Shown here: positions 1 through 64,000 of the stretch, piece by piece
Numbering within the stretch: the first letter of the stretch is position 1
Layout of the letters: the number at the start of each line of letters is the position of its first letter
Source of the DNA: an uncultured Acidobacteriota bacterium
GTDB lineage: Bacteria > Acidobacteriota > Vicinamibacteria > Vicinamibacterales > JAFNAJ01
DNA: 64,000 bases
Assembly (NCBI GenBank): GCA_963697285.1
Contig: CAVONI010000003.1
Span: 99,693-163,692 of the forward strand
Direction of reading: 5' to 3'
Translations under genes and position numbers: made by a program
Notes under the pieces: generated by a model
What the model was told of the DNA's origin: nothing
The model's database searches: none
Seen by the model: only the letters and a program-made list of their open reading frames with translations

Positions 1-1
1 G

Positions 2-49
2 TTCGGCTGGTACATCGACGACCTGATGGTCTACCAGTGCCACCCGTAG
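2..49 (+). CDS. 3' end of a CDS that begins upstream of the window (...FGWYIDDLMVYQCHP-stop); product unknown
   Basis: Frame 2 is open from the window edge to TAG at 47-49, with GC-rich third positions. Too short to assign a family. Confidence 0.3.
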   Translation, partial: FGWYIDDLMVYQCHP

Positions 50-155
50 GCCTGCAGTGAGCGCGCCTGCCGGTCAGCGACGTCCGTGCTGCTGGTGACA
101 CACGAAGAGGGGGACGCCCGCGAGGGCGTCCCCCTCTTCGCGCCGGTGGCGTGGT

Positions 156-593
156 TCAGCGGTCGGGCGCGCCCGACGATCCGCGGTTCACCTCGAGCGT
201 CGCCACGTAATCGCCCTGCGGTATGGCCTTGCCGGCAACCGGATACGGGTCGAGACGCACGAGGCGCACCTCGTAGGTCAGGTAGCTCGCCGAGGCAGGC
301 CCCTTCGACGAGGTGTGCAGTTCGAGCGTCTCCCTCGGGCCCGGCGCCTTCTGCATCCACACGCTGACGGTGGCATCGCCTTCCCAGACGCACTGCTCGC
401 CCCTGGGACAACGCGAGTCGGCCGGGACCCCTGCAACGCCGATCTGCAGGCCCTCGCTGTCGATCCGCGCGACCTCGCCAACCCCGAGGCCGAAACTCGT
501 GCCGAGCGCAATACCCTCGGGCTGCGATGGGCTGGCGACGCTGCAGGCAAGGAGCGCGTGGATGGCCACGATCACCGAGACGGCACCTCTCAT
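156..593 (-). CDS. small lipoprotein, function unknown
   Basis: 145-aa ORF with an N-terminal signal peptide ending in the lipobox-like LLAC|S. Coding-like composition, not antisense to another recognisable gene. Confidence 0.6.
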   Translation of the reverse strand: MRGAVSVIVAIHALLACSVASPSQPEGIALGTSFGLGVGEVARIDSEGLQIGVAGVPADSRCPRGEQCVWEGDATVSVWMQKAPGPRETLELHTSSKGPASASYLTYEVRLVRLDPYPVAGKAIPQGDYVATLEVNRGSSGAPDR

Positions 594-888
594 TGCGACC
601 TCATCCTGTGTGGCGGGTTCCTGATCGATTCTAGCTCACCGCGTGGAAACGCCCGCCAGCGGAGCGTCTCGCGGAGTCGCGGCGGCGTCTCCGTCAGCGA
701 CAAGTTGCGACAACCAGCAGGACTGATCCTGCCTATACTCTCGGCTGATTTCACTCAACTGGCTCATCTTCGGCGGGGAGGTCTGCTCCTTGCGGTTGGG
801 CTGTGCCTGTCTGGGTCGACCCCCGTGCGCTGACGGCGAGGTCGATGCGTTGGTGGTTCTGCAGTCGGTGGACGAAGGAGACCGAGAG

Positions 889-3831
889 ATGAGTCGCACA
901 CGGTTGATGATTCAGGCAGCGGGGTTGGCCCTCGTGATGGCCGTCCTGGCGACGGGCACTACGTGGGCGCAGTCGTCGCAGTCGTCGAGCATGGTTGGCA
1001 AGGTGGCCGACGAGTCGGGCGGCGCGATGCCCGGCGTCACGATCACCGTGACGAGCCCGCAGCTGCAGGTCAAGCAGCTCACCGCAGTGTCGGACGCGGA
1101 CGGCAACTACCGCATCCTCGACCTGCCGCCGGGGACCTACTCGGTGCAGTTCGAACTCGAGGGATTCCAGACGGCCATCTACACCGACATCCGCCTCACG
1201 GTCGGCCTGGCCGGCCGCGTGGACGGCGTGCTCAAGGTCGGCGCGCTCTCCGAGACGGTCAGCGTCACCGGGTTGAGCCCTGTCGTCGACACGGTGAACA
1301 CCTCGGGCAACACCACGCTGGTGCAGGATCAGCTGCGCACCATCCCCATGGGCGGCACGATGCAGGAGATGCTGCCGCTCGCGGCCGGCGTCACCATGAC
1401 CGGCAAGCCTGACGTGGGCGACAGCAACCTGGCGAGCCGACAGGCCATCGTCACCTACGGTGTCGTGCTGCAGACCACGCTCGACGTCGAGGGCATCAAC
1501 ACGGTGACCGACCACGCGGCGAACACGGCCGTCTACTTCAACTCGTACTCGCTCGAGGAAGTCCAGTTCAAGACCAGTGGCAACAACGCCGACATCGCGT
1601 TCCCGGGCGTCGCCCAGGTGGCCCTGCTCAAGTCTGGCAGCAACCAGTTCCACGGCAGCGCGCGTGGCTCGTACGAGAACCCGAGTTGGCAGGGCAACAA
1701 CGTCACCGAAGAACTCGCCGCCCAAGGCATCCGCGACACGAACCCCATCACGGATCCGGGGTACTACGAGTACATCTTCGACCTCGGCGGCCGGATCATC
1801 AAGGACAAGCTGTGGTTTTACGGGTCCTACAGCAATCAGGCGGTGGACCAGGGCCAGGTCGGTTTCGTGGCGGCGCCCAACGCGGAAGGCTGCTGGTTCG
1901 TCACCTGCGGGGGCACGACTCCGGCCACCTATCACACCGATCTCCCGGGATATGCCGCGAAGGTGTCGTACCAGATGACGCCGAGCATCAAGCTGATCGG
2001 CGTGGACATGTACTCGGTGAAGCACCTGTCGCAGAACGGCGGCAGCACCCTGGTGCCGCTGCCCTCGAGCCGGTACCAGCGCCAGCCGCAACACATCTGG
2101 AAGGGCGAGATGCAGATGGCGAAGCAGCGCTGGTTCGTCAACGCGCTGTTCGGCTACGGCGGTTACCACGTGAACTACATCACGCAGCCCGCCGACCAGG
2201 TCATCGGGTACCCCGATGGCACGGACGTCCCCGGGAATCCAAGCAGCCGTGAACTCAGCAACTCGCTGCGCTACGGGCCGTCAATCAACCCGGAAGACCG
2301 TCCGCAGAACAGGCATGAGGGCAAGGCGATCGTGACCTTCGTGCCGGAAAAGCCCAAACTCGGTGGCACGCATCAGCTCAAGCTCGGCACGACCCTCGAC
2401 TGGGAGAGCGCCGGCACGAGGATTCTGGAGAACAAGAAGGCCGGCAACTACGAGCTGCAGTTCAACCGCGGCGTGCCCAGCCAGATCGTCGTCTACAACT
2501 ACCCGTTCGCCACGTCGACGAACAAGCTCGACAGCCAGGCGTTCTATCTCACCGACACCTATTCGGTGAACAACGTGACGATCAACGCCGGGGTGCGGTG
2601 GGAACGTTACGACAGCTACTACCCGGAGCAGAGCAGGGAAGCCGGGCAGTTCGCGGCCATCTTCCCGGCGGCGACCTATCCGAAGAAGGACATCCTCACA
2701 TGGATCGACTTCGTCCCTCGCTTGGGCGCCGCGTGGGACGTCACGGGCAACGGCAAGACGGTGCTGAAGGCATCGGCGGGCATCTTCGGTGACACGATGG
2801 GCGACCAGTATGCCAACGCGTTCAACCCGAACGCGCAGGCCACGAACACCTACCGTTGGTTGGGCCCGTGCGTCACGACCCCCTACAAGAACAACACGTT
2901 CCTCAACTCGAGCTGTGACGTGGACCCGGCCTTCCTGGCGGCACTCCCCTCGCTCACGCCGCTGAGCGCGACGGGCGGCGGCATCACCGAGAACAACCCG
3001 GACCTCAAGCAGAACAAGACGTACGAATACACCGTCCGCGCAGAGCGCGAGTTGATCGCCAACGTGGCGATCAGCGCCGGATGGGTCTATCACAAAGTCT
3101 CAAACCTCTACTACAACCTCCAGTACAACCGCCCGTACGAGGTGTGGATCCCGGCGACGCCCGCGACGCCGTTCCTGGATCACAACGGACAACCGGTCAC
3201 GGTCTACACCTACCCGGCGAACCTGGTCGGCGCAGCGAACAACCGCCTCCGGGCTGGCAACGCGCCAAGTGGCAACTCCGACACGTTCCACACGTTTGAA
3301 GTTGCGGCGACCAAACGTTACTCCAGCCGGTGGACTGGCAGCGCGTCGTTCTGGGCCACCAAGAGCAACGAGTGGCTCACGCAGGGCACGCTCGCCGCGG
3401 CCCTCCCGCAAAGCCCGAATGACGACCGCTTCCCGAAGGATGAAACGTGGAGCTGGGAAGCGCGTGCCAACGGGACCTACAGCTTTCCGTGGGATGTCGC
3501 CGTCACGGCGTCGTTCCGCTCGGCGTCGGGCCCCTACGGTCAGCGGACGCAGGTGTTCACTGGCGCCGCGTTGCGCCAGGGCTCGACCACGCTGCGCATG
3601 GGCGAGTACGGCGAGTTCCAGTCGCCGGCAATGCGGCTCGTCAACCTGCGCCTCAACAAGAGCATCAAGCTCCCGAGGAACATGAGGTTCGCGCTCGACT
3701 TCCAGTGCTTCAACTTGTTCAACGCCGCCGCGATCACGTCGGTGAACTACGCCACCGGCTCGCAGTTCGGCCAGGTCACCGGCATCACGTCGGCCCGGGT
3801 CTACCGCCTCGGCGGCGGCTTCACGTTCTAG
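889..3831 (+). CDS. TonB-dependent-receptor-like outer-membrane protein with N-terminal carboxypeptidase-regulatory-like domain
   Basis: ATG at 889 lies 7 nt after GAAGGAGA. Signal peptide (AVLATGTTWAQ), a CarboxypepD_reg-like segment (GKVADESGGAMPGVTITV...YRILDLPPGTYSVQFELEGF), a long beta-rich body and a C-terminal ...GGGFTF aromatic terminus typical of OM barrels. Confidence 0.85.
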   Translation: MSRTRLMIQAAGLALVMAVLATGTTWAQSSQSSSMVGKVADESGGAMPGVTITVTSPQLQVKQLTAVSDADGNYRILDLPPGTYSVQFELEGFQTAIYTDIRLTVGLAGRVDGVLKVGALSETVSVTGLSPVVDTVNTSGNTTLVQDQLRTIPMGGTMQEMLPLAAGVTMTGKPDVGDSNLASRQAIVTYGVVLQTTLDVEGINTVTDHAANTAVYFNSYSLEEVQFKTSGNNADIAFPGVAQVALLKSGSNQFHGSARGSYENPSWQGNNVTEELAAQGIRDTNPITDPGYYEYIFDLGGRIIKDKLWFYGSYSNQAVDQGQVGFVAAPNAEGCWFVTCGGTTPATYHTDLPGYAAKVSYQMTPSIKLIGVDMYSVKHLSQNGGSTLVPLPSSRYQRQPQHIWKGEMQMAKQRWFVNALFGYGGYHVNYITQPADQVIGYPDGTDVPGNPSSRELSNSLRYGPSINPEDRPQNRHEGKAIVTFVPEKPKLGGTHQLKLGTTLDWESAGTRILENKKAGNYELQFNRGVPSQIVVYNYPFATSTNKLDSQAFYLTDTYSVNNVTINAGVRWERYDSYYPEQSREAGQFAAIFPAATYPKKDILTWIDFVPRLGAAWDVTGNGKTVLKASAGIFGDTMGDQYANAFNPNAQATNTYRWLGPCVTTPYKNNTFLNSSCDVDPAFLAALPSLTPLSATGGGITENNPDLKQNKTYEYTVRAERELIANVAISAGWVYHKVSNLYYNLQYNRPYEVWIPATPATPFLDHNGQPVTVYTYPANLVGAANNRLRAGNAPSGNSDTFHTFEVAATKRYSSRWTGSASFWATKSNEWLTQGTLAAALPQSPNDDRFPKDETWSWEARANGTYSFPWDVAVTASFRSASGPYGQRTQVFTGAALRQGSTTLRMGEYGEFQSPAMRLVNLRLNKSIKLPRNMRFALDFQCFNLFNAAAITSVNYATGSQFGQVTGITSARVYRLGGGFTF

Positions 3832-3850
3832 ATCGCGTCCTTTCGCGCCG

Positions 3851-3881
3851 GCGTGGCGGGTCCCATCGGGATCCGCCACGC
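3851..3881 (+). terminator. GC-rich hairpin downstream of the receptor gene (possible terminator, no U-tract)
   Basis: gcgtggcgg (3851-3859) and ccgccacgc (3873-3881) form a 9-bp stem 20 nt after the stop codon. No T-run follows, so function is uncertain. Confidence 0.3.
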
Positions 3882-3916
3882 GGCGCGCTGACAGCACGCG
3901 GCGCGGTCGGTGACTT

Positions 3917-6900
3917 TTGCGCGACATCAACGTATCGTTGCGCGTGTCTTCGCGGCTTCCCCTGCTCTTGCTCTACGCAGCCTCCGGCGCTGCCGCCCTC
4001 GTCTACGAGGTGGCGTGGACCAGGCAACTGACACTCCTCATGGGCCACACGGTGGCCGCCGCCAGCACGGTGCTGGCCGCCGTCATGGGCGGGCTGGCCC
4101 TCGGTTCCTGGCTCGGCGCGCGCCTGGTGCGCTCGTGGTCAGGCGCCGCGCGCGGGTCACGCGCCCTCGTCACACTCGCCTCGCTCGAGATCGTCATCGC
4201 GCTCGCCGCCCTCGCCCTGCCCGTGCTGCTGTCTGCGGCAACACCCGCGCTTGCGTGGGCCTACGACGATGGCCAGGCGCCCATCCGCTTCGGGCTGACG
4301 CGCGCCCTCCTGTGCGCGCTGCTGGTTGGCGTGCCGGCCACCGCGATGGGCGCGACCTTCCCCGTGGCCGTGACCTGGTACGCGAGGGTCGCCGCCGACG
4401 CCGGCGTCCTGTACGCGGCCAACACGGCGGGCGCGGCGATCGGTGCGCTGGCGACGGGGTTCTGGCTGGTGCCGGCGCTCGGCCTGCGCGCCACGACGTG
4501 GGTGGGCGTCTCGCTCAACATCCTCGTGGCGGCCGGTGCCCGCTGGCTCGCCACGCGCCCCACCGCGCCAGAACGGTCTACTCCGCTCGCACAGGCCGGT
4601 CGCGGATCAGGCAAGGGAGCACGTGCGAAGGATGACGGCCGGCACGCCGCGCGCCGTCCCCTCGTGGATATGCCGCCCGCGCTGGCGATCGCGGCCACGG
4701 CCGCGGCGATGTCAGGATGCTGCGCGATGATCTACCAGGTGGTGTGGACGCGACTCGTCGCGCTCGTGATTGGTCCCACCACCTACGCGTTCGCAACGGT
4801 CGTCGCCGCGTTCATCGTCGGCCTCGCCGTCGGGTCGGCCGCCGGCGCGCGGGTGGCGCGACGTGCCGCGCGGCCGCTTGCGTGGCTGGGCACGACGCTG
4901 CTGCTCGGGGCCCTCGCGGCGGCAGCGTCTGGGTGGTACGCGGCCACGCAGCTCCCGCTCGTCGTGGCCCAGCAGGTGGCGTCCACCGACGCCGCGTTCG
5001 CGCCGATCGTGACGCGCCAGGTGCTCGGCGTCCTCGTGCTGCTCCTGCCGTTGGCGTGCGCGCTCGGCGCGTCGTTCTCGCTCGCTGTCGCCGCGGCCGC
5101 CGGTCGATCCGAGAGCCTGGGCGATCCCGCCGCCCGCGTGTACGTGTGGAACACCCTCGGGGCGATCGCCGGCGCGCTGGCGGGGGGCTTCGTCCTGCTG
5201 CCGTTGATGGGACTCCAGGGCAGCCTTCGCGCGGCGACGGCGCTCGGCTGGGCCGCGGCCCTGGTGGTGTGGGCGGTCGAGGCGCGACGTGCCGCAGGCC
5301 CGTCTCTCGCCCGGTTCTGGCAGACCCGCGGTGCGGCCCTGGTGTCGGGAGCAGCCGTGCTGGTGCTGCTGCCGGCGTGGGATCCCTACCTCCTCTCGGG
5401 CGGCGCCTACAAGTACGCGTCCTACATCGGCGTGGCCGACTTCCAGGAGGAACTGCACCTCTGGCGGATGCTCTACCACCGCGACGGGGCGACCGCCACC
5501 GTCAGCGTGCGGGAACTCGCCGGACAACGGTCGATGGCGATCGACGGCAAGGTCGATGCGTCGAACGTGGGCGACATGCTCACGCAGCGGCTCCTCGGCC
5601 TGCTGCCCGTCCTCCTGCACGACAAGCCCCAAGACGTGCTCGTGCTCGGCCTCGGCAGCGGCGTCACCGCCGGCGCCACGCTGGCGCCTGGCACGGTCCG
5701 CGCCGCCGACGTGGTCGAGATCTCGCCCGAGGTGGTGGCCGCCTCGCGCTTCTTCGCTCGCGAGAACGGCGACGTGCTGCAGGCGCCGGGCGTCCGCCTG
5801 CTCGTCGGCGACGGCAGGTCGCACCTGGCCTTCACGCGACGCCGGTACGACGTGATCGTGTCGGAGCCCTCGAATCCCTGGATGGCCGGCATCGCCCCGC
5901 TCTTCACGCGCGAGTTCTTCACGACCGTCCGCGATCGCCTGAAGCCCGATGGCATTGTCTGCCAGTGGGCGCACACCTACGACATCAGCCGCGACGACCT
6001 CAGGTCGATAATCCGCACCTTCGGATCGGTGTTCCCGCAATCCACCCTGTGGCTCGTGGGCGACGGCGACCTGCTGCTGATTGGCACCAATGGCGTGTCG
6101 ATCGATCGGCACGTGGACGGCCTCGCCGCACGGGTAAATCGCGGCACGACGCCGAAGTTGCTCTCGGGCGTGGGCGTGGCCGGACCGACGGCGCCGTTCG
6201 CGCTGCTGTCGCTGCTGGCAGCCGGACCTGCGCAGATGGCGCAGTACGGTGACGGTGCCGCGATCCAGACCGACGATCAGATGGACCTGGAGTACTCCGC
6301 GCCCCGCGCCATCTACGGCCGCTCGAACGACGACAACGCGTCCGAGATCCGGCAACTTGGCGGCGGCGCGACGTCGGTGCCTGCTGCGCGCCTCGCCTGG
6401 CAGCAGGCGAGCGACACCGACCTCACCGCGGCAGGAACGATGTCGCTGCAGGCCGACGGATACCGTGCCGCGTTCGTACGGTTCGAGCAGGCCGTGCGCA
6501 TGAACAGCCGCAACGCCGAGGCGCTCGCCGGCCTGTTCGATGCGGCAACGGGCGCAGGCCGACCGGATGACGCGAGGGAGGTGCTGGAACGGGTCGCGGC
6601 GGCCGAGCCGTCGAACGCCGCGGTGCGGACGGAACTCTCACGCCTGTTCGCGGCCCGGGGAGACCTGGAGCGGGCTGCGACCCTTGCTGCCGAGGCCGCA
6701 CGGCTCGCGCCGGACGATCCGCTGGCCGGCGAGCAACTGGCATCGGTGTTCGTCGATGCCGGCGATGCCGCGAGGCTCACGTCATTGTCGGCGCACCTCG
6801 TGGCACGCTTCCCGGCGCGCGACCGGCCGCTCTACTTCAAGGCGATGGCGCTGATGCTCGAGAACCTGGCGCCAGAGGCCGTGGCGACAGCGCGCGAGGT

Positions 6901-7177
6901 CGTCGCCCGTGCACCGGGCGACGTGCGCAACCAGAACCTGCTGGGCGTGGCGTGCGCGACGGTGGGCGACCGCGCCTGCGCCCAGGCGGCGTTCGAGGCG
7001 GCACTGGCTATCGAGCCGCGTGATCCCACCACGCTCGTCAACGTTGGCGTGTTCCACCTGGCGTCAGATCCGGCCAGGGCGGCCACGGCGTTCCAGACCG
7101 CGCTCACCGCCGACCGCACGTCGGTGCCCGCACGCCAGGGACTCGCCGAGGCCCGCGCAGCGCTGGCGGCGCGCTGA
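3917..7177 (+). CDS. membrane-fused spermidine-synthase-like (SAM-dependent aminopropyl/methyltransferase fold) protein with C-terminal TPR repeats
   Basis: 1086-aa ORF with a TTG start at 3917 (GTG at 3944 also possible). N-terminal polytopic region starts with the family-typical LYAASGAAALVYEVAWTR. Gly-rich SAM motif VLVLGLGSGVTAG, then IVSEPSNPWMAG, and an Ala/Leu-rich TPR-like C-terminus. Confidence 0.8.
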   Translation: MRDINVSLRVSSRLPLLLLYAASGAAALVYEVAWTRQLTLLMGHTVAAASTVLAAVMGGLALGSWLGARLVRSWSGAARGSRALVTLASLEIVIALAALALPVLLSAATPALAWAYDDGQAPIRFGLTRALLCALLVGVPATAMGATFPVAVTWYARVAADAGVLYAANTAGAAIGALATGFWLVPALGLRATTWVGVSLNILVAAGARWLATRPTAPERSTPLAQAGRGSGKGARAKDDGRHAARRPLVDMPPALAIAATAAAMSGCCAMIYQVVWTRLVALVIGPTTYAFATVVAAFIVGLAVGSAAGARVARRAARPLAWLGTTLLLGALAAAASGWYAATQLPLVVAQQVASTDAAFAPIVTRQVLGVLVLLLPLACALGASFSLAVAAAAGRSESLGDPAARVYVWNTLGAIAGALAGGFVLLPLMGLQGSLRAATALGWAAALVVWAVEARRAAGPSLARFWQTRGAALVSGAAVLVLLPAWDPYLLSGGAYKYASYIGVADFQEELHLWRMLYHRDGATATVSVRELAGQRSMAIDGKVDASNVGDMLTQRLLGLLPVLLHDKPQDVLVLGLGSGVTAGATLAPGTVRAADVVEISPEVVAASRFFARENGDVLQAPGVRLLVGDGRSHLAFTRRRYDVIVSEPSNPWMAGIAPLFTREFFTTVRDRLKPDGIVCQWAHTYDISRDDLRSIIRTFGSVFPQSTLWLVGDGDLLLIGTNGVSIDRHVDGLAARVNRGTTPKLLSGVGVAGPTAPFALLSLLAAGPAQMAQYGDGAAIQTDDQMDLEYSAPRAIYGRSNDDNASEIRQLGGGATSVPAARLAWQQASDTDLTAAGTMSLQADGYRAAFVRFEQAVRMNSRNAEALAGLFDAATGAGRPDDAREVLERVAAAEPSNAAVRTELSRLFAARGDLERAATLAAEAARLAPDDPLAGEQLASVFVDAGDAARLTSLSAHLVARFPARDRPLYFKAMALMLENLAPEAVATAREVVARAPGDVRNQNLLGVACATVGDRACAQAAFEAALAIEPRDPTTLVNVGVFHLASDPARAATAFQTALTADRTSVPARQGLAEARAALAAR

Positions 7178-7277
7178 AAAGGGGTCACATCTTTCATTGT
7201 CGCTTTTTTCAAGCTCTGACCCCGGACGCGTGGTGCCAGGTCTTGAAAAATGCGATAAAGAAAGACGTGACCCCTTT
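7177..7277. repeat. ~100-bp nested imperfect palindrome, locally AT-enriched, between convergent genes
   Basis: Outer arms aaaaggggtcacatctttc (7177-7195) and gaaagacgtgaccccttt (7260-7277). Inner arms cgcttttttcaag (7201-7213) and cttgaaaaatgcg (7242-7254). Confidence 0.5.
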
Positions 7278-7422
7278 GGTTGCGGTCATGTACCAGTGCG
7301 GGCCGGGATCGTCGGCCGCGCAGGTGTTCATGTGGAACTCGTACGGCGTCCTTCACGGGTGACGTGAAAGGAGAAGGGCCCGGACGACGACGCCCGGGCC
7401 CGGTAGCGCGATTGCAGCTGGC

Positions 7423-9691
7423 TTACTGCTGTACGGCCGCGGCCGACGGCATCGCCGCGCCCGACAGCTTGATCGGCTGGACCATCGCCCCGTTGCCGGC
7501 CGTGTCCCACACCGCGAAGCGCACCCACTTCTTGCCGGTCGTGTCGAACGGGATCGAGAAACGCTTCTTCCCGAAGGGCGGCAGGTCGGTGGCCGGAATG
7601 ACCTGCCGATCGGTCTTCTGCCCGTCGCCCCATACGACTTCCACGAACTCGAGCGGGAAGGTCCACTCCACATCGGCCGTAATCGTGCGCGCCTTGCCAG
7701 CACCCTCGACGGCGTACGACGGGATCAGCACCTCGCCCGAGGTGACGAAGTAGTCGCCGCGCTTCATGGCCTCGATGATCGTCGTCCAGTCAGACCCGTC
7801 GGGCAGCGCGTCGAGCTTCACGTAGTTGACCGGGTTGTTGGCGTAGATGTCGTCACCGTGGCCGCGCTGGTAGGTCTCGGTGATGGCCTGGATGTACTTC
7901 GGCGGCGTCGGCTGATCGGCCACCCAGTTGTTCATGTCGTCGAGCGTCGGCAGGCAGCGGTACTCGCACAGGCGGGTCTCGGACCCATCCACACCCATGC
8001 CCCAGCGGAAGCCGACGCCCCGGTAGTTCGGGTGACGGAAGTGCGCCGCGTCCTTCTCGGCCTCGGGATGGCCGGTCGATCCCTTCGAGCGCGGATGCGG
8101 CATGTACATCAGGACGTTTTCCTTCTGGACCATCTCCATCATGTCTTCCGTCGAGCCGACGTGATAGACACGCCCGAACTTCGGATGGTCCTCCACCAGC
8201 GGCTGGCCTTCCTTCCGGTCCTGCGCCCAGAAGAGCGGCTTCGACAGCAGCAGATCCATGTGGCCGCCGAGCAGGTTCGAGAAGTACTCCTCGTTGGGCA
8301 TGATCAGGAACGTCTTGTCGGAGTGCCGCCGCGCGGCCTCGTAGTAGTCTGCACGCATCTGGAGAGCTTCCGGGCCACGACCACCGTCAATCGGCCCGAA
8401 GATGTTGACGCCGGCCGCCTTCATCACGTCGAGGTCGGGCAACCGCGTGTCGAGGCTGCCCGACGCGCGCAGGCGCCGCACCATGCTCGTGTGGAAGTGG
8501 GTTGCCATCACCTGGTACCCGGGCATGGGCTTGTAGTGGTCGCCTCGCGTGAACGCAAGCGCGCCCTCGACAGCGGCACGGGCGGGAGCCGCCGTGACGT
8601 AGAAGTAGACGGGCATCCGCTGCCACGGTGCCCGGCCGCGCGCTGCGCAGCGCGAAGTTCTGCGTCACGTCCTCGGCCCCTCGACCGGCGATCTCTGGCG
8701 GTTCCTCGCCTTCGGCCTGGCGCACGCCGAACGAGTAGGTCGTCGCGTCGAGCTTGCGGTAGTAGTTGTAGCCGAGGACGTTCTCGGTCTCACGGGCCCA
8801 GAAGAAGTTGTGCGGCGGCGGGAAGGCTGCCAGCGAGCCACCCGCGGCCTCGGTGGCGATGAGGCGGTTGCCGGCCTTGACGACCACCGGCGTCTCGTTG
8901 ACCCACTTGTTGAAGCTGAAATCCTGCCACTGGTAGTCGGTGTCCTTCCACACCATCCGCGTGGTCGGCTTCACGGTGAGGCCCGTCAGCCCGGCCTCGT
9001 ACTTGTAGGCGACCGATGTCTCGGCAGTCTTCGCGACCACCTCCTGGCGGATGAGGTTCGAGCCCCTGAACACCGTGTACTGGAGGCGGCCGTCGAACAC
9101 GCCGACGTTCACGCCGGGGAACGACACCTCGATGCGTCCGCCGTTGGTCGCCACCTCGCACGCGGTGACCTTGTAGATGGCCGATGAGCGCTTCACCTCC
9201 TCGGGCTTGCGCGGCAGGCCGGGCTGGTTCGCGACGCCCTCGAGCGGCGGCGTCGATCCGCCGTGCGCCGCGTTGCCGCCGGGCACGTTCAGTGGGGCGT
9301 CCCAGAACGCCTCCCACTTGATGCGGTCGATGACCTCCTGCGTGATCTCGTACTTCAGGTCGCGCAGCGGCTTGATCTGCTGGTCGGTGGCGCGCCGGAA
9401 CCCTGACACCACACGGAAGTCGGGCGCGGCGTTCTCGGCGACCGTGACCCACTCCGCACCGGCGCGGCGCACGGCGATCTCGCGGACCATGGGCGTGCCG
9501 GACGTGACGGCGAGCCGGAGGCGAACCTGCTGATCCTTGTCACCGTCCCACGTCAACGTCAGCGTGTCGGCCTGCACCGCGGCGGTGAGCCCCGGGCTGG
9601 CCTTGTACTGCGTCAGGTTGCAGTTCAGCGGATCGGCTCCCGCCGGCACCGCCAGCAGCGTCACGACCGCCGCCATCGCCAGATATCTCAT
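7423..9691 (-). pseudogene. secreted ~755-aa protein of unknown function (paralog of 9729-11969), reading frame broken by one extra base near 8626
   Basis: The N-terminal part (9691 down to 8627, signal peptide MRYLAMAAVVTLLAVPAGADPLNC) and the C-terminal part (8625 down to 7423) align end to end with the intact neighbour. Junction: ...NFALRSARPGT|c8626|WQRMPVYFYV versus paralog ...NFALYNAPPGSWQRMAVYFYV. This could be an assembly error rather than a true pseudogene. Confidence 0.75.
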
Positions 9692-9728
9692 CGCACATCC
9701 TCCACCCAAGGTCACTGGGTCTGTTCGT

Positions 9729-11969
9729 TCACTGTGCCTGGCTCGACGTCGTCGACGTCGCATCGACCCAGACGGGATTCACGAATGCGCCGTTGCCGGC
9801 CGAGTCCCACACCGCGAAGCGCACCCACTTCTTGCCGGTCGCGTCGAACGGGATACTCACCTTGCGGGTGCCGAATGCCACGGCATCGGTCATCGACACG
9901 ACCTGCCGATCCACCTTCTGCCCGTCGCCCCACACGACTTCCATGAACTCCGGCGGGAACGTCCATTCCAGGTCGGCCGTGATCGTCCGCTTCGCACCGG
10001 CGCCGCCCACCGCGTAGTTCTTGATGAGGATCTGGCCCGTGGTGACGAAGTAGTCGCCGGCGCGCACGGCCTTGAGGATCGGGCTCCAGTCGTCGCCCGG
10101 ACCCGGCACCTTGTCGAGCTTCACGTAGTTCACGGGGATGTTCGGGTAGATGTCGTCGGCCGGCCCCTTCTGGTAGGTGTCGGTGTCGGCGATGAGCAGC
10201 TTGGGCTTCAGCCCCGAGCCGGCGAACAGGTTGTTCATCTTGTCCTGGGCCTCGAAGCAGCGGTACTCGCACAGGCGCTGCATCGACAGGTCGACGCCCA
10301 TGCCCGGCTTGAACGCCATCCCGAGGTAGCGATCGCTGCGGACCCACTCCTTTTCGAGACTCGCATCGGGGTAGCCCGTGGTGCCCTTCGTCCGCGGGTG
10401 CGCGTGGAACCAGTAGCCGCCCTCGCTCTCGAGGATCTTGATGACGTCGGCCCCGCTGCCGGGGTGATAGACCTTGCCGAACTCCGGCAGCGTCTCGGTG
10501 AACGGCTGTCCCGGGTCCTGCGCGCGTGACCAGTAGACGTTCTTCGGGAACATGACGTTGTAGTGGCCACCGAAGTACGCGTTCGGCTCTTCCCAGGGCG
10601 TCACGAGGAAGTCCTGGTCGGATGCCTTGGCGCTGGCCAGCGCGTAGTCGCGCATGTCCTCGAAGCGCCCGGCGCCATTGTCGCGGCCGCGCATCTTGTC
10701 GGCGTGGAAGTCGCTCAGCCCGACGATGTTGATGCCGAGCGCCTTCATGGCGATGACATCAGGCGTCTGACCGTCGAGCGAGCCCGACGCGCGCAGCCGA
10801 TCCGTGAAGCTGATGTGGAAGTGGTTGACGAGCGTCTTGTATCCCGCCACCGGCTTGAAGGTGTCGTTGTTGGTGAAGGCCATCACCGCCGTACGAGTGG
10901 CGTCGGCCGCGTCGGGCGAGACGTAGAAGTAGACCGCCATCCGCTGCCACGATCCCGGCGGTGCGTTGTAGAGCGCGAAGTTTGCGCGGTACGCCTCCAC
11001 GTCCTCGCGGTCGCCCTGCCGCACGCCCATCGCGAACGACGCGTCCGAGTCCTTGCGGTACCAGACGTAGCCCAGGTTCGTGTCCACTTCCCGGGTGAAG
11101 AAGAACGTGATCGGCGGCGGGAAGCTGGCGATCGACCCGCCGCGGCCCTCGGCGATCATGAGGCGGTTCCTCGCGCGGACTGGCACGAGCGCGTCGTTCT
11201 TCGCACCGCCGAACCGGTAGTGCTGTGCCTGGTCGGCCACGTCGCGCCAGACGACGCGCGGCGTGAGCGACGTTGACAGGCCCTTCAGCCCGCCTTCGTA
11301 CTTGTAGGCCACGCCGGGCTCGTCGGTCTTCGCCACCGCCTCGAGGCGCACGAGGCTGGTGCCGCGGTAGACGGTGAACCGCGTGCTCCCCGAGAAGATG
11401 CCCATCGAGAGTCCCGGGAACTCGATCTCGATCCGCGCCCCCTCGGCGCGCACCGTGCACGAGGAGGTCTTGAACGACGCGTTCGCCCGCCTGATCTCCT
11501 CGGGCTTGCGTGGCAGGTTGGGATTCGTCGGGTTCCGGCCCTCTTCGAGGCCGGGCACATACAACGGCGCATCCCAGAACGCGTACCACTTCTCGCGGTC
11601 CATGACCTCGGGCGTGATCGTCACGCCGAGTCCCGTGAGTGGCTGGAGTTGCTGGTTGCTGACGCGGCGGAGGCCACTCGTCACGCCGAACTCCGGCACG
11701 AGGTTCTGTCCGAGCGTGCCCCACTGCCCTCCGGCCTTGCGCACGGCGAGCTCGCGCACGACGGGGGCGGCACGGTCGATCGACAGGTGCATGCGCAGGT
11801 CGGCGCCGCGATCGCCCGTCCACTGCACCACGAGCGCATCGTTGTCGACGACTGCGGTGAGCCCCTGCGATGGCTTGTAGGCTTTCAGGTCGCAGTTGAG
11901 CGGATCGGCCACGGCCGCCGAGGCAACCGCCAATGAGCACACGAACGGGACGAATCGCTTCAGCACCAC
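9729..11969 (-). CDS. secreted 746-aa protein of unknown function, possible metal-dependent hydrolase
   Basis: Signal peptide (VASAAVADPLNC). The C-terminal half carries His-containing motifs conserved in both paralogs (NHFHISF / THFHTSM, FHAHPRTKG / YMPHPRSKG). I recognise no firm family. Confidence 0.8.
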   Translation of the reverse strand: MVLKRFVPFVCSLAVASAAVADPLNCDLKAYKPSQGLTAVVDNDALVVQWTGDRGADLRMHLSIDRAAPVVRELAVRKAGGQWGTLGQNLVPEFGVTSGLRRVSNQQLQPLTGLGVTITPEVMDREKWYAFWDAPLYVPGLEEGRNPTNPNLPRKPEEIRRANASFKTSSCTVRAEGARIEIEFPGLSMGIFSGSTRFTVYRGTSLVRLEAVAKTDEPGVAYKYEGGLKGLSTSLTPRVVWRDVADQAQHYRFGGAKNDALVPVRARNRLMIAEGRGGSIASFPPPITFFFTREVDTNLGYVWYRKDSDASFAMGVRQGDREDVEAYRANFALYNAPPGSWQRMAVYFYVSPDAADATRTAVMAFTNNDTFKPVAGYKTLVNHFHISFTDRLRASGSLDGQTPDVIAMKALGINIVGLSDFHADKMRGRDNGAGRFEDMRDYALASAKASDQDFLVTPWEEPNAYFGGHYNVMFPKNVYWSRAQDPGQPFTETLPEFGKVYHPGSGADVIKILESEGGYWFHAHPRTKGTTGYPDASLEKEWVRSDRYLGMAFKPGMGVDLSMQRLCEYRCFEAQDKMNNLFAGSGLKPKLLIADTDTYQKGPADDIYPNIPVNYVKLDKVPGPGDDWSPILKAVRAGDYFVTTGQILIKNYAVGGAGAKRTITADLEWTFPPEFMEVVWGDGQKVDRQVVSMTDAVAFGTRKVSIPFDATGKKWVRFAVWDSAGNGAFVNPVWVDATSTTSSQAQ

Positions 11970-12183
11970 ACGACCCTCCAGGCAGGCAGTTCAACGAGAC
12001 CCGCGGGATTCGCGCGGGTCACCACGGATGAGATCCTTCGATCAGCGCCGCATACCGCCGGCGGTGCGCATCGGGCCTGGCCCGGCGCTCGCCCGCCGCG
12101 TGGTACGCCGCAGTCGTCCACTCACCTGCACACGCGCGCCTCGCCGGTCGGTGCCTGCGGGACGGAGTGCCAGTTATCCAGAT

Positions 12184-12238
12184 TGACGCCGCGATTCTAG
12201 CGCCCACGCCATGCGCGGCCGTGTATCAATGTGTCGCG
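12184..12238 (-). promoter_or_regulatory. bipartite conserved intergenic motif, copy 1 (upstream of the 9729-11969 gene)
   Basis: Minus-strand reading: CGCGACACATTGATACA-N22-TAGAATCGCGGCGTCA. A near-identical pair of boxes occurs at 14723-14776. Confidence 0.3.
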
Positions 12239-12367
12239 GGCGGTGCCGGGCCGTGCCGGGCGATGTGGAGGCCAGGTGTAGAGGCGGTGCAGGGGGGGCG
12301 CGAGCGGTGCGCGACGGCACGCCTTTCCTGACCGGACAGGAACCCGGGGCAGGGGCGATGTTCACGC

Positions 12368-12442
12368 GGGCCGCGCGGGGGCGCGGCCCCTACGTCCGAA
12401 CCCTACACCTGCACGTGTAGGGGCCGCGCCCCCGCGCGGCCC
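12368..12442. repeat. two inverted copies of a REP-like element (GTAGGGGCCGCGCCCCCGCGCGGCCC) forming a composite hairpin
   Basis: gggccgcgcgggggcgcggcccctac (12368-12393) is the reverse complement of gtaggggccgcgcccccgcgcggccc (12417-12442). The spacer holds a second small inverted repeat, ccctacac/gtgtaggg. It lies just 3' of the CocE-like gene stop. Confidence 0.6.
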
Positions 12443-12459
12443 CGCTCGGCTGCGCCTCG

Positions 12460-14469
12460 TCAGGGCGGCGTGGGCCTGCCGAGCACGGGCAGCACGATTG
12501 ACGAGGGGTGCGCCGCGTCGTGGTACAGCGTGTTGTCGGCAATCGCGATGCGGCGGCTGCGCCCAAGCGGTTCCCCGGTGTTCGGGTTCACGTCGAACCT
12601 GGGGAAGTTGCTGCTCGAGATGTCCACGCGGATCTTGTGGCCCCGCTTGAACACGTTGCCGGTCGGGAACGGCTCGATCGTCAACTGGTACACCTCGCCG
12701 GGCTTCATCATCTCGGGCTTCTCGGGCGACGTCCGGTAGCGCGCCCGGACGATGCCGTCGGTGAGGTTCATCTCGAAGCCGAGCGGGTAGTCGGCGCTCG
12801 GCGGATACACGTCGACCAGCTTGGCGGTGAAGTCGGTGTCGGGCGCGGTCGAGCCGGCGAACAGCTTCACCACGATCGGGCCGACGACCTCGGTGTCTTC
12901 GGTGAGCGGGGGCGTCTCGAACACGATCACGTCGGGCCGCACCTTCAGCGGCAGGTACGGCGCCCGCGAGCCGAAGACGCCAAGCTCGGCGGTCGTCTCG
13001 CGTTCGGCGTCGCCGCGCGGAGCCAGGTTGAACGGCTTCTCGCGCTGGTCGAACGCCCCCGCCGGTGACAGTTCCCGGCTGCCGGAGAACGACCCGCCGA
13101 TGGTCGGGACGGGATCGCGTGGATCGAACGTGTAGGTCGTGGGCGCGTCGTTCGCGGCGGGTGCGGTGGTCGAGAGCGTCCCGTTGCCATGGAAGTAGTA
13201 GGTCGTGAAGCGCGTGCCAGGCAGGGGCCACGTCGCGGCCGTCTTCCAGTAGCCGCCGTGGAACAGCCGCCCGTTGGCGTCGCGGTGACCGTCACCGGTG
13301 CCCATCACGAAGACCTTGACCGCCGGATCGCGATCGACGCCGGTGTCCTTGTGCTTGAGCACGTGATCGAACCAGCGCAGGTGGAACGCCTCGCCGAAGT
13401 CGGTGATGGCCGCCGTCGCGCCGAACTCCACGTCGCCGGAGGCCGACCGGGTGTTGCCGCCGTGCAGCCACGGGCCGACGAGCAACTGCTGGGGCGCGCG
13501 CTTGATCTTCGACAGCTCGACGTAGTTGGCGATCGAGCCCGAGGTGTACGAGTCGTACCAGCCCGTGATGTGGATCATCGGGATGTCGGCGGTGCGGCCG
13601 TAATTGAGCGACCAGTTGCGGTCGGGCTGTGTCCAGTAGTCGCCGTAGTCGGCGTTGGTCATCATGTCGACGAAGAAGTCTTCGAACGACGGCGCGGCAG
13701 CCAGTGGGGTCAGACCGCGTCCGGCCTGCATCGAGCCGACCCAGTCAGACACGCGCGTCGCGGTGGCCTGGGCCTTGGCGGTCGGATTGCCGGTCTGTGC
13801 GCCGAGTTGGGTAAACGCCCACGTGAGCTGCTGGGCGAGTTCGAACGCGCCGTGGTTGCGCATCTTGTAGAGCCAGCCGTTGTGAAGGCCGCCGCAGTTG
13901 AGGACGATCGTCTTCAGGTGCGGCGGGCTCAGGATGGCCGCGCCCGCTTCTGCGTGGGCCGCGTACGACGTGCCCCACATCCCCACCTGGCCGTCGGTGT
14001 ACGGCAGCGCGCCGATGTACTCGATCGTGTCGTACCCGTCCTGGCCGTATCCGAGGTACTTGGTCTGCACGCCCTCGGATGCGTAGGCGCCCCGTTCGTC
14101 CTGCACCACGACGACGTAGCCGTGCCGCGCGAACCAGCGGGCCTGCTGCACCGTCCCGCGCGCTTCCTTGTTGTACGGCGTGCGGTTCAGCAGCACCGGC
14201 AGCTTCGCCGCCTCGGGCACGCCGCCCGCGGCGGGACGGTAGATGTCGGTCGCCAGCTTGACGCCGTCGCGCATCGGCACCATCAGGTTCTTCGCAAACA
14301 GGACCACCGTGCCATCGTGGGCCGCCTGCGCCTGCGGCTGTGCCTGTGCCTGCTGATTCACCGGCGCGGCGTGGAACGCGACCGGCGCCCCGACCACGAC
14401 CACGGCGAGCAACAGCCGCGCAATCGCCCGCGACGTCTTCCCGGCATTCCTCGGCATGCAAATCACCAT
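12460..14469 (-). CDS. CocE/NonD family hydrolase (S15 X-Pro dipeptidyl-peptidase-like), secreted
   Basis: Signal peptide, then MRDGVKLATDIYRP, LLNRTPYNKE, GYVVVVQDERG and the nucleophile-elbow-like GMWGTSYAAH, plus a long C-terminal beta-sandwich-type region. The start may instead be the ATG at 14457 (MPRNAG). Confidence 0.85.
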   Translation of the reverse strand: MVICMPRNAGKTSRAIARLLLAVVVVGAPVAFHAAPVNQQAQAQPQAQAAHDGTVVLFAKNLMVPMRDGVKLATDIYRPAAGGVPEAAKLPVLLNRTPYNKEARGTVQQARWFARHGYVVVVQDERGAYASEGVQTKYLGYGQDGYDTIEYIGALPYTDGQVGMWGTSYAAHAEAGAAILSPPHLKTIVLNCGGLHNGWLYKMRNHGAFELAQQLTWAFTQLGAQTGNPTAKAQATATRVSDWVGSMQAGRGLTPLAAAPSFEDFFVDMMTNADYGDYWTQPDRNWSLNYGRTADIPMIHITGWYDSYTSGSIANYVELSKIKRAPQQLLVGPWLHGGNTRSASGDVEFGATAAITDFGEAFHLRWFDHVLKHKDTGVDRDPAVKVFVMGTGDGHRDANGRLFHGGYWKTAATWPLPGTRFTTYYFHGNGTLSTTAPAANDAPTTYTFDPRDPVPTIGGSFSGSRELSPAGAFDQREKPFNLAPRGDAERETTAELGVFGSRAPYLPLKVRPDVIVFETPPLTEDTEVVGPIVVKLFAGSTAPDTDFTAKLVDVYPPSADYPLGFEMNLTDGIVRARYRTSPEKPEMMKPGEVYQLTIEPFPTGNVFKRGHKIRVDISSSNFPRFDVNPNTGEPLGRSRRIAIADNTLYHDAAHPSSIVLPVLGRPTPP

Positions 14470-14471
14470 CT

Positions 14472-14497
14472 GTAGGGGCCACGCCCCCGCGCGGCCC
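14472..14497. repeat. REP-like element copy (gtaggggccacgcccccgcgcggccc)
   Basis: One mismatch to the 12417-12442 copy. It lies immediately upstream of the CocE-like start codon. Confidence 0.55.
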
Positions 14498-14524
14498 GGT
14501 TGTCGGACGGGCGAACCAGCAAAT

Positions 14525-14567
14525 CACTCCCGGAGTGTTCCCGCAGGTGAGAATCACTCCGGGAGTG
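14525..14567. promoter_or_regulatory. perfect 13-bp inverted repeat with 17-nt spacer (hairpin or paired operator half-sites)
   Basis: cactcccggagtg (14525-14537) and cactccgggagtg (14555-14567) are exact reverse complements. Each is preceded by aat and each is itself palindromic. gttttc follows on the + strand. Confidence 0.45.
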
Positions 14568-14722
14568 GTTTTCACCGCGCGGTCATCGTGTCGCCAGCAA
14601 CTGGAACACGCGTTCGAGTTCCTGTTCGGCCTGCGCGAGCGACGCCTTGCGTCCTGCAGCGCAGCACTCCAGCAGCCACGGCTCACGCGGGAGCCTGGCC
14701 GCACTTCTGGCAACTCGGGACG

Positions 14723-14776
14723 TGACGCGCGGATGCTATGGCGCGTGGCGCTGCAGAGTTGTATCAAAGTGTCGCG
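14723..14776 (-). promoter_or_regulatory. bipartite conserved intergenic motif, copy 2 (upstream of the CocE-like gene)
   Basis: Minus-strand reading: CGCGACACTTTGATACA-N21-TAGCATCCGCGCGTCA. The two boxes match copy 1 at 12184-12238. Confidence 0.3.
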
Positions 14777-14801
14777 CCTGGCCGCGCGACACGTCGCTGT
14801 C

Positions 14802-15680
14802 CTAGCGCTTCGCGAGGAACCGGTCGGCGATGGCCAGGTATCCCTCGGGGTCCTCGAGGTGCGGGTAGTGACCAAGGCCGGGCATGGTCACGATCTCGAC
14901 CCTGGGCAACGTCCGCTTCAGGCGTTCCTGGGTCTCTGCCGGGACGATGGTGCTCTTGCCGCCGAGGATGTAGATGACCGGGCAGGCGATCTTCTCGACG
15001 TGGGCCCACAACTCCGTCGGGACGAATCCGTTCACCAGCGCGGGATCGCGCTTCCACACCAACCGCCCGTCTTCGCGCCGCGTCGTGCCGAAGTGCGCAT
15101 GCGACCGCAGCAGCGGTTCCGCCATGCCGGGGTTCTCCTTCTTCAGCTGCGCGACGAGCTCGTCCTCTGAGCCCCAGCCGTTCTCCTCGGCCTTGACCCG
15201 GCGGGCGAAGCCGTCGGCGATCGCGGCGGGCCGCTCGGGGCCCACGTCCTCGACGATCAGCTTCGTGACCGTCTCCGGGTGCATCGCGGCGTAGACCTGT
15301 ACCACGCGGCCGCCCGTGGAGTTGCCCAGCATGACGACCTGGCGCAGCCCGAGGTGGCGCACGAGCGCGTCTACTTCCTTGATGTAGTCCTCGACCATGT
15401 AGGCGCCCTGCGGGTCCCAGCCCGAGTCGCCGTGCCCGCGCATGTCCATGGCGATCACGTGGTAGTCGCGGGCGAAGTGCGGCGCGATGTGATCGAACGA
15501 GTGCGCCGTCCGCGCGATCCCGTGCAGCAGGATCATCGCCGGCTTCCCGGGTGTCCCCCACTCGAGGTAGTGGATCTTCAGGCCGTTGGCGGTGATCGTC
15601 CGATCGACGTATCCGGCGGGGGTGACGGGCTGAAGCGCCAGCAGCGACAGCGCTGCCACCACCAGGGCGGGAACAGTCAT
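14802..15680 (-). CDS. alpha/beta-fold hydrolase
   Basis: ILLHGIARTAHSF (HG oxyanion region), DMRGHGDSGW, nucleophile motif LGNSTGG (G-x-S-x-G) and a C-terminal GLGHYPHLE His region. The N-terminal signal-like segment suggests export. Confidence 0.85.
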   Translation of the reverse strand: MTVPALVVAALSLLALQPVTPAGYVDRTITANGLKIHYLEWGTPGKPAMILLHGIARTAHSFDHIAPHFARDYHVIAMDMRGHGDSGWDPQGAYMVEDYIKEVDALVRHLGLRQVVMLGNSTGGRVVQVYAAMHPETVTKLIVEDVGPERPAAIADGFARRVKAEENGWGSEDELVAQLKKENPGMAEPLLRSHAHFGTTRREDGRLVWKRDPALVNGFVPTELWAHVEKIACPVIYILGGKSTIVPAETQERLKRTLPRVEIVTMPGLGHYPHLEDPEGYLAIADRFLAKR

Positions 15681-15711
15681 GACGTCTTCACCTTTCCAAC
15701 GACGATCGCGC

Positions 15712-17043
15712 CTACGCGTTCAGATCCATCTTCCCGGTCAGGTACGAGTCGTACGCGGCGAGATCGAACAGGCCGTGGCCCGACAGGTTGAACAGGATGA
15801 CCTTGGCCTCGCCCGACTCGCGCGCCTCGAGGGCGTGCTTCACCACGCTGTGGATCCCGTGCGCCGACTCAGGGGCGGGGAACGTCCCTTCCGACCGTGC
15901 GAACTTGATCGCCGTCTCGAAGACCTCGCCCTGCGGGTAGGCTTCGGCCTCGATCACGCCCAGCGACAGCAGGTGGCTCACGAGGGGCGACGAGCCGTGG
16001 TAGCGCAGCCCGCCGGCGTGCACCGGCTGCGGCATGAAGTCGTGCCCCAGCGTGTGCATCATCATCAGCGGCGTCATGCCGCCCGTGTCGCCGAAGTCGT
16101 ACTCGCGACGGCCCTTCGTCAGGCTGGGGCACGCGAGCGGCTCTGCGGCAATCGCGCGCAGGTTCGGGCGCTCGCCGCTCAGCTTGTCCTTCAGGAACGG
16201 GAACGTGAGGCCGGCGAAGCTGCTGCCGCCGCCGTGGCACCCGATCACGATGTCGGGGTACTCGCCGGCCAGCTCCATCTGCTTCATCGCTTCCTGGCCG
16301 ATGATCGTCTGGTGCAGCATGACGTGGTTCAGCACGCTGCCGAGGGCGTACTTGGTGTCGTCGCGGCCGGCGGCGTCTTCGACGGCCTCCGAGATGGCCA
16401 TTCCGAGGCTGCCCGGCGAGTTGGGATCCGCGGCGAGCATGCGGCGGCCCTGCGCCGTCAGGTTGGATGGGCTGGCAACGACATCGGCGCCGTAGGCCTG
16501 GATCATGATGCGGCGGTACGGCTTCTGGTCGTAGCTGACCCGCACCATGTAGACCATGCACTCGAGGCCGATCAACTGGCACGCGCACGACAGCGCACTG
16601 CCCCACTGCCCGGCGCCGGTCTCGGTCGCCAGCCGCTTCACGCCTTCCTGCTTGTTCACCCAGGCCTGCATGATCGCGGTGTTCAGCTTGTGGCTGCCGA
16701 CCGGGCTGACGTGCTCCGACTTGTAGTAGATGTGTGCGGGCGTGTCGAGCAGCTCCTCGAAGTGGCGCGCACGGTACACCGGGCTGGGGCGGTACAGCCG
16801 GTAGATGTCTCTCACCTCGTCGGGGATGTCGATGTACGGCTCCTGCGACACTTCCTGCTGGATGAGGCCCATCGGGAAGAGCGGCGCGAGGTCGGCGGGG
16901 CCGATCGGCTGGCGCGTCCCCGGGTGCAGCGGCGGCAGCAGCGGCGTCGGCAGGTCGGGCGCGATGTTGTAGAACGAGCGTGGAATCTCTGACTCTGGCA
17001 GGGTGATCTTGGTGTCAGTCACGGCATCCTCGGCACGTCGCAA
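15712..17043 (-). CDS. TrpB-like PLP-dependent enzyme (tryptophan synthase beta chain type 2, TrpB2)
   Basis: N-terminus KITLPESEIPRSFYNIAPDLP is typical of TrpB2. PLP-lysine region SHKLNTA, ATETGAGQWGSAL and a GCHGGGSSFAG glycine loop. A GTG about 20 nt downstream is an alternative start. Confidence 0.85.
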   Translation of the reverse strand: MRRAEDAVTDTKITLPESEIPRSFYNIAPDLPTPLLPPLHPGTRQPIGPADLAPLFPMGLIQQEVSQEPYIDIPDEVRDIYRLYRPSPVYRARHFEELLDTPAHIYYKSEHVSPVGSHKLNTAIMQAWVNKQEGVKRLATETGAGQWGSALSCACQLIGLECMVYMVRVSYDQKPYRRIMIQAYGADVVASPSNLTAQGRRMLAADPNSPGSLGMAISEAVEDAAGRDDTKYALGSVLNHVMLHQTIIGQEAMKQMELAGEYPDIVIGCHGGGSSFAGLTFPFLKDKLSGERPNLRAIAAEPLACPSLTKGRREYDFGDTGGMTPLMMMHTLGHDFMPQPVHAGGLRYHGSSPLVSHLLSLGVIEAEAYPQGEVFETAIKFARSEGTFPAPESAHGIHSVVKHALEARESGEAKVILFNLSGHGLFDLAAYDSYLTGKMDLNA

Positions 17044-17193
17044 AGCGGGGGTGTGAACGTGGCGCGAAGCTTAGCACGCAGACGCTGAGGCGGCCTCACC
17101 CAACCGCGGCGTCGTCCGGAGTATGACGTTGTCGCGACGCACCGCGGAACTGTTGCCCCGCGGCTCCGTCTACGTGGGGCAGCCACTCCCGGC

Positions 17194-19719
17194 GTGCGGA
17201 GCCTGCCCATGTTCGACGTCATCCTCAACGACCTGCGCGTGGCTGGCCGTATCCTCGCCAAGGACAAGGGGTTCATCGCGCTGGCCGTGTTCGTGATGGC
17301 GCTTGGCATCTGCGCCGTCACGACGATGTTCGCGGTCGTCAACGGGGCGATGATCCGGGGCTTCTCGTTCCCCAACGCCGCGCGGATGACCAGCGTCACG
17401 TTCATCGATCCCACCACGGTGACCTACTTCGGCGCCGCCACCCAGACCTTCTCGGCCGACTACGAGGAGTTCGTCGACGAGCAGCGGTCATTCGAACTGA
17501 TGGCCGCGTACCTCAATGGTTCGACGGTCAACCTCACCGCCGACGGCCAGGCACGCCGCTATAGCGGCGCCTACGTCACCGAGCACTTCTTCCGCATCCT
17601 GGGCGTCGGGCCGGCCATGGGGCGCGACTTCACGCCCGCCGACAACCAGCGCGGCGCCGAACCGGTCGTGCTGGTGAGCCACGGCCTCTGGCAGCGGGAC
17701 TTCGGCGGCGCCTCCGACATCGTCGGCAAGCGCATCCGGCTGAACGGCAAGCCTGCGACGGTCGTCGGCGTGATGCCGCAGGGGTTTCTCTTCCCCGACA
17801 AGGAAGAGCTCTGGATCCCGCTCTACACCGAGTTCCCCGTCACCGCACGGAACGATCCGCAGGCCAACAACCCGAACGTCATCGGCCTGATCCGCCCGGA
17901 CGTCTCGGTCGAGCAGGCGCAGGCAGAGTTCACCGGCTTCGCACAGCGCTTCGCGCAGGCGTATCCCGACACCAACAAGCAGTTCAACGCCGCGCAGGTC
18001 GAGCCCCTCATCCGGACGATGACGCCGCCCCCGATCCGCGGGCTGCTGCTGACGATGCTGGCGTGTTGCGTGGGGGTGCTGCTGATCGCGTGCGTCAACG
18101 TGATGAACATGCAGTTCGCGCGGGCCACGTTGCGCACGAAGGAACTCGCCGTGCGCGCGTCGCTCGGCGCCACCCGCCTCAGGCTCGTGCGGCTGATGCT
18201 GACCGAGAGCGTGCTGGTAGCGGCCATGGGCGCCCTGCTCGGCATCGGGCTCGCCTACCTCGCCACCGGGTGGGTGGACCAGGCCTTCAGGATCGACGAC
18301 AACGGGCCGCCCGGGTGGATGGTGTTTGCGCTCGACGGCCGCTCGCTCGTCGTCACCGTCATTGCGACCGCGATCGCCGCACTCGTCTCGGGATTGCTGC
18401 CGGCATGGATGTCGTCGCGTGCCAATCCGGCCGCCACGCTGGCCGAGGCGGCGCGCGGCAACACGGGCGGACGTGTCGGCCTGCTCACGCGCGGCCTCGT
18501 CGTGTGCCAGATCGTGATGACGTGCGTGCTGCTGATCGGATCGATCCTGCAGGCACGCTCGATCTTCAACCAGCAGGCCATCGACTACGGCTACGACACC
18601 GGCAGCATTCTGTCGGCGCGCATGGGGCTGATGGACGGCGACTATCCGACGCCCGCGGCGCGCAAGGCGTTCTACGATCGGCTGCTGCGTGACCTGCGCG
18701 ACTCGGGGCAGTTCGAGTCGGTCGCGCTGAGCAGCCGGTTGCGCATGACGTTCGGCGGATTCGGGCCGGTCGAGATCGAGGGCGCCACGTATCGCGAGCG
18801 GCGAGATCGCACGAACGCGAACTACGAGCAGGTGACCGACGGCTACTTCTCGCTCATGGGCCAGCGGCTGATCGAAGGGCGCGACTTCACGAACGAGGAT
18901 GTGGATGCGAAGGCCCCCGTCGCGATCGTGAACGCCGACTTCGCGCAGAGGCACTTCGGGCGCCAGAGCGCACTGGGACGACGGTTCCGCACCGGCGACG
19001 GCAGCACGCCGCAATACGGCCCGTGGCGGACGATCGTCGGCGTCGTCTCGACCGTGCGCATGTCGGGTCCCTTCAACAACCAGCGCGTCGACCTCACCGG
19101 GTTCTACGTGCCGTTCTACGCGTCGCCGTTCGGGCCGGCCCCGGCCGAGCCGTTCGTGAGCCAGTTCGCAACGGTGCTGGTGACGCCGCGCGGTGGGCAA
19201 CAGCCCGAGGCGCTGATCCAGGAACTTCGACGCCAGGTGAGCAAGGCCGACGCGAACCTGCCGTTGTATTTCGTGGGCACGCCGAAGCACCACCTCGCCA
19301 GCGCGACGTCGGTGAACCGCGTGATTGCGATCATGTTCAGCGCCTTCGGCGTCGTCGCCATGGTGCTGGCGGCGGTTGGGATCTACGGTGTGATGTCGTT
19401 CTCGGTGAGCCAGCGCACGCAGGAAATCGGCGTGCGGATGGCGCTCGGCGCCGATCAGTCACGGATCCTTGGGATGGTGTTGCGCCAGGGCTCGCGGCAG
19501 GTGGCATTCGGCCTGGGACTGGGCCTGGTGCTTTCGCTCGCGGTCGCCACCCTGCTCCGCGACGGCATCAGCAACATGCTGTTCGGCGTGAGCGCCAGCG
19601 ACCCGCTGACGTACGTCGCGGTGACGCTCCTCATCGTCGCGGTGTCGGCGCTGGCCGTGCTCGTCCCCGCGCAACGCGCCACGCGCGTCGAGCCCATGAC
19701 CGCCCTCCGCCTGGAGTAG
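17194..19719 (+). CDS. ADOP-family (duplicated FtsX/MacB-like) ABC transporter permease
   Basis: ~840 aa with two MacB_PCD/FtsX units. N-terminus ...LNDLRVAGRILAKDKGF and C-terminus ...QRATRVEPMTALRLE are typical. The likely start is the ATG at 17209. Confidence 0.85.
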   Translation: MRSLPMFDVILNDLRVAGRILAKDKGFIALAVFVMALGICAVTTMFAVVNGAMIRGFSFPNAARMTSVTFIDPTTVTYFGAATQTFSADYEEFVDEQRSFELMAAYLNGSTVNLTADGQARRYSGAYVTEHFFRILGVGPAMGRDFTPADNQRGAEPVVLVSHGLWQRDFGGASDIVGKRIRLNGKPATVVGVMPQGFLFPDKEELWIPLYTEFPVTARNDPQANNPNVIGLIRPDVSVEQAQAEFTGFAQRFAQAYPDTNKQFNAAQVEPLIRTMTPPPIRGLLLTMLACCVGVLLIACVNVMNMQFARATLRTKELAVRASLGATRLRLVRLMLTESVLVAAMGALLGIGLAYLATGWVDQAFRIDDNGPPGWMVFALDGRSLVVTVIATAIAALVSGLLPAWMSSRANPAATLAEAARGNTGGRVGLLTRGLVVCQIVMTCVLLIGSILQARSIFNQQAIDYGYDTGSILSARMGLMDGDYPTPAARKAFYDRLLRDLRDSGQFESVALSSRLRMTFGGFGPVEIEGATYRERRDRTNANYEQVTDGYFSLMGQRLIEGRDFTNEDVDAKAPVAIVNADFAQRHFGRQSALGRRFRTGDGSTPQYGPWRTIVGVVSTVRMSGPFNNQRVDLTGFYVPFYASPFGPAPAEPFVSQFATVLVTPRGGQQPEALIQELRRQVSKADANLPLYFVGTPKHHLASATSVNRVIAIMFSAFGVVAMVLAAVGIYGVMSFSVSQRTQEIGVRMALGADQSRILGMVLRQGSRQVAFGLGLGLVLSLAVATLLRDGISNMLFGVSASDPLTYVAVTLLIVAVSALAVLVPAQRATRVEPMTALRLE

Positions 19720-19740
19720 GGGCCGCGCCCCGCGCGGCCC
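19716..19740. repeat. REP-like element copy (gtaggggccgcgccccgcgcggccc) that contains the permease stop codon
   Basis: The TAG stop (19717-19719) of the ADOP gene is the TAG of the GTAGGGGC repeat head. Confidence 0.55.
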
Positions 19741-19815
19741 TGAGCCTGTCGAAGGGCGCGGCCCGGCGCCCCAACACCCCCCGCCTGCCCTGAGCCTGTC
19801 GAAGGGCGCGGCCCG
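19738..19815. repeat. two direct copies of a 28-nt unit (ccctgagcctgtcgaagggcgcggcccg), 50-bp period
   Basis: Exact copies at 19738-19765 and 19788-19815. Confidence 0.55.
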
Positions 19816-19876
19816 CTACGCGCACGCCTCGGCAGCGACCGCCGACACGGCTGAGCCTTGCGGCGCGCCGTGCACC

Positions 19877-19882
19877 TATAAT
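19877..19882 (+). promoter_or_regulatory. possible -10 box (TATAAT) upstream of the ECF sigma gene
   Basis: A perfect TATAAT in otherwise GC-rich DNA, 68 nt upstream of the sigma start. No convincing -35 at 17 nt spacing. Confidence 0.25.
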
Positions 19883-19949
19883 CCATCCTGACTCCCAGTC
19901 ATCTCGAGCGACACGCCGAGCTCCAGCGGCGATCGCTGAGGAGCATCCA

Positions 19950-20546
19950 GTGGAGATGGACGCGGCTCCGGACGTCACGCGCCTGCTGCTCGCCCATCGG
20001 GCGGGCGATCCGGAGGCCTTCGACCGCCTCGTGTCGCTCGTCTACCGCGAGTTGCGCCAGATCGCGCGCCGGTTGCTCGCGCACGACACGGCACGCACGC
20101 TGACCGCCACGGCGGTCGTGCACGAAGCGTGGATGCAGTTGTCGGCGGGCGCTCCCATCCCGTGGCACAGCCGTGCGCACTTCTTCGGCATCGCGGCACG
20201 TGCCATGCGCCACATCGTCGTCGACGATGCCCGGCGCCGCGGCGCGCAGAAACGCGGAGGCGATCGCGAGCGGATCACGCTCGTGCCGGATCGACTGGCG
20301 GCGCCGTCTCCCAGCGACACGGTGCTCGCCGTCGACCAGCTGCTGCAGCACCTTGCGGCCGTCAACCGGCGGCTCGTTGACGTCGCTGAATGCAAGCTGT
20401 TCGCGGGGCTCACCGACGGCGAGGTCGCCGAGTCGCTCGGGATCCCGGTACGGACGGTACAGCGCGACTGGCAGCGCGCGCGGGCGTGGCTGCAGCGAGG
20501 CCTGGCCGGCAACGGCCACGAGACCCTCGATGGCGCCCCTGACTGA
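19950..20546 (+). CDS. ECF-type RNA polymerase sigma factor (kinase-associated ECF subgroup)
   Basis: DVTRLLLAHRAGDPEAFDRLVSLVYRELRQIARRLL... and TLTATAVVHEAWMQL... match the ECF family usually encoded next to Ser/Thr kinases in Acidobacteria and Planctomycetes. Sigma-4 HTH region LTDGEVAESLGIPVRTVQRDW. Confidence 0.85.
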   Translation: MEMDAAPDVTRLLLAHRAGDPEAFDRLVSLVYRELRQIARRLLAHDTARTLTATAVVHEAWMQLSAGAPIPWHSRAHFFGIAARAMRHIVVDDARRRGAQKRGGDRERITLVPDRLAAPSPSDTVLAVDQLLQHLAAVNRRLVDVAECKLFAGLTDGEVAESLGIPVRTVQRDWQRARAWLQRGLAGNGHETLDGAPD

Positions 20547-23010
20547 CGACCCCGCGCGATTGCTGGCCGTTGATCGCGCCTTCGACGACGTGCTCGACCT
20601 CGACGTCGCGGCACGCGAGGCACGCTTGCAGGCCCTGGCAGCGGTCGATGCGCGTCTGGCGGCCGACGTTCGCGAACTGCTCCATCAGGCCGAACACCCC
20701 GATGCGCGCCTTGAACCGGCGCAGTTGGGCAGGCACGCGTGGCAGGCTGCCGACGAGGCACTGCGCAGCGCCAGCGCGACGCCACTCGACACGATCGAGG
20801 GCTACCGCCTGTTGAGCCGCATCGGGCGTGGGGGTATGGCGACGGTCTGGCTCGCCGAGCGGACGGATCGCCCGTTCGTGCAGCGCGTCGCCCTCAAGGT
20901 GGTCGAGGCCACGGGTGACCCCGATGCCGCGCAGCGCTTCGCGCGCGAACGCGACATCCTCGCGACGCTGGATCACCCGTCGATCGCGCGGTTGCTCGAT
21001 GCGGGCGTCGCGCAGGGCGATCGGGCGTGGATTGCCATGGAGTTCATCAGGGGTGAACCGATCGACGTCTCGTGCGATCGTCGCCGGCTGCCGGTCGCCG
21101 CGCGCGTCGCCCTGGTCGAGCAGGCAGCGAGGGCCGTGGCCCACGCGCACGCGCACCTGGTCGTGCACCGCGACCTCAAGCCGTCGAACCTTCTCGTCAC
21201 CTCCGACGGGCGGGTGAAGCTCCTGGACTTCGGCATCGCGCGGCTGCTCGACGAGGGCACGCAGGGAGCGGCGGGTTCGGGCTCCACGCCGACCCTGGCG
21301 GTGGCACTCACGCCCGAGTACGCAAGCCCGGAGCAGTTGCGGGGTGGCCCGGTGACGACGGCCTCAGACGTCTACCAACTCGGCGTCCTGCTGTACGAAC
21401 TGCTCACCGGACACAGGCCGCACGGCGCAACGCGGGGATCGCTCGCGGAGGTCGTGCGGAGGGTGTGCGACGACGACCCGGTCGCACCCAGCACTGCCGC
21501 GATCGCGTCGGCGAGCGATCATGCCACGCGCCTGCAGATCGCCGCCAGGCGCCGCACCTCGCCGCGGGCACTCGCCGATGCCCTCCGCGGTGACCTCGAC
21601 CACATCGTCTTGCGAGCGCTCAACCGCGAGCCCTCGCGGCGCTACGCATCGGCCGATGCGCTGGCCGACGATCTCGAGCGCTACCGGCTCGGCCTGCCTG
21701 TCAACGCGAGGCGAGGCACGGCCCTGTATCGCGCACGCAAGTTCGCCGGTCGCCACCGGACGGGGGTGGCTGCGGCTGCGGTGGCGGTGACCGTGCTCGC
21801 GGGGTACGCGGTCTTGTCGACGATCCAGGCGCAGCGCCTCGCGCAACAGGTGGAACGTACCGAGCGTGTGAAGGCGTTTCTCGCGAGCCTCTTTGTCGTG
21901 TCGAACCCCGGCGTCTCGCGGGGCGAGCAACTGACGGCCCGGGAACTCCTCGATCGCGGCTCCCAACGCATCGACGCGGAACTGCGTGACGACCCGGACA
22001 GCCGCGCCGAGTTGCTCTCGACCCTCGGCTCGGTCTACGCGACGCTCGGGCTCTTCGACCGGGCGGCACCGCTGCTGCGCACCGCGCTCGACCTCATGGA
22101 CGCCGCGGCGGGCCCTGCCGGGCAGCGGGTGGAAACCGGCCTGATGCTCGGGCGGGCGCTGCATTACGCGGGGCGGTTCGACGAGGGCGAACGTCACCTC
22201 CGCGACGCGGTGCAGCTCGCGCGCACGGCACTCGATTCACGCAGCGAACTCGCCACAGAAGCGGCGCGCGACCTCGGCAGCCTTCTGCAGACGCGTGGCG
22301 CACTCGACGAGGCCGAGCAGTTGCTCGAGGAGGTGGTCGCGATTCGTGCGAGCTTCGCGTCCACGGTCGGCGACAGCCTCGCAACGCCGCTTCGCAACCT
22401 CGCAGACGTGCTCGTCGACCGGGGCGACCTCGATCGCGCCGAAGCGCTGTATCGGCGGTCGAGCGACGAGGCGCGTCGGCGGCTCGGGCCCGACGACCCG
22501 ATCCTCGCAATGAGCGAAGACTCGCTCGGACGGTTGCTGGTGCGGCGCGGGCGCCACGACGATGCCGAGCGCGTGCTCGTCGCGAACCTGGCCCGCCGGA
22601 AGGCCCTGTACCGCGAGACGCATCCGGCCGTGGCGATGAGCCTGCACCATCTGGGCGAACTGCGTGTCGCCCAGGGCCGCATGGACGAGGCCGAACCCCT
22701 GCTCCGCGACGCGCTCGCGATGTACATCTCGCTGATCGGGGCGCATCACTTCGTCGTGTCGAGCGTCGAGGTGGCACTGGCACGGGTCGCGTTGGCACGC
22801 GGGCTGGTGCACGAGGCCAGGCGGCTGACGTCGCAGGCCGTCGAACGCATCACCTCAGCCGGCCTGGCCACGCATCCGGCGCTCGCCGACGCGCTCTTGG
22901 CGCACGGCGACGTCCTCGAACGGTTGGGCCTCGGCCCCGAAGCAGCCAGGGCACGCGCCCGCGCGGCAGACATCCAGGCACTCAACCAGCGTCGTCGCAG
23001 CCGCCTGTGA
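20530..23010 (+). CDS. Ser/Thr protein kinase with one TM segment and a C-terminal TPR array
   Basis: The ATG at 20530 overlaps the sigma gene by 17 nt. Hanks kinase motifs (VALKVV, HRDLKPSNLLV, DFGIARLL, TPEYASPEQ), TM segment GVAAAAVAVTVLAGYAVL, then about 400 aa of TPR-like repeats. Confidence 0.85.
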   Translation: MAPLTDDPARLLAVDRAFDDVLDLDVAAREARLQALAAVDARLAADVRELLHQAEHPDARLEPAQLGRHAWQAADEALRSASATPLDTIEGYRLLSRIGRGGMATVWLAERTDRPFVQRVALKVVEATGDPDAAQRFARERDILATLDHPSIARLLDAGVAQGDRAWIAMEFIRGEPIDVSCDRRRLPVAARVALVEQAARAVAHAHAHLVVHRDLKPSNLLVTSDGRVKLLDFGIARLLDEGTQGAAGSGSTPTLAVALTPEYASPEQLRGGPVTTASDVYQLGVLLYELLTGHRPHGATRGSLAEVVRRVCDDDPVAPSTAAIASASDHATRLQIAARRRTSPRALADALRGDLDHIVLRALNREPSRRYASADALADDLERYRLGLPVNARRGTALYRARKFAGRHRTGVAAAAVAVTVLAGYAVLSTIQAQRLAQQVERTERVKAFLASLFVVSNPGVSRGEQLTARELLDRGSQRIDAELRDDPDSRAELLSTLGSVYATLGLFDRAAPLLRTALDLMDAAAGPAGQRVETGLMLGRALHYAGRFDEGERHLRDAVQLARTALDSRSELATEAARDLGSLLQTRGALDEAEQLLEEVVAIRASFASTVGDSLATPLRNLADVLVDRGDLDRAEALYRRSSDEARRRLGPDDPILAMSEDSLGRLLVRRGRHDDAERVLVANLARRKALYRETHPAVAMSLHHLGELRVAQGRMDEAEPLLRDALAMYISLIGAHHFVVSSVEVALARVALARGLVHEARRLTSQAVERITSAGLATHPALADALLAHGDVLERLGLGPEAARARARAADIQALNQRRRSRL

Positions 23011-23121
23011 CGCTGGACACCCTCGCCGAGCCGGGCCGCGCCACGTGGTGGCGGTCTTCGTGCGTCGATTACGCATGGACCTGTGGGCGCCGGTGTGACG
23101 CGTGCGCCGAGGGAGACGAAC

Positions 23122-24933
23122 ATGACGTGCAGAACGACGATGGAGGTGGGCGTCGACGGCCGACGCCGCCGTGCACCCCGGCTGGTCACGCCGATCGCGT
23201 CGATGGTCATGCTGGGGATGCTGCTGGCTCCACCGGCGCGAACGGCCGAGGCCTCTTCCGACGGGGATGGTCGCCCGCGGCCGCGACCCTCATCGATCGA
23301 CGACACGGCACGGCGCGTGGCCGAGATGCTGCGAGCATCACGGCCACGCGTGGAACTGCCGCTCGCGCAGGCCCCTCCAGACGAGCCGCTCGCGCGCTCG
23401 ATGGCATGGGAAGACCTCGACGACACGCTCGAGGCCATCGATCGCTGGCTGGCATCCGACGATGCGGCGACCGGTCGTGCGCTGGCCTTCCGCAATCTCG
23501 TCACGGCGTCGCGGCGCACGGCAGGTGGCGCGTACGACGCGATGGTGCAGGTGCGCACAGACTTCGCCGGCGCGCTGCGGCAGCTCGAGCAGGCCGTGCG
23601 CGTGTTGACGGCGGCGCGCACCGTGGTTCGGGCCGGCAGTCCTGGCGCCGCGTGGGCAGACCAGATCATGAATCAGCTGACGGCCGTCGGTGCGCGTCTC
23701 GCTGAAGACGGCCTGCTGCGCGCGCGCATGGGCGGCGTCGATCCGCAGCGCATCGATCGCGCCGCGCGCGCGCTGGCCGAGGGGCTCGACTTCAAGGCAC
23801 GTGGCGACTACGTCAACGCCTTCGACGGGTTCGCCGACGGCCTGACGGTCGGAGCGGTTCCGCAATTCGATCTCGACCTGTTCGAGGACAACCTCGACGA
23901 CGTGTTCGATCCGGAGACGGTGGGGTTCCAGTACGCGATCGCCAGGAACGGGGTGCTCGAGCGCGTCAGCGAGTACGGCCAGACGGGCCTGGCCCGCACC
24001 AATGCCGACGTGCCGCAGGAATCGCAGGTCGGCACCAAGGAGATCAACATCGCGAGCATCAGCAAGCCGCTCACGGCGATGGTGCTGCTGCACCTGCTCG
24101 ACGATCGCAACGTCGACATCGACAGCCCGATTGCTCCGTGGCTGCCGGCCGATTGGGTGCTGGGGCCGAACATGGCGCAGTTGACCTTCCGCGAGTTGCT
24201 GACGCACACCAGCGGCCTGAATGCGAACCTCAACTCCGACTACCGGTATGACGATCTGCGCGACTACGCCGAAGCCGGCATCAATCCGGCCGACAAGACG
24301 TTCAAGTACCAGAACGCCAACTTCGCGATGTTCCGCGTGGCGATTCCCTACCTCCGCTTCGGGGCGAACGGGGTTGACGGCATCGCGGCGCTGGTGCCGT
24401 TTGCCCCCTTCGCAGAAGTGATCGCCGGGATCTACATCGAGACGGTGCGCGAGATCGCGTTTGCGCCGACGGGCTTCGTCGAGGCCGGGTGCGTCCCGAG
24501 CGACCCCACACCAACGATGTACTATCCGCAGCCGCCCAACGGGCAGGCCGGTCTACCGCCAGGCGACTGGATCACGCAGTGCGGCAGCGGCGGGTGGTAC
24601 ATGTCGAGCGTCGAGCTGGTCGGCGTGATGGCGTTCAGGCGCTACTCGAACATGATCCTCTCGCCGGCCATGCGCCAGGCGATGGACTTCGGTTTCCTGG
24701 GCTGGATGAACCCGGCGCGGTCGGGATACGGGTTCGCGAAGGGCCTCTACGGCGTCTATCGCACACACGGGGGCGACCTGACCAACGCGCTCGACGCGTG
24801 CTACATGGAGTTCTTCAACGACGTGCAGGTGGCGGTGATCGCGAACTCGGCCGATGGCAACTACCTCGGCAACGGCAGCTACCAGTGCTCGGGGCTCAAG
24901 TGGGCCTTCGAGAACGCGTTCGTCGTGCCTTGA
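23122..24933 (+). CDS. serine hydrolase (class C beta-lactamase / PBP-like fold) with ~270-aa N-terminal helical extension
   Basis: The ATG at 23122 follows GAGGGAGA. Arg-rich signal peptide, S-x-x-K motif in IASISKPLTAMVLLHL, and downstream Tyr/His-Gly-type motifs in the beta-lactamase-like domain. Confidence 0.75.
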   Translation: MTCRTTMEVGVDGRRRRAPRLVTPIASMVMLGMLLAPPARTAEASSDGDGRPRPRPSSIDDTARRVAEMLRASRPRVELPLAQAPPDEPLARSMAWEDLDDTLEAIDRWLASDDAATGRALAFRNLVTASRRTAGGAYDAMVQVRTDFAGALRQLEQAVRVLTAARTVVRAGSPGAAWADQIMNQLTAVGARLAEDGLLRARMGGVDPQRIDRAARALAEGLDFKARGDYVNAFDGFADGLTVGAVPQFDLDLFEDNLDDVFDPETVGFQYAIARNGVLERVSEYGQTGLARTNADVPQESQVGTKEINIASISKPLTAMVLLHLLDDRNVDIDSPIAPWLPADWVLGPNMAQLTFRELLTHTSGLNANLNSDYRYDDLRDYAEAGINPADKTFKYQNANFAMFRVAIPYLRFGANGVDGIAALVPFAPFAEVIAGIYIETVREIAFAPTGFVEAGCVPSDPTPTMYYPQPPNGQAGLPPGDWITQCGSGGWYMSSVELVGVMAFRRYSNMILSPAMRQAMDFGFLGWMNPARSGYGFAKGLYGVYRTHGGDLTNALDACYMEFFNDVQVAVIANSADGNYLGNGSYQCSGLKWAFENAFVVP

Positions 24934-25041
24934 GCCGAACGGGGGTGCCCAGGTGAGGCGCGGGTCGGGCACGGCGTCGGGCGCCCCGTCGGCCGCAGCG
25001 TCGCGACATTCAGCCCGCTGAGTGAGGGGCGGCGGCCCGAC

Positions 25042-26258
25042 CTACTCGAACCGCAGGGCTTCGATGGGGTCGAGCCGCGCGGCCTTCCGCGCGGGATAGA
25101 AGCCGAAGAAGACGCCGGTGATGGCCGAGCAGGCGAACGCGAGCGCGACCGCATCGGTCGAGATCGTCGTCGGCCACTCGAGGAGCCGCGTGACCGCCGT
25201 TGAGACGCCGACGCCGAGCGCGATGCCCACGATGCCGCCAGCCAGGCTCAGCACGATCGCCTCGACGAGGAACTGCAGCAGGACGTCGCGGCCGCGTGCG
25301 CCGAGCGACATGCGCAGGCCGATCTCGCGCGTCCGCTCGGTGACCGACACGAGCATGATGTTCATGATGCCGATGCCGCCGACGATGAGCGAGACGCCGG
25401 CGATGCTGGCGAGCAGGGCGCCCATGGTCTTCGTCGACTCGGTGCGGACCGCCGCCATCTCCTCGAGCGTGCGGACCATGAAGTCGTCGGTGTCGCCCTG
25501 GTAGATGTTGTGCCGGGCGCGCAGCAGGCTGGTCACGCCACCGGCAACGCCTGCCACCGCGCCGGCTGAGGCCGCCGAGATCGTCATCCCGTTGATGTGG
25601 GTGATGCCGAGCAGCTTCTTCTGCACGGTCGTGTACGGCACATACACCGCGTCGTCCTGGTCTTCGCCTCCGGTGCCCTGGCCCTTGCTCGACATGACGC
25701 CGATCACCTTGAAGGGCTGGTTGCGGATTCTGATCGTCTGGCCCGTGGGATCGGCGTCCTCGCCGTAGAGCGTGTCGCGCACGACCTTGCCCAGCACGGC
25801 GACCTTGGCAGCGCTGTTCACGTCCTGAACCGTGAAGAACGCGCCGTACTGGACGGCCCACGACCTAATCAGCGGCAACTCCACGTCGGTGCCGTTCACC
25901 CGTGTCGGCCAGTTCTGGTTGCCGGCGATCACCTGCGCCCTGGTCTGCACGCTGATGGCGAAGTACTGGATGCCGGGCACCTCGTCGCGCACCGCCTGTG
26001 CGTCCTCGACGGTGAGCGTGTTGGCCGCCCCCGATCCCATGCGCACGCCGCCGGCCTGGAAGTTGCCCGACATCACGTAGATCAGGTTCGTGCCCGCCGC
26101 GCGGATCTGGCTCTCGATCGTGGAGCGGGCCCCGTTGGCCAGCGCCACCATGGCGATCACGGCAGCCACGCCGATGATCATGCCGAGCATCGTCAGCGCC
26201 GAACGGAGCTTGTTGCGGAACAGCGCCTTGAAGGCGATCCGCAGCGTCATGAGCAGTC

Positions 26259-26262
<4 letters not shown>
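25042..26262 (-). CDS. MacB-like ABC transporter permease (MacB_PCD + FtsX)
   Basis: [24 protein letters not shown]..., periplasmic core domain, FtsX C-terminus ...[18 protein letters not shown]. The start overlaps the upstream ATPase stop (ATGA). Confidence 0.85.
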
Positions 26263-27008
<746 letters not shown>

Positions 27009-27013
27009 CTCGC

Positions 27014-28654
27014 CTACCTCCCGGTCGGGCGCGGGCCACCACCGCCGGGGCCGCCGCCGGGGCCGCGGCCCGGTGCGATGAGCGGCGATCGGCCGGCTGT
27101 GCTGCTCGAGGTTCCCTGAGTCGGCAGGATCACCGCAGACACCAGCTCGGCACCGGGCTCGAGGTCGCCCGCGATCAGCTCGGTGTAGGCGCCGTCGGAG
27201 ATCCCGAGCCGCACGCGGACCGGCTTGAGCTGCCCGGCGTCGTAGCGCCACACGCGTCCTGTGGTCTCGGTCACCGGCAGCGGTCCGAAGAGCGAGTCGA
27301 TGGTCTGCACCGTCGAGTCCCGTGCAGGTGCACGTGCCGCCTCTCCCGGTGACCGGCCCGATGCGCCAGCGCGGTTCCGTCGCTCGGCCTGCAGTCCAGG
27401 TCGTGCGTCAGCTGACGCGTCGGGGCTGCCGCCATCCGACGCGGCGTCGCTGCGCGGGCGCCTCCGCCCCCCGCCTTGGCCCTCGGCCGCTGCTCCACGT
27501 CGTGCCGCGGGGGGCGCGGACGCCTGCGGGGACGGCGCGCCAGACCGGGCCGATGCCGGCGCGGGCTCAGCGGCGACCGATGGCGTTCCGTTCGCCATCG
27601 CGGGGGTGCCGCGGGTGCCACCGGCACCCCCGGCACGCTGCGGCGCACCACCCTGCAACTCGGGCGGCACCGGCTGGTTCAGCGCCGCGAAGATCTCGGC
27701 CGACGGCCGGAAGCGCAATGCCGCGACGGGGATGCGAATCGCATCGGCCTTGCGCGCGATCTCGAGGCTCACCGTCGCGGTCATGCCGGGCTTCAGCTTC
27801 AGCTGCCGGTTCGGCACGTCGATCACCGTCGCGTAGGTGACGACGTTCTGCGACACCTTCGGCTGAAGGCGTATCAGCGCGACCGTTCCCGAGAACTCCT
27901 CGTTGGGGTAGGCGTCCACGCGGAAGCGCACCACCTGCCCCGGCCGGATGCGTCCCACGTCGGACTCGTCCACGTCGGCCACCACGCGCATCTTCGTGAG
28001 GTCGGCGGCGATCACGAACAGCGTCGGCGCCTGCATGCTGGCGGCAACCGTCTGGCCGACGTCCACGTTACGCGAGATGACGATGCCGTCGATCGGGGCC
28101 TCGATGACCGTGTGCTGGAGGTTCACGGTGCTCTGGTTGAGCGAGGCCTGGGCCTGCACCACCTGCGCCTGCGCAGAGCGCAGTTGTGCCTGCGCGGAGC
28201 TGACGGTGGCCTCGGCCGTCTCGAGCTCGATGGCGGGGATCAGGCCCCTCGTGGCGAGGTTCTTCGCGCGCGCCAGCTTGCTCTGCGCGTCGTCGAGTGC
28301 CACGCGCTGCCGTTCCACGTCGGCTTGCGCGCGGACCAGGTTGGCGCGCCCCTGGGCCGTCTGCGTCTCGAACAGCGAGGGATCGAGCCTGGCGATGACC
28401 TGGCCCTTGCGCACGATCGAATTGAAGTCGGCCGAGAGCGACTGGATCGTCCCCGAGACCTGCGTGCCGACCTGCACGGTGGTCAGGGCCTCGATGGTGC
28501 CGGTCGCGCCCACGACCTCGGCGATGTCGCCGCGGCTCACCGGGAGCGTCGTCAGCTCGGGCTGAGCTGTCTTGCGGCCGTAACGATAGTAGGCGCCGAC
28601 GCCGGCGGCTGCCGCCGCGACGACAAGGAGGACGACGAGCAGACCCTTCTTCAT
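27014..28654 (-). CDS. efflux periplasmic adaptor (MacA/HlyD family) with a long low-complexity insert
   Basis: Start MKKGLLVVLLVV at 28654. Coiled-coil hairpin (ANLVRAQADVERQRVALDDAQSKL...), barrel-sandwich and beta-barrel segments. A/G/P/R/S-rich insert roughly 27320-27660 and a Gly/Pro tail. Confidence 0.85.
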   Translation of the reverse strand: MKKGLLVVLLVVAAAAAGVGAYYRYGRKTAQPELTTLPVSRGDIAEVVGATGTIEALTTVQVGTQVSGTIQSLSADFNSIVRKGQVIARLDPSLFETQTAQGRANLVRAQADVERQRVALDDAQSKLARAKNLATRGLIPAIELETAEATVSSAQAQLRSAQAQVVQAQASLNQSTVNLQHTVIEAPIDGIVISRNVDVGQTVAASMQAPTLFVIAADLTKMRVVADVDESDVGRIRPGQVVRFRVDAYPNEEFSGTVALIRLQPKVSQNVVTYATVIDVPNRQLKLKPGMTATVSLEIARKADAIRIPVAALRFRPSAEIFAALNQPVPPELQGGAPQRAGGAGGTRGTPAMANGTPSVAAEPAPASARSGAPSPQASAPPAARRGAAAEGQGGGRRRPRSDAASDGGSPDASADARPGLQAERRNRAGASGRSPGEAARAPARDSTVQTIDSLFGPLPVTETTGRVWRYDAGQLKPVRVRLGISDGAYTELIAGDLEPGAELVSAVILPTQGTSSSTAGRSPLIAPGRGPGGGPGGGGPRPTGR

Positions 28655-28885
28655 GAGCGCTGCGACTCCGGGCGCATCCTCCCGGGCACGAAGCGTCGAG
28701 TTCCCGGGCGGCTGGATCCAGCCTAGCACCCACGACGCGCTGATCCTGTTCAAAGATGTAAAAAGTGAAAGGCACGTGACCGGTTGGCAGAGCCTCAACG
28801 CCCGCGTTGCGGGGAATCAACGGCCAGCAGCGCGTCGAACCAGGCCATCGCCAGCGTCGCGTGCAGCCCGTGACGCCTGGCCAGG

Positions 28886-29800
28886 TTAGCTGCGACGGGC
28901 CAGCGGCCTCGTGAGACAGGTTGGACCCCCACCGCCCTTGAGGCTGATCTCCGACCCGTCGTACTCCATCACCTCGGCACCTGCGTGCTCGAGGCGAGCG
29001 CGCGTGACCGGATTGCCGGCAACCATGACGCAGCGCCGCGGCGCAATCGCGAGCACGTTGGCGCCCATCGTGTCGAACTCCTCGTCGGGCACCTCGACCA
29101 GTTCGATGCCCCGCGCGATCAGCAATTCGCGAAACGGGACCGGCATCAAGGGCGAGTACACCACCGCCAGGCCACGGTCCACCGGGCTGATGATCGACAT
29201 CAGGTGGAAGACATCCCCGGCGCCGCGCCAGTGGGGCAGCGGCACCACCAGCAACTCGTCGATGCCATCGGCGAGCAGCGCGCGCAGTTGCGCGATGCCG
29301 GCATCATTGGTGCGGTATCCGCGGCCGACGACGACGGTACGCGCGTCGAGCCACAGCACGTCTCCACCCTCCAGACGGCCGGGGGCTTCGATCGCGCCGA
29401 CGATCGGCACGCCCAGGTCGCGCAGCACGGCCGCCTGTGCGTCGGGCTCGCCGGCACGCTGCGGCTTGCCCATCCTGCAAAGGATGACACCCCGATCGCA
29501 CACGACCGCCGCGTCGCGCACGTAGATGGCGTCGAGTCCCACGCCCGGTGTCTCGGGCGCGTAGATCACGTCGGTGTCACCACCTCCGACGAGCGTCACG
29601 AAGTAGTCGTACTGTGCGACCGCGCGCGCGAAGTCGGGCGCGGCCGTGAAGTGGAGGTCGCGCCACTGTCGAGCGATGGCCTCTTCGCTCGCAAACGCCT
29701 CGCGCGGATGCTTCAGCAGCAGCCGCGACAGCCTCCCCGTTTCTGACTGCCCGGTCGTGTTCGTCATGATGTGCTCGACGGACTCATCCTCGCCCGGCAT
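28886..29800 (-). CDS. amidinotransferase-superfamily enzyme, dimethylarginine dimethylaminohydrolase (DDAH)/arginine-deiminase-like
   Basis: Pentein-fold-like sequence ending in the catalytic-Cys motif GGGGPTCLTRPL. The alternative start MTNTTG at 29767 would remove the 17-nt overlap with the antiporter gene. Confidence 0.75.
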   Translation of the reverse strand: MPGEDESVEHIMTNTTGQSETGRLSRLLLKHPREAFASEEAIARQWRDLHFTAAPDFARAVAQYDYFVTLVGGGDTDVIYAPETPGVGLDAIYVRDAAVVCDRGVILCRMGKPQRAGEPDAQAAVLRDLGVPIVGAIEAPGRLEGGDVLWLDARTVVVGRGYRTNDAGIAQLRALLADGIDELLVVPLPHWRGAGDVFHLMSIISPVDRGLAVVYSPLMPVPFRELLIARGIELVEVPDEEFDTMGANVLAIAPRRCVMVAGNPVTRARLEHAGAEVMEYDGSEISLKGGGGPTCLTRPLARRS

Positions 29801-31193
29801 CGATCTCGGCGCGCATCTGGTCGGGGTCGCCCGTTGGCGCGCCGAGTGCGCTCAGGCGATCGAAGGTGTCGGGGCCAGGCGTGGCCACGGTCCTGTGCCG
29901 CACCACCCAGACGTAGACGGGCAACCCGCAGAGCAGGAGCAGGAAGCCCCAGTAGACCACGTCGGCACCCGCGCCGCCGATGGCCCACATCGAGTAACCG
30001 AACGCGACGAGCGCGACGAGCGTCGTCTGCAGCGAACCGTGCAGTTGCCTGGCACCGCCCTGCCGCTCAATCAGGAAGCCGGCCAGCGTCGAGAAGACGT
30101 ACGGCACGAGGGTGCTGAGCGTCGAGAGGAGGATCACGAACGTGAAGAGACCCACGAGGTCTCTCGTGTAGTTCGAGGCGATCAGGAGGGTCGTCAGCAC
30201 GCTCGACAGGATGAGCCCGAAGGCCGGCGTCCCACGCGGGCTGAGCCTCGCGAACGCACGGGGAAACAGTCGGTCGTTCGCGACCGCCAGGGGTACCTGT
30301 CCGGTGAGCAGGATCCAGCCGTTGAGCGCGCCGAAGCACGAGATGGCCGCGCCAATCGCCACGAACCCGGCGGCGCGGTCGCCGAGCAGCACGCGCGCGG
30401 CGTCGGCAAACGGCGCCGTCGAGTGCGCGAGAGTCGACGGGTCGATGATGCTCATCACGCCGACGGTGCTGACGATGTAGATGGCCGCGGCGAGCAGTGT
30501 GCCGATGATCGTCGCGCGAGGGATCGTGCGGTCCGGGTTGTCGATGCTTCCCGATGGCACCGTCGCCGACTCGAGGCCGAGGAACGCCCACAGCGTCAGC
30601 GTCGCCACCGCCGACAGCCCGCCTCCGAACGCGCCGGGCGTTGTCTGCGTGATGGTGAAGTGCGACGCGTCGAACACGAAGAGGCCGCCGATGCCGACGA
30701 GCGCCAGCGGCAGGATCTTCACCGCCGTCGTCACGACCTGCACGTGGCCCGCCGCCCGCACGCCCCACACGTTCACGGCGGTGAGCACCCACAGCGCGCC
30801 CACCGCCATCGTTGCGGCGGCGGTCGGATTGCGGACCAGCGCAGGAAAGAACGGGTCGAGGTAGCCGACGAACGCCACCGCCAGCGCCGCGCAGCTCGTC
30901 CAGACGGCGATCCAGTAGCCCCAGCCGACCAGGAACCCTGCGAAGTCACCGAAGCCGCGTCGCGTGAACGCATACGGTCCGCCGGCGGCAGGATCGAACC
31001 GCGCGAGCCGTGCGAAGACGAGCGCGAGGCAGACGGCGCCCGTCGCCGACACGACCCATCCCAGCAGGCTCAGGCCACCGAAGCCCGCGAGCGAGGCCGG
31101 CAACAGGAAGACGCCCGATCCGATCATGTTGCCCATGACCAGCGACACGGCCATCCAGAACCCGATGCGACGCACAGGCGGAGTTGTCGGCAC
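29784..31193 (-). CDS. APC-superfamily basic amino acid/polyamine antiporter
   Basis: RRIGFWMAVSLVMGNMIGSGVFLLPASLA is typical of the APA family (ArcD/PotE/CadB-like). About 12 TM segments. Confidence 0.85.
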   Translation of the reverse strand: MPTTPPVRRIGFWMAVSLVMGNMIGSGVFLLPASLAGFGGLSLLGWVVSATGAVCLALVFARLARFDPAAGGPYAFTRRGFGDFAGFLVGWGYWIAVWTSCAALAVAFVGYLDPFFPALVRNPTAAATMAVGALWVLTAVNVWGVRAAGHVQVVTTAVKILPLALVGIGGLFVFDASHFTITQTTPGAFGGGLSAVATLTLWAFLGLESATVPSGSIDNPDRTIPRATIIGTLLAAAIYIVSTVGVMSIIDPSTLAHSTAPFADAARVLLGDRAAGFVAIGAAISCFGALNGWILLTGQVPLAVANDRLFPRAFARLSPRGTPAFGLILSSVLTTLLIASNYTRDLVGLFTFVILLSTLSTLVPYVFSTLAGFLIERQGGARQLHGSLQTTLVALVAFGYSMWAIGGAGADVVYWGFLLLLCGLPVYVWVVRHRTVATPGPDTFDRLSALGAPTGDPDQMRAEIDAGRG

Positions 31194-31245
31194 CGCGGGA
31201 GTCTACTGCATGGGCCGTGTCACCACGCGGCGGCGCCGCTCCGCT

Positions 31246-31891
31246 CTACTGGAACCTGCGGCGCAGCGCTCCCACCAGGCCGAGCGACAGCAGGACGAGC
31301 GAGGCCGGCTCTGGAACCGCGCCAGCCCTGAGCCCTGTGTCGGGCGTGTCTTCATAGGCGGCGTCGAACACCGTGATGATGTTGGAGGTCTCCTCCACGA
31401 AGACGCGCGCCCACCCGTAATGCGTGTCGGCGCCGAGCAGGAACCTGAACCCGACGAACGCCGTCGTGTCGTTGTCCCAGAGCCCCTCCTCGAAAAACGT
31501 CACCGGCGGCGTTCCGGAGAAGTGGTCCTCTGCGAGCGTTCCACCAGACCCGAACTGAGACGCACCGGGGCCGATGAACGCGCCCGCGCCGAGTGGCGTC
31601 GGGCCGGTGAACCCGGCGACCGTGGAGCCGAGTACCGGCGCCCCCGGATCCTGCCGTGACCGACGCGTTACTGCGACAGTTCCCCACACACCCGAGGTCG
31701 TGAAAGAAGAACAGCTCCGGGAAGCCGTCGCCGTCGAAGTCCAGCCGGAAATTCCACTGGTTGACGACGCGATCGGGGACGATGTCCACGTGGATCACGG
31801 CTGCACCGGCAGGCGCAGCGATCACCCCGAACGACAAGACCAGGAGGGCACGAGCAGCAAGTGCCCGAACCCGGTTCACGAGGGTGTCCAT
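31246..31891 (-). pseudogene. PEP-CTERM-anchored secreted protein, frame broken by one extra base (31636-31690)
   Basis: The signal peptide and N-terminus (MDTLVNRVRALAARALLVLSFGVIAAPAGA...) are in one frame. The C-terminus with VPEPASLVLLSLGLVGALRRRFQ (PEP-CTERM sorting signal) is in the +1 frame. Both frames are open across the overlap. Confidence 0.6.
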
Positions 31892-32181
31892 TCACTGTCC
31901 TCTCTCGATCGGCACCGACACGTGACGAGACCGCCCGCCACGTGCCCTGTGCATTTGCATGGTGGGAGGACGCATCTCGTCCCCGCCCACGAAGCGCAAA
32001 GCAACACTCAGAAGCTGAGTCGTTGAGCAATTCACGCGCCACAAGTCATCAACGCAGCTCCCGCCGCCAGAACGCTGCCAGGTGTGTCCAGGCCTTCGGC
32101 AAGTCAACCAACGGGACTTTCGAAGTCCTCGCAGTGGGCGACATCGCGATCGCCTGGACGATGTGTGCCGATTCGGTTGAC

Positions 32182-33075
32182 TCAGCGGGACCGTGCCTGT
32201 TGCATGAACGCGCGCAGGGCACGGATGTGCGCCGGGGTCGTACCGCAACACCCGCCGATGATCTGCACGCCCGCCGCTATCAGGTCGGGCGCGCTGGTTA
32301 CCACGTCCTCGGGTGTCTCGGGATACACCGCCACGCCGTGGCTGCTCACGGGCAGACCGGCGTTGGCCTGGATCGCGATGGGCACCTCGGTGTGACGCCT
32401 GAACTCGCGGGCAATCTCGACCATCGTGCCGATGCCCACGCCACAGTTCGACCCGACGATGTCGGCGCCCGCCGCGTGCAGGCCACGGGCGGCGCCGGCG
32501 ATCGAGACGCCCATGACCGTGAAGAACCCGCGGCGCGTCTGCTCGAACGTCATCGTGGCCATGATCGGCACATGCGGCGCCACGTTCCGGATCGCGGTCA
32601 CCGCCAGCACGGCCTCGTCGAGGTCGCTCATGGTCTCGACGCAGAACAGGTCGACGCCCGCGCTCGCCAGCGCAGCCGCCTGCCGCTCGAAGGCCTCGGA
32701 CATGCGCGCCGGGTCGGTGTCGCCAAACGGGCGCAGCAATCGTCCGGTCGGCCCCATCGATGCCGAGATGTAGGCATCATCGCCAACGGCGCGTCGCGCA
32801 GCGGCAACGGCCATCGCGTTGATGTCTTCGGTGCGGTCGGCGAGCGCGAACGACTCGAGCTTCAGGGGGGAGCCGCCGAAGGTGTTGGTGGTGATGATCT
32901 CGGCGCCCGCCTCGAGATACAGCGACGCGATTTCTTCGATCACCCCTGGCTTGTCGAGGTTGAACCGTTCAGGCGGTTCGCCGGCCGCGAGGCCACGCTC
33001 CATCAGCAGCGTGCCCCAGGCGCCGTCGCCGAGGATCACATCCCCGCGCGTCAGTCGTTCGCGGATGCCGTCCAT
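32182..33075 (-). CDS. homocysteine S-methyltransferase-domain protein (MetH N-terminal module-like)
   Basis: VILGDGAWGTLLMERGL..., ITTNTFGGS, GSNCGVG and the Zn-ligand motif IIGGCCGTTPAHIRAL, all characteristic of the Hcy-binding (S-methyl_trans) module. Confidence 0.8.
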   Translation of the reverse strand: MDGIRERLTRGDVILGDGAWGTLLMERGLAAGEPPERFNLDKPGVIEEIASLYLEAGAEIITTNTFGGSPLKLESFALADRTEDINAMAVAAARRAVGDDAYISASMGPTGRLLRPFGDTDPARMSEAFERQAAALASAGVDLFCVETMSDLDEAVLAVTAIRNVAPHVPIMATMTFEQTRRGFFTVMGVSIAGAARGLHAAGADIVGSNCGVGIGTMVEIAREFRRHTEVPIAIQANAGLPVSSHGVAVYPETPEDVVTSAPDLIAAGVQIIGGCCGTTPAHIRALRAFMQQARSR

Positions 33076-33081
33076 CGCGCG

Positions 33082-33714
33082 CTATCCCATCAGGGCACGC
33101 GCGCGTTCCACGGCGCTGGCGGCGTCGTAGGCGTACGCGTCGGCGCCGATCTCCCTCGCGTAGTCGGCCGACACGGGCGCGCCGCCCACCATGATCTTGA
33201 TCGACGACCGCAGGCCCCGGGCCGCCACGAGATCCACGACGTCCTTCATCACGGGCATCGTCGTCGTCAGCAGCGCCGACATGCCGATGATGGACGCGCG
33301 CTCGGCCACCGCAGCCTCGACGAACGCGTCGGCGTGCACGTCGGCACCGAGGTCGACCACCTCGAACCCGGCACCCTTCAGCATGATGCCGACGAGGTTC
33401 TTGCCGATGTCGTGCAGGTCGCCGCGCACCGAACCGATGACGACGGTGCCCTGCGTCGGGATGTTCTCCTTCAGCAGCAACGGCTTCACCAGGTCCATGC
33501 CCGCGTACATCGCCCGTGCGGCGAGGAGCACGTCGGGCAGGAAGATGTCACGCACGCGGAACTTCTCGCCGACGACGTTCATGCCGCCGATGAGGCCGAG
33601 GTTCAGGATGTCGGCGGCCGGCAGCCCGGCGTCGATGGCCTGGCGTGTCAGCGCGTGCACCCGTTCGTCGTCGCCCAGTTCGAGTTGTTCGGCTATCTGC
33701 GCCAGGATGTCCAT
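33082..33714 (-). CDS. corrinoid (cobalamin-binding) protein
   Basis: B12-binding cap helix region plus Rossmann domain with GDLHDIGKN (D-x-H-x-x-G), MSALLTTT (S-x-L) and MVGGA. The start MDILAQ at 33714 is preceded by GGGAGA. Confidence 0.85.
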   Translation of the reverse strand: MDILAQIAEQLELGDDERVHALTRQAIDAGLPAADILNLGLIGGMNVVGEKFRVRDIFLPDVLLAARAMYAGMDLVKPLLLKENIPTQGTVVIGSVRGDLHDIGKNLVGIMLKGAGFEVVDLGADVHADAFVEAAVAERASIIGMSALLTTTMPVMKDVVDLVAARGLRSSIKIMVGGAPVSADYAREIGADAYAYDAASAVERARALMG

Positions 33715-33773
33715 CGGATCTCCCACATCGTTCACGCGCGCGCCAGCATCGGCACGCTGCAGTTTCGCACCGC

Positions 33774-34466
33774 CTACTGCACCGATCGCATGCGCGGCAC
33801 GCATTGCCGCGTTGCGCACACCGCGCAACACGAGAACTCCGGACGGAACCGGTGAATCGCGGCAGCGCCCGCGACGAGCACACCCGACACCGACTTGAGC
33901 GGCTGCATCAGGAAGCTGTCGTTGAGCGTGACGCCGATCTCACCCGGCCGCAGCCGCTCGAACAGCTTGCGCTGCGCGCTGATGTGCCAGCCGCAGTAGC
34001 CCGGGCTGTAGCCCAGCACGCGTGTCGACGCACTCGACACGCGCTCGCCGTAGCGGTCGGCGAGGCGTTCGGTCAGCAGGTCGGCCGCGACCGACGCGAC
34101 CGCGTCGAGCACGAACCCGCTGGCCATGTCGCGCAACGCAAACAGTTCCGAGATCCTCGCGCTGACTCCCGCACCAAGCGTGGCCACGAAGAGGGCCAGC
34201 GCATCGGCACGGGGATAGATCTGCTCGAGCGGCGTCTCGTGCGTGTTCCGGCCATCGCCGGCGTAGAGCACGGCGAACTCCTCGATCGACACGTCCTCGA
34301 CCAGGCCTCGTGGCTCTGCGAGACGCTCGAACTCGGCGGTGGCCGACGCGACCAGCGCGCCGGTGCGCGATGACACGTCGGGCGCCGACGACATCCCCAT
34401 GCGCTCGAGCACGCCCTCGCGCGGCGGCATCGCGTCACCGATCGGGAACTCGGCGCGCTCTCTCAT
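33774..34466 (-). CDS. MetH activation (AdoMet-binding reactivation) domain-like protein
   Basis: LGYSPGYCGWHISAQRKLFERLRPGEIGVTLNDSFLMQPLKSVSGVLV resembles the conserved PGY...LTES..M.P..SVSG core of the methionine synthase activation domain. Its start overlaps the MttB stop (ATGA). Confidence 0.65.
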   Translation of the reverse strand: MRERAEFPIGDAMPPREGVLERMGMSSAPDVSSRTGALVASATAEFERLAEPRGLVEDVSIEEFAVLYAGDGRNTHETPLEQIYPRADALALFVATLGAGVSARISELFALRDMASGFVLDAVASVAADLLTERLADRYGERVSSASTRVLGYSPGYCGWHISAQRKLFERLRPGEIGVTLNDSFLMQPLKSVSGVLVAGAAAIHRFRPEFSCCAVCATRQCVPRMRSVQ

Positions 34467-35920
34467 GCGTCGTGTGCCGGCAGCGCCTGCATCCCGTGCC
34501 GGCTGGCCTCGCGTGCCATCACCGAGGTCAGGTCGCGTCGCACGTCGTCAGACACGCGCGAGGGCGTGTAGCTCGCCACCAGGCGCGACACTTCGCGCGC
34601 GGCACGCTCGCGCAATGTCAGGCCACCCTCTTCGAGCCAGCGTGCCTGGTTGGCGCGGTCGATGACCGCACCGGGAAACGTGATCTCGCTGCGCAGGTGC
34701 CGGCGCGTGTGCTTCGCAATCAGCAGGTGCTTCTCGCGCAGCAGTTCCTCGAAGAGCGCCCTCGACGGGAAGTCGTCTTTCGGCTCGATGCCTCGCAGCA
34801 GCCGCGCAGTCATGCCGCAGATCTCGTTGTCGACGACGAGCTTCTCGAGGCTCTGGCAGCTCTCGAAGTCGAGCATGCCCGGCCCCGAGATGCTGTTGAT
34901 CCCCGACAGCGCGGCCAGCACGGCGCCGATCCCCGTCTCGAGACCTGCCTGCGCGTCGAGTTGCTTGGCATCGCTCAGCGAGATGTAACCCTGGGTGGGC
35001 ATGCCGAGCCACTTGCCGATCTCGCTGTTGGCGCAGTCGAGCATCATCGTCTCGATGGCGCCCATCGGCGTGGTCTCGTAGCGCACGTCGAAGATGGCCG
35101 GCGACCCGCCGTAGAGGATCGGGTGCCCCGGCCTGGTGAGCTGGCTGATGACGATGCCGCTCAGCGTCTCGGCGGTCTGCTGGACGAGGCTGCCGACCAG
35201 CGTCACGGGCGCCATGAACCCTGACAGTGGCATCGAGATGAACTCGACCGGGATGGACCAGCGCGCACAGTCGACCAGGTTCTGGCTGGTCACGTCGCTC
35301 CACTTGATCGGCGCGGTCGGACAGCACGAGAACACCGCGAGCGGTTTCTCGGCGAGTGCCTGCGCGGTGCCCCTCACGGCCAGCAGCAGATCCTTCATGA
35401 CCTCGAAGGCCTCGATGGTGAAGGCGCCCGTGACCACGGGCTTCTCGCCGTAGAGCAGGCTGAGATAGAGGCGGTAGCTGTCGGAGATGCGCGCGTGCAC
35501 GTCGGCGGGAATGAGCGCCGTGCTCTGCGACGCGATGTGTGGCAGACCGCTCACGAGTTTCGCGTACTTGACGTAGTCGGCGGTCGTCGGCTTCCGGTGC
35601 CTGCCGTCCTCGTCGAGGATGTGGATGGCCGCCGAGCCCGGTGTGAAGTAGACGTTGTTGCCGGCGAGGTCGTGCGTCTGGTTGCCGAGCACGTCGAACA
35701 GCCTGAACGAGTGCGCGACGGTGCCGAGGGCGCGATCGAGGATGTCGGGGGTCAGGCGGGCATGCCAGCCGGCGAGGTTCACGTCGGCGCCGTGGCCGGC
35801 CAGCAACTCGAGGACAGGTGCGTTGTGAATTTCAACACCCAGGGAGCACAGGATGTCGCGCGCCTCGCCGACGATGCGCTGGATCAGGGAGTCATCCAGC
35901 AGCCTCAAGCTCGGTCTCAT
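34463..35920 (-). CDS. MttB-superfamily methyltransferase, non-pyrrolysine member (quaternary amine:corrinoid methyltransferase-like)
   Basis: Uninterrupted 485-aa ORF. The N-terminus RLLDDSLIQRIVGEARDILCSLGVEIHN... and overall length match trimethylamine methyltransferase (MttB) family proteins, with no in-frame TAG. Confidence 0.85.
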   Translation of the reverse strand: MRPSLRLLDDSLIQRIVGEARDILCSLGVEIHNAPVLELLAGHGADVNLAGWHARLTPDILDRALGTVAHSFRLFDVLGNQTHDLAGNNVYFTPGSAAIHILDEDGRHRKPTTADYVKYAKLVSGLPHIASQSTALIPADVHARISDSYRLYLSLLYGEKPVVTGAFTIEAFEVMKDLLLAVRGTAQALAEKPLAVFSCCPTAPIKWSDVTSQNLVDCARWSIPVEFISMPLSGFMAPVTLVGSLVQQTAETLSGIVISQLTRPGHPILYGGSPAIFDVRYETTPMGAIETMMLDCANSEIGKWLGMPTQGYISLSDAKQLDAQAGLETGIGAVLAALSGINSISGPGMLDFESCQSLEKLVVDNEICGMTARLLRGIEPKDDFPSRALFEELLREKHLLIAKHTRRHLRSEITFPGAVIDRANQARWLEEGGLTLRERAAREVSRLVASYTPSRVSDDVRRDLTSVMAREASRHGMQALPAHDA

Positions 35921-36415
35921 GGGCGTCCCTTTCGATCAACCGGGGGCGTGCCGGCAATCCACTGACGCGTGCGCCGCCCTGTGGCGATCCAGTGGTCACG
36001 ACCAATAAGGTTCCTCCCGAGATCGCCGACGTCGGGAAGTCGCTGCCATTCTACTCACGAGTGAGATGGACTGGACCTGCCTTTCGTGGGCGTCGGCAGT
36101 GCCACATGGAATCGCTGTATTCGAGCAACAAAGTCACCAAGACAGCAGACTATCTTCGAGCCTTCCCGGTCAGAGCGACCCTTGCTGGCGCAACGCGCCA
36201 ATGTGGCGCAGGCTCGACAATTGCTAGGGTAATGGAAGACCCGAGGATGCTCCCTCGGGGCGCGTGGGATTGGGTATGTACCCATCGGACACAACCACAG
36301 GGCGTCCACCCCCCTTCGCCCCAGCATGCAGGGGACGGCCAGCCCTCGCCGCCTCAGGCGCCCCCTGCCCCACCAGCCGCACGTCAGCATTCATTTTGAT
36401 CGGAGGGAGATTCCC

Positions 36416-37123
36416 ATGAGGAAACGCGTCATCGCACTCGTGCTTCTGGCGGTACTCGGCCTGGCCGCGCAGGTCGCCAGGGCGGCACCGGTCCTCAGTT
36501 TCGCTGAACTGGGCTTCAAGTCATCGATTGACGGCGTCGTGTACGACAGCGCATTTGGTCCATGGGCGCCAGTGGGAGCCGATCTGACGGGCTTCAACAT
36601 GACGACGGGGCTCGGCACGGTCAAGTACACGTTCAGCGGCGCGGGAAGCTACTACGTGGCCGGGTTCTTCGACTACCAGTTCGTGGACCCGCTGGTCGGC
36701 GGGGGGATATTCGACGAGTTGGGTGCCGTGGTTGGCGCCCCTGGGGCCGGACAGAGTTGGGAGATTGACGAACCCGGTTGGGTGTTTGGGGACATCTACG
36801 ACCATTTCAAGGTCTTCGACTTCGCGACGCCACTCGAGATGGCAAACACCAACCCGGCCGGACCCGAGGACGTCTCCGTGGCGTTGGGCTATGCCTTCAC
36901 GCTTGGCGCCGGAGACCCAGACCGGGACGTCTACTTCACTGTATCGCTTGCACCACCGACGTCAGGTTACTACCTCGAGCATAGTGACCCATCGGGCTCG
37001 AAGGTCTACTTCCAGCAGACGACCCAGGCTCCGGGCCCCGGCCCGATCCCTGAGCCCGCCATGCTGACGCTCTTCGGTCTCGGTCTCGCGGCGGTGTCGC
37101 GGCGGCTTCGCCGGCGCGCGTAA
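36416..37123 (+). CDS. PEP-CTERM-anchored secreted protein
   Basis: The ATG at 36416 follows GGAGGGAG. Signal peptide MRKRVIALVLLAVLGLAAQVARA and C-terminal PIPEPAMLTLFGLGLAAVSRRLRRRA. Confidence 0.75.
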   Translation: MRKRVIALVLLAVLGLAAQVARAAPVLSFAELGFKSSIDGVVYDSAFGPWAPVGADLTGFNMTTGLGTVKYTFSGAGSYYVAGFFDYQFVDPLVGGGIFDELGAVVGAPGAGQSWEIDEPGWVFGDIYDHFKVFDFATPLEMANTNPAGPEDVSVALGYAFTLGAGDPDRDVYFTVSLAPPTSGYYLEHSDPSGSKVYFQQTTQAPGPGPIPEPAMLTLFGLGLAAVSRRLRRRA

Positions 37124-37128
37124 ACGAG

Positions 37129-37162
37129 GCACCGGCCTGACCGGTGCTTTCTGCTCTCTCTC
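37129..37162 (+). terminator. rho-independent terminator after the PEP-CTERM gene
   Basis: gcaccgg-cctga-ccggtgc stem-loop (37129-37147) followed by tttctgctctctctc. A second hairpin ccggtcgggc/gcccgaccgg lies at 37163-37187. Confidence 0.55.
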
Positions 37163-37234
37163 CCGGTCGGGCGCGTTGCCCGACCGGCCCTCTTATGCGG
37201 AGGTCCCCCCAAAAGGCATGTGAAGGAGATGGGC

Positions 37235-39788
37235 ATGATCAGGAAGGTTCCTTGGCGCATTGCCCCCGTGTTTGTCGTTCTCGCCGCGTTGCTCCTTCCC
37301 GCAGCAGCCATGGCCGCCCCGCCCGTCGTCAAGACGGTGCCCTGGGTCGCCACGAACCCGCTGATCGCACACGATACGTATGCCGGGAAGGCGGTCACGC
37401 TGAAAGGCACCTCTGACGTTCAGGGTGCCAACATCACGTACAGGTGGGCGTTCGGTGACGGCACCCCGGATGCGACCGGCACGGTCTCGAACCGGTTCGT
37501 CATCGAGGCGTCGCACACGTATGCGGGCTCGGCTGGCGACATCTTCGCCGCCACGTTGACCATCACGAACACGACCACAGCTGAGTTCGCTTCGGCCACG
37601 TACCTCGTCCAGATGCGGGCCAAGAGCCTGGAGGTCGAGGCCAACATCGCCATCGACGAAGGCCTCTGGTACCTGCACAAGACGATGTACCGCTACGTCC
37701 AGAGCGGCAAGGACTATGGTTCATGGATGTCGGGCTGCAGCGGCGTCGCATGCGCGGGCTACATCGCGCTGCAGGCCACCAACGTCAACGCGTTCTTCGT
37801 GAACGGCCACCGCGAAGATGGCCTGGCGTCGAATCCGTATGTCGAGACCGTCCAGCGCGGGATGCGCCGGTTCTTCGACGGCATCAGCGCGGGCTCGACG
37901 GGCCTGAAGACGTACACGGTCGGAACCTACAACGCCGGCTTTGCGTTCGCGGGCACCATGGATCCCGACTGCACGGACTGCGTCGCAGGGGATCCCTCGA
38001 AGAACGGCAAGTACCTCTACATCGGCAACGATACGTACCAGATGGGCATGGTGCTGACGGCGCTCGCGGCGAGCGGCACGCCCACCAGGCTTGCCGACAC
38101 CGGGAATGTGAACGTCGTGAGTCGTACCTATCGCGCGATCCTGCAGGATCTCGTGGACTGGTTCGTGTGGGGCCAGAACTACAACGGCAACGGCTCGGGA
38201 TTCGGCGGGTGGCACTACGGGGCGCAGTACGGCAGCGCCGACAACTCCACCGCCCAGTGGGGCGCCATCGCGTTGCTGGCCGCCGAGGGGTTCGGCAAGG
38301 CGCAGTACGGCCCGACCGACCCTGGCATCCAGATCCCGGAGATCGTCAGGCAGGCAAACCCGTACTGGCTGAAGAACACGTTCTACATGACCGGCTCGGG
38401 CGGCATGTACGGCTACTTCCTCTATTCGGCCAATTACAACCCCTGGTCGCTCTGGGCGACCACGCCCTCTGGCATGGTCCAGCTGGCGCTCGACCGGCTC
38501 GGTCGAGGCGGCGCGGACCAGAAGTGGGAGAAGACCGAGGCGTACACACGCAACCAGTTCGCCAACACGGGCTACTGCAACGGGGTCAAGGAGTACTACT
38601 ACGGCCTCTATGCCTTCGTGAAGGCGATGCTGCTGCACGTGGACGAAGTCAGCGGGGTCAAGGACCCGATCACGCTGCTCGGGGGTGACCTGGATTGGTA
38701 CGCGGCCGAAGTCAGCGCCGGCGCGCCAACCGACGGCGTGGCCAGGACGCTCGTTGGCGACATGAACGCGGGTCACTACTGGTCGGGTCATTACTGCGGC
38801 GACGGCGCCCAGAACTACTTCGAGACGTCGTGGGCGATCCAGATGCTCAATCGGACGGTCACGGAGTCGGGCGCGCCGGTGGCGGTCGCCAAGGCCATCC
38901 CGAATCCGGCGGTGGCGGGCGGCGAGGTGAAACTCGATGGGTCGTCCTCGTTCCACCAGGATCCGACCAAGAGCATCGTGAAATGGGAGTGGGACATCGG
39001 GAATGACGGGACCTACGACCTGTTCGGACCCATCGCGACGTGGACAGCGCCCGCTGTGCTCGGCAACTACGTGGTGAAGCTGCGGGTGACCGACAACTTC
39101 GGCGCCGGCGCCCAGGACGACGCGGTCATCACCGTCAACGTGTCGATCCCGCCGCTGGCGCCGACGGCTGATGCCGGCGGCCCGTACAACTTCTGCCCGG
39201 GCGCAACGCCGTGGTTCCTGGACGGCTCCGGCTCGGTCAACCCCGACCAGGGCACGCACGATCCGAACTGCCCTGCCTGCCCCGGCGACACGATCCAGTC
39301 GGTACGCCTGGGATCTGAACAACGACGGCACCTACGACATCGCCAACAGCAAGGTGCCCGACGTGACGGCCGCCTTCACGGCGAGGGGGTTCGGCAACTA
39401 CCTGGTCCGCTTGAAGGTGACCGACACCACCAGCCTCTCGTTCCCGCCGCAGCCCGACTTGTCGAGCACCAGCACGGGCGAGGTGAACGTGCTGGCGGCG
39501 TCGGATCCGAGGTGCGCTGGCTGCACGGTCCTGACCGCTCGGGCCGCTGGCAGGCAGGTGCAGCTCAACTGGACGAATGTGTCGGCTGCGGGGTACAGGG
39601 TGTACCGCAGCCAGGTTGCTGGAGGCCCGTACGACCTGATCGCGCAGGTGCTGGGCACCCAGTTGCTCTACATCAACAGCGGCCTGACCGTTGGCAACAC
39701 CTACTACTGGGTGGTGAAGCCGCTGGCACCGAACCTCGACGAGACCTGTCAGTCGAACCAGGTGATGGCGAAGATCGTCGGCCGGTAG
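37235..39788 (+). pseudogene. large secreted PKD-domain protein with alpha/alpha-toroid (prenyltransferase/terpene-cyclase-like repeat) core and C-terminal Fn3-like domain; frame broken near 39301
   Basis: RBS GAAGGAG then ATG at 37235. Signal peptide, PKD motifs (YRWAFGDGT, KWEWDIGNDGTYD, YAWDLNNDGTYD) and a GGWHYG...STAQWGAIALLAAEG repeat. Junction: ...GDTIQS|extra g 39301/39302|YAWDLNNDG, continuing to a stop at 39788. Confidence 0.75.
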
Positions 39789-39897
39789 CACCGCGACCGG
39801 TCGGCGGCCGTCCGTGAAACGACACTGGTCGAACCCGGAACACGTCCTCCGGGTTCGGCCAGTGCTTTATGGGGTCCCCATTCGTCCAGAGGTGCAC

Positions 39898-41637
39898 ATG
39901 CGTGCTCGTCTTGTCGCCGGCGCCGGGTTCCTGGCTGGAGTGTTGACGCTGACCGTGGCGGTCACCCTGCGGGCACACGCCACGCAGGTTCCGCCCGCGC
40001 CGCCTCCGGAGGCCTCGGCCGCGGTGAAAGCGCCGGTCTACGTCCTGCTGCAGACGACGCTCGACGACGAGATCAACGTGCCCGCCAGCATGGACGGCCT
40101 GCCTCGCACCCTCAAGGTGGTTGACAGGTTGCAGGCGCGCGCCGCCGCCTTCCACCCGGTGTGCCTGCTGCAGTTCAGCGGGGTCGCCGCCAACCTCCTG
40201 GGACGCGAGAACGGTTCGACGCATTCCGTGGATACCGTCAAGGACTACGTCCGGAGAGGCCTGGCCGAAGTCGGCTATGACGGCACCGAGGAACCGACGT
40301 TCGTCGCCCGGCCGCGGCCGAACCTGCGCGGCGCCGATACGCCCGAGAAGCGATGGCTGGCCAGGCTCCAGGCCCACCAGTGGTTCCTGACCGAGTGGAA
40401 GCACACGCTCACGGGGGAACCCGATCCTTCGCAGGTCGGAGGATTCAAGCGCGTGCTGGATGTCTTCGGCCATGTGGCCTTCGCGCGCGGCATCACCTAC
40501 GAGCCCTGGTACGCCGGTGAACTGGTGCATGCGCTTGACGCACTCGGCTCACGTCCGGCACTCGTGGGCTTCCTCGAAAACACGACGTACCCGGCCCGCA
40601 ACCTCGACGGCTACCGCATGGGCGCGCCCATGAACAGCAACCTGCTGGCGGCCGACGAGCGATGTGCCCCCGAGGTGTTCTGGCTCGACACGGCCCTCCG
40701 CGTGTCTGACTACGGCGTCTCCGGCGGGCGTGTGTTCAATGCCTACGAAGGGCCGGAGGCGCTGACGAAGCTGCTCGAGGGCCTCGACCGGTCGAAGCTG
40801 CATGTCGTGCAGGTGCGGCTCGGCCACCCGGCGGTGTACATGAAGCCCGGCTTCGGTGCCCGCAATTACCAGACGCCCCTGGAGCATGCCTACGACAACC
40901 CCAAGGCCCCGAACCTCCCGGCGGCGGCGAAACGTTCGCCGGAGGAACGGGCGGCGATGGAGGCCCAGGAAGACGCGGTACTCGACTGGCTGGTGACGAC
41001 GTTCCTTCCGCAGAACCCCGGCAGTCGATTCGTCTCGGTGAAGCAGCTCGCCAGCCAGGCCGAGTCCGGCCTGTCGGAACCGGTCACGCGCGCGGACCTG
41101 GCGGAGGCGGCGACCTCGTTGATTCGCGAGACCGAGGCGGCGGTTGGGCAGCTTCCGCCGTTCGTTCGCGGCGGCACGCGGTACTTCTCGCTGGCCGACC
41201 TGTTCGGTCTCCTGGTCACGGCGCTGGGCGACACGACCCAGCCCGGTGTCTGGCCCGCGACCTCGCGACCCGTCAGGCTGTTCGGCCCCTTGAAGGTCGA
41301 ACCCGACAACCAGGCGACCGGTGTCCGCATCCCCATCGCGGCGTTGACCCGGGAGTCGGCCGGAATCCGTCGCATGCTGACCGCCGCCGCCTGGACAGCG
41401 GTGCCGCGCAATGCGGTGCCCGCGTCTGTGACCGTCGAGGGAGTGCGCGTGACAGCGGCCCAGTTCCTTCGGATGGCCGCCGAGGCGTACGTGGCGGCAC
41501 CGGGCACGACAGAGGTCGAGTTGAAGTGGACCGGAGACGACAGCGTGTTTGCGACGAGATTCCCGCCGACGAGGCCAATGGCAGACAGGGGAGGCGCCTG
41601 GACGGCGAAGCCGGCAGCCATCCGGTTGGACCAGTAG
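39898..41637 (+). CDS. secreted protein of unknown function (~580 aa)
   Basis: ATG at 39898 with signal peptide MRARLVAGAGFLAGVLTLTVAVTLRAHA. Coding-like composition throughout. No family recognised. Confidence 0.6.
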   Translation: MRARLVAGAGFLAGVLTLTVAVTLRAHATQVPPAPPPEASAAVKAPVYVLLQTTLDDEINVPASMDGLPRTLKVVDRLQARAAAFHPVCLLQFSGVAANLLGRENGSTHSVDTVKDYVRRGLAEVGYDGTEEPTFVARPRPNLRGADTPEKRWLARLQAHQWFLTEWKHTLTGEPDPSQVGGFKRVLDVFGHVAFARGITYEPWYAGELVHALDALGSRPALVGFLENTTYPARNLDGYRMGAPMNSNLLAADERCAPEVFWLDTALRVSDYGVSGGRVFNAYEGPEALTKLLEGLDRSKLHVVQVRLGHPAVYMKPGFGARNYQTPLEHAYDNPKAPNLPAAAKRSPEERAAMEAQEDAVLDWLVTTFLPQNPGSRFVSVKQLASQAESGLSEPVTRADLAEAATSLIRETEAAVGQLPPFVRGGTRYFSLADLFGLLVTALGDTTQPGVWPATSRPVRLFGPLKVEPDNQATGVRIPIAALTRESAGIRRMLTAAAWTAVPRNAVPASVTVEGVRVTAAQFLRMAAEAYVAAPGTTEVELKWTGDDSVFATRFPPTRPMADRGGAWTAKPAAIRLDQ

Positions 41638-41665
41638 TGCGCCGCCGGACGGACGAGCGCATGTC

Positions 41666-44600
41666 ATGGGGAGCAGGTCAGTGAACTCATTCAGAATGAA
41701 GGTCGCGTGCCTGGCGTTGCTCATCGTCAACGCGGGCGCCATCGTGGTGCAGGCGCAGTTGACGACGGGAACGATCACGGGATCCGTGATCGACCCGAGC
41801 GGCCAGCCGGTGGCTGGTGCCATGGTGGTCGCATCGGACGGGCTTCGCGCGCTGAGTCGCACGACCGTCAGCGATGGTGAGGGGCGCTATCGTCTTGCGG
41901 ACCTGCCTCCGGCCCGCTACGACATCTCGGCTGTCGCGCAGGGGTTCGAGCGGGTTGAACGCCCACAGGTGCCCGTGGCGGTCGACAGCGAGCAGCGACT
42001 CGACTTCTACCTGCCCATCGCGGGCATTGTGCAGACCGTCGAGGTGACGGCTGAACTCGCGCCGCTCCAGGTCGAGTCTGCCGACCTGGGCACCATCATC
42101 GATCAGCGGCGCATCCAGTCGCTGCCGCTGAACCGGCGCGACTTCCTGCAACTGGCGATGCTGACGCCCGGCGTCAATCCGCCGGCTGAAGGCTCTGAGC
42201 TGTCGTCGCGCGGATCGTTTGCGATGCACGCCAACGGCGGCCGCGAGGAATACAACAACTACCTGCTCGACGGCGTCGACAACAACGACCCGTACGTCAA
42301 CCGCTACGTCGTGCAGCCTCCGGTCGACAGCATCCAGGAGTTCAAGATCGCCACGAACAGCTACAGCGCCGAGTACGGGCGGAGCGCCGCCGGGCAGGTC
42401 AACGTCATCACGCGGAGCGGCAGCAACCGCTTCGATCTCTCGGCCTACGAGTACTACCGGAACGAGTCCCTGAACGCCCGCAACGCCTTCGACGACTCGG
42501 GCGAGAAGCCGCCGTTCGAACGCAACCAGTTCGGCCTGAGCCTCGGCGGCCCGCTGCTGCGCGACCGCACGTTCGCCTTCGCGAGCTTCGACTTCCTGCG
42601 CGAACGGCGCACCGTGACGCGCCTGTCGACGGTGCCGACCGACCTGCAGCGCGCGGGGAACCTGTCGGAACTCCCAACCACGGTGTATGACCCGTTCACG
42701 AGGCAGCCGTTCGCCGGCAACATCATCCCGCCGAACCGCATCGATCCGATCGCCCGCAACGTGATTGCCCTGTATCCACATGCCAACAGGCCGGGGCTGG
42801 CCGGCAACTACCTGTACAACGCGCCGTCGCGCGAGGACCAGGACCAGGCGACCATCCGTCTCGATCACCGGCTCTCTGCCCGCGATCAGCTGATGCTGCG
42901 CTACAACCACGGCACGGTGGACGCCTTCGACCCGTACGCCGAAGACACCGAAACCGTTCCGGGCTTCGGGAACACGTACGAAGATCCCGCGACCAACGCG
43001 ATGCTGCAGTACCAGCGCGTGTTCGGCGACCGAACGGTCAGCACATCGCGGTTCGGGTTCAACCGGTACGCCCGCAACATCCTCCCGGAGAACTACGGGA
43101 CCGACGTCGGCGCGCTGTGGGGGGTGAACTGGCTCGAGGTGCCCGAACGCGACTACGCGTATCCCGCCATGACGATCGCGGGGTTGTCGAAGGTCGGCGA
43201 CACCGGCACGCTGCCCATCCAGCGAGAGACGACCACGTATCAGTTCAGCCAGACGATCGCGCTGGACCGGGGCCCGCACCTGTGGCGGTTCGGCGGCGAC
43301 ATCCGTCATCAGCGCCTCGACGGCAACCTCGACATCCTCGCGCGCGGGTCGCTGACCTTCTCCGGGCTGCTCTCGGGATCCGGCATGAGCGACCTGCTGC
43401 TCGGGTATCCATCGTTCACGCTGCAGTCGAAGTCCGACAACACGTTGCAGCTCCGCACCACGGCGTACACGGCCTACGTGCAAGACGACTGGAAACTCGC
43501 GCCCGACGTCACGCTCAACCTCGGCGTGCGCTACGAGTACAACACGCCGGCCAGCGACCCGACGAATCACATGTCGAGCTTCGACGCCGCCTCGGGCGCG
43601 GTGGTCCCTGTCGGAACGAACGGCATCTCGGCCTCGGGCGTGCAGGCGGATCACAACAACATCGCACCGCGGATCGGGCTCGCGTGGCAGCCCCGCCCCG
43701 GCCTGGTGGTGCGCGGGGGCTACGGCCTCTACTACGACGGGGGCATGTTCGAGGTGAACTCGGCGCAGTACTTCAACCCACCGCAGTTCACGCTCAGGGC
43801 CTACTTTCCGACGCAGTTCTCGCTGCTGACGCTCAGCAACCCGTTCCCGGCCAACGGCGGGTTCGCGCCTCCGCCATCGCTCAGCACGCTGAGCCCTGAC
43901 CTCGTCACGTCGTTCATGCAGCACTGGAACGCAAGCGTGCAGTACCAGGTCGGGTCGCTCGGGGTGGTGACGGTCAGCTACGCGGGGTCGAAGGGAAACA
44001 ACCTGATCCGTTCGCGCGACCTGAACCAGCCGCCCCCGGGTCCGGGCAGCGTGCAGGCAAGGCGGCCGTATCCCGCCTACGGCAGCATCTTCTACATCGA
44101 GAGCGCCGGCCGCTCCACGTTCAACTCGCTGCAGTTCCTGTTCAGCCGTCCGCTCGCGCGCAGCGTGTCGGTCTGGGCGTCGTACACGCTGTCGGATTCG
44201 AAGGACGACGGCTCGGCATTCCTCGGCACGACCGGGGATCCGAACTTCCCGCAGGACAGCCAGAACATGGCGGCGCAGTGGGGCCCGTCAGGGTTCGACA
44301 TCCGCCATCGTTTCGCGGCGTCGTTCATCTACCAGCTGCCGGCGGGCAACGTCATCACGCGCAACACGGAGCTGCGCGGCATCGTCACCCTCCAGTCGGG
44401 ACAGCCGTTCACGCCGCTGCTGCGCTTCGACAACAGCAACACGGGCAACACCGGCCAGCAGAGCGGGTCTGACCATCCCAACCTGGTCGGCAATCCCGAC
44501 ATCGCCAACCCCGGCCCCGGCGCGTGGTTCGACACCAGCGCGTTCGCCGTGCCGCCGCCGTACACCTTCGGCGATGCGGGGCGCAACATCCTGCGGGGGC

Positions 44601-44812
44601 CCGGGTACTCGTCGGTGGACATGGCGCTTGCCCGGCGCATCCCGCTCGGAGGCAGGCGCGGACTCTGGGTCGAGGCGCAGGTATTCAACCTGTTCAACCG
44701 GGCGAACTACGACCTGCCCGAACTCTACGTGGACGAACCGGCGACCTTCGGCCGGATCTTCTCGGCGAAGGCTCCGCGACAGGTGCAGCTTGCCGTGCGT
44801 GTGAACTTCTAG
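41666..44812 (+). CDS. TonB-dependent-receptor-like outer-membrane protein with carboxypeptidase-regulatory-like domain
   Basis: Signal peptide (MKVACLALLIVNAGAIVVQAQ; start at 41666 or 41696), TGTITGSVIDPSGQPVAGAMVV...YRLADLPPARYDI, a plug-like segment (IDQRRIQSLPLNRRDFLQL) and the barrel terminus ...QLAVRVNF. Confidence 0.85.
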   Translation: MGSRSVNSFRMKVACLALLIVNAGAIVVQAQLTTGTITGSVIDPSGQPVAGAMVVASDGLRALSRTTVSDGEGRYRLADLPPARYDISAVAQGFERVERPQVPVAVDSEQRLDFYLPIAGIVQTVEVTAELAPLQVESADLGTIIDQRRIQSLPLNRRDFLQLAMLTPGVNPPAEGSELSSRGSFAMHANGGREEYNNYLLDGVDNNDPYVNRYVVQPPVDSIQEFKIATNSYSAEYGRSAAGQVNVITRSGSNRFDLSAYEYYRNESLNARNAFDDSGEKPPFERNQFGLSLGGPLLRDRTFAFASFDFLRERRTVTRLSTVPTDLQRAGNLSELPTTVYDPFTRQPFAGNIIPPNRIDPIARNVIALYPHANRPGLAGNYLYNAPSREDQDQATIRLDHRLSARDQLMLRYNHGTVDAFDPYAEDTETVPGFGNTYEDPATNAMLQYQRVFGDRTVSTSRFGFNRYARNILPENYGTDVGALWGVNWLEVPERDYAYPAMTIAGLSKVGDTGTLPIQRETTTYQFSQTIALDRGPHLWRFGGDIRHQRLDGNLDILARGSLTFSGLLSGSGMSDLLLGYPSFTLQSKSDNTLQLRTTAYTAYVQDDWKLAPDVTLNLGVRYEYNTPASDPTNHMSSFDAASGAVVPVGTNGISASGVQADHNNIAPRIGLAWQPRPGLVVRGGYGLYYDGGMFEVNSAQYFNPPQFTLRAYFPTQFSLLTLSNPFPANGGFAPPPSLSTLSPDLVTSFMQHWNASVQYQVGSLGVVTVSYAGSKGNNLIRSRDLNQPPPGPGSVQARRPYPAYGSIFYIESAGRSTFNSLQFLFSRPLARSVSVWASYTLSDSKDDGSAFLGTTGDPNFPQDSQNMAAQWGPSGFDIRHRFAASFIYQLPAGNVITRNTELRGIVTLQSGQPFTPLLRFDNSNTGNTGQQSGSDHPNLVGNPDIANPGPGAWFDTSAFAVPPPYTFGDAGRNILRGPGYSSVDMALARRIPLGGRRGLWVEAQVFNLFNRANYDLPELYVDEPATFGRIFSAKAPRQVQLAVRVNF

Positions 44813-44837
44813 CAGGCCCGTCGACGACGAGCAGGCG

Positions 44838-45818
44838 TCACGCCCCCGACAGGCGGCGGGCGAGCGCGGCGATGTGGGCGGCGTCGGTGCCGCAGCATCC
44901 GCCCAGCACGCGCAGGCCGAAGCGGCTGCGCAGGTCGTACATCCCCGAAGCAAACTCGGCGGCGGCCTCGCCCTCGAGTTCCTCTGCACCATCGAGTTCC
45001 TCGGGACTCTTCGACGACGTGTTGGCCTGCAGGCCGAGGAACCTGCCGGTGCGTAGCGCGCGCATGCCAGCCGGCGTACCGAGCGCGGCGCCCAGTGTCG
45101 AACTGTGGACGCAGTTCACGAGGAAGCCCAGAGGGCGCGGGGTGACCTCGGTGTCGAGGCGTGCCATGGCCTCGTCGAGTGGCGTCTGGTCGAGCAGGCA
45201 GCCCGACGGCCGCACGATGAAACTCACGAGATAGGGGGAGCCCGTCGATGCGAGAGCCTCGGCCATACCGAGCGCCTCGTGGATCTCGGGCATGGTCGAG
45301 GCCATGAGGTAGTCGGCCCCGGCGGCGGCGAGCGCCGAGGCCTGCACCGCATGAAAGACCCGCGCCGCGTCCCGGGTGAGCGCCTCGCGGGGATTGTAGG
45401 CATCGCCCCGGCAACCCATGAGTCCGCCGATGTAGACATGCGCCGCGTAGTCGCCGCAGCGCGACCGGATGTCCTGGAGGAAGCGAACGGCATCGCCGTT
45501 GAGATCGCGCCCGGCGAACGCCGACGCTGCGAGCCGGTCGGGATTGGCCCGCCACGTGGGCGCGAGCGAGAAGAGCGGCAGGCCGTGCGCGCGCCCGATC
45601 TCGATGTACTCGCGGTAGATCTGCTGCAGCAGCGCGCGGCCGGCGTCGCCGTAGACCAGCGGCGCGTTCATGAGGAGTGGGTCGAGCAGCGTCGGCGCCC
45701 CGCGCCGTACGCGCTCGACCACCGCCCCTTCCATCAGCACGGTCACGCCCGCCGACACGAGGTCGGCGACGGACCGCCGCCGCTCGAGACGGCCCGCGTC
45801 GCTGTCGTGCTCGGCCAC
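44838..45818 (-). CDS. homocysteine S-methyltransferase family protein (MmuM/BHMT-like)
   Basis: 326 aa with the C-terminal Zn-ligand motif VLGGCCGTDAAHIAAL and an internal NCVH-type Cys region. Confidence 0.8.
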   Translation of the reverse strand: MAEHDSDAGRLERRRSVADLVSAGVTVLMEGAVVERVRRGAPTLLDPLLMNAPLVYGDAGRALLQQIYREYIEIGRAHGLPLFSLAPTWRANPDRLAASAFAGRDLNGDAVRFLQDIRSRCGDYAAHVYIGGLMGCRGDAYNPREALTRDAARVFHAVQASALAAAGADYLMASTMPEIHEALGMAEALASTGSPYLVSFIVRPSGCLLDQTPLDEAMARLDTEVTPRPLGFLVNCVHSSTLGAALGTPAGMRALRTGRFLGLQANTSSKSPEELDGAEELEGEAAAEFASGMYDLRSRFGLRVLGGCCGTDAAHIAALARRLSGA

Positions 45819-45836
45819 CGCGCCCGCCCGGCCTCT

Positions 45837-47009
45837 CTAGAACACCGTCACCAGGCCGATGCTCGCCCGTGTTCCCTGGTACTCGAATTCGCGGCCCACG
45901 TCGACGGTGAGGCGGACGTTGCGCGCGAGGAGGCGTCCCACGGTCGCCGACAGGCTGTGGTACTTCGCGTTCGGATCGTCTGACGTCACCTTGTTGTAGA
46001 GACCCGCGATCGACCACGGCGCGTCGGCGCCGAGCGGCAGGTAGATCAACTCCGCGAAGCCGCCTCGCGTCTCCCAGTCCGACCCGTCGGCAGTCGCCAG
46101 GAACTCGGGGTTGTCGTCGCGCCGCTCGAGGTACTGCAGGTTGAGCTGCAGCCGGTCGCTGAAATCAATCACCGCGTCTGGCCCGATGTAGTAGGTGCGG
46201 TTGCGGACCTCGCCTTCTCCCGCTTCCTTCCCGTAGTAGCCGAACAGGCCGACCCGCCCCTTCGTGAAGGACTTCGCCAGGCGGTAGGCGACGTTCTTCA
46301 GGTTGTCGCGGTCGAAGTTGTCGAACTCGTCGGCCATCTCGATGCCGTTGCCGTTGACGACCTGGAGCACCGACTCGACGCCGCCGGGGAAGTCCCAGCT
46401 GGCGATCAGGCCGCGATCGTACGTGAGATCGACGGCAGCCGCTCCGACATGTGTCTTGAAGATCTGGTAGTCGAAGCGCTCGAGGCGCAGTTCGCGCTTG
46501 AAGAGCGGGTCGCACACCTGGAACTGGCCGACCGTCAGGTTGATCGGAAGCTTGAAGGGCTTGTTGATCTGGATCCAGGCGTCTTCGAGGCCACCGTCGT
46601 GGCCCTTCTCGATGATGTAGTAGAAGTAGTAGGAAAACTGCTTGTTGATCTGCCCACCCGACAGGACCTTGAACACCCAGGGGAACTGCCCGTCGACGTT
46701 CAGTTGCTCGTTCTCGGCGAACGAGGCGTAGCCCTCGAGCCGGATGGCCAGCGGCACGTCGCGCATCAGGCTCAGCGTGGGATCGCCCACATCGAGTGTC
46801 GCGCGTGTCGGTTCCTGGCTGGGATCTTCGAGCCTGAAGCCACGGGCCGCGAAGTCTTCGCCGAACGGCTTGAGCCGTGGCGCCGGCGCGTGGCACGTCG
46901 AGCACGAGAACTGGTACTTGCGGGCGAACGCGGGGATGGCTTCAGACGACGCGACCTGGAGCAGCAGGCACGTCGCCGTGATCAGTGCGATCGAGATTGA
47001 TCGGGACAT
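45837..47009 (-). CDS. outer-membrane beta-barrel protein with N-terminal single CXXCH heme motif (cytochrome-porin fusion architecture)
   Basis: Start MSRSISIALITATCLLLQVASSEA at 47009. The mature N-terminus is IPAFARKYQFSCSTCHAP (one CXXCH). About 340 aa of alternating beta-strand-like sequence ends in ...IGLVTVF. The upstream part of the 717-aa track ORF is out-of-gene junk. Confidence 0.7.
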   Translation of the reverse strand: MSRSISIALITATCLLLQVASSEAIPAFARKYQFSCSTCHAPAPRLKPFGEDFAARGFRLEDPSQEPTRATLDVGDPTLSLMRDVPLAIRLEGYASFAENEQLNVDGQFPWVFKVLSGGQINKQFSYYFYYIIEKGHDGGLEDAWIQINKPFKLPINLTVGQFQVCDPLFKRELRLERFDYQIFKTHVGAAAVDLTYDRGLIASWDFPGGVESVLQVVNGNGIEMADEFDNFDRDNLKNVAYRLAKSFTKGRVGLFGYYGKEAGEGEVRNRTYYIGPDAVIDFSDRLQLNLQYLERRDDNPEFLATADGSDWETRGGFAELIYLPLGADAPWSIAGLYNKVTSDDPNAKYHSLSATVGRLLARNVRLTVDVGREFEYQGTRASIGLVTVF

Positions 47010-47017
47010 GATCGTCC

Positions 47018-48397
47018 TCAGGGCAGGATGGTGAAGGTCGTCGAATGGCTGTTCACCTTCACGGGTTCGGACTCTTCGCGCGGCACCTTCATGTATTCGG
47101 CCACCGATGACACGAGCCGCGAGTAGTAGACGTCGGCCGTCACCACGACAGGGCCGGCCGGCAGGGTGCCCGGCAACCTCCAGGTGTAGGTTTCGCTGCG
47201 GGCCGCGAGCGGTGCGAGCCGATAGTCGGGCCCGAAGCTCGCGGTGGACCACTGCATGATGGTCATGCGGCCCTTCGGATCCAGGTACGGCAGGCGGAAG
47301 ATCCGATCGCCCGCCGGGACCTCGCCGTCGCGCTTGAGACCGGGGAAGTCGGCGATGCCTTTCACCTCGCCGATGTCCTGGTATGCCAGGACGTCTGACG
47401 CGATGGTGAACTCCTCGCCGGCGAAGCCCTTCTTGTCGACCGGCAGGTGATAGACCTGCCCCTTTGCGTCCTTCGCGGTCACGTGGGCCCACAGGACGCG
47501 CTCCTCGGCCGATCCGCTGGGCACCTTGTGGCCGGCCTTGGCATTGACGAAGACGGCGGTGAGCTTCATCGTCTCTCCGGGCTCGGCCTCGCGGACGTCG
47601 GGATGGATGCGCACCTCGATCACGCCCGACAGCTTGCCGGGGTCGTGGGCGCCGTGGAACAGGTGCTGCCGCATGTCGGGCAGTTCCGATCCCATCAGGG
47701 CGCTGCGGGCCGCGGCCGGCGGCATGTGGCAGTCCTGGCAGACGATGCCGGCCTTGCCGTGCGGGCCTTCCTTCCACTCGAGGTGCGTGGCCTTGACCCA
47801 CGTGCCGTACGGGCTCTTCTCGTTGTGGCACGTGCCGCAGAACTCGGCGGTCTTCAGGAAGTCGTTCTTCTGCGTGACGTGGTGCGGGCTCACCACACCG
47901 TCGCGTGGTCCCTGCTTGGTCTTGCCAGGCACCGAGATCCAGTTGAAGTTGAACGGCGTGTCGCCCTCGAACCCCGTGACCGTGTGGCACAGGTCACAGG
48001 TCACCGACTCGTTGGCGCGGCTGTTCGCCGAAGGCAGCGGCGGCGGGACGTCGCCGGCGAGGAAGGCGATGGGCGCATGGCACCCGTTGCACCCGGCCTT
48101 GACGCCCGCGACTTTCGGTTCCTTGTCGGCGTGCGGGACGGCAAGCCCGAAGTACTCGATCTCGTCCCAGTGGTGCGTGTAGGCCTGCGACATCATCGCC
48201 TGCTCGTGCTGCCGCGCGATGTCCTTGTGGCAGGCGGCACAGGCGGCGGGTCGCTCGTACTTGTCGTACGTCTGTGTGCCGAGGGCAGCGTCGCCTGCCT
48301 TGGGCGGACTCTGTGTCGAGACGATTGCGACGCCGAGCAGGAGGAGCAGGATTGCGGTGAAGGCAGTAGCGATGACGGCAGGGACCCTTGGAAGCAT
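47018..48397 (-). CDS. pentaheme c-type cytochrome (membrane-anchored or periplasmic)
   Basis: Five CXXCH motifs (CAACH, CNGCH, CDLCH, CGTCH, CQDCH). N-terminal TM/signal segment, RBS GGGAGG before the ATG at 48397, and a ~200-aa non-heme C-terminal domain. Confidence 0.85.
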   Translation of the reverse strand: MLPRVPAVIATAFTAILLLLLGVAIVSTQSPPKAGDAALGTQTYDKYERPAACAACHKDIARQHEQAMMSQAYTHHWDEIEYFGLAVPHADKEPKVAGVKAGCNGCHAPIAFLAGDVPPPLPSANSRANESVTCDLCHTVTGFEGDTPFNFNWISVPGKTKQGPRDGVVSPHHVTQKNDFLKTAEFCGTCHNEKSPYGTWVKATHLEWKEGPHGKAGIVCQDCHMPPAAARSALMGSELPDMRQHLFHGAHDPGKLSGVIEVRIHPDVREAEPGETMKLTAVFVNAKAGHKVPSGSAEERVLWAHVTAKDAKGQVYHLPVDKKGFAGEEFTIASDVLAYQDIGEVKGIADFPGLKRDGEVPAGDRIFRLPYLDPKGRMTIMQWSTASFGPDYRLAPLAARSETYTWRLPGTLPAGPVVVTADVYYSRLVSSVAEYMKVPREESEPVKVNSHSTTFTILP

Positions 48398-48519
48398 GCG
48401 ACCTCCCAGATCGGTCGCATTCTACTCCTGTCCTGCCGAGCTGGCGGCGCTGCGCAGGAGGACCATCGGCTCGCCTGGTCCGCCGATGTCTCCTGCGCCC
48501 ACGCGCGGTGACGATCGGT

Positions 48520-49092
48520 CTACGGCCGCCGCATCTGCTGTGCGCGTTCGGTCGAGGGCGGCACGATGCCCTTGAGCCGCAGGTAGACCACGCCCGTGCC
48601 GTAGATCTCGTTGCCGTGCGCGATGAGGCCGGCCAGGGCCGCACCCCGCGCGATCTCGTTCTGCCCCTGCTTGATCAATTGCAGGGCGCTTTCATCGGTC
48701 AATGCCGCAAAGGCGTCGTCGCAGAACGCGAACGAATCGGCCAACACCTTCACGAACTCGGCCTTCGTGGTCTTCTTCTCGTTGTCGTTGCCCTGGTTCG
48801 GGTTCGGCACGCCCTTCACCGCCGAACAGGCGTTGAACTGGCTGTTGGCGACGTGCCCGAACAGCTGCCCGAAGGCACGCACCTCGGGCGTCGGCTTGAA
48901 GCCGAACTGGTCTTCGGGCATCTTCTCGGCTTCCTGCGTGAGGTTCATCTTGATGTTCGCGTAGTTCCGCTGCAGGCCGGCCGCCAGCGAGAGCTTCAGG
49001 GGAGCCGCCGGCGGCGTGGCCGGGGGCGTCTGGGCAAAGGCCACGGTGGCAGACAACAGCACTCCGGACACGAGACACGTCGTTCGGGTCAT
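48520..49092 (-). CDS. DinB-family protein with signal peptide
   Basis: AAGGAG RBS before the ATG at 49092. Signal peptide ending AFAQ. DinB-like helix-bundle motifs including FGQLFGHVANS and LIAHGNEIYG (His triad candidates). Confidence 0.75.
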   Translation of the reverse strand: MTRTTCLVSGVLLSATVAFAQTPPATPPAAPLKLSLAAGLQRNYANIKMNLTQEAEKMPEDQFGFKPTPEVRAFGQLFGHVANSQFNACSAVKGVPNPNQGNDNEKKTTKAEFVKVLADSFAFCDDAFAALTDESALQLIKQGQNEIARGAALAGLIAHGNEIYGTGVVYLRLKGIVPPSTERAQQMRRP

Positions 49093-49188
49093 TCCTGTCG
49101 CTCCTTGAAAGCACACACGGGGAAGACGTGACTCTACCGCCGCAGCGACCGCAACGCAATACGGCTGCGCGAGGTGGCGCGGGGCGCC

Positions 49189-50626
49189 TTACAGCTCGTA
49201 CTTCTTCGCGTAGTACCCTGAACGACCGGAACGACATGCCGAGGAGTTCGGCGGCGCGGGTGCGCACGCCGTGGGCGCGCTTCAGCGCCTCGGCGAGGTA
49301 CTCGCGTTCGATCGACTGCACGTGCTGCTCGAGATCGAAGCCGCCCTCTGGCAGCGTCGCCAGGGGCGCGGCGTCGCCGCCGTCGAGCCCGGTCGCGGCA
49401 GGCGGGTTCGCGAGCGCGCGCACGTTGTCGGGCAGGCTCTCGACGAGCACCATCGGCGTGGGCTCGAGCGCCACGGCACGCTCCATCGCGTTCTCGAGCT
49501 CACGGATGTTGCCGGGCCAGGCGTACCGCTCGAGGCAGCGCAGCGCCTCGCTCGAGAGGCCGGTAATCCGCTTGCCCATCTTCGCTGCGAACTCCGCGAC
49601 GAAGTGCTCGGCGAGCAGCCGCAGGTCTTCGCCGCGCTCGCGCAGTGGCGGCAGGTGCATGGGGATCACGTTGATCCGGTAGAAGAGGTCTTCGCGGAAG
49701 CGGCCCTCGGCGACGTCCTTCGACAGGTCGCGGTTGGTGGCGGCGATCACGCGGATGTCGGCGTCGACTTCGTCGGTGGCGCCCACGCGGCGGAACTTGC
49801 GTTCCTGCAGCACACGCAGCAGCTTGACCTGCATGAGCGGGCTCATGTCGCCGATCTCGTCGAGGAACACCGTCCCCTCGTGCGCGACCTCGATCAGCCC
49901 CTTCTTGTTGGTCGCCGCGCCGGTGAAGGCGCCCTTCATGTGCCCGAACAGCTCGGATTCGAGCAGCGTCTCGGTCAGCGCGCCGCAGTTGAGGGCCACG
50001 AAGGCCTTGTCGCGCCTGAGCGACTGCCGGTGGATCGCCTGCGCCACCAGTTCCTTGCCTGTCCCCGACTCGCCGGTGACGAGCACGGTGCTCGACGTCG
50101 GCGCGATGGTCTCGATCATGCGGAACAGCGCGATCATCTTCTCGCTGCGCCCGATGATGGCGTCGAACGCGTGCGTCTGGCCGAGCGCACGCTTCAGCCG
50201 CACGTTCTCTTCACGCAGCCGGCGGCGTTCGAGCGCATTGCGGACGGTGATGCGCAACTCCTCGACGTTGAACGGCTTGCTCACGTAGTCGCACGCGCCG
50301 AGCCGCAACGCCTCGACCGCCGTGGCCGTCGACGCAAAGGCGGTCACCACGATGCCCGCCATCTCGGGATCGTGCTGCTTGGCCGCACGCAGCACGTCCA
50401 CACCGCTCATGTCGGGCATGCGGATGTCGGAGATCACCAGGTCGAAGGGCTGTCGTCCGAGGGCCGCGACCGCCTGCTGGCCCGACTCGGCGAGCGTCAC
50501 GTCGTACCCCTCGCGGCGCAGCATGATGAACAGCAGCTCGCGCATCGAGCGCTCGTCGTCCACGACGAGCACGCGGGGTGCGGCGACGGGAATGTCGGTG
50601 GCGGATTGCGTGAGCGCGGTGGCCAT
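49189..50626 (-). CDS. pilR: sigma-54-dependent response regulator (PilR/NtrC family); the last 9 codons are displaced by one extra base at 49216-49218
   Basis: Receiver domain (VLVVDDERSMRELL...ISDIRMPDMSG), AAA+ domain (GESGTGKELVA, GAFTGA) and Fis-type HTH. After ...LGMSFRSFR the expected YYAKKYEL-stop (TAA at 49189-49191) is in the +1 frame, and the CCC run at 49216-49218 is one base too long. Confidence 0.85.
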
Positions 50627-50637
50627 GAGCGTCGGGG

Positions 50638-52336
50638 TCAGGCAACGTCGGCGGCGACGGCCACCGGCTGCGGGTGCACGAATGGCAGGCGCACCATCAC
50701 GGACGTCCCCTCACCCACCCGCGACGACACACGCACGAGTCCGCCGTAGTCGCTGACCACGCGCTGCACGATCGCCAGGCCCAGGCCCGTGCCTGCCGTG
50801 AAACCGCTCTTGAAGGGCTGGAACAGCGTGTCGCGCGTGGCCTCGTCGATGCCGACGCCTTCGTCTTCGACCGAGATGACGCACGCCGGCGTGAGGCCGA
50901 CGCGCTCGACCTGCAACCGCAGGCGCAACGCGCCGCCGCGCGGCATCGCGCGCAGGCCGTTCGTCGCGAGGTTCCACACGACCTGGCGCATCTGGCCCTC
51001 GTCGGCGTCGTAGCCCGCGTCGACGGGATCGCCGATCACGTCGATGCGGTGATCGGGCCGCCGCTCGGGACTGTTGCGCAGCAAGGCGGCCGTCTCGTCG
51101 AGCACGCGCCGCAGGTCGACACGGTGCAGGTGACGCTTCTGCGGCCGCGCGTACGCGAGGAAGTTGGTGATGGTCTCGTTGAGCCGCTCCGACTCGCGCA
51201 GCACGATGTCCATCAACTGCGCCTGCTCGTCAGACAGCGGCAGTTCGTGGCGCAACAGCTGGATCGAACCGGTCATCGACGCCAGGGGGTTGCGGATTTC
51301 GTGCGCGATGCCGGCGGCCATTTCGCCGATCGCGGCCAGGCGCTTCTGCGCCTGCGCGTCGCGTTCGCGCTGCTTGAGCTCGGTGACGTCCTGGAAGGTG
51401 AAGACGAACCCGCCGTCGCCCTGCACACCCCGCAACGGCGCCGCGCTGATGCCGATCAACAGCCTCGTCCCGTCGTGGCGTGCGAAGTCGTACTCGATGC
51501 GTTGTGCGTCGACCATGCGGGTGGCTGTGCGCCAGCGCGAACTGCAGCACGCCCGGCAACTGCAGCACCTCACACACGTCCCGCCCGCGCGCGTGCGCCG
51601 GGTCGATCCCGGTGATCTGCTGCGCCGCGTGGTTGAAGGTCAGGATCCGCCGGTCGGGGGATGCGGTCGTCAATCCACCCGTGAGCGAGTCGATCACGTG
51701 CTGGTTGAAGGCCTGCAGGTCGGCGATTTCGGTCGACGCCTGCGCGAGCCGGGCATCGGCACTGCGCCAGCCGTCGGCGAGGTGCCCGGTGAGCAGGGCC
51801 ACGGCGAGGAATCCGACACCCGACAGGCAGACGCGGTAGAAGGCCTCTGACGCCGCAGGCAGCGACACGTCCGCGAGGCCATCCGACAGCGGAAGCGCGG
51901 ACGCGGCGCCGGTGTACTGGGCCACGACGATGCCCGCGAACGCCAGGATGCTGAGGCCGGCGACGACGAGGCCGCCGCGCCGGTCCTGGACGATCGCCGC
52001 GCCGACAATGGGCAGCACGTAGAGCCAGGCGAAGAAGCTGTCGAGGCCGCCGGTGGCGACGACGAGCAGCGACACGAGCACGGCGTCGGCCGCCACCTGG
52101 GCGTCGACGATCCACGGCCAGCGACCGACGTAGCGCACCGTCGCGGCGCAGACGCCGGTCACGAAGAACGTGGCGGCGATCAGCACGAAGAACGGATCGA
52201 ACGGCGCGAGCGGCACCGGGCCGTTGATCCTGAGCAGGATGGCCGCCCCCAGCAGGAACGACACCGAGACGGCGCGCAGGCCCGCGAGCCAGAGCAGCTT
52301 CCTGCCGGTCGATGCGGCCTGCGCGCGTTCGTCCAT
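50638..52336 (-). pseudogene. membrane sensor histidine kinase (PilS-like position), frame broken near 51532
   Basis: The N-terminal ~6-TM region plus the PAS start (ORF 51230-52336) and the PAS end plus HisKA/HATPase (AAGIAHEIRNPLASM, NLATNGLRAM, EDEGVGI, GTGLGLAIV; ORF 50638-51573) are in frames offset by one base. Best junction: ...VLQFAL|c51532|RTATRMVDAQRIEY. Confidence 0.75.
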
Positions 52337-52339
52337 GAC

Positions 52340-53561
52340 CTAGGTCAGCTTCGAGATGAGGTCGAAGATCGGCAGGTACATCGAGATCACGATGCCGCCG
52401 ACGACGACGCCCAGGAACGCGATCATGATCGGCTCGAGGAGCGTCAGCAGCCCGGCGACCGCGGTGTCGACCTCCTCTTCGTAGAAGTCGGCGATCTTGG
52501 CGAGCATCATGTCGAGCGCGCCGGTGGTCTCGCCGACGTTGATCATCTGCGTGACCATCGGGGGGAAGACGTTGGTCGCCGACAAGGGCTGCGAGACGGT
52601 CTCGCCGCGCTCGATGCTCGTGCGCGTCGAGATGATCGCGTCCTCGATGATCGCGTTGCCGGCGGTGCGGGCGGTGATCATGAGGCCGTCGAGGATGGGC
52701 ACGCCCGAACTCATGAGCGTCGAGAGCGTGCGGCAGAACCGCGCGACGGCGACCTTGCGCAGGATGATGCCGAGGACGGGCATCTTGAGCAGGGCGCCGT
52801 CGATGACACGCCGGCCGCCCTCGGTGTTGTACGTACTGGCGCAGCGCGAACACCACGCCGACGACGCCCACGATGAGGAGCGGCATGAACGTCACGAGGC
52901 TGTTGCTCAGCCAGATGACGATGCGCGTCGGCAGCGGCAACTGGGCCCCGAGGCCGGCGAACAGCTGCGCGAAGGTCGGGATGACCTTCCACAGGATCAC
53001 GGTCACGACCAGGGCGGCGATCGAGATGACGGCGACGGGGTAGATCATCGCCGACTTCACCTGCGCCTTGAGCTTCACGTTCTTCTCGATGTACGTCGCG
53101 AGGCGCTTGAGGATCGTGTCGAGGATGCCGCCCGCCTCGCCCGCCGCCACCATGTTCGTGTACAGGTTGTCGAACGCGCGCGGGTGGCGCTTCATCGCGT
53201 CGGCCAGCGACGCGCCCGCCTCGACGTCCTCACGGGTCTTGAGAATGACCTGCGCGAAGTACTTGTGCTCCTCCTGCTTGCCGAGGATGTCGAGGCACTG
53301 CACGAGCGGCAGGCCCGCGTCGATCATCACCGAGAACTGCCGCGTGAAGATGGCGAGGTTCTTGGTGGGGATGCCGCGCGCGCGCGCCACGGCCGGCTTG
53401 GCCGGCGCGGCGGTGTCGCGAGCCTTGATCGGCTCGATCTTCGTGACGCGGATCTGCTCGCGCCGCAACTGCGCCATCGCGCCATCGACCGAGTCGGCCT
53501 GGCGTTCGCCGCTGACCGTCTGACCGCTCCGCGTGCGGCCCGAGAATGCGTAGGTTGCCAT
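52340..53561 (-). pseudogene. pilC: type IV pilus platform protein PilC (GspF family), frame broken near 52832
   Basis: Both GspF repeats are present (FTRQFSVMIDAGLPLVQCL... and VARFCRTLSTLMSSGVPILDGL...). Junction: ...FALRQY|c52832|YNTEGGRRVIDGALLKMPVLG. Confidence 0.85.
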
Positions 53562-53582
53562 GCTGCAGTCCTTCTTCGTGCG

Positions 53583-54701
53583 CTACCGGTGCATCGGTGC
53601 GGCGGCGCGGCCGAGGCCCGCGCCTGGCACCACCCCCGACCCGCGGTGGATCATGTCGGTGAGTTCGTCCTTCAACGACGACGCCGACATCGCCGTCTCG
53701 AGCGTGATCTGGCCCGACAGGTACAGCGTCGCGAGGCACTGGTTCATCGTCTGCATCCCGAGCTTCTCCTGCCCGGTCTGCATCGACGAGTAGATCTGGT
53801 GGACCTTGTCTTCGCGGATCAGATTCCGGATGGCGGGCGTGGGCACCATGATCTCGAGCCCGGCCACCCGTCCGGGCGACTTCGCCTTCCGCAGCAGCGT
53901 CTGGCAGACGATCCCCTCGAGCACCAGCGACAGCTGCGTGCGGATCTGCCCCTGCTGGTGCGCGGGAAACACGTCGATGATGCGGTTGATCGTCTGCGAC
54001 GCCGAGTTCGTGTGGAGCGTGCCGAAGGTGAGGTGACCCGTCTCGGCGATCCGCAACGCCGCCTCGATCGTCTCGAGATCGCGCATCTCGCCGATCAGCA
54101 CCACGTCGGGGTCTTCGCGCAGGGCGGCACGCAGGGCCGCCGTGAACCCCATCGTGTCGCTGTGCACCTCGCGCTGGTTCACCAGGCAGCCCTTGTGCTG
54201 GTGGATGTACTCGATCGGGTCCTCGATGGTGAGGATGTGCTCGTTGCGCTCGGTGTTGATCTTGTCGACCATCGCCGCCAGCGTCGTCGACTTGCCCGAG
54301 CCGGTCGGGCCGGTGACCAGGATCAGCCCGCGCGGCCGTTCGGACAGTTTCGCAATCACCGCCGGCAGGCCCAGTTCGGCGAACCCCTTGATCTTCTCGG
54401 GAATGAGGCGGTACACCGCGCCGACGGCGCCGCGCTGGTTGAAGACGTTGCAGCGGAAGCGGCCGATGCCGCGGACGCCGAACGAGAAGTCGAGCTCGCA
54501 GGTCTCCTCGAAGCGCTTCTTCTGCACGTCGGTCATGACGCTGTACGCCAGTTGCTTCGTGTCGGCGGGCGCGAGGTGCGGGAGGTTGAGACGCTGCAGC
54601 TTGCCGTGCACCCGCACCTGCGGCGGCGAGTTGGTCGTCAGGTGCAGGTCGGAGCCCTCCATCTCGACGGTCGTCTTGAGCAGTTCCGGCAGTGAAGGCA
54701 T
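53583..54701 (-). CDS. pilT: twitching-motility ATPase PilT
   Basis: MPSLPELLKTTVEMEGSDLHL..., Walker A GPTGSGKSTT, Asp box, Walker B VVLIGEMRD, His box TGHLTFGTLHTN and AIRNLIRE. Confidence 0.9.
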   Translation of the reverse strand: MPSLPELLKTTVEMEGSDLHLTTNSPPQVRVHGKLQRLNLPHLAPADTKQLAYSVMTDVQKKRFEETCELDFSFGVRGIGRFRCNVFNQRGAVGAVYRLIPEKIKGFAELGLPAVIAKLSERPRGLILVTGPTGSGKSTTLAAMVDKINTERNEHILTIEDPIEYIHQHKGCLVNQREVHSDTMGFTAALRAALREDPDVVLIGEMRDLETIEAALRIAETGHLTFGTLHTNSASQTINRIIDVFPAHQQGQIRTQLSLVLEGIVCQTLLRKAKSPGRVAGLEIMVPTPAIRNLIREDKVHQIYSSMQTGQEKLGMQTMNQCLATLYLSGQITLETAMSASSLKDELTDMIHRGSGVVPGAGLGRAAAPMHR

Positions 54702-54887
54702 CGTGGTTCCCTGGAATGTGCAAGCGCTGCGCCGACGCACGCTGGCCACTCCCCGCCGAGGAATCGACCCGCGGCGCAAGAAGGTGAATGGCTGGGGAGC
54801 CAGGATCCGGCTGGCGATGACGGATCCGTGATCGCGCGGTGGCGTGGGCGCGGAGCCGCACGCTCCGCGGGGCGCCAGCGTGGCCTG

Positions 54888-56675
54888 CTACTTGATGGTC
54901 TCGCGCACCACCTCTTCAATCGTGGTCACGCCGTCGCCGATCTTGCGCACGCCGCTGCGCCGAAGCGTGATCATCCCGGTCTCGATGGCCTTGCGCCGGA
55001 GTTCGAGGCCCGACGCGCCCACCAGAATCAGCTCGCGGAGTTCCTCGGTGACGTCCATCACCTCGTACAGGCCCACGCGCCCCTTGTAGCCCGTGCCGTT
55101 GCACCGGTCGCAGCCGGCGCCCTTCATCGGCGTGACGCCCTGCGCCTCGTCGGCCGTGAAGCCCACGTCGAGGAGCGCCTGCGGGGGCACCGGGTGCGGC
55201 TGCTTGCAGTGGGTGCAGATGCGGCGCACGAGGCGCTGCGCGCAGATCAGGTTCACCGAGCTCGCCACCAGGAACGGCTCGATGCCCATGTTCATCAGCC
55301 GGCTGATGGTGCTCGGGGCGTCGTTCGTGTGCAGCGTCGAGAGCACGAGGTGCCCGGTGAGCGCCGCCTTCACGGCGATTTCGGCCGTCTCGAAGTCGCG
55401 GATCTCGCCGACGAGGATGATGTTCGGATCCTGGCGCAGGAACGACCGCAGGGCCGCGGCGAAACTCAGGCCAATCGAGTCGCGCACCAGGACCTGGTTG
55501 ACGCCCTGCAGGTTGAACTCGACCGGATCCTCGGCCGTCATGATGTTCGTCTCGGACGTGTTGATCTTCGAGATCGCCGAGTACAGCGTGTTCGTCTTGC
55601 CGCTGCCGGTCGGCCCGGTCACCAGCACCATCCCCCACGGCTTGTTGATCTGCGCCTCGAACTTCGCCAGCGACTCGGCCTCGAACCCGAGCTTGGTCAT
55701 GTCGAGCATCAACTTGTCGCGGTCGAGCAGGCGAAGCACGATCTTCTCGCCGAAGAGCGTCGGCAACGTCGAGACGCGGAAGTCGATCTCCTTCGACTGC
55801 CCGTTGTCGTTGATGCGGAGCTTGATGCGCCCGTCCTGCGGGAGGCGCTTCTCGGCGATGTCGAGCTTCGCCATGATCTTGATGCGCGACGAGATCGCGT
55901 CGCGGTGCTTCATCGGCGGCGACATGATGTTGTAGAGGATGCCGTCGATCCGGAAGCGCACGCGGAACTCGCGCTCGTACGGCTCGATGTGGATGTCGCT
56001 GGCCCCCTTGTGGATGGCCGACATGAGCACGAGGTTGACGAGCCGGATGACCGGCGCCTCGCCGCTCTGGCGCTCGAGCGCCGCGACGTCGAGTTCCTCG
56101 AGCTCGCCGAGCACCTCGACGTCGCCATCCGGGTCGTCGAGCGGCATCTCCTCGAGTGCGCGGGTCGCCGCGTCGAGCATCGACGGCCCAGGCGCCGGGG
56201 CGGCGGGCGCCGCCGACGTGTAGCGGGGCGTCGGGGTCGTCGACTGCCCCGGCGCGCCGTAGTACTTCGCGATCCCCCCGAGAACGGCCGTCTCCGACGC
56301 CACGACCGGTTCGACGTTGTAGCCCGTCATGAACTTGATGTCGTCCATGGCGAACACGTTCGTCGGATCGGTCATCGCGATCGTGAGCGTCGCGCCCGAC
56401 CGGTTGATCGGCAGGATCTGGTACTTCTGGGCCGTGTCGGCCGGGATGAGCTTGATGACGTGCGGGTCGATGTCGAACTGCGTGAGGTTGATGGCCGGGA
56501 CGCCGTACTGCTTGCTGAGCAACGCCGTGACGTCTTCGTCGCTGACGTACCCCAGCTTCACCAGGTTGAAGCCGAGCCTTCCCCCATGCGCCTTCTGGTA
56601 GGTCAGCGCTTCCTGGAGCTGCTGGGGACTGATCTTCTTCTCTTTGAGCAGAAGCTCGCCGATGCGAACGGCCAT
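54888..56675 (-). CDS. pilB: type IV pilus assembly ATPase PilB (GspE family)
   Basis: N-terminal T2SSE_N domain (IGELLLKEKKISPQQLQEAL), Walker A GPTGSGKTNT, TGHLVLSTLHTN and the tetracysteine motif CTHC...CDRCNGTGYKGR. The start ATG at 56675 is internal to the track ORF. Confidence 0.9.
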   Translation of the reverse strand: MAVRIGELLLKEKKISPQQLQEALTYQKAHGGRLGFNLVKLGYVSDEDVTALLSKQYGVPAINLTQFDIDPHVIKLIPADTAQKYQILPINRSGATLTIAMTDPTNVFAMDDIKFMTGYNVEPVVASETAVLGGIAKYYGAPGQSTTPTPRYTSAAPAAPAPGPSMLDAATRALEEMPLDDPDGDVEVLGELEELDVAALERQSGEAPVIRLVNLVLMSAIHKGASDIHIEPYEREFRVRFRIDGILYNIMSPPMKHRDAISSRIKIMAKLDIAEKRLPQDGRIKLRINDNGQSKEIDFRVSTLPTLFGEKIVLRLLDRDKLMLDMTKLGFEAESLAKFEAQINKPWGMVLVTGPTGSGKTNTLYSAISKINTSETNIMTAEDPVEFNLQGVNQVLVRDSIGLSFAAALRSFLRQDPNIILVGEIRDFETAEIAVKAALTGHLVLSTLHTNDAPSTISRLMNMGIEPFLVASSVNLICAQRLVRRICTHCKQPHPVPPQALLDVGFTADEAQGVTPMKGAGCDRCNGTGYKGRVGLYEVMDVTEELRELILVGASGLELRRKAIETGMITLRRSGVRKIGDGVTTIEEVVRETIK

Positions 56676-56821
56676 CCGGGTCCTGATCCTCGGTCGTGTG
56701 GGTCGAATCTCGACGCGCCCCGTGCGCCCCACCCGCGCACCGTGTGCGAGAGGCGTGCCGCGAGGCAGGTGACGTCCCACCGCAAAATCGACGGATCCGG
56801 GGCCGGCATGAGCCCGAGTGA

Positions 56822-56848
56822 CGAAAACTGTCGTTTCCGCGGGAAACG
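56822..56848 (-). terminator. small hairpin plus T-run after the OMP gene
   Basis: Minus-strand reading: CGTTTCC-CGC-GGAAACG followed by ACAGTTTTCG, about 47 nt after the stop. Confidence 0.4.
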
Positions 56849-56894
56849 CCAGGTGCCAGGCGCCCCCGAGGAGGCGAGGCGGAATCGGCTGGTG

Positions 56895-57900
56895 TCAGTA
56901 CAGGAGGCGGCCCGACACCGAGAAACCTCGGTCGGCGAGGCGGCCGCCGACGGTCGCGTGGACGTCGATGTAGGTGAGGCTCCTGACGGCGACCGAAAGA
57001 CCGGCCGAAGCGGACGGACGGCCGTCGTCGATGGTGTGCGCGCGTGCCCCCATCCGGACGGCGAACCGGCGGGCGGCACTCACCCAGTACTCCCCGCCCG
57101 CGGCGACGGCCCGTCGACGACCGTCGAGGCCCTCGGTGACGGTGAGGTCGGCGTCGACAGCAAGGGTCAGGCGGTCGAGGGGCAGGAAGGCGACGCCGGC
57201 GCGGGCCTGCCGATCGAGCTGGACGCGCCGACCAGACCGTGCCGTGAACGTCGGCGCGGCCAGGTTCCTGCCCACCACGCCCATCCGCCAGCGCCCGCGG
57301 TCGATCATGAGACCTGCGTCCACGTCGGCGGCGGTGTGGCTGTCGGCGCCGTCGGCCGACGACTCCCAGGTATCGGCGACGGTCTCGCCCGCCGCCACCG
57401 GCATCGGGTCGGCAGAGACCTGCCCCCTGACCAGCTTCACGGCTGCGCCGACGTGGATGCCGTCGGCCAGCGAGTGCACCAGCGTCACGACGTAGTTGTC
57501 GGTGACCAGGGTCGAGACGTCGCGCACCACGACGGGGCCTCCGGCCACCGGTGGGACGACGGCCGTGCCCGCCGCGGCGGCATCGACAGACAGGCGGTAG
57601 TACCCAAGGCCGAATGGCGGGATGCCGAAGGCCACGAACGTACCCGCCCTGCGGCCGCGCGGCTCGAGCAGGGCCGGTTCGCCGGCATCGCCGTTCTCCA
57701 GGCGCCCGTAGTCGATGACGACGCTCGCGAATGCGCCGCTGGCGAGCCCGGCGGGATTCCAGTAGATCGCCGAGGCATCGTCGGCCACGGCGACGAACGC
57801 GCCGCCCATCCCGAGTGCGCGCGTCCCGACCGATTCGACCGGTTGGGCGCCCGCCGACGACGCGACATTTGCGACCGCAAGAAAGACCAGCAAGACACGA
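56895..57900 (-). CDS. outer-membrane beta-barrel protein (FadL/PorV-like N-terminal motif)
   Basis: GTRALGMGGAFVAVADDASAIYWNPAGLA motif after a signal-like VLLVFLAVANVASSAGAQ, with terminal ...VSGRLLY. The true start is unresolved: no in-frame ATG sits near the signal peptide, a TTG around 57885-57900 is possible, and the track ORF runs up to 58022. Confidence 0.55.
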
Positions 57901-57929
57901 AAACCCGTCGCGCTGAGTCGAATTGGGCG

Positions 57930-57950
57930 AATTGGGGTCAGACCCCAATT
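57930..57950. promoter_or_regulatory. perfect 21-bp palindrome aattggggtc-a-gaccccaatt
   Basis: Read directly from the sequence. A partial half-site repeat (gaattggg, 57920-57927) precedes it. It lies in the divergent region between the OMP gene and the Yip1 gene. Confidence 0.5.
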
Positions 57951-58159
57951 GCGCCAACTGCGCCGGCGGGGGGTAGGTGACAACTGTGGGAGGCAGGGCC
58001 GGGCGAGCATGCCATCGAGCATAACCCGGCGGCGTGGCCGACCCTGCAGAACAGACCCACGGCTGCGCTCGTATATGGGCGCGTGGGATAGAATCGGGGG
58101 CCAACGTGTCTCGCGCGGGGATCAGCCCCGCGCTCCCCCTCCTCGCGGTTCACGCCACC

Positions 58160-58894
58160 ATGACTACACCAGCAGCGGTCCCGGTGCCTGCGGCACCTCC
58201 CATGTCCTTCCCCGCGCGGGTCATCGGCATTCTCACGGCACCTCGCGCCACCTTCCAGAGCGTCGTGGCGAACCCCAGCTGGGTCGCCCCCCTGCTCCTG
58301 GTCGTCGTGGTCGTCGCCGGCGCGAACTTCCTGTTCCTGAGGACGCCGGTGGGCCAGGAGGCCATGCTCGAGCAGCAGGTCTCGACCATGGAGTCGTTCG
58401 GGGCGCAGGTCAGCGACCAGCAGTACGCGGCAATGAAGGCCCAGGCGGCCTATTCCCCGTACATCCAGGCCGCCAGCATCCTCGTCATCAGCCCGCTGTT
58501 CCTGGTGATCATCACCGGGATCCTGCACGGCGTGTTCTCGGGCCTGCTGGGCGGAAGCGCGACGTTCAAGCAGTCGCTGGCGGTCGTGGCTCACGCCGGC
58601 ATCGTGAACGTCCTGCAGGCGCTGTTCTCGACCCCGCTCAACTACGTGCGCGGGTCGATGAGCAGCGCGACCAACCTGTCGGTCTTCTTCCCGTTCCTGC
58701 CCGAGGGGAGCTTCCTGGCCAACTTCCTCGGCACCATCGACCTGTTCGTGCTGTGGTGGATCCTGGTGCTGGCCATCGGGCTCTCGGTGCTCTTCCGTCG
58801 CAAGACCGCGTCGATTGTGATCGGGCTCGGCAGCGTCTACATCATCATCGCCTTGGCGATCGCGGCCATCAAGGCCGCCATGGGGAATGCGTAA
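58160..58894 (+). CDS. Yip1-domain membrane protein
   Basis: Five predicted TM segments with a Yip1-like N-terminal region (RVIGILTAPRATFQSV...). ATG at 58160. The stop abuts the next start (TAAATG). Confidence 0.75.
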   Translation: MTTPAAVPVPAAPPMSFPARVIGILTAPRATFQSVVANPSWVAPLLLVVVVVAGANFLFLRTPVGQEAMLEQQVSTMESFGAQVSDQQYAAMKAQAAYSPYIQAASILVISPLFLVIITGILHGVFSGLLGGSATFKQSLAVVAHAGIVNVLQALFSTPLNYVRGSMSSATNLSVFFPFLPEGSFLANFLGTIDLFVLWWILVLAIGLSVLFRRKTASIVIGLGSVYIIIALAIAAIKAAMGNA

Positions 58895-60274
58895 ATGACG
58901 ACCGGGAAGAAGGTCATGATCGGGGTGGGCGTCGTGCTGCTCGGCGCAGCCGTGGTGGCGGCCAACCTGTACTACAAGAAGGCCGACGGCAAGATCGTGG
59001 CGGTCGAGGCCATCAAGAAGCGCGACCTCGAGTCGATCGTCTCCGCCTCCGGAAAGATCCAGGCCAAGACGCAGGTCAACATCAGCGCCGACACGATGGG
59101 CCGCGTCACCGAGCTCGCGGTCGAGGAAGGCGACGTGGTCAAGCGGGGCCAGTTCCTCATGCAGATCGACCCGCGCAACCTGCAGAGCAATTTCCAGCGC
59201 GGCGAGGCCGGGGTGGCGGCCGCCGAGGCTACGCTGAACCAGCTGCGCAACAGCATCGAGACCGCCCGCGAGAACCTGAAGCTGGCGCAGGACAACCTGA
59301 AGCGTCAGCGCGACCTCTGGAGCGATCAGCTCACGACCCGCGAGGCGCTGCAGAAGTCCGAGAGCGAGGCCGCCGTTCGCGAGCGCGAGGTCGAGGATCG
59401 GCTCGCCCAGGTCCGCACGCAGGAGGCGCGCATCCGCCAGGAGCGCGCGGCGCTCAGCAGCGCGCGCTACGACCTCAGCAAGGTGCGCATCGAGTCGCCC
59501 ATCGACGGCATCGTCACGCGCCGCAACATCGAGCAGGGCGAGACGGTCGTCATCGGGACGATGAACAACGCCGGCACGGTGCTGCTGACGGTTGCCGACA
59601 TGTCGATCATCGAGGCCGAGGTCGAGGTCGACGAGACCGACATTCCCTTCGTCAAGATCGGGCAGGTCGCGAAGATCACGATCGACGCGATGCCCGACAA
59701 GGAGTTCACGGGCAAGGTGACCGAGATCGGCAACAGCCCCATCCAGGTCACGTCGGCCGCCGCGGGCCAGCAGGCCACGAACTTCAAGGTGGTCGTGACC
59801 ATCGACGGGCAGATCGAGGGCGTGCGCCCCGGCTTCACGTGCACCGCGTCGATCACGACCGACACCCGCACGCAGGTGAGCTCGGTGCCGATCGCGGCCA
59901 TGGTCGTCCGTGAGATGATCGTCGACGACAAGGGCGAGATCGTGCGGCAGAAACGCGACGAGAAGACCGGGCGCCCGGCGACGACCGCGCCGGGTCCGAA
60001 CGACGACCTGCCCGCCGGCCAGTCACGCAAGGAACTCGAGGGCGTGTTCCTGATGAAGGACAACGCCGCGGTGTTCGTCCCGGTCAAGACCGGCATCGCC
60101 GGCGAGCGCTTCTTCGAGGTGCTCTCTGGCCTCAAGGACGGCGACCAGGTGATCACCGGCCCGTTCAACTCGGTGCGTGACCTCAAGGATGGTGACAAGG
60201 TCCGGCTCGATCCCGCCGCCGCGAAGGCCGCCAAGGACGGTGCGGGGTCGGGCGTCTCGGTCAGGGTCAGCTAG
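58895..60274 (+). CDS. efflux periplasmic adaptor (MacA/HlyD family)
   Basis: N-terminal TM anchor, lipoyl-like segments (GRVTELAVEEGDVVKRGQFLMQID ... SPIDGIVTRRNIEQGE) and a long coiled coil. Confidence 0.85.
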   Translation: MTTGKKVMIGVGVVLLGAAVVAANLYYKKADGKIVAVEAIKKRDLESIVSASGKIQAKTQVNISADTMGRVTELAVEEGDVVKRGQFLMQIDPRNLQSNFQRGEAGVAAAEATLNQLRNSIETARENLKLAQDNLKRQRDLWSDQLTTREALQKSESEAAVREREVEDRLAQVRTQEARIRQERAALSSARYDLSKVRIESPIDGIVTRRNIEQGETVVIGTMNNAGTVLLTVADMSIIEAEVEVDETDIPFVKIGQVAKITIDAMPDKEFTGKVTEIGNSPIQVTSAAAGQQATNFKVVVTIDGQIEGVRPGFTCTASITTDTRTQVSSVPIAAMVVREMIVDDKGEIVRQKRDEKTGRPATTAPGPNDDLPAGQSRKELEGVFLMKDNAAVFVPVKTGIAGERFFEVLSGLKDGDQVITGPFNSVRDLKDGDKVRLDPAAAKAAKDGAGSGVSVRVS

Positions 60275-60281
60275 CGCTGCG

Positions 60282-61508
<1,227 letters not shown>

Positions 61509-61511
61509 CCC

Positions 61512-62786
61512 ATGGCATTCCGGACCGGCCTGCTCGGCGAAGTCCTGCGGATGGCGCTCGACACCCTGCGCAGCAACAAGCTGCGCTCGGCGCTCACCAT
61601 CCTCGGCGTGGTCATCGGCGTCACCTCGATCGTCGGGATGACCTCGCTCGTCCGCGGGTTCGGTGACCAGCTCCAGGAACTCATCCGCCAGATGGGCGCC
61701 GACAGCGTCTACGTCTCGAAGATGAGCATCAGCTCGTTCGCCTCGGGCAAGAGCTTCCTCGAGATCCTGAAACGGCCCAACATCTCGGAGGCCGACGCCA
61801 AGGCGATCAAGGAGCAGGCCTCGTCGGCCGGCATCGTGACCGCGCAGCTCGGGGGAGGGCCAGGCGCCGAGCTCCAGCGGCTGAACTACGGCCGCCAGGC
61901 GACCAAGCGGATGGCCATCGTCGGCGTCGACGCCAACTGGGCCGAGATCAACTACATCAAGCTCGAGGCAGGACGCTTCATCAGCGAGTTCGAAGTCCAG
62001 CGGCGCCGCGACGTCGTCGTGCTGGGGAACGCGCCGGCGAACGTCCTCTTCCCCGCCACCGACGCCGTGGGCAAGAAGGTGCGCCTCGCGGGCAAGGAAT
62101 TCACCGTCGTCGGCGTGCTCGGCAAGCGCCCGAGCGCGCTGGGCGGCAACCCCGACGAGTTCGCCGTCATCCCGATCTCGACCTACGACAAGATGTTCCA
62201 GGCGCCCCGCATGGCGGGCTTCCTGATGCGCTTCGTCATGATCGGGGTCGTGCCGCGCGAGGGCGCCACACGCGAGATGCTGGTCAAGGAAGTCGAGGAA
62301 GTCATGCGGGCGAGGCACCGCCTGCGCCTCGACCAGGAGAACGACTTCGACCTCCTCACCTCGGATTCGGTGCAAGGCATCGTCAACCAGTTGACGCAGG
62401 CCGTGGCGCTGGCGCTGATCGTGATTTCGTCGATCGCCCTCATGGTCGGCGGGATCGGCGTGATGGCCATCATGACCATCAGCGTCACCGAACGCACGCG
62501 CGAGATTGGCGTGCGCAAGGCCCTCGGCGCGCGGCGCCGCGAGATCCTCACGCAGTTCCTCGTCGAGGCCGTCTTCCTGACGTCCGTCGGCGGCTTGCTC
62601 GGCATCCTGTTCGGCAGCGCCATCGGGCTCTCGATCAACTACTTCGCCGGCTTCCCCGTCTCGCTGCCACTGTGGTCGTTCGCCCTCGGGATCGGCTTCT
62701 CGGCCACCGTCGGCATCTTCTTCGGCATGTGGCCGGCCGTGAAGGCCGCCAAGCTCGACCCCATCGAGGCCCTCAGGTACGAATAG
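61512..62786 (+). CDS. MacB-like ABC transporter permease (second copy)
   Basis: [23 protein letters not shown]..., ...[20 protein letters not shown]..., C-terminus [18 protein letters not shown]. Confidence 0.85.
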   Translation: MAFRTGLLGEVLRMALDTLRSNKLRSALTILGVVIGVTSIVGMTSLVRGFGDQLQELIRQMGADSVYVSKMSISSFASGKSFLEILKRPNISEADAKAIKEQASSAGIVTAQLGGGPGAELQRLNYGRQATKRMAIVGVDANWAEINYIKLEAGRFISEFEVQRRRDVVVLGNAPANVLFPATDAVGKKVRLAGKEFTVVGVLGKRPSALGGNPDEFAVIPISTYDKMFQAPRMAGFLMRFVMIGVVPREGATREMLVKEVEEVMRARHRLRLDQENDFDLLTSDSVQGIVNQLTQAVALALIVISSIALMVGGIGVMAIMTISVTERTREIGVRKALGARRREILTQFLVEAVFLTSVGGLLGILFGSAIGLSINYFAGFPVSLPLWSFALGIGFSATVGIFFGMWPAVKAAKLDPIEALRYE

Positions 62787-62845
62787 GGGCGGGCCGCCGT
62801 GCGACGGCCGAACTGGGCTGACCGCTCGGACACGCGCTTCCGCTC

Positions 62846-63610
62846 TTAGCCACGGCCGCTCGCAAATTCCCCTGTGAGCTTGTGGGTAATCTCCTGGGCA
62901 GCGGCGAGCACGATTGGCCGCATCGACTCGAGCCACTTCCGGTTCCTCCGCGAAATGGGAGCCGAAATCGACAGAACGCCGATGAACTTGCCGTCAATCC
63001 CGAATACCGGAGATGACACGCCGCAGAGTTCCGGGTCGCGTTCAGCCCACGTGGTGCACACGCGCTCGGCACGAATGCGGTCGTCCTCGCGGTGCCGTGG
63101 GTCTGCAAATGCGCGAATCATGCGGCCCGTCGAACCGCCCGTGTCAAAGGGCAACCGGCTGCCGATGTGCGTATGGACCCTCACGGAGCGTTGCGGTTCC
63201 GCCCGGAAGATGCAGAGCCGCGCGTCAGGAGGATTCCCCACGGGAACCCAGAACGACACGCTCTCGCCGACCTCGACAGAGAGCGCGTCGAGCACGGGCG
63301 GCAGCAACTGCTGGAGGTGCAGCTCGCTGTTGAACAGCATGCCCACGCGCCACGCCTGGGCGCCAATGCGATAGAGCCCCTCGTCGTCGCGATCGATGAA
63401 CCCCAGCGCCTCGAGCGACACCAGCAGCCGGAGGACCGTGCTCTTGTTCAGTCCCGTGCGGATTGCGAGCCCGCTGAGCGTCAGCACCGGTGTGCGATGA
63501 TCGAACGCGCTCAGGATGCGGAGCCCGCGCTCGAGCGCGGTGACGCCGCCGCGGGCCTTCGCTTCGTTGGCTTCAGCAGATGGCGAATGTTCGTCGACCC
63601 TTACCTTCAT
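62846..63610 (-). CDS. IclR-family transcriptional regulator
   Basis: N-terminal wHTH (ALERGLRILSAF...LSGLAIRTGLNKSTVLRLLVSLEALGFI) and a C-terminal IclR effector-binding domain. Confidence 0.85.
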   Translation of the reverse strand: MKVRVDEHSPSAEANEAKARGGVTALERGLRILSAFDHRTPVLTLSGLAIRTGLNKSTVLRLLVSLEALGFIDRDDEGLYRIGAQAWRVGMLFNSELHLQQLLPPVLDALSVEVGESVSFWVPVGNPPDARLCIFRAEPQRSVRVHTHIGSRLPFDTGGSTGRMIRAFADPRHREDDRIRAERVCTTWAERDPELCGVSSPVFGIDGKFIGVLSISAPISRRNRKWLESMRPIVLAAAQEITHKLTGEFASGRG

Positions 63611-63794
63611 GGACCTTCCTGATCAACTCATCCGGCCGCGGGGCGAATCGGCCGCTGAGGCACCGCGCGGCAATCCATTGCCATTTCGGTACGTGGAACG
63701 GCCTTGCGCTAGGCACAATAAGGTGCGGTCACGTTGGCGTCAAGCCAGCTTGGCCGTTCGGTCGTGGCCCGGCACGCCTCACCGGCGCGTGTGG

Positions 63795-64000
63795 TCAGGG
63801 ACTGCCGGGCAGTTCCATGGCAGGAGCGACCATTCCCGACCAGAACACCTTCTCGCTGCCTGCGTCGACGTCGTAGCGGCGTACGTGCCGCAGCGACCCG
63901 TCGGCAGCAATCGAGAACACGGCCAGGTTCGCAGGCGTCATCGTCAGCTGGTCGCCGTGCCTGACCAGCAGCGGCGTCGAGTTGGCGACCACCAGCATGC
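63795..64000 (-). CDS. 3' end of a CDS continuing beyond the window, possibly a beta-propeller lactonase-family protein
   Basis: The ORF is open to the window edge. ...LLVVANST...LAVFSIAADGSLRHV... weakly resembles lactonase-propeller blades. Assignment is tentative. Confidence 0.35.
   Translation of the reverse strand, partial: MLVVANSTPLLVRHGDQLTMTPANLAVFSIAADGSLRHVRRYDVDAGSEKVFWSGMVAPAMELPGSP

Follow-up and report, generated by a model that had tools for sequence, protein, structure and literature searches.

A conserved four-gene operon that may encode a modular cobalamin-dependent methionine synthase without a folate-binding module

The operon at 32182-35920 of the window (the whole 64-kb stretch of DNA analysed) is a genuine, uncharacterised system conserved across many bacterial phyla. 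Its most likely function is vitamin B12-dependent methylation of homocysteine to methionine, with a methyl donor that is probably not a betaine. Judging from the families and motifs of its products, we favour the reading that it encodes a modular cobalamin-dependent methionine synthase without a folate-binding module. A preliminary description of the locus had proposed such a route with a betaine-type donor, and this interpretation is partly supported: the genes and their order stand, the proposed donor is unlikely, and the assignment of the B12 protein does not stand. As that description supposed, no biochemical demonstration of the route was found in the literature searched, though the gene cluster and the idea of corrinoid-dependent methionine synthesis are already in print (PMC12478193 and the available text of PMC9324843).

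A four-gene operon conserved across phyla

Four co-directional minus-strand ORFs are present where first placed, and their Pfam matches (PF06253, PF02965, PF02310/PF02607 and PF02574) agree with the domain identities first given. The features are as follows.

34463..35920, minus strand: MT1, a non-pyrrolysine MttB-superfamily methyltransferase of 485 aa (PF06253), presumed methyl-donor:corrinoid methyltransferase
33774..34466, minus strand: stand-alone MetH reactivation-domain-like protein of 230 aa (PF02965), TM0269-like, with four invariant Cys
33082..33714, minus strand: corrinoid (B12-binding) protein of 210 aa (PF02607 + PF02310), MttC/MtgC type
32182..33075, minus strand: MT2, a zinc-dependent homocysteine-binding module of 297 aa (PF02574), presumed methyl-corrinoid:homocysteine methyltransferase
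35921..36325, minus strand: intergenic region upstream of the operon, about 400 nt, presumed promoter/leader, reaching a divergent PEP-CTERM gene

The junctions, read directly from the sequence, are also those first described: an ATGA stop/start overlap at 34463-34466 between the MttB-like and reactivation genes, a TAG at 33774 followed after 59 nt by the ATG at 33714 of the corrinoid gene, and a TAG at 33082 followed after 6 nt (CGCGCG) by the ATG at 33075 of the homocysteine gene. The corrinoid protein truly starts at the ATG at 33714, just behind a GGGAGA. The four genes form a single operon, translationally coupled or tightly spaced. No Rfam family reached its gathering score anywhere in the window, and upstream of the operon neither a SAM or B12 riboswitch nor another regulatory element linked to methionine was found. 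When 35800-36450 was scanned by E-value, only a chance-level match was returned; the region held no sigma-70-like match, and the sequences preceding 28 orthologous operons showed no common motif.

Recurrence was surveyed at loci around MttB orthologs in 80 species-representative genomes. The order MttB-Act-corrinoid-HcyMT was colinear in 31 of the 80, from at least six phyla, namely Acidobacteriota, Planctomycetota (Phycisphaerae), Fermentibacterota, Bacteroidota (including Ignavibacteria and Chlorobiaceae), Zixibacteriota and WOR-3, and the arrangement is therefore not due to chance. Since the flanking genes are not conserved across loci, the four genes constitute a unit. In 26 of the 80 genomes, mostly Terriglobia, Bryobacterales and Solibacteraceae, the MttB ortholog had no partners within 8 kb, so the MttB protein may not be dedicated to the pathway. 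The window belongs to a high-GC genome, and the nearest relatives of its MttB are acidobacterial.

The available text of Williams et al. 2022 (PMC9324843) describes the same cluster in Ca. Electryoneota and 'diverse bacteria' and proposes that it makes methionine by a new corrinoid-dependent route whose methyl donor is unknown. The four components are the same, orthology being inferred from that description, and its MttB homologue falls in an uncharacterised clade apart from MtgB and Pyl-MttB. The active-site substitutions and the four-cysteine feature reported below are unmentioned in that text. According to the same source, a full MetH is encoded as well in Ace Lake MAGs that have the cluster, and methionine prototrophy therefore need not depend on the system.

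The homocysteine module and the missing pterin module

The 297-aa protein (PF02574, E 3.9e-62) had been described as a homocysteine module, and the comparisons support its grouping with those of MetH. Its top PDB match is the homocysteine barrel of T. maritima MetH (1Q7M, E 2.2e-46). Cys211, Cys276 and Cys277, invariant in 22 orthologs, align to cysteines 207/272/273 of 1Q7M, which we take to be the Zn ligands of T. maritima MetH. The motifs DGAxGT, NTFG, ETMxD, GSNCG and IIGGCCGT are conserved, and the GGCCGTTP motif first noted is present. It is very improbable that the operon is not a methionine synthase, whether because the protein acts on some thiol besides homocysteine or because the system works backwards and demethylates a thioether. 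The methyl donor does vary among PF02574 enzymes, BHMT and MmuM being examples, and a methylcobalamin:CoM methyltransferase model gave a marginal match over 45 residues, but MetH homocysteine barrels are by far the nearest relatives and the Zn triad and all hallmark motifs are kept. Moreover, Co(I) is chemically ill placed to demethylate methionine, which is a thioether rather than an ammonium or sulfonium donor. The second homocysteine S-methyltransferase gene noted at 44838-45818 is real, with a weaker PF02574 match (E 6.8e-31).

Like the proposed system, BHMT and MesA-D make methionine from homocysteine without methyl-THF. BHMT, which the 297-aa protein matches at only 5e-20, needs no cobalamin and, as a single enzyme, binds betaine directly. 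The Mes families are presumably MetE-like rather than PF02574 members and have no MttB-type partner. The available text of Price et al. 2021 (PMC7857596) calls them 'core' methionine synthases with a distant relationship, and MesA-D probably take the methyl group from corrinoid proteins in vivo.

The absence of a methyl-THF module from the window, as first reported, was borne out: tblastn with E. coli MetH residues 354-649 found no pterin module in the 64 kb, and Pfam scans of the major ORFs called by GC3 recovered no PF00809, MetF, RamA or DUF1638 across the window. Likewise, 79 of the 80 orthologous loci held no MetH pterin-module homolog; in the remaining one (L019) a pterin-module gene lies 1.3 kb from the MttB ortholog. 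The recurring neighbours included no recognised C1-oxidation genes (metF2, folD, purU). This architecture supports the earlier suggestion that an MttB-type barrel replaces the MetH pterin barrel, with methyl flow predicted to run from methyl-X through Co(I)-corrinoid to homocysteine. MT1, an MttB-superfamily TIM-barrel, would bind the methylated donor and methylate, once per cycle, the Co(I) corrinoid on the MttC/MtgC-type protein. The resulting methyl-Co(III) protein would dock on the MetH-type homocysteine barrel of MT2, where the Zn-activated homocysteine thiolate would accept the methyl group, so that methionine is formed and the corrinoid returns to Co(I). The TM0269-like protein may rescue corrinoid oxidised to Co(II). 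Compared with MetH, whose homocysteine barrel has the same Cys3 zinc site and whose B12 domain has the same DxHxxG/SxL/GG motifs, the window has every module on its own gene.

The closest precedent is MtgBCDE of Ruegeria pomeroyi, Phaeobacter inhibens and Sinorhizobium meliloti, a dual glycine-betaine methyltransferase and split methionine synthase (PMC12478193, PMC5764234) that also works outside strict anaerobes. Genetic analysis by Mausz et al. 2025 linked glycine betaine demethylation by MtgBCDE to methionine synthesis, with genetic proof in Ruegeria and Phaeobacter that a common corrinoid protein serves an MttB-family MT1 and a PF02574 homocysteine module (PMC12478193). As in the window, one PF02310 protein joins separate PF06253 and PF02574 polypeptides. 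However, MtgBCDE needs the pterin protein MtgD for both functions, whereas the window has none; its reactivation is assigned to RamA and DUF1638 rather than to a PF02965 TM0269-like protein; its MtgC is described as closest to CmuA, while the window corrinoid protein is closest to Moorella 1Y80, MttC and the MtgC type; its mtgE is usually unlinked, whereas the homocysteine gene is the last of the operon here; and its donor is glycine betaine, the ligands of which are missing from the window MttB.

By analogy, the corrinoid protein could be a common hub from which most methyl groups pass from MT1 to tetrahydrofolate through an MtgA/MtgD-like pterin protein encoded elsewhere, for energy or C1 assimilation, with transfer to homocysteine as a side branch; such an unlinked protein can also supply methyl-THF to methionine synthesis. 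In Ruegeria both directions rely on MtgC and MtgD, mtgE often lies apart from mtgBCD, the MttB ortholog stands alone in many genomes, and the pterin-module gene at L019 would fit. We nevertheless consider this arrangement unlikely: the partner with which MT1 and the corrinoid protein share their transcript and their conservation in 31 genomes is the homocysteine module rather than a pterin module, only one of the 80 loci has a pterin module near the ortholog, and metF2, folD and purU were not recognised in the recurring neighbours.

The corrinoid protein

The ORF at 33082-33831 matched PF02310 (1e-29) and PF02607 (3e-18), and the DLHDIG (DxHxxG), SALLTTT (SxL) and GG motifs, the first two as originally noted, are conserved in 31 orthologs. 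The protein had been regarded as a detached MetH module. This assignment was rejected, as MtgC-, MttC- and MtmC-type corrinoid proteins scored far better: among NCBIfam models MtgC_2 reached 209 bits, pyl_corrinoid 198 and MtbC 190 versus 132 for MetH, and in the PDB 1Y80 (1.5e-56), MttC 7XCN_M (6.9e-44) and MtmC (1.6e-38) ranked above the MetH B12 domains (4e-26 or worse). By these scores the protein is of the MttC/MtgC type, the kind that partners MttB-family MT1s, and is not derived from MetH.

MT1 and its putative methyl donor

The 485-aa protein (PF06253 MTTB, E 1.1e-70) scored 313 bits against TIGR02369, under its cut-off of 525, and matched MtgB (9YCE/2QNE, 1e-51) and Pyl-MttB (7XCL, 2e-43) in the PDB, with about 27% identity to each. 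In keeping with its description as a non-pyrrolysine member, the ORF has no in-frame stop, and Leu315 aligns to the pyrrolysine position of M. barkeri MttB, at which MtgB also has Leu. Like MtgB/MtgC/MtgA of D. hafniense and MtpB/MtcB/MtyB/MthB of E. limosum, the window thus pairs an MttB-superfamily MT1 without pyrrolysine with a cognate corrinoid protein, but its acceptor module is a homocysteine barrel instead of a methylcobalamin:THF methyltransferase, and its substrate-binding residues are not conserved.

In sequence alignment at about 27% identity, the glycine-betaine ligands Y97, R312, H348 and F356 of MtgB are replaced by Ser, Gln, Ser and Glu, which are invariant in 68 orthologs. Throughout the surrounding MttB clade, down to about 35% identity, PGS, PT[Q/H] and SGPG motifs take the place of the betaine-ligand motifs. 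Because Y97S, R312Q, H348S and F356E are family-invariant and every characterised non-Pyl member is reported to keep R312 (PMC13080624), the donor first proposed, an acidic quaternary amine of the betaine type, is unlikely. Demethylation of glycine betaine, proline betaine, carnitine or gamma-butyrobetaine, which would make the operon a B12-dependent betaine:homocysteine methyltransferase, does have precedent, as quaternary amines are the substrates of every non-Pyl enzyme characterised in the MttB superfamily (PMC13080624), the Leu is common to MtgB and MtgBCDE ties glycine betaine to methionine. We regard it as having a low probability, since all four ligands, including the carboxylate-binding R312, are replaced, identity to MtgB is low, and Pfam scans of recurring neighbour clusters at the 80 loci recognised neither a betaine transporter (BCCT, OpuA/ProX) nor a dimethylglycine or sarcosine catabolic gene near the operon. 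[quoted passage not shown] It points to a methyl compound of another chemical kind, such as a methylammonium without an acidic group (choline, tetramethylammonium or a methylamine derivative, for instance).

The MttB orthologs are 66-89% identical across phyla, and 186 of 485 alignment columns show at least 95% conservation. Such unusually strong conservation, together with the lack of consistently linked transporter or product-catabolism genes, would suit an MT1 barrel that binds a C1 carrier made by the cell, either 5-methyl-THF or a different methyl-pterin. The operon would then be an ordinary housekeeping methionine synthase in four pieces. MttB and the pterin barrels of MetH/MeTr are structural homologs (PMC9842639), and MttB is reported to be the sole corrinoid methyltransferase, with MetH absent, in some MAGs of Zixibacteria, Desulfobacterota and Spirochaetota (PMC12484752). 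This explanation is improbable, however: no MttB-superfamily member is known to bind pterin, solo MttB orthologs are common, metF is not linked, and complete MetH accompanies the cluster in the Ace Lake MAGs mentioned in the available text of PMC9324843. A non-betaine methyl compound feeding the homocysteine module is the reading we prefer.

The reactivation-domain protein

The 230-aa protein matched PF02965 Met_synt_B12 (E 6.4e-9), with 1J6R (TM0269) as its top PDB sequence match. Its AlphaFold2 model (pLDDT 87.9, pTM 0.86) was used in a Foldseek search, in which the top 19 matches were all MetH reactivation domains (best 1J6R, E 3.4e-11, TM 0.81). The predicted structure confirms the MetH reactivation fold of the activation protein first described, a fold that also occurs as a separate polypeptide in Thermotoga maritima TM0268/TM0269. 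The PGY...LNDSFLMQPLKSVSG motif is present, as first noted, and YSPGYCGW is conserved. In contrast, the AdoMet-binding residues are only partly kept, as the Arg position of the RxxxGY motif is P/A/G in 35/35 homologs; MetH-style reactivation is therefore only putative. Unlike MetH, the family has four invariant cysteines, Cys158, Cys214, Cys217 and Cys222.

Composition of the operon

Four minus-strand genes, which a preliminary description had placed at 32182-35920, were confirmed by their ORF positions and Pfam matches:

34463-35920, minus strand: MttB-like methyltransferase MT1, 485 aa; MTTB (PF06253), E = 1.1e-70
33774-34466, minus strand: reactivation protein (Act), 230 aa; Met_synt_B12 (PF02965), E = 6.4e-9
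33082-33831 (ORF; ATG at 33714), minus strand: corrinoid protein, 210 aa; B12-binding (PF02310), 1e-29, and B12-binding_2 (PF02607), 3e-18
32182-33075, minus strand: homocysteine-type methyltransferase MT2, 297 aa; S-methyl_trans (PF02574), E = 3.9e-62

The described junctions were also borne out when read from the sequence. An ATGA overlap spans 34463-34466; 59 nt then separate the TAG at 33774 from the ATG at 33714, ahead of which sits a GGGAGA ribosome-binding site; and 6 nt precede the last gene, which encodes MT2. The high GC3 in the operon frame supports all four genes being real. No Rfam family reached its gathering score anywhere in the window, indicating that no SAM or B12 riboswitch lies upstream of the operon. 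Moreover, an E-value scan of the upstream region against Rfam gave no meaningful match, no sigma-70-like promoter match was found upstream, and the upstream regions of 28 orthologous operons, compared by eye, showed no visible common motif.

MT1 is a non-pyrrolysine MttB homolog

MT1 matched PF06253 with 238.5 bits (cut-off 25), its residues 3-472 covering positions 29-496 of the 500-position profile. It is ~27% identical to both MtgB of D. hafniense (9YCE/2QNE, 1e-51) and MttB of M. barkeri (7XCL, 2e-43). The pyrrolysine position of 7XCL aligns with Leu315 of MT1, and MT1 scored 313 bits against TIGR02369, the equivalog model of pyrrolysine-type MttB, whose cut-off is 525. A pyrrolysine-type trimethylamine methyltransferase was rejected on both counts, and MT1 is best classified, from its profile and alignment, as a non-pyrrolysine member of the MttB superfamily. 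In Rfam searches of 13 orthologous loci, the only matches were to PYLIS_3 (RF02510, 'pyrrolysine insertion sequence mttB') inside coding sequences. These lie in non-pyrrolysine MttB-like genes of three loci (L072, 1988-2087; L039, 2773-2872; L074, 5119-5217), score 39-40 bits against a gathering score of 38, and begin immediately 3' of the position that corresponds to the pyrrolysine UAG, a Leu codon in these genes. They look like a coding-sequence likeness to pyrrolysine-type mttB rather than a functional element, which cautions against taking a PYLIS_3 match as evidence of pyrrolysine decoding.

The corrinoid protein is of MttC type and MT2 resembles the homocysteine barrel of MetH

The corrinoid protein combines a PF02607 cap with a PF02310 Rossmann domain carrying DxHxxG, SxL and GG motifs, which are kept in 31 orthologs. 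It scored 198-209 bits against the MtgC and pyl_corrinoid models versus 132 bits against MetH; among NCBIfam models it came close to, and remained below, the cut-offs of TIGR02370 (198.1 bits, cut-off 215.3) and MtgC_2 (209 bits, cut-off 370). Its nearest solved relatives are Moorella 1Y80 (1.5e-56) and MttC (6.9e-44), followed by MtmC and MtaC, and the B12 domains of MetH reached only 4e-26. By these comparisons the protein is to be placed in the MttC type and is not a detached MetH module.

MT2, in contrast to BHMT far behind at 5e-20, found its best PDB match in T. maritima MetH (1Q7M, 2.2e-46), so that it groups with the homocysteine barrels of MetH, as had been proposed, and not with the THF or CoM methyltransferases. 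Its Cys211, Cys276 and Cys277 align with cysteines 207, 272 and 273 of 1Q7M, which we take to be the zinc ligands of T. maritima MetH. Across 22 orthologs neither these cysteines nor the motifs DGAxGT, NTFG, ETMxD, GSNCG and IIGGCCGT vary. A methyl acceptor of MT2 that is a thiol other than homocysteine is, beside this conservation, highly improbable. One 515-aa protein of the MT2 cluster (P0242) was considered as a corrinoid-homocysteine fusion and rejected: its first 220 residues bear no relation to the corrinoid protein, and it is thus probably an ORF-calling artefact.

The second PF02574 gene mentioned in the preliminary description exists at 44838-45818 (minus strand, 326 aa, E = 6.8e-31). 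Its match is weaker. The protein carries the zinc motifs VNC and GGCCGT and comes nearest to models of MmuM-type homocysteine S-methyltransferase (60 bits, far under the cut-off), and its gene stands alone between a TonB-dependent receptor gene and multihaem cytochrome genes. No sign of joint action with the operon was found.

The reactivation protein keeps the MetH fold and lacks the AdoMet-motif arginine

By sequence, the 230-aa protein finds its best PDB match in TM0269 (1J6R), a separate polypeptide that reactivates MetH in T. maritima. A confident AlphaFold2 model of the 230-aa protein (pLDDT 87.9, pTM 0.86) returned, in Foldseek, MetH reactivation domains as all of the top 19 matches, the best being again 1J6R (E = 3.4e-11, TM 0.81). 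The family was further aligned against residues 897-1227 of E. coli MetH and TM0269. Class II methyltransferases bind SAM through an RxxxGY motif (PMC7982431). The family keeps the GY (as YSPGY), whereas the Arg, present in TM0269 and E. coli MetH, is replaced by Pro, Ala or Gly in 35 of 35 homologs. In addition, four invariant cysteines occur that MetH and TM0269 lack, namely Cys158 directly after the PGY and a C-terminal Cys214-x2-Cys217-x4-Cys222. The assignment as a MetH-type activation protein is therefore upheld for the fold but not for the AdoMet-motif Arg. Judging from the modelled fold, AdoMet-dependent reactivation is plausible, and the four cysteines may form a candidate metal or Fe-S site.

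Architecture and comparison with known systems

The absence of a methyl-THF module, noted in the preliminary description, held up: tblastn with residues 354-649 of E. coli MetH, the pterin module, gave no match in the 64-kb window, and Pfam scans of its major ORFs detected no PF00809, MetF, RamA, DUF1638 or flavodoxin. The operon thus shares with MetH a homocysteine barrel with a three-Cys zinc site and a reactivation fold, but differs in the missing PF00809 barrel of its window and in the missing RxxxGY Arg of its reactivation protein.

A second related system is MtgBCDE. Knock-outs in Ruegeria pomeroyi showed that the corrinoid protein MtgC and the pterin protein MtgD are needed for glycine betaine demethylation and methionine synthesis, for which the Ruegeria partners are the MttB-family MtgB and the PF02574 protein MtgE, respectively; the 'Bhmt' of S. 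meliloti was reinterpreted as MtgE (Mausz et al. 2025, PMC12478193). As in MtgBCDE, the window encodes a PF06253 methyltransferase, a PF02310 corrinoid protein and a PF02574 homocysteine module as separate proteins. In contrast to MtgBCDE, with its bidirectional MtgD and RamA/DUF1638 proteins, neither an MtgD-like pterin protein nor a RamA/DUF1638 reactivation protein was found within the 64-kb window, though other parts of the genome may encode them. The operon could still draw on an unlinked pterin protein, with the corrinoid protein as a hub as in MtgBCDE; with a tblastn match to the MetH pterin module in only one of 80 related loci, we regard such an arrangement as unlikely. In that one locus (L019), the pterin-like gene (10711-11376, minus strand) accompanies a second MttB homolog (15603-16970, plus strand; 28% identical) followed by a corrinoid gene (17038-17454, plus strand); together they resemble a conventional set of MtgB/MtgC/MtgA type, next to a solo MT1 ortholog.

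We favour, with moderate confidence, the reading of the operon as a four-component, cobalamin-dependent methionine synthase without a folate module. The MttB-like barrel would move a donor methyl group onto the Co(I) corrinoid protein, the methyl group of CH3-Co(III) would pass to the homocysteine thiolate on the zinc barrel, and the TM0269-like protein would repair corrinoid oxidized to Co(II). Alternatively, the MttB barrel might have been recruited to an endogenous methyl-pterin, making the operon a housekeeping split MetH. The unusual conservation of the MttB-like protein and the report of MAGs with MttB as their only corrinoid methyltransferase (PMC12484752) speak for such a role, but it is without precedent and we hold it to be quite improbable.

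Williams et al. 2022 (PMC9324843) describe a cluster with the four components seen in the window: in MAGs of Ca. Electryoneota and 'diverse bacteria', a non-pyrrolysine MtgB/MttB homologue is encoded together with a corrinoid protein, an activation protein and a homocysteine S-methyltransferase. They interpret it as a new corrinoid-dependent route to methionine and state that their MAGs also encode a full MetH. The novelty once claimed for the idea has been overtaken by that description and by the MtgBCDE work (PMC12478193). Operons of this kind have been described and hypothesised before and never characterised; no report on their enzymology was found in the literature searched. The present analysis adds how broadly and tightly the operon is conserved, that every betaine ligand has been lost, that the corrinoid protein is of MttC type and that the reactivation protein lacks the Arg and carries four Cys. 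Of the earlier interpretation the architecture stands, but not the count of three MetH modules, the corrinoid protein being of MttC type, nor the betaine donor.

The methyl donor of MT1

In MtgB, glycine betaine is held by Y97 and F356 through cation-pi contacts and by R312 and H348 at the carboxylate. R312 (D. hafniense numbering) forms a salt bridge with the acidic substrate group and is said to be conserved in every MttB-superfamily member of known function, the substrates all being acidic quaternary amines (Picking et al. 2026, PMC13080624). We mapped these positions onto MT1 after correcting a numbering offset of +3. Arg312 of the characterised non-pyrrolysine enzymes (MtgB, MtpB, MtcB, MtyB and MthB) is Gln in MT1 (PTQ), and their Y97, F356 and H348 are Ser (FTPGS), Glu (DFESC) and Ser (SGPG), in an alignment of ~27% identity in which a register error of a residue or two is possible. 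Each substitution is at least 95% conserved (n = 68 orthologs). When 1.84 billion representatives were searched exhaustively, it emerged that a large clade around MT1, down to ~35% identity, keeps PGS, PT[Q/H], SGPG and DFE[S/N]C, with Gln or His at the Arg312 position, and that MtgB-like PGY...P[ST]R signatures return only at ~28% identity. Since all betaine ligands of MtgB are replaced, the donor of MT1 is probably not a betaine. The betaine-type donor of the preliminary description, known from MtgB itself, is thus disfavoured and appears unlikely.

Clustering of all ORFs of the 80 loci, with Pfam searches of recurring neighbours, revealed nothing consistently linked to the operon, and the neighbourhood offers weak hints only. 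An APC-family permease gene adjoins the operon in three loci (L052, with 51% identity and directly 3' of the homocysteine gene, L007 and L059) and in the window, where at 28886-31193 (minus strand) it overlaps a DDAH/arginine-deiminase-superfamily gene by 17 nt. The window permease is arginine/agmatine-antiporter-like (343 bits to NF007929), a possible weak hint at a cationic amino-acid-like donor. Because none of the 80 loci has the DDAH-like gene again, the two genes, which lie downstream of the operon, were not counted as its members. In four loci, an aromatic-amino-acid-lyase gene (PF00221, 7.7e-163, HAL/PAL-like) lies ~3-7 kb from the MT1 and reactivation genes: L041 and three of Holophagae (L047, L071 and L076). 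The Holophagae loci also have PLP-enzyme genes (PF00291) beside it, and in L071 and L076 the corrinoid and homocysteine genes are missing nearby. The lyase might point to a betaine made from histidine, for instance hercynine, or its presence might be a coincidence.

Conservation across genomes

MT1 has thousands of close metagenome homologs, the best 120 with 75-100% identity. Its relatives form a continuum from 62% to ~35% identity with common PGS, PT[QH] and SGPG motifs and no sharp gap, so the ortholog group is set by synteny and at least 66% identity and not by a natural break. The recurrence of the gene order was surveyed in GTDB species, each represented by a single genome. The 80 top loci, whose MT1 orthologs have 66-78% identity, belong to Acidobacteriota, Phycisphaerae, Fermentibacteria/Aegiribacteria, WOR-3, Bacteroidota, Ignavibacteria, Chlorobiaceae, Zixibacteriota, Marinimicrobia, Calditrichia and others. 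By tblastn with the other three window proteins, the four genes are colinear in 31 of them (24 with full flanks and 7 cut by contig ends), and ~17 have incomplete sets. The flanking genes differ even in the closest relative (88% identity), which indicates that the four genes are a functional unit.

The MT1 ortholog stands solo in 26 full-flank loci, with no corrinoid, homocysteine or reactivation gene within 8 kb. These loci (e.g. L007, L013, L017, L024, L032-L034 and L038) belong almost all to Terriglobia, Bryobacterales or Solibacteraceae, and their orthologs have 72-78% identity and the same Ser/Gln/Ser/Glu signature. Either their partners are unlinked or they have another role.

Implications

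To our knowledge, no substrate has been assigned to thousands of non-pyrrolysine MttB homologs from bacteria of soil, sediment and marine habitats. The link between B12, methylated nitrogen compounds and methionine-SAM supply outside methanogens and acetogens is just starting to resolve, with MtgBCDE in 2025. Although specialists will hardly be surprised by it any more, the operon lends itself well to reconstitution: it is a compact, highly conserved test case whose four small soluble proteins should give complete donor-to-methionine transfer, and its study would yield a first substrate for a large MttB clade without the betaine-binding Arg. It would also provide a folate-independent path by which environmental methyl groups reach methionine in Acidobacteriota, Planctomycetota, Bacteroidota and several candidate phyla, and would broaden the known ecological demand for cobalamin. 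The four-Cys reactivation protein, in turn, could show a new way to hold corrinoid proteins reduced. A further-reaching reading, to which we give tentative credence at most, joins a widespread class of methionine synthases, a betaine-ligand-free barrel with a new class of donor, the main or only B12 route in some phyla, and four-Cys reactivation. If so, the methyl groups would come from a non-acidic methylammonium compound, or indeed from an endogenous C1 carrier. The reactivation partner would have swapped the AdoMet-binding Arg for a four-Cys metal or Fe-S site beside the former AdoMet loop, with chemistry unlike both MetH (AdoMet and flavodoxin) and RamA (ATP).

Other features of the window

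Between the operon and the APC gene lies a PEP-CTERM gene (31246-31891, minus strand) split over two frames, with its signal peptide and N-terminal part in the ORF at 31352-31891 and its tail (VPEPASLVLLSLGLVGALRRRFQ) in that at 31246-31689; either a frameshift has turned it into a pseudogene or the assembly is wrong here. The context genes (727-3831, 41525-44812; 17089-19719, 25042-26328, 60153-62786; 47018-48421; 52340-56894) comprise two CarboxypepD_reg/OMP_b-brl_4 TonB-type receptors, several MacB/FtsX 'ADOP'-type permeases, a multihaem cytochrome, a type IV pilus/T2SS ATPase cluster and a sigma-54 two-component system. The GC content of 64-73% and the general context suggest an Acidobacteriota-like origin, and the closest MttB relatives are from acidobacterial MAGs.

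What the first reader, a model, noticed from the sequence alone, without database searches (positions are those of the whole stretch)
45837..48397. Monoheme cytochrome / beta-barrel fusion (Cyc2/Cyt572-like architecture) 8 nt downstream of a pentaheme cytochrome
Seen: a 459-aa protein with five CXXCH motifs and an N-terminal anchor. Eight nucleotides later comes a 390-aa protein whose mature N-terminus carries a single CXXCH (ARKYQFSCSTCH). The rest of that protein has beta-barrel character and ends in an aromatic residue.
Established knowledge: fused cytochrome-porins (Cyc2 of iron oxidisers, Cyt572 of Leptospirillum) have exactly this layout of signal peptide, one heme motif and a porin.
Inference: the pair could form a compact outer-membrane electron conduit for iron or another extracellular redox substrate in an acidobacterium-like organism. 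It sits directly downstream of the pilR end of the type IV pilus cluster, separated only by a DinB gene.
Basis: partly seen in the sequence, partly recalled or inferred. Interest (0 to 1): 0.65.

Follow-up and report, generated by a model that had tools for sequence, protein, structure and literature searches.

The report
Cyc2-type cytochrome-porin with pentaheme partner
Two back-to-back genes encode a five-haem periplasmic cytochrome and an outer-membrane pore with one built-in haem (the known Cyc2 iron-oxidase type); the pair is kept together in hundreds of bacterial species across many phyla, so it is probably a small, unstudied device for moving electrons across the outer membrane.

Summary
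Gene A (47018-48397, minus strand, 459 aa) has five CXXCH motifs. Gene B (45837-47009, minus strand, 390 aa) starts 8 nt later and has one CXXCH, 12 residues after a predicted signal-peptide cut.

B meets every published sequence criterion for the Cyc2 family of fused cytochrome-porins: AxPxFAR[QK][TY], then CXXCH, then PxL, and at least 365 aa. Its model has 16 strands and matches 16-strand porins such as OmpC and OprP. Its haem domain aligns with proteobacterial Cyc2-like proteins (hhalign probability 97%).

A has a secreted pentahaem cap plus an Ig-like stem. Its nearest structure is the Thermochromatium tepidum pentahaem c552 (5ZE8). It lacks the Cys/Sec active site of the related polysulfide reductase MccSep/ExtKL.

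The new point is synteny. In 75 of 79 evaluable loci from Acidobacteriota, Ignavibacteria, Zixibacteria, Calditrichota and Gemmatimonadota, an A homologue lies directly upstream of B (median gap 14 nt). No other neighbour is conserved, and A is always the more conserved gene.

The best reading is a self-contained two-protein outer-membrane redox module. Substrate and direction of electron flow are untested. The B family itself is known: FeGenie surveys already report cyc2 in Aminicenantes, and Cyc2-type iron-oxidation genes in Ignavibacteriales and Zixibacteria. I did not find the pairing described. The adjacency to the pilus cluster is incidental.

The parts
47018..48397 (-). Gene A: secreted pentahaem c-type cytochrome, 459 aa (haem cap plus Ig-like beta-sandwich stem)
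   Evidence: Five CXXCH motifs; all 10 Cys lie in them. Pfam multihaem hits. AF2 model pLDDT 78. Foldseek top hit 5ZE8, E 4e-17, TM 0.55/0.65. Profile against the PDB gives 5ZE8 at E 2.5e-10.
48311..48397 (-). A: N-terminal signal peptide (about residues 1-29); the cleavage site is not computed
   Evidence: Hydrophobic stretch VIATAFTAILLLLLGVAIV. Homologues in other phyla have classical SPase-I signal peptides without a lipobox, and conservation starts at ...KAGD(E/A)ALG.
47633..48280 (-). A: haem-binding cap (about residues 40-255) carrying haems 1-5
   Evidence: CXXCH at 53, 103, 134, 187 and 220. Invariant extra His at H75, H173, H245, H248 and H251 in 71 cross-phylum homologues.
47021..47632 (-). 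A: C-terminal Ig-like beta-sandwich domain (about residues 256-459)
   Evidence: DSSP strands 260-457, pLDDT mostly 80-97. Same cap-plus-stem layout as 5ZE8 and MccSep. Conserved H290, H305 and H317.
48403..48408 (-). Shine-Dalgarno GGGAGG, 5 nt upstream of A's ATG
   Evidence: Read directly from the sequence.
47010..47017 (-). 8-nt A-B intergenic spacer; a GAGGA ribosome-binding site overlaps A's stop codon
   Evidence: The median A-stop to B-start gap is 14 nt in 70 related loci, and the gap is again 8 nt in relative L084.
45837..47009 (-). Gene B: Cyc2-family fused monohaem cytochrome-porin, 390 aa
46938..47009 (-). B: signal peptide (residues 1-24; predicted cut SEA|IP)
   Evidence: The N-terminal region is variable and hydrophobic in homologues, and conservation begins at A24-I25-P26.
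46872..46940 (-). B: Cyc2 signature A24-I-P-A-F-A-R-K-Y32 / C36STCH40 / P44-R-L46
   Evidence: Matches the AxPxFAR[Q/K][T/Y] + CXXCH + PxL motif of PMC8406198. The spacing is the same as in Caballeronia and Ralstonia Cyc2-like proteins. hhalign probability 97%, E 6e-11.
45840..46748 (-). B: 16-strand beta-barrel (residues 88-390) ending in the aromatic C-terminal residue F390
   Evidence: 16 DSSP strands. Foldseek hits OmpC, OmpU and OprP 2o4v at E about 1e-10, TM 0.5-0.66.

Best explanation
A and B form a self-contained, co-transcribed (probably translationally coupled) outer-membrane redox module. B is a Cyc2-family protein. A signal peptide is cleaved, leaving a roughly 60-residue monohaem domain fused to a 16-strand outer-membrane porin. 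[quoted passage not shown] Electrons pass between A's five-haem chain and B's single haem, which sits at or in the periplasmic mouth of a pore too narrow to hold a multihaem protein. B's haem therefore reacts with a small dissolved redox species that enters the pore; by analogy with characterised Cyc2 proteins this is most likely iron. What is shown: the architecture, family membership by motif and fold, and the tight cross-phylum pairing. What is inferred: physical contact between A and B, the substrate, and the direction of flow. My split is about 0.65 that it is such a conduit. Within that I lean slightly (about 55:45) towards electron export, meaning reduction of soluble or chelated Fe(III) or similar small oxidants by organotrophs, rather than classical Fe(II) oxidation.
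For: B meets the Cyc2 criteria: motif, single CXXCH, PxL and 390 aa. It has a 16-strand model and porin fold matches, and its haem domain is homologous to proteobacterial Cyc2-like proteins that sit next to HiPIP and c-type cytochrome genes. Pairing: 75 of 80 loci from at least 5 phyla have an A homologue immediately upstream on the same strand. One of the five exceptions is truncated at the contig end. The median gap is 14 nt. No third gene is conserved. The pair recurs with different flanks in an 84%-identical relative. A has a signal peptide and no lipobox, five haems, five invariant extra His in the haem cap (enough for bis-His ligation of all five haems), and no Cys outside the haem motifs, so it looks like an electron carrier rather than a Cys/Sec enzyme. 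[quoted passage not shown] The usual partners of Fe(II)-oxidising Cyc2 are dihaem c4 cytochromes, HiPIP or rusticyanin; that these are high-potential carriers is my own knowledge, not a tool result. Many host lineages are anaerobic organotrophs (my own knowledge).
Against: There is no experimental datum for any member of this clade. Every biochemically tested Cyc2 (A. ferrooxidans Cyc2, Leptospirillum Cyt572, Cyc2 PV-1) is an Fe(II) oxidase, which argues against the export lean. The haem domain of B is modelled at low confidence (pLDDT 32-50 for residues 20-87), so its position relative to the pore is not established. No A-B complex could be modelled. Haem potentials are unknown. Invariant Met residues (M68, M69, M225) and extra conserved His in the Ig-like domain leave room for high-potential or catalytic haems in A. 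A is always more conserved than B (62% against 44% median identity), which fits an enzyme as well as a carrier with several partners.
Confidence: 0.62

Rival explanations
1. A is a periplasmic multihaem enzyme, not a mere carrier, and B is the outer-membrane entry or exit channel for its small substrate. B's haem would be accessory, for example a gate, a sensor or a second electron input. The precedent is the related pentahaem-plus-Ig-like protein MccSep (ExtKL). It was long assumed to be part of a porin-cytochrome conduit (a recollection of my own, not checked in a paper here) and turned out to be a periplasmic polysulfide reductase.
For: A shares the cap-plus-stem architecture of 5ZE8 and MccSep. 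A is under stronger constraint than B in 71 of 71 loci. Conserved His residues in the Ig-like domain (H290, H305, H317) and invariant Met residues could build a special haem site. The haem 1 motif switches between CXXCH and CX3CH across phyla.
Against: A has no Cys or Sec outside the haem motifs and no in-frame TGA, so both catalytic residues of MccSep (C239, U325) are absent. The NCBIfam ExtKL score is 36 bits against a cut-off of 250, and NrfA models score far below their cut-offs; A has no CXXCK. Five invariant extra His in the cap suffice for all-bis-His ligation. The strict conservation of B's haem motif is hard to explain if B were only a channel.
Confidence: 0.2
2. The module is a canonical Cyc2 Fe(II) oxidase system with electrons flowing inwards. 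It would be used for lithotrophic energy gain, nitrate-dependent Fe(II) oxidation or Fe(II) detoxification, with A replacing Cyc1, HiPIP or rusticyanin as the periplasmic acceptor. This is the direction-specific alternative inside the conduit model.
For: All characterised family members oxidise Fe(II). A similarity-network study links Leptospirillum Cyt572 to a dense cluster of Acidobacteria and Nitrospira homologues. FeGenie-based surveys score cyc2 genes in Aminicenantes, and Cyc2-type genes in Ignavibacteriales and Zixibacteria, as iron-oxidation markers.
Against: None of the host lineages is an established iron oxidiser. No oxidase, bc1/ACIII or carbon-fixation genes accompany the pair. 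A bis-His pentahaem acceptor would usually be too low in potential to take electrons from a +200 mV Cyc2 haem; this is established knowledge of multihaem cytochromes, not tested here. Keffer et al. themselves call the function of Cluster 3 homologues 'most uncertain'.
Confidence: 0.28
3. The adjacency is incidental, or B is an ordinary porin whose CXXCH does not bind haem.
For: Pfam finds only a weak Phenol_MetA_deg match for B, and NCBIfam finds nothing. No cytochrome c maturation genes lie in the window.
Against: Synteny holds in 95% of evaluable loci across phyla, with short or overlapping gaps. C36, C39, H40, P44 and the upstream motif are 97-100% conserved, while the barrel diverges. A itself needs a cytochrome c maturation system, so the genome must encode one elsewhere.
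Confidence: 0.03

Closest known systems
Cyc2 family of fused cytochrome-porins (A. ferrooxidans Cyc2, Mariprofundus Cyc2 PV-1, Leptospirillum Cyt572; Keffer et al. 2021, PMC8406198; McAllister et al. 2020, PMC7029218)
   Same: Signal peptide, AxPxFAR[QK][TY]-x3-CXXCH-x3-PxL haem domain, single haem, a 16-strand porin with OprP/OmpC-like fold, a poorly conserved barrel, and length above 365 aa.
   Different: B is short (390 aa, against the at least 400 aa of most confirmed Cyc2 homologues). Its hosts are organotrophic Acidobacteriota, Ignavibacteria, Zixibacteria and relatives rather than known iron oxidisers. Its fixed neighbour is a pentahaem cap-plus-Ig-like cytochrome rather than the Cyc1-type cytochrome, HiPIP or cox genes seen at other Cyc2 loci. 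Cluster assignment (1, 2 or 3) was not tested here; the literature suggests Cluster 3, whose function is called uncertain.
Thermochromatium tepidum pentahaem cytochrome c552 (PDB 5ZE8)
   Same: It is the closest solved structure to A: five c-haems in an alpha-helical cap plus a C-terminal beta-sandwich (Foldseek E 4e-17; profile E 2.5e-10).
   Different: Only about 20% identity. Its physiological role is unknown, as far as I know. Whether it has any porin-cytochrome partner was not examined.
MccSep / ExtKL (GSU2937-2936), the selenocysteine pentahaem polysulfide reductase of Geobacter sulfurreducens (bioRxiv 10.1101/2025.11.18.688581)
   Same: Periplasmic, five haems, and the same cap-plus-Ig-like stem layout. 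It is encoded in the ext cluster; that this cluster also encodes an outer-membrane porin (ExtI) is my own knowledge, not verified here.
   Different: A lacks the haem-ligating Cys (C239) and the Sec/Cys (U325) that define MccSep. It scores 36 bits against the family cut-off of 250. Its partner porin carries its own haem.
Porin-cytochrome complexes MtrCAB, MtoAB/PioAB and Geobacter Omb/Oma/Omc
   Same: A periplasmic multihaem cytochrome and an outer-membrane beta-barrel are encoded side by side, with the presumed function of moving electrons across the outer membrane.
   Different: Those barrels have 20-26 strands and sheathe the multihaem protein. B has 16 strands, cannot hold A, and carries its own haem.

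Membership tests
Cyc2 fused cytochrome-porin family (criteria of Keffer et al. 2021 / FeGenie) | N-terminal signal peptide | tested here: met
   Judged by inspection and alignment, since no SignalP was available. The sequence MSRSISIALITATCLLLQVASSEA|IP has n-, h- and c-regions and small residues at positions -3 and -1. This region varies in homologues, and conservation starts at A24/I25/P26.
Cyc2 fused cytochrome-porin family | Exactly one CXXCH, near the N-terminus of the mature protein | tested here: met
   C36STCH40 is the only such motif. It is conserved in 119 of 120 close homologues and in all but two of the 50 representative homologues of at least 340 aa.
Cyc2 fused cytochrome-porin family | AXPXFAR[Q/K][T/Y] motif upstream of the CXXCH | tested here: met
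   A24-I-P-A-F-A-R-K-Y32. P26 is 100%, F28 97% and R30 97% conserved. The paper says the motif lies '5 amino acids upstream', whereas I count 3 residues between Y32 and C36. The same 3-residue spacing is seen in Caballeronia and Ralstonia Cyc2-like proteins, so this is probably a difference in counting convention.
Cyc2 fused cytochrome-porin family | PXL motif just downstream of the CXXCH | tested here: met
   P44-R-L46. P44 is 100% and L46 97% conserved.
Cyc2 fused cytochrome-porin family | Length of at least 365 aa (FeGenie uses 365-375) and a beta-barrel porin of about 16 strands | tested here: met
   390 aa. The AF2 model has 16 strands. Foldseek matches 16-strand porins including OprP 2o4v, the structure Keffer et al. 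also recovered.
Cyc2 fused cytochrome-porin family | Detectable homology to accepted Cyc2 sequences, a FeGenie HMM score, and placement in Cluster 1, 2 or 3 | tested here: inconclusive
   The haem domain aligns to a Caballeronia plasmid Cyc2-like protein (hhalign probability 97%, E 6e-11, 51 columns) and to a Ralstonia one (BLASTP 2e-10). Reference Cyc2, Cyt572 and the FeGenie HMMs were not available, so no tree or cluster assignment was made.
Cyc2 fused cytochrome-porin family | Covalently bound haem, outer-membrane location and Fe(II) oxidase activity | not testable with these tools
   Requires haem staining, cell fractionation and activity assays.
MccSep / ExtKL pentahaem polysulfide reductase (for gene A) | Five haem motifs plus a conserved haem-ligating Cys and a Sec/Cys in the Ig-like domain | tested here: not met
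   Five motifs are present, but there is no Cys outside them and no in-frame UGA. NCBIfam NF040886 scores 36.5 bits against a cut-off of 250.
NrfA cytochrome c nitrite reductase (for gene A) | A CXXCK catalytic haem and a family-level score | tested here: not met
   No CXXCK. Pfam Cytochrom_C552 scores 17 bits against 24, and the NCBIfam NrfA models score 13-15 bits against cut-offs of 595-692.
NapC/NirT tetrahaem quinol dehydrogenases (for gene A; some sources name homologues this way) | A roughly 200-aa membrane-anchored tetrahaem protein matching the whole family model | tested here: not met
   The Pfam Cytochrom_NNT hit covers only residues 172-230 (36 bits). NCBIfam napC_nirT scores 16.9 bits against 310. 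A has five haems plus a 200-aa beta-sandwich.
Pentahaem cap plus Ig-like stem cytochromes (5ZE8 fold; for gene A) | The same overall fold and order of haem motifs | tested here: met
   Foldseek E 4e-17, TM 0.55/0.65 over 470 columns. A profile hit at E 2.5e-10 aligns haem motifs 1-3 and 4-5.
MtrAB-type porin-cytochrome complexes | A barrel of at least 20 strands that sheathes a periplasmic multihaem cytochrome | tested here: not met
   B has 16 strands, and its best structural matches are general 16-strand porins.

The most novel reading that the evidence does not exclude
The A-B cassette would be a distinct, phylum-spanning two-protein extracellular electron-transfer system: a c552/MccSep-fold pentahaem cytochrome plus a Cyc2-type haem-porin. 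It would be used by abundant soil and sediment organotrophs (Vicinamibacteria, Thermoanaerobaculia, Aminicenantes, Ignavibacteria, Zixibacteria, Gemmatimonadota) to exchange electrons with dissolved iron or humics, possibly outwards. That would mean genes now scored as 'iron oxidation' in metagenomes may report the opposite process. A further speculative element concerns the Cyc2 signature motif. It may be the signal-peptidase site plus a cytochrome f-like N-terminus (X-P-x-F-A-R/Q-K/Q) whose free alpha-amino group is the sixth haem ligand. No distal His or Met is conserved in the family, which would fit this.
Probability: 0.3. Interest if true: 0.7.

Novelty: new variant of a known kind. Interest (0 to 1): 0.45.

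Why it matters
Cyc2 is the most widely used marker gene for microbial iron oxidation, and FeGenie-type surveys count hits like B as 'iron oxidisers'. The hosts are mostly organotrophs not known to oxidise iron. The gene is almost always locked to a specific pentahaem cytochrome that canonical Cyc2 systems lack. If the pair is a conduit that runs outwards or both ways, marker-gene inferences about iron cycling in soils, sediments, aquifers and bioreactors would need revising. It would also be a very compact two-gene electron conduit, testable in cultured carriers such as Melioribacter, Ignavibacterium and Rosettibacter. If it is simply one more Fe(II)-oxidising Cyc2 with a different periplasmic partner, the finding is a routine extension of a known family.

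Tried and rejected
- **Sequence search of B against the PDB** gave only chance matches with E above 1. NCBIfam has no model for B. The Pfam Phenol_MetA_deg hit (25 bits, 73 residues) reflects only generic barrel similarity.
- **A as NrfA, NapC/NirT, TorC, DmsE or ExtKL.** All scores are far below the curated cut-offs, and the defining residues are absent.
- **A as an inner-membrane-anchored protein.** Rejected in favour of a cleaved signal peptide after comparing N-termini across phyla.
- **Functional link to the type IV pilus cluster or DinB.** Rejected: no conserved neighbour in 80 loci, and the flanks differ in an 84%-identical relative.
- **A conserved 'third gene'.** One ORF cluster appeared in 57 loci, but the example ORF inspected lies antisense inside gene A, so I judge the cluster to be antisense ORFs within A; it was not checked locus by locus.
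- **Promoter and terminator scan of 44600-49300.** Nothing above shuffle expectation.
- **Cytochrome c maturation genes.** None among the 35 other window ORFs scanned with Pfam, so nothing can be said about the rest of the genome.
- **Literature searches for the A-B pairing and for the distal haem ligand of Cyc2** found no description. The two Melioribacter roseus papers do not mention these genes. This is absence of evidence within an open-access library only.
Caballeronia and Ralstonia plasmid homologues served as proxies.
- **Model coordinates are not exposed**, so I could not check barrel closure geometry, pore size or haem-ligand distances.
I used the preprint instead.
Full report
**1. 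Observation**

Both ORFs exist as described on the minus strand.
- Gene A (47018-48397) encodes 459 aa with CXXCH at residues 53, 103, 134, 187 and 220. These motifs account for all ten cysteines.
- Gene B (45837-47009) encodes 390 aa. Its N-terminus reads MSRSISIALITATCLLLQVASSEA|IPAFARKYQFSCSTCHAPAPRL..., it has one CXXCH (residues 36-40), and it ends in ...GLVTVF.
- A's TGA and B's ATG are 8 nt apart, with a GAGGA ribosome-binding site overlapping the stop codon. A is preceded by GGGAGG.
- The upstream context is as stated: a DinB_2 gene, then a sigma-54 response regulator, a histidine kinase and PilC/PilT/PilB-like genes.
- Downstream, 18 nt after B and on the same strand, lies a homocysteine S-methyltransferase-domain gene (44838-45818).

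**2. What B is**

B has more than 5,000 detectable relatives in the 5.8-billion-protein collection. Where a source names them, they are called 'hypothetical protein'. An exhaustive profile search of 1.84 billion cluster representatives gave 3,265 hits at E of 1e-3 or better, and 168 at 1e-30 or better.

Of the 120 closest relatives, 119 have exactly one CXXCH at the same position; the exception is a truncated fragment. In 68 sequences spanning 50%-identity clusters, the only conserved Cys, His or Met residues are C36, C39 and H40. Conservation starts exactly at the predicted signal-peptidase site and is highest over residues 24-60. The barrel is much more divergent.

Keffer et al. 2021 (PMC8406198) define the Cyc2 family by these features:
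- a signal peptide;
- a single CXXCH;
- an upstream AXPXFAR[Q/K][T/Y] motif 'unique to Cyc2';
- a downstream PXL;
- at least 365 aa;
- a 16-strand porin structurally similar to OprO/OprP.

B has A24-I-P-A-F-A-R-K-Y32, then C36STCH40, then P44-R-L46, and is 390 aa. An AlphaFold2 model built on 53 homologues (mean pLDDT 75, pTM 0.70) shows 16 beta-strands between residues 88 and 389. Foldseek places it among 16-strand general and specific porins: OmpC, OmpU, OmpM1 and OprP 2o4v, at E about 1e-10 and TM 0.5-0.66.

I had no reference Cyc2 sequences, so I used B to find proteobacterial homologues on plasmids. Caballeronia pSBC1_3 and the Ralstonia syzygii megaplasmid encode 446- and 451-aa proteins beginning ...ALPAFARQT-GLA-CVACH-VSF-PEL.... 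The motif spacing is identical to B's. The Caballeronia gene sits between a HiPIP gene and a c-type cytochrome gene, an arrangement like the Cyc2 context reported for Bradyrhizobium. hhalign of the B-family profile against the Caballeronia protein gives 97% probability and E 6e-11. The match covers only the 51-column haem domain, which fits the low barrel conservation that Keffer et al. describe.

B is therefore a Cyc2-family member by every sequence and fold criterion I could test. Cluster assignment was not tested. The literature points towards Cluster 3:
- FeGenie surveys of deep-mine fluids report Cyc2 genes, dominantly Cluster 3 at most sites, and iron-oxidation genes in Ignavibacteriales and Zixibacteria MAGs (PMC8478452).
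- FeGenie-based studies report cyc2 in Aminicenantes (PMC7005843 and PMC7914226).
- A similarity-network study links Cyt572 to a cluster of Acidobacteria and Nitrospira homologues (PMC10654088).

Keffer et al. call the function of Cluster 3 homologues 'most uncertain'.

**3. What A is**

A has more than 2,600 relatives, annotated at best as 'multiheme c-type cytochrome' or, wrongly, as NapC/NirT-like. Pfam and NCBIfam give only partial, sub-threshold multihaem matches. The best NCBIfam hit is ExtKL at 36 bits against a cut-off of 250.

The AF2 model (pLDDT 78) has a helical haem cap (about residues 40-255) and a C-terminal beta-sandwich (about 256-459). Its only strong structural match is the pentahaem cytochrome c552 of Thermochromatium tepidum, 5ZE8 (E 4e-17, TM 0.55/0.65). 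The A-family profile also finds it by sequence (E 2.5e-10).

The same cap-plus-Ig-like-stem layout is described for MccSep/ExtKL of Geobacter. That protein is now shown to be a periplasmic polysulfide reductase whose catalysis needs a haem-ligating Cys239 and Sec325 (bioRxiv 10.1101/2025.11.18.688581). A has no Cys outside its haem motifs and no in-frame UGA, so it lacks that active site.

In 71 cross-phylum homologues, five non-motif His in the cap are conserved: H75, H173, H245 and H251 are invariant and H248 is 97% conserved. That is enough for bis-His ligation of all five haems. Further conserved His (H290, H305, H317) and Met (M68, M69, M225) leave other ligations open.

Homologues have ordinary SPase-I signal peptides and no lipobox, so A is most likely a soluble periplasmic protein rather than membrane-anchored. 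In most other phyla haem 1 is bound by CX3CH (for example CGTSCH) instead of the CAACH seen here.

**4. The pair**

The best 80 loci come from:
- Acidobacteriota (Thermoanaerobaculia, Holophagae, Aminicenantes);
- Ignavibacteria, including Ignavibacterium album and Melioribacter roseus MAGs and the isolate Rosettibacter primus;
- Zixibacteria;
- Calditrichota;
- Gemmatimonadota.

In 75 of the 80 loci an A homologue (E 1e-154 to 1e-245 where full-length) lies immediately upstream of B on the same strand. One of the five exceptions is cut off by a contig end. The other four (three Gemmatimonadota, one Ignavibacteria) have a stand-alone B. The A-stop to B-start distance has a median of 14 nt, and 45 of 70 loci fall between 0 and 19 nt.

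All-against-all clustering of neighbouring ORFs found no third conserved gene. An 84%-identical relative on a 2.7-Mb contig has the same pair with the same 8-nt gap. Its flanks are unrelated: a PIN/PhdYeFM toxin-antitoxin pair and a GT87 glycosyltransferase. The pilus/DinB neighbourhood in this window is therefore incidental.

A is more conserved than B in 71 of 71 loci, with median identity to the window proteins of 62% against 44%.

**5. Mechanism**

*Shown:* a Cyc2-type haem-porin and a secreted pentahaem cytochrome are inherited as a tightly coupled two-gene unit.

*Inferred:* the two proteins interact. A 16-strand barrel cannot sheathe a multihaem protein as the 26-strand MtrB/MtoB barrels do. 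A must therefore dock at the periplasmic face, and B's single haem must react with a small dissolved species entering the pore, as Keffer et al. argue for Fe2+.

Direction is open.
- All tested Cyc2 proteins oxidise Fe(II).
- The hosts here are organotrophs, some from lineages known as iron reducers.
- No oxidase or carbon-fixation genes travel with the pair.
- A bis-His pentahaem partner would normally have a low potential. This is established knowledge and was not measured here.

I put about 0.65 on the conduit model, with a slight lean towards export. I put about 0.2 on the rival in which A is an enzyme and B its substrate channel, which the MccSep precedent makes a serious possibility. About 0.03 goes to incidental adjacency or a B without haem, and the remainder to functions not considered here.

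**6. Comparison and novelty**

The B family is known: it is Cyc2, and marker-gene tools already detect it in these phyla. In the open-access literature available here I did not find the near-obligate pairing with a 5ZE8/MccSep-fold pentahaem cytochrome, nor any experimental work on this clade. I therefore rate it a new variant of a known kind, of moderate interest.

Its practical weight is that these genes are counted as 'iron oxidation' in metagenome surveys of habitats dominated by organotrophs.

**7. Limits**
- There was no SignalP, no reference Cyc2/Cyt572 sequences or FeGenie HMMs, no model coordinates, and no complex prediction.
- The haem domain of B is modelled at low confidence.
- The literature search covers open-access papers only.

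Noticed in passing
window 46872-46940 (-); B-family alignment: No His, Met or Cys other than C36, C39 and H40 is conserved in the B family, so the sixth haem ligand is not an obvious residue. Conservation begins exactly at the predicted signal-peptidase cut. The mature N-terminus I-P-A-F-A-R-K has the same spacing as the cytochrome f N-terminus Y-P-I-F-A-Q-Q (recalled from memory), where the free alpha-amino group ligates the haem. The Cyc2 signature motif might therefore be a cytochrome f-like amine-ligation motif plus the -1 Ala of the cleavage site.
   Followed up: partly
window 48227-48241 (-) compared with loci L011, L019, L034, L040, L070, L072: Haem 1 of the pentahaem cytochrome is bound by a canonical CAACH in this window. 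In all six inspected homologues from other lineages (Ignavibacteria, Aminicenantes, Zixibacteria, Gemmatimonadales) it is a CX3CH motif (CGTSCH, CGSACH or CGTQCH). A simple CXXCH count would score those homologues as tetrahaem.
   Followed up: partly
window 44838-45818 (-): A 326-aa gene with a homocysteine S-methyltransferase domain starts 18 nt after B's stop codon on the same strand and may be co-transcribed. It is not a conserved neighbour of the pair elsewhere.
   Followed up: partly
window 32182-35920 (-): A four-gene cluster encodes an MttB-family methyltransferase (485 aa), a Met_synt_B12 activation-domain protein, a B12-binding corrinoid protein and a second homocysteine S-methyltransferase-domain protein. 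It looks like a corrinoid-dependent quaternary-amine or methylamine demethylation system in an Acidobacteriota-like genome.
   Followed up: no
window 790-3831 (+) and 41549-44812 (+): Two very large outer-membrane proteins (1013 and 1087 aa) combine CarboxypepD_reg and OMP_b-brl_4 domains and are TonB-dependent-receptor-like. The second ends 26 nt from the convergent S-methyltransferase gene.
   Followed up: no
window 49117-58022 (-): The type IV pilus-related block contains a PilR-like sigma-54 regulator, a PilS-like kinase, PilC (T2SSF), two T2SSE ATPases (398 aa, and 630 aa with an MshEN domain) and a TraF_2-domain protein. Only a 147-aa ORF carrying T2SSF was called at 52340-52783, so the PilC region (about 51574-53580) may hold a longer gene or a frameshift.
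   Followed up: no
loci L058, L067, L080 (Gemmatimonadota) and L020 (Ignavibacteria): These four loci carry a B-type haem-porin without the adjacent pentahaem gene. L080 has an ORF with 8 haem-type motifs (counted as C-x(2-4)-CH) about 4 kb upstream instead. They may represent a different partner arrangement.
   Followed up: partly
proteins P0361, P0365, P0387: These are larger relatives (479-543 aa) that share the haem domain (AVPAFARKY..SC.RCH.AFP.LNAYG..FKLRGY) but match B only over residues about 8-210. They seem to be a separate Cyc2-like subgroup with a bigger barrel.
   Followed up: no
window 17194-19719 (+), 25042-26262 (-), 27014-28798 (-), 58895-60274 (+), 61512-62786 (+): Several MacB/FtsX-type permease genes and HlyD-type adaptor genes are scattered through the window. 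There is also a TPR-containing Ser/Thr kinase at 20173-23010.
   Followed up: no
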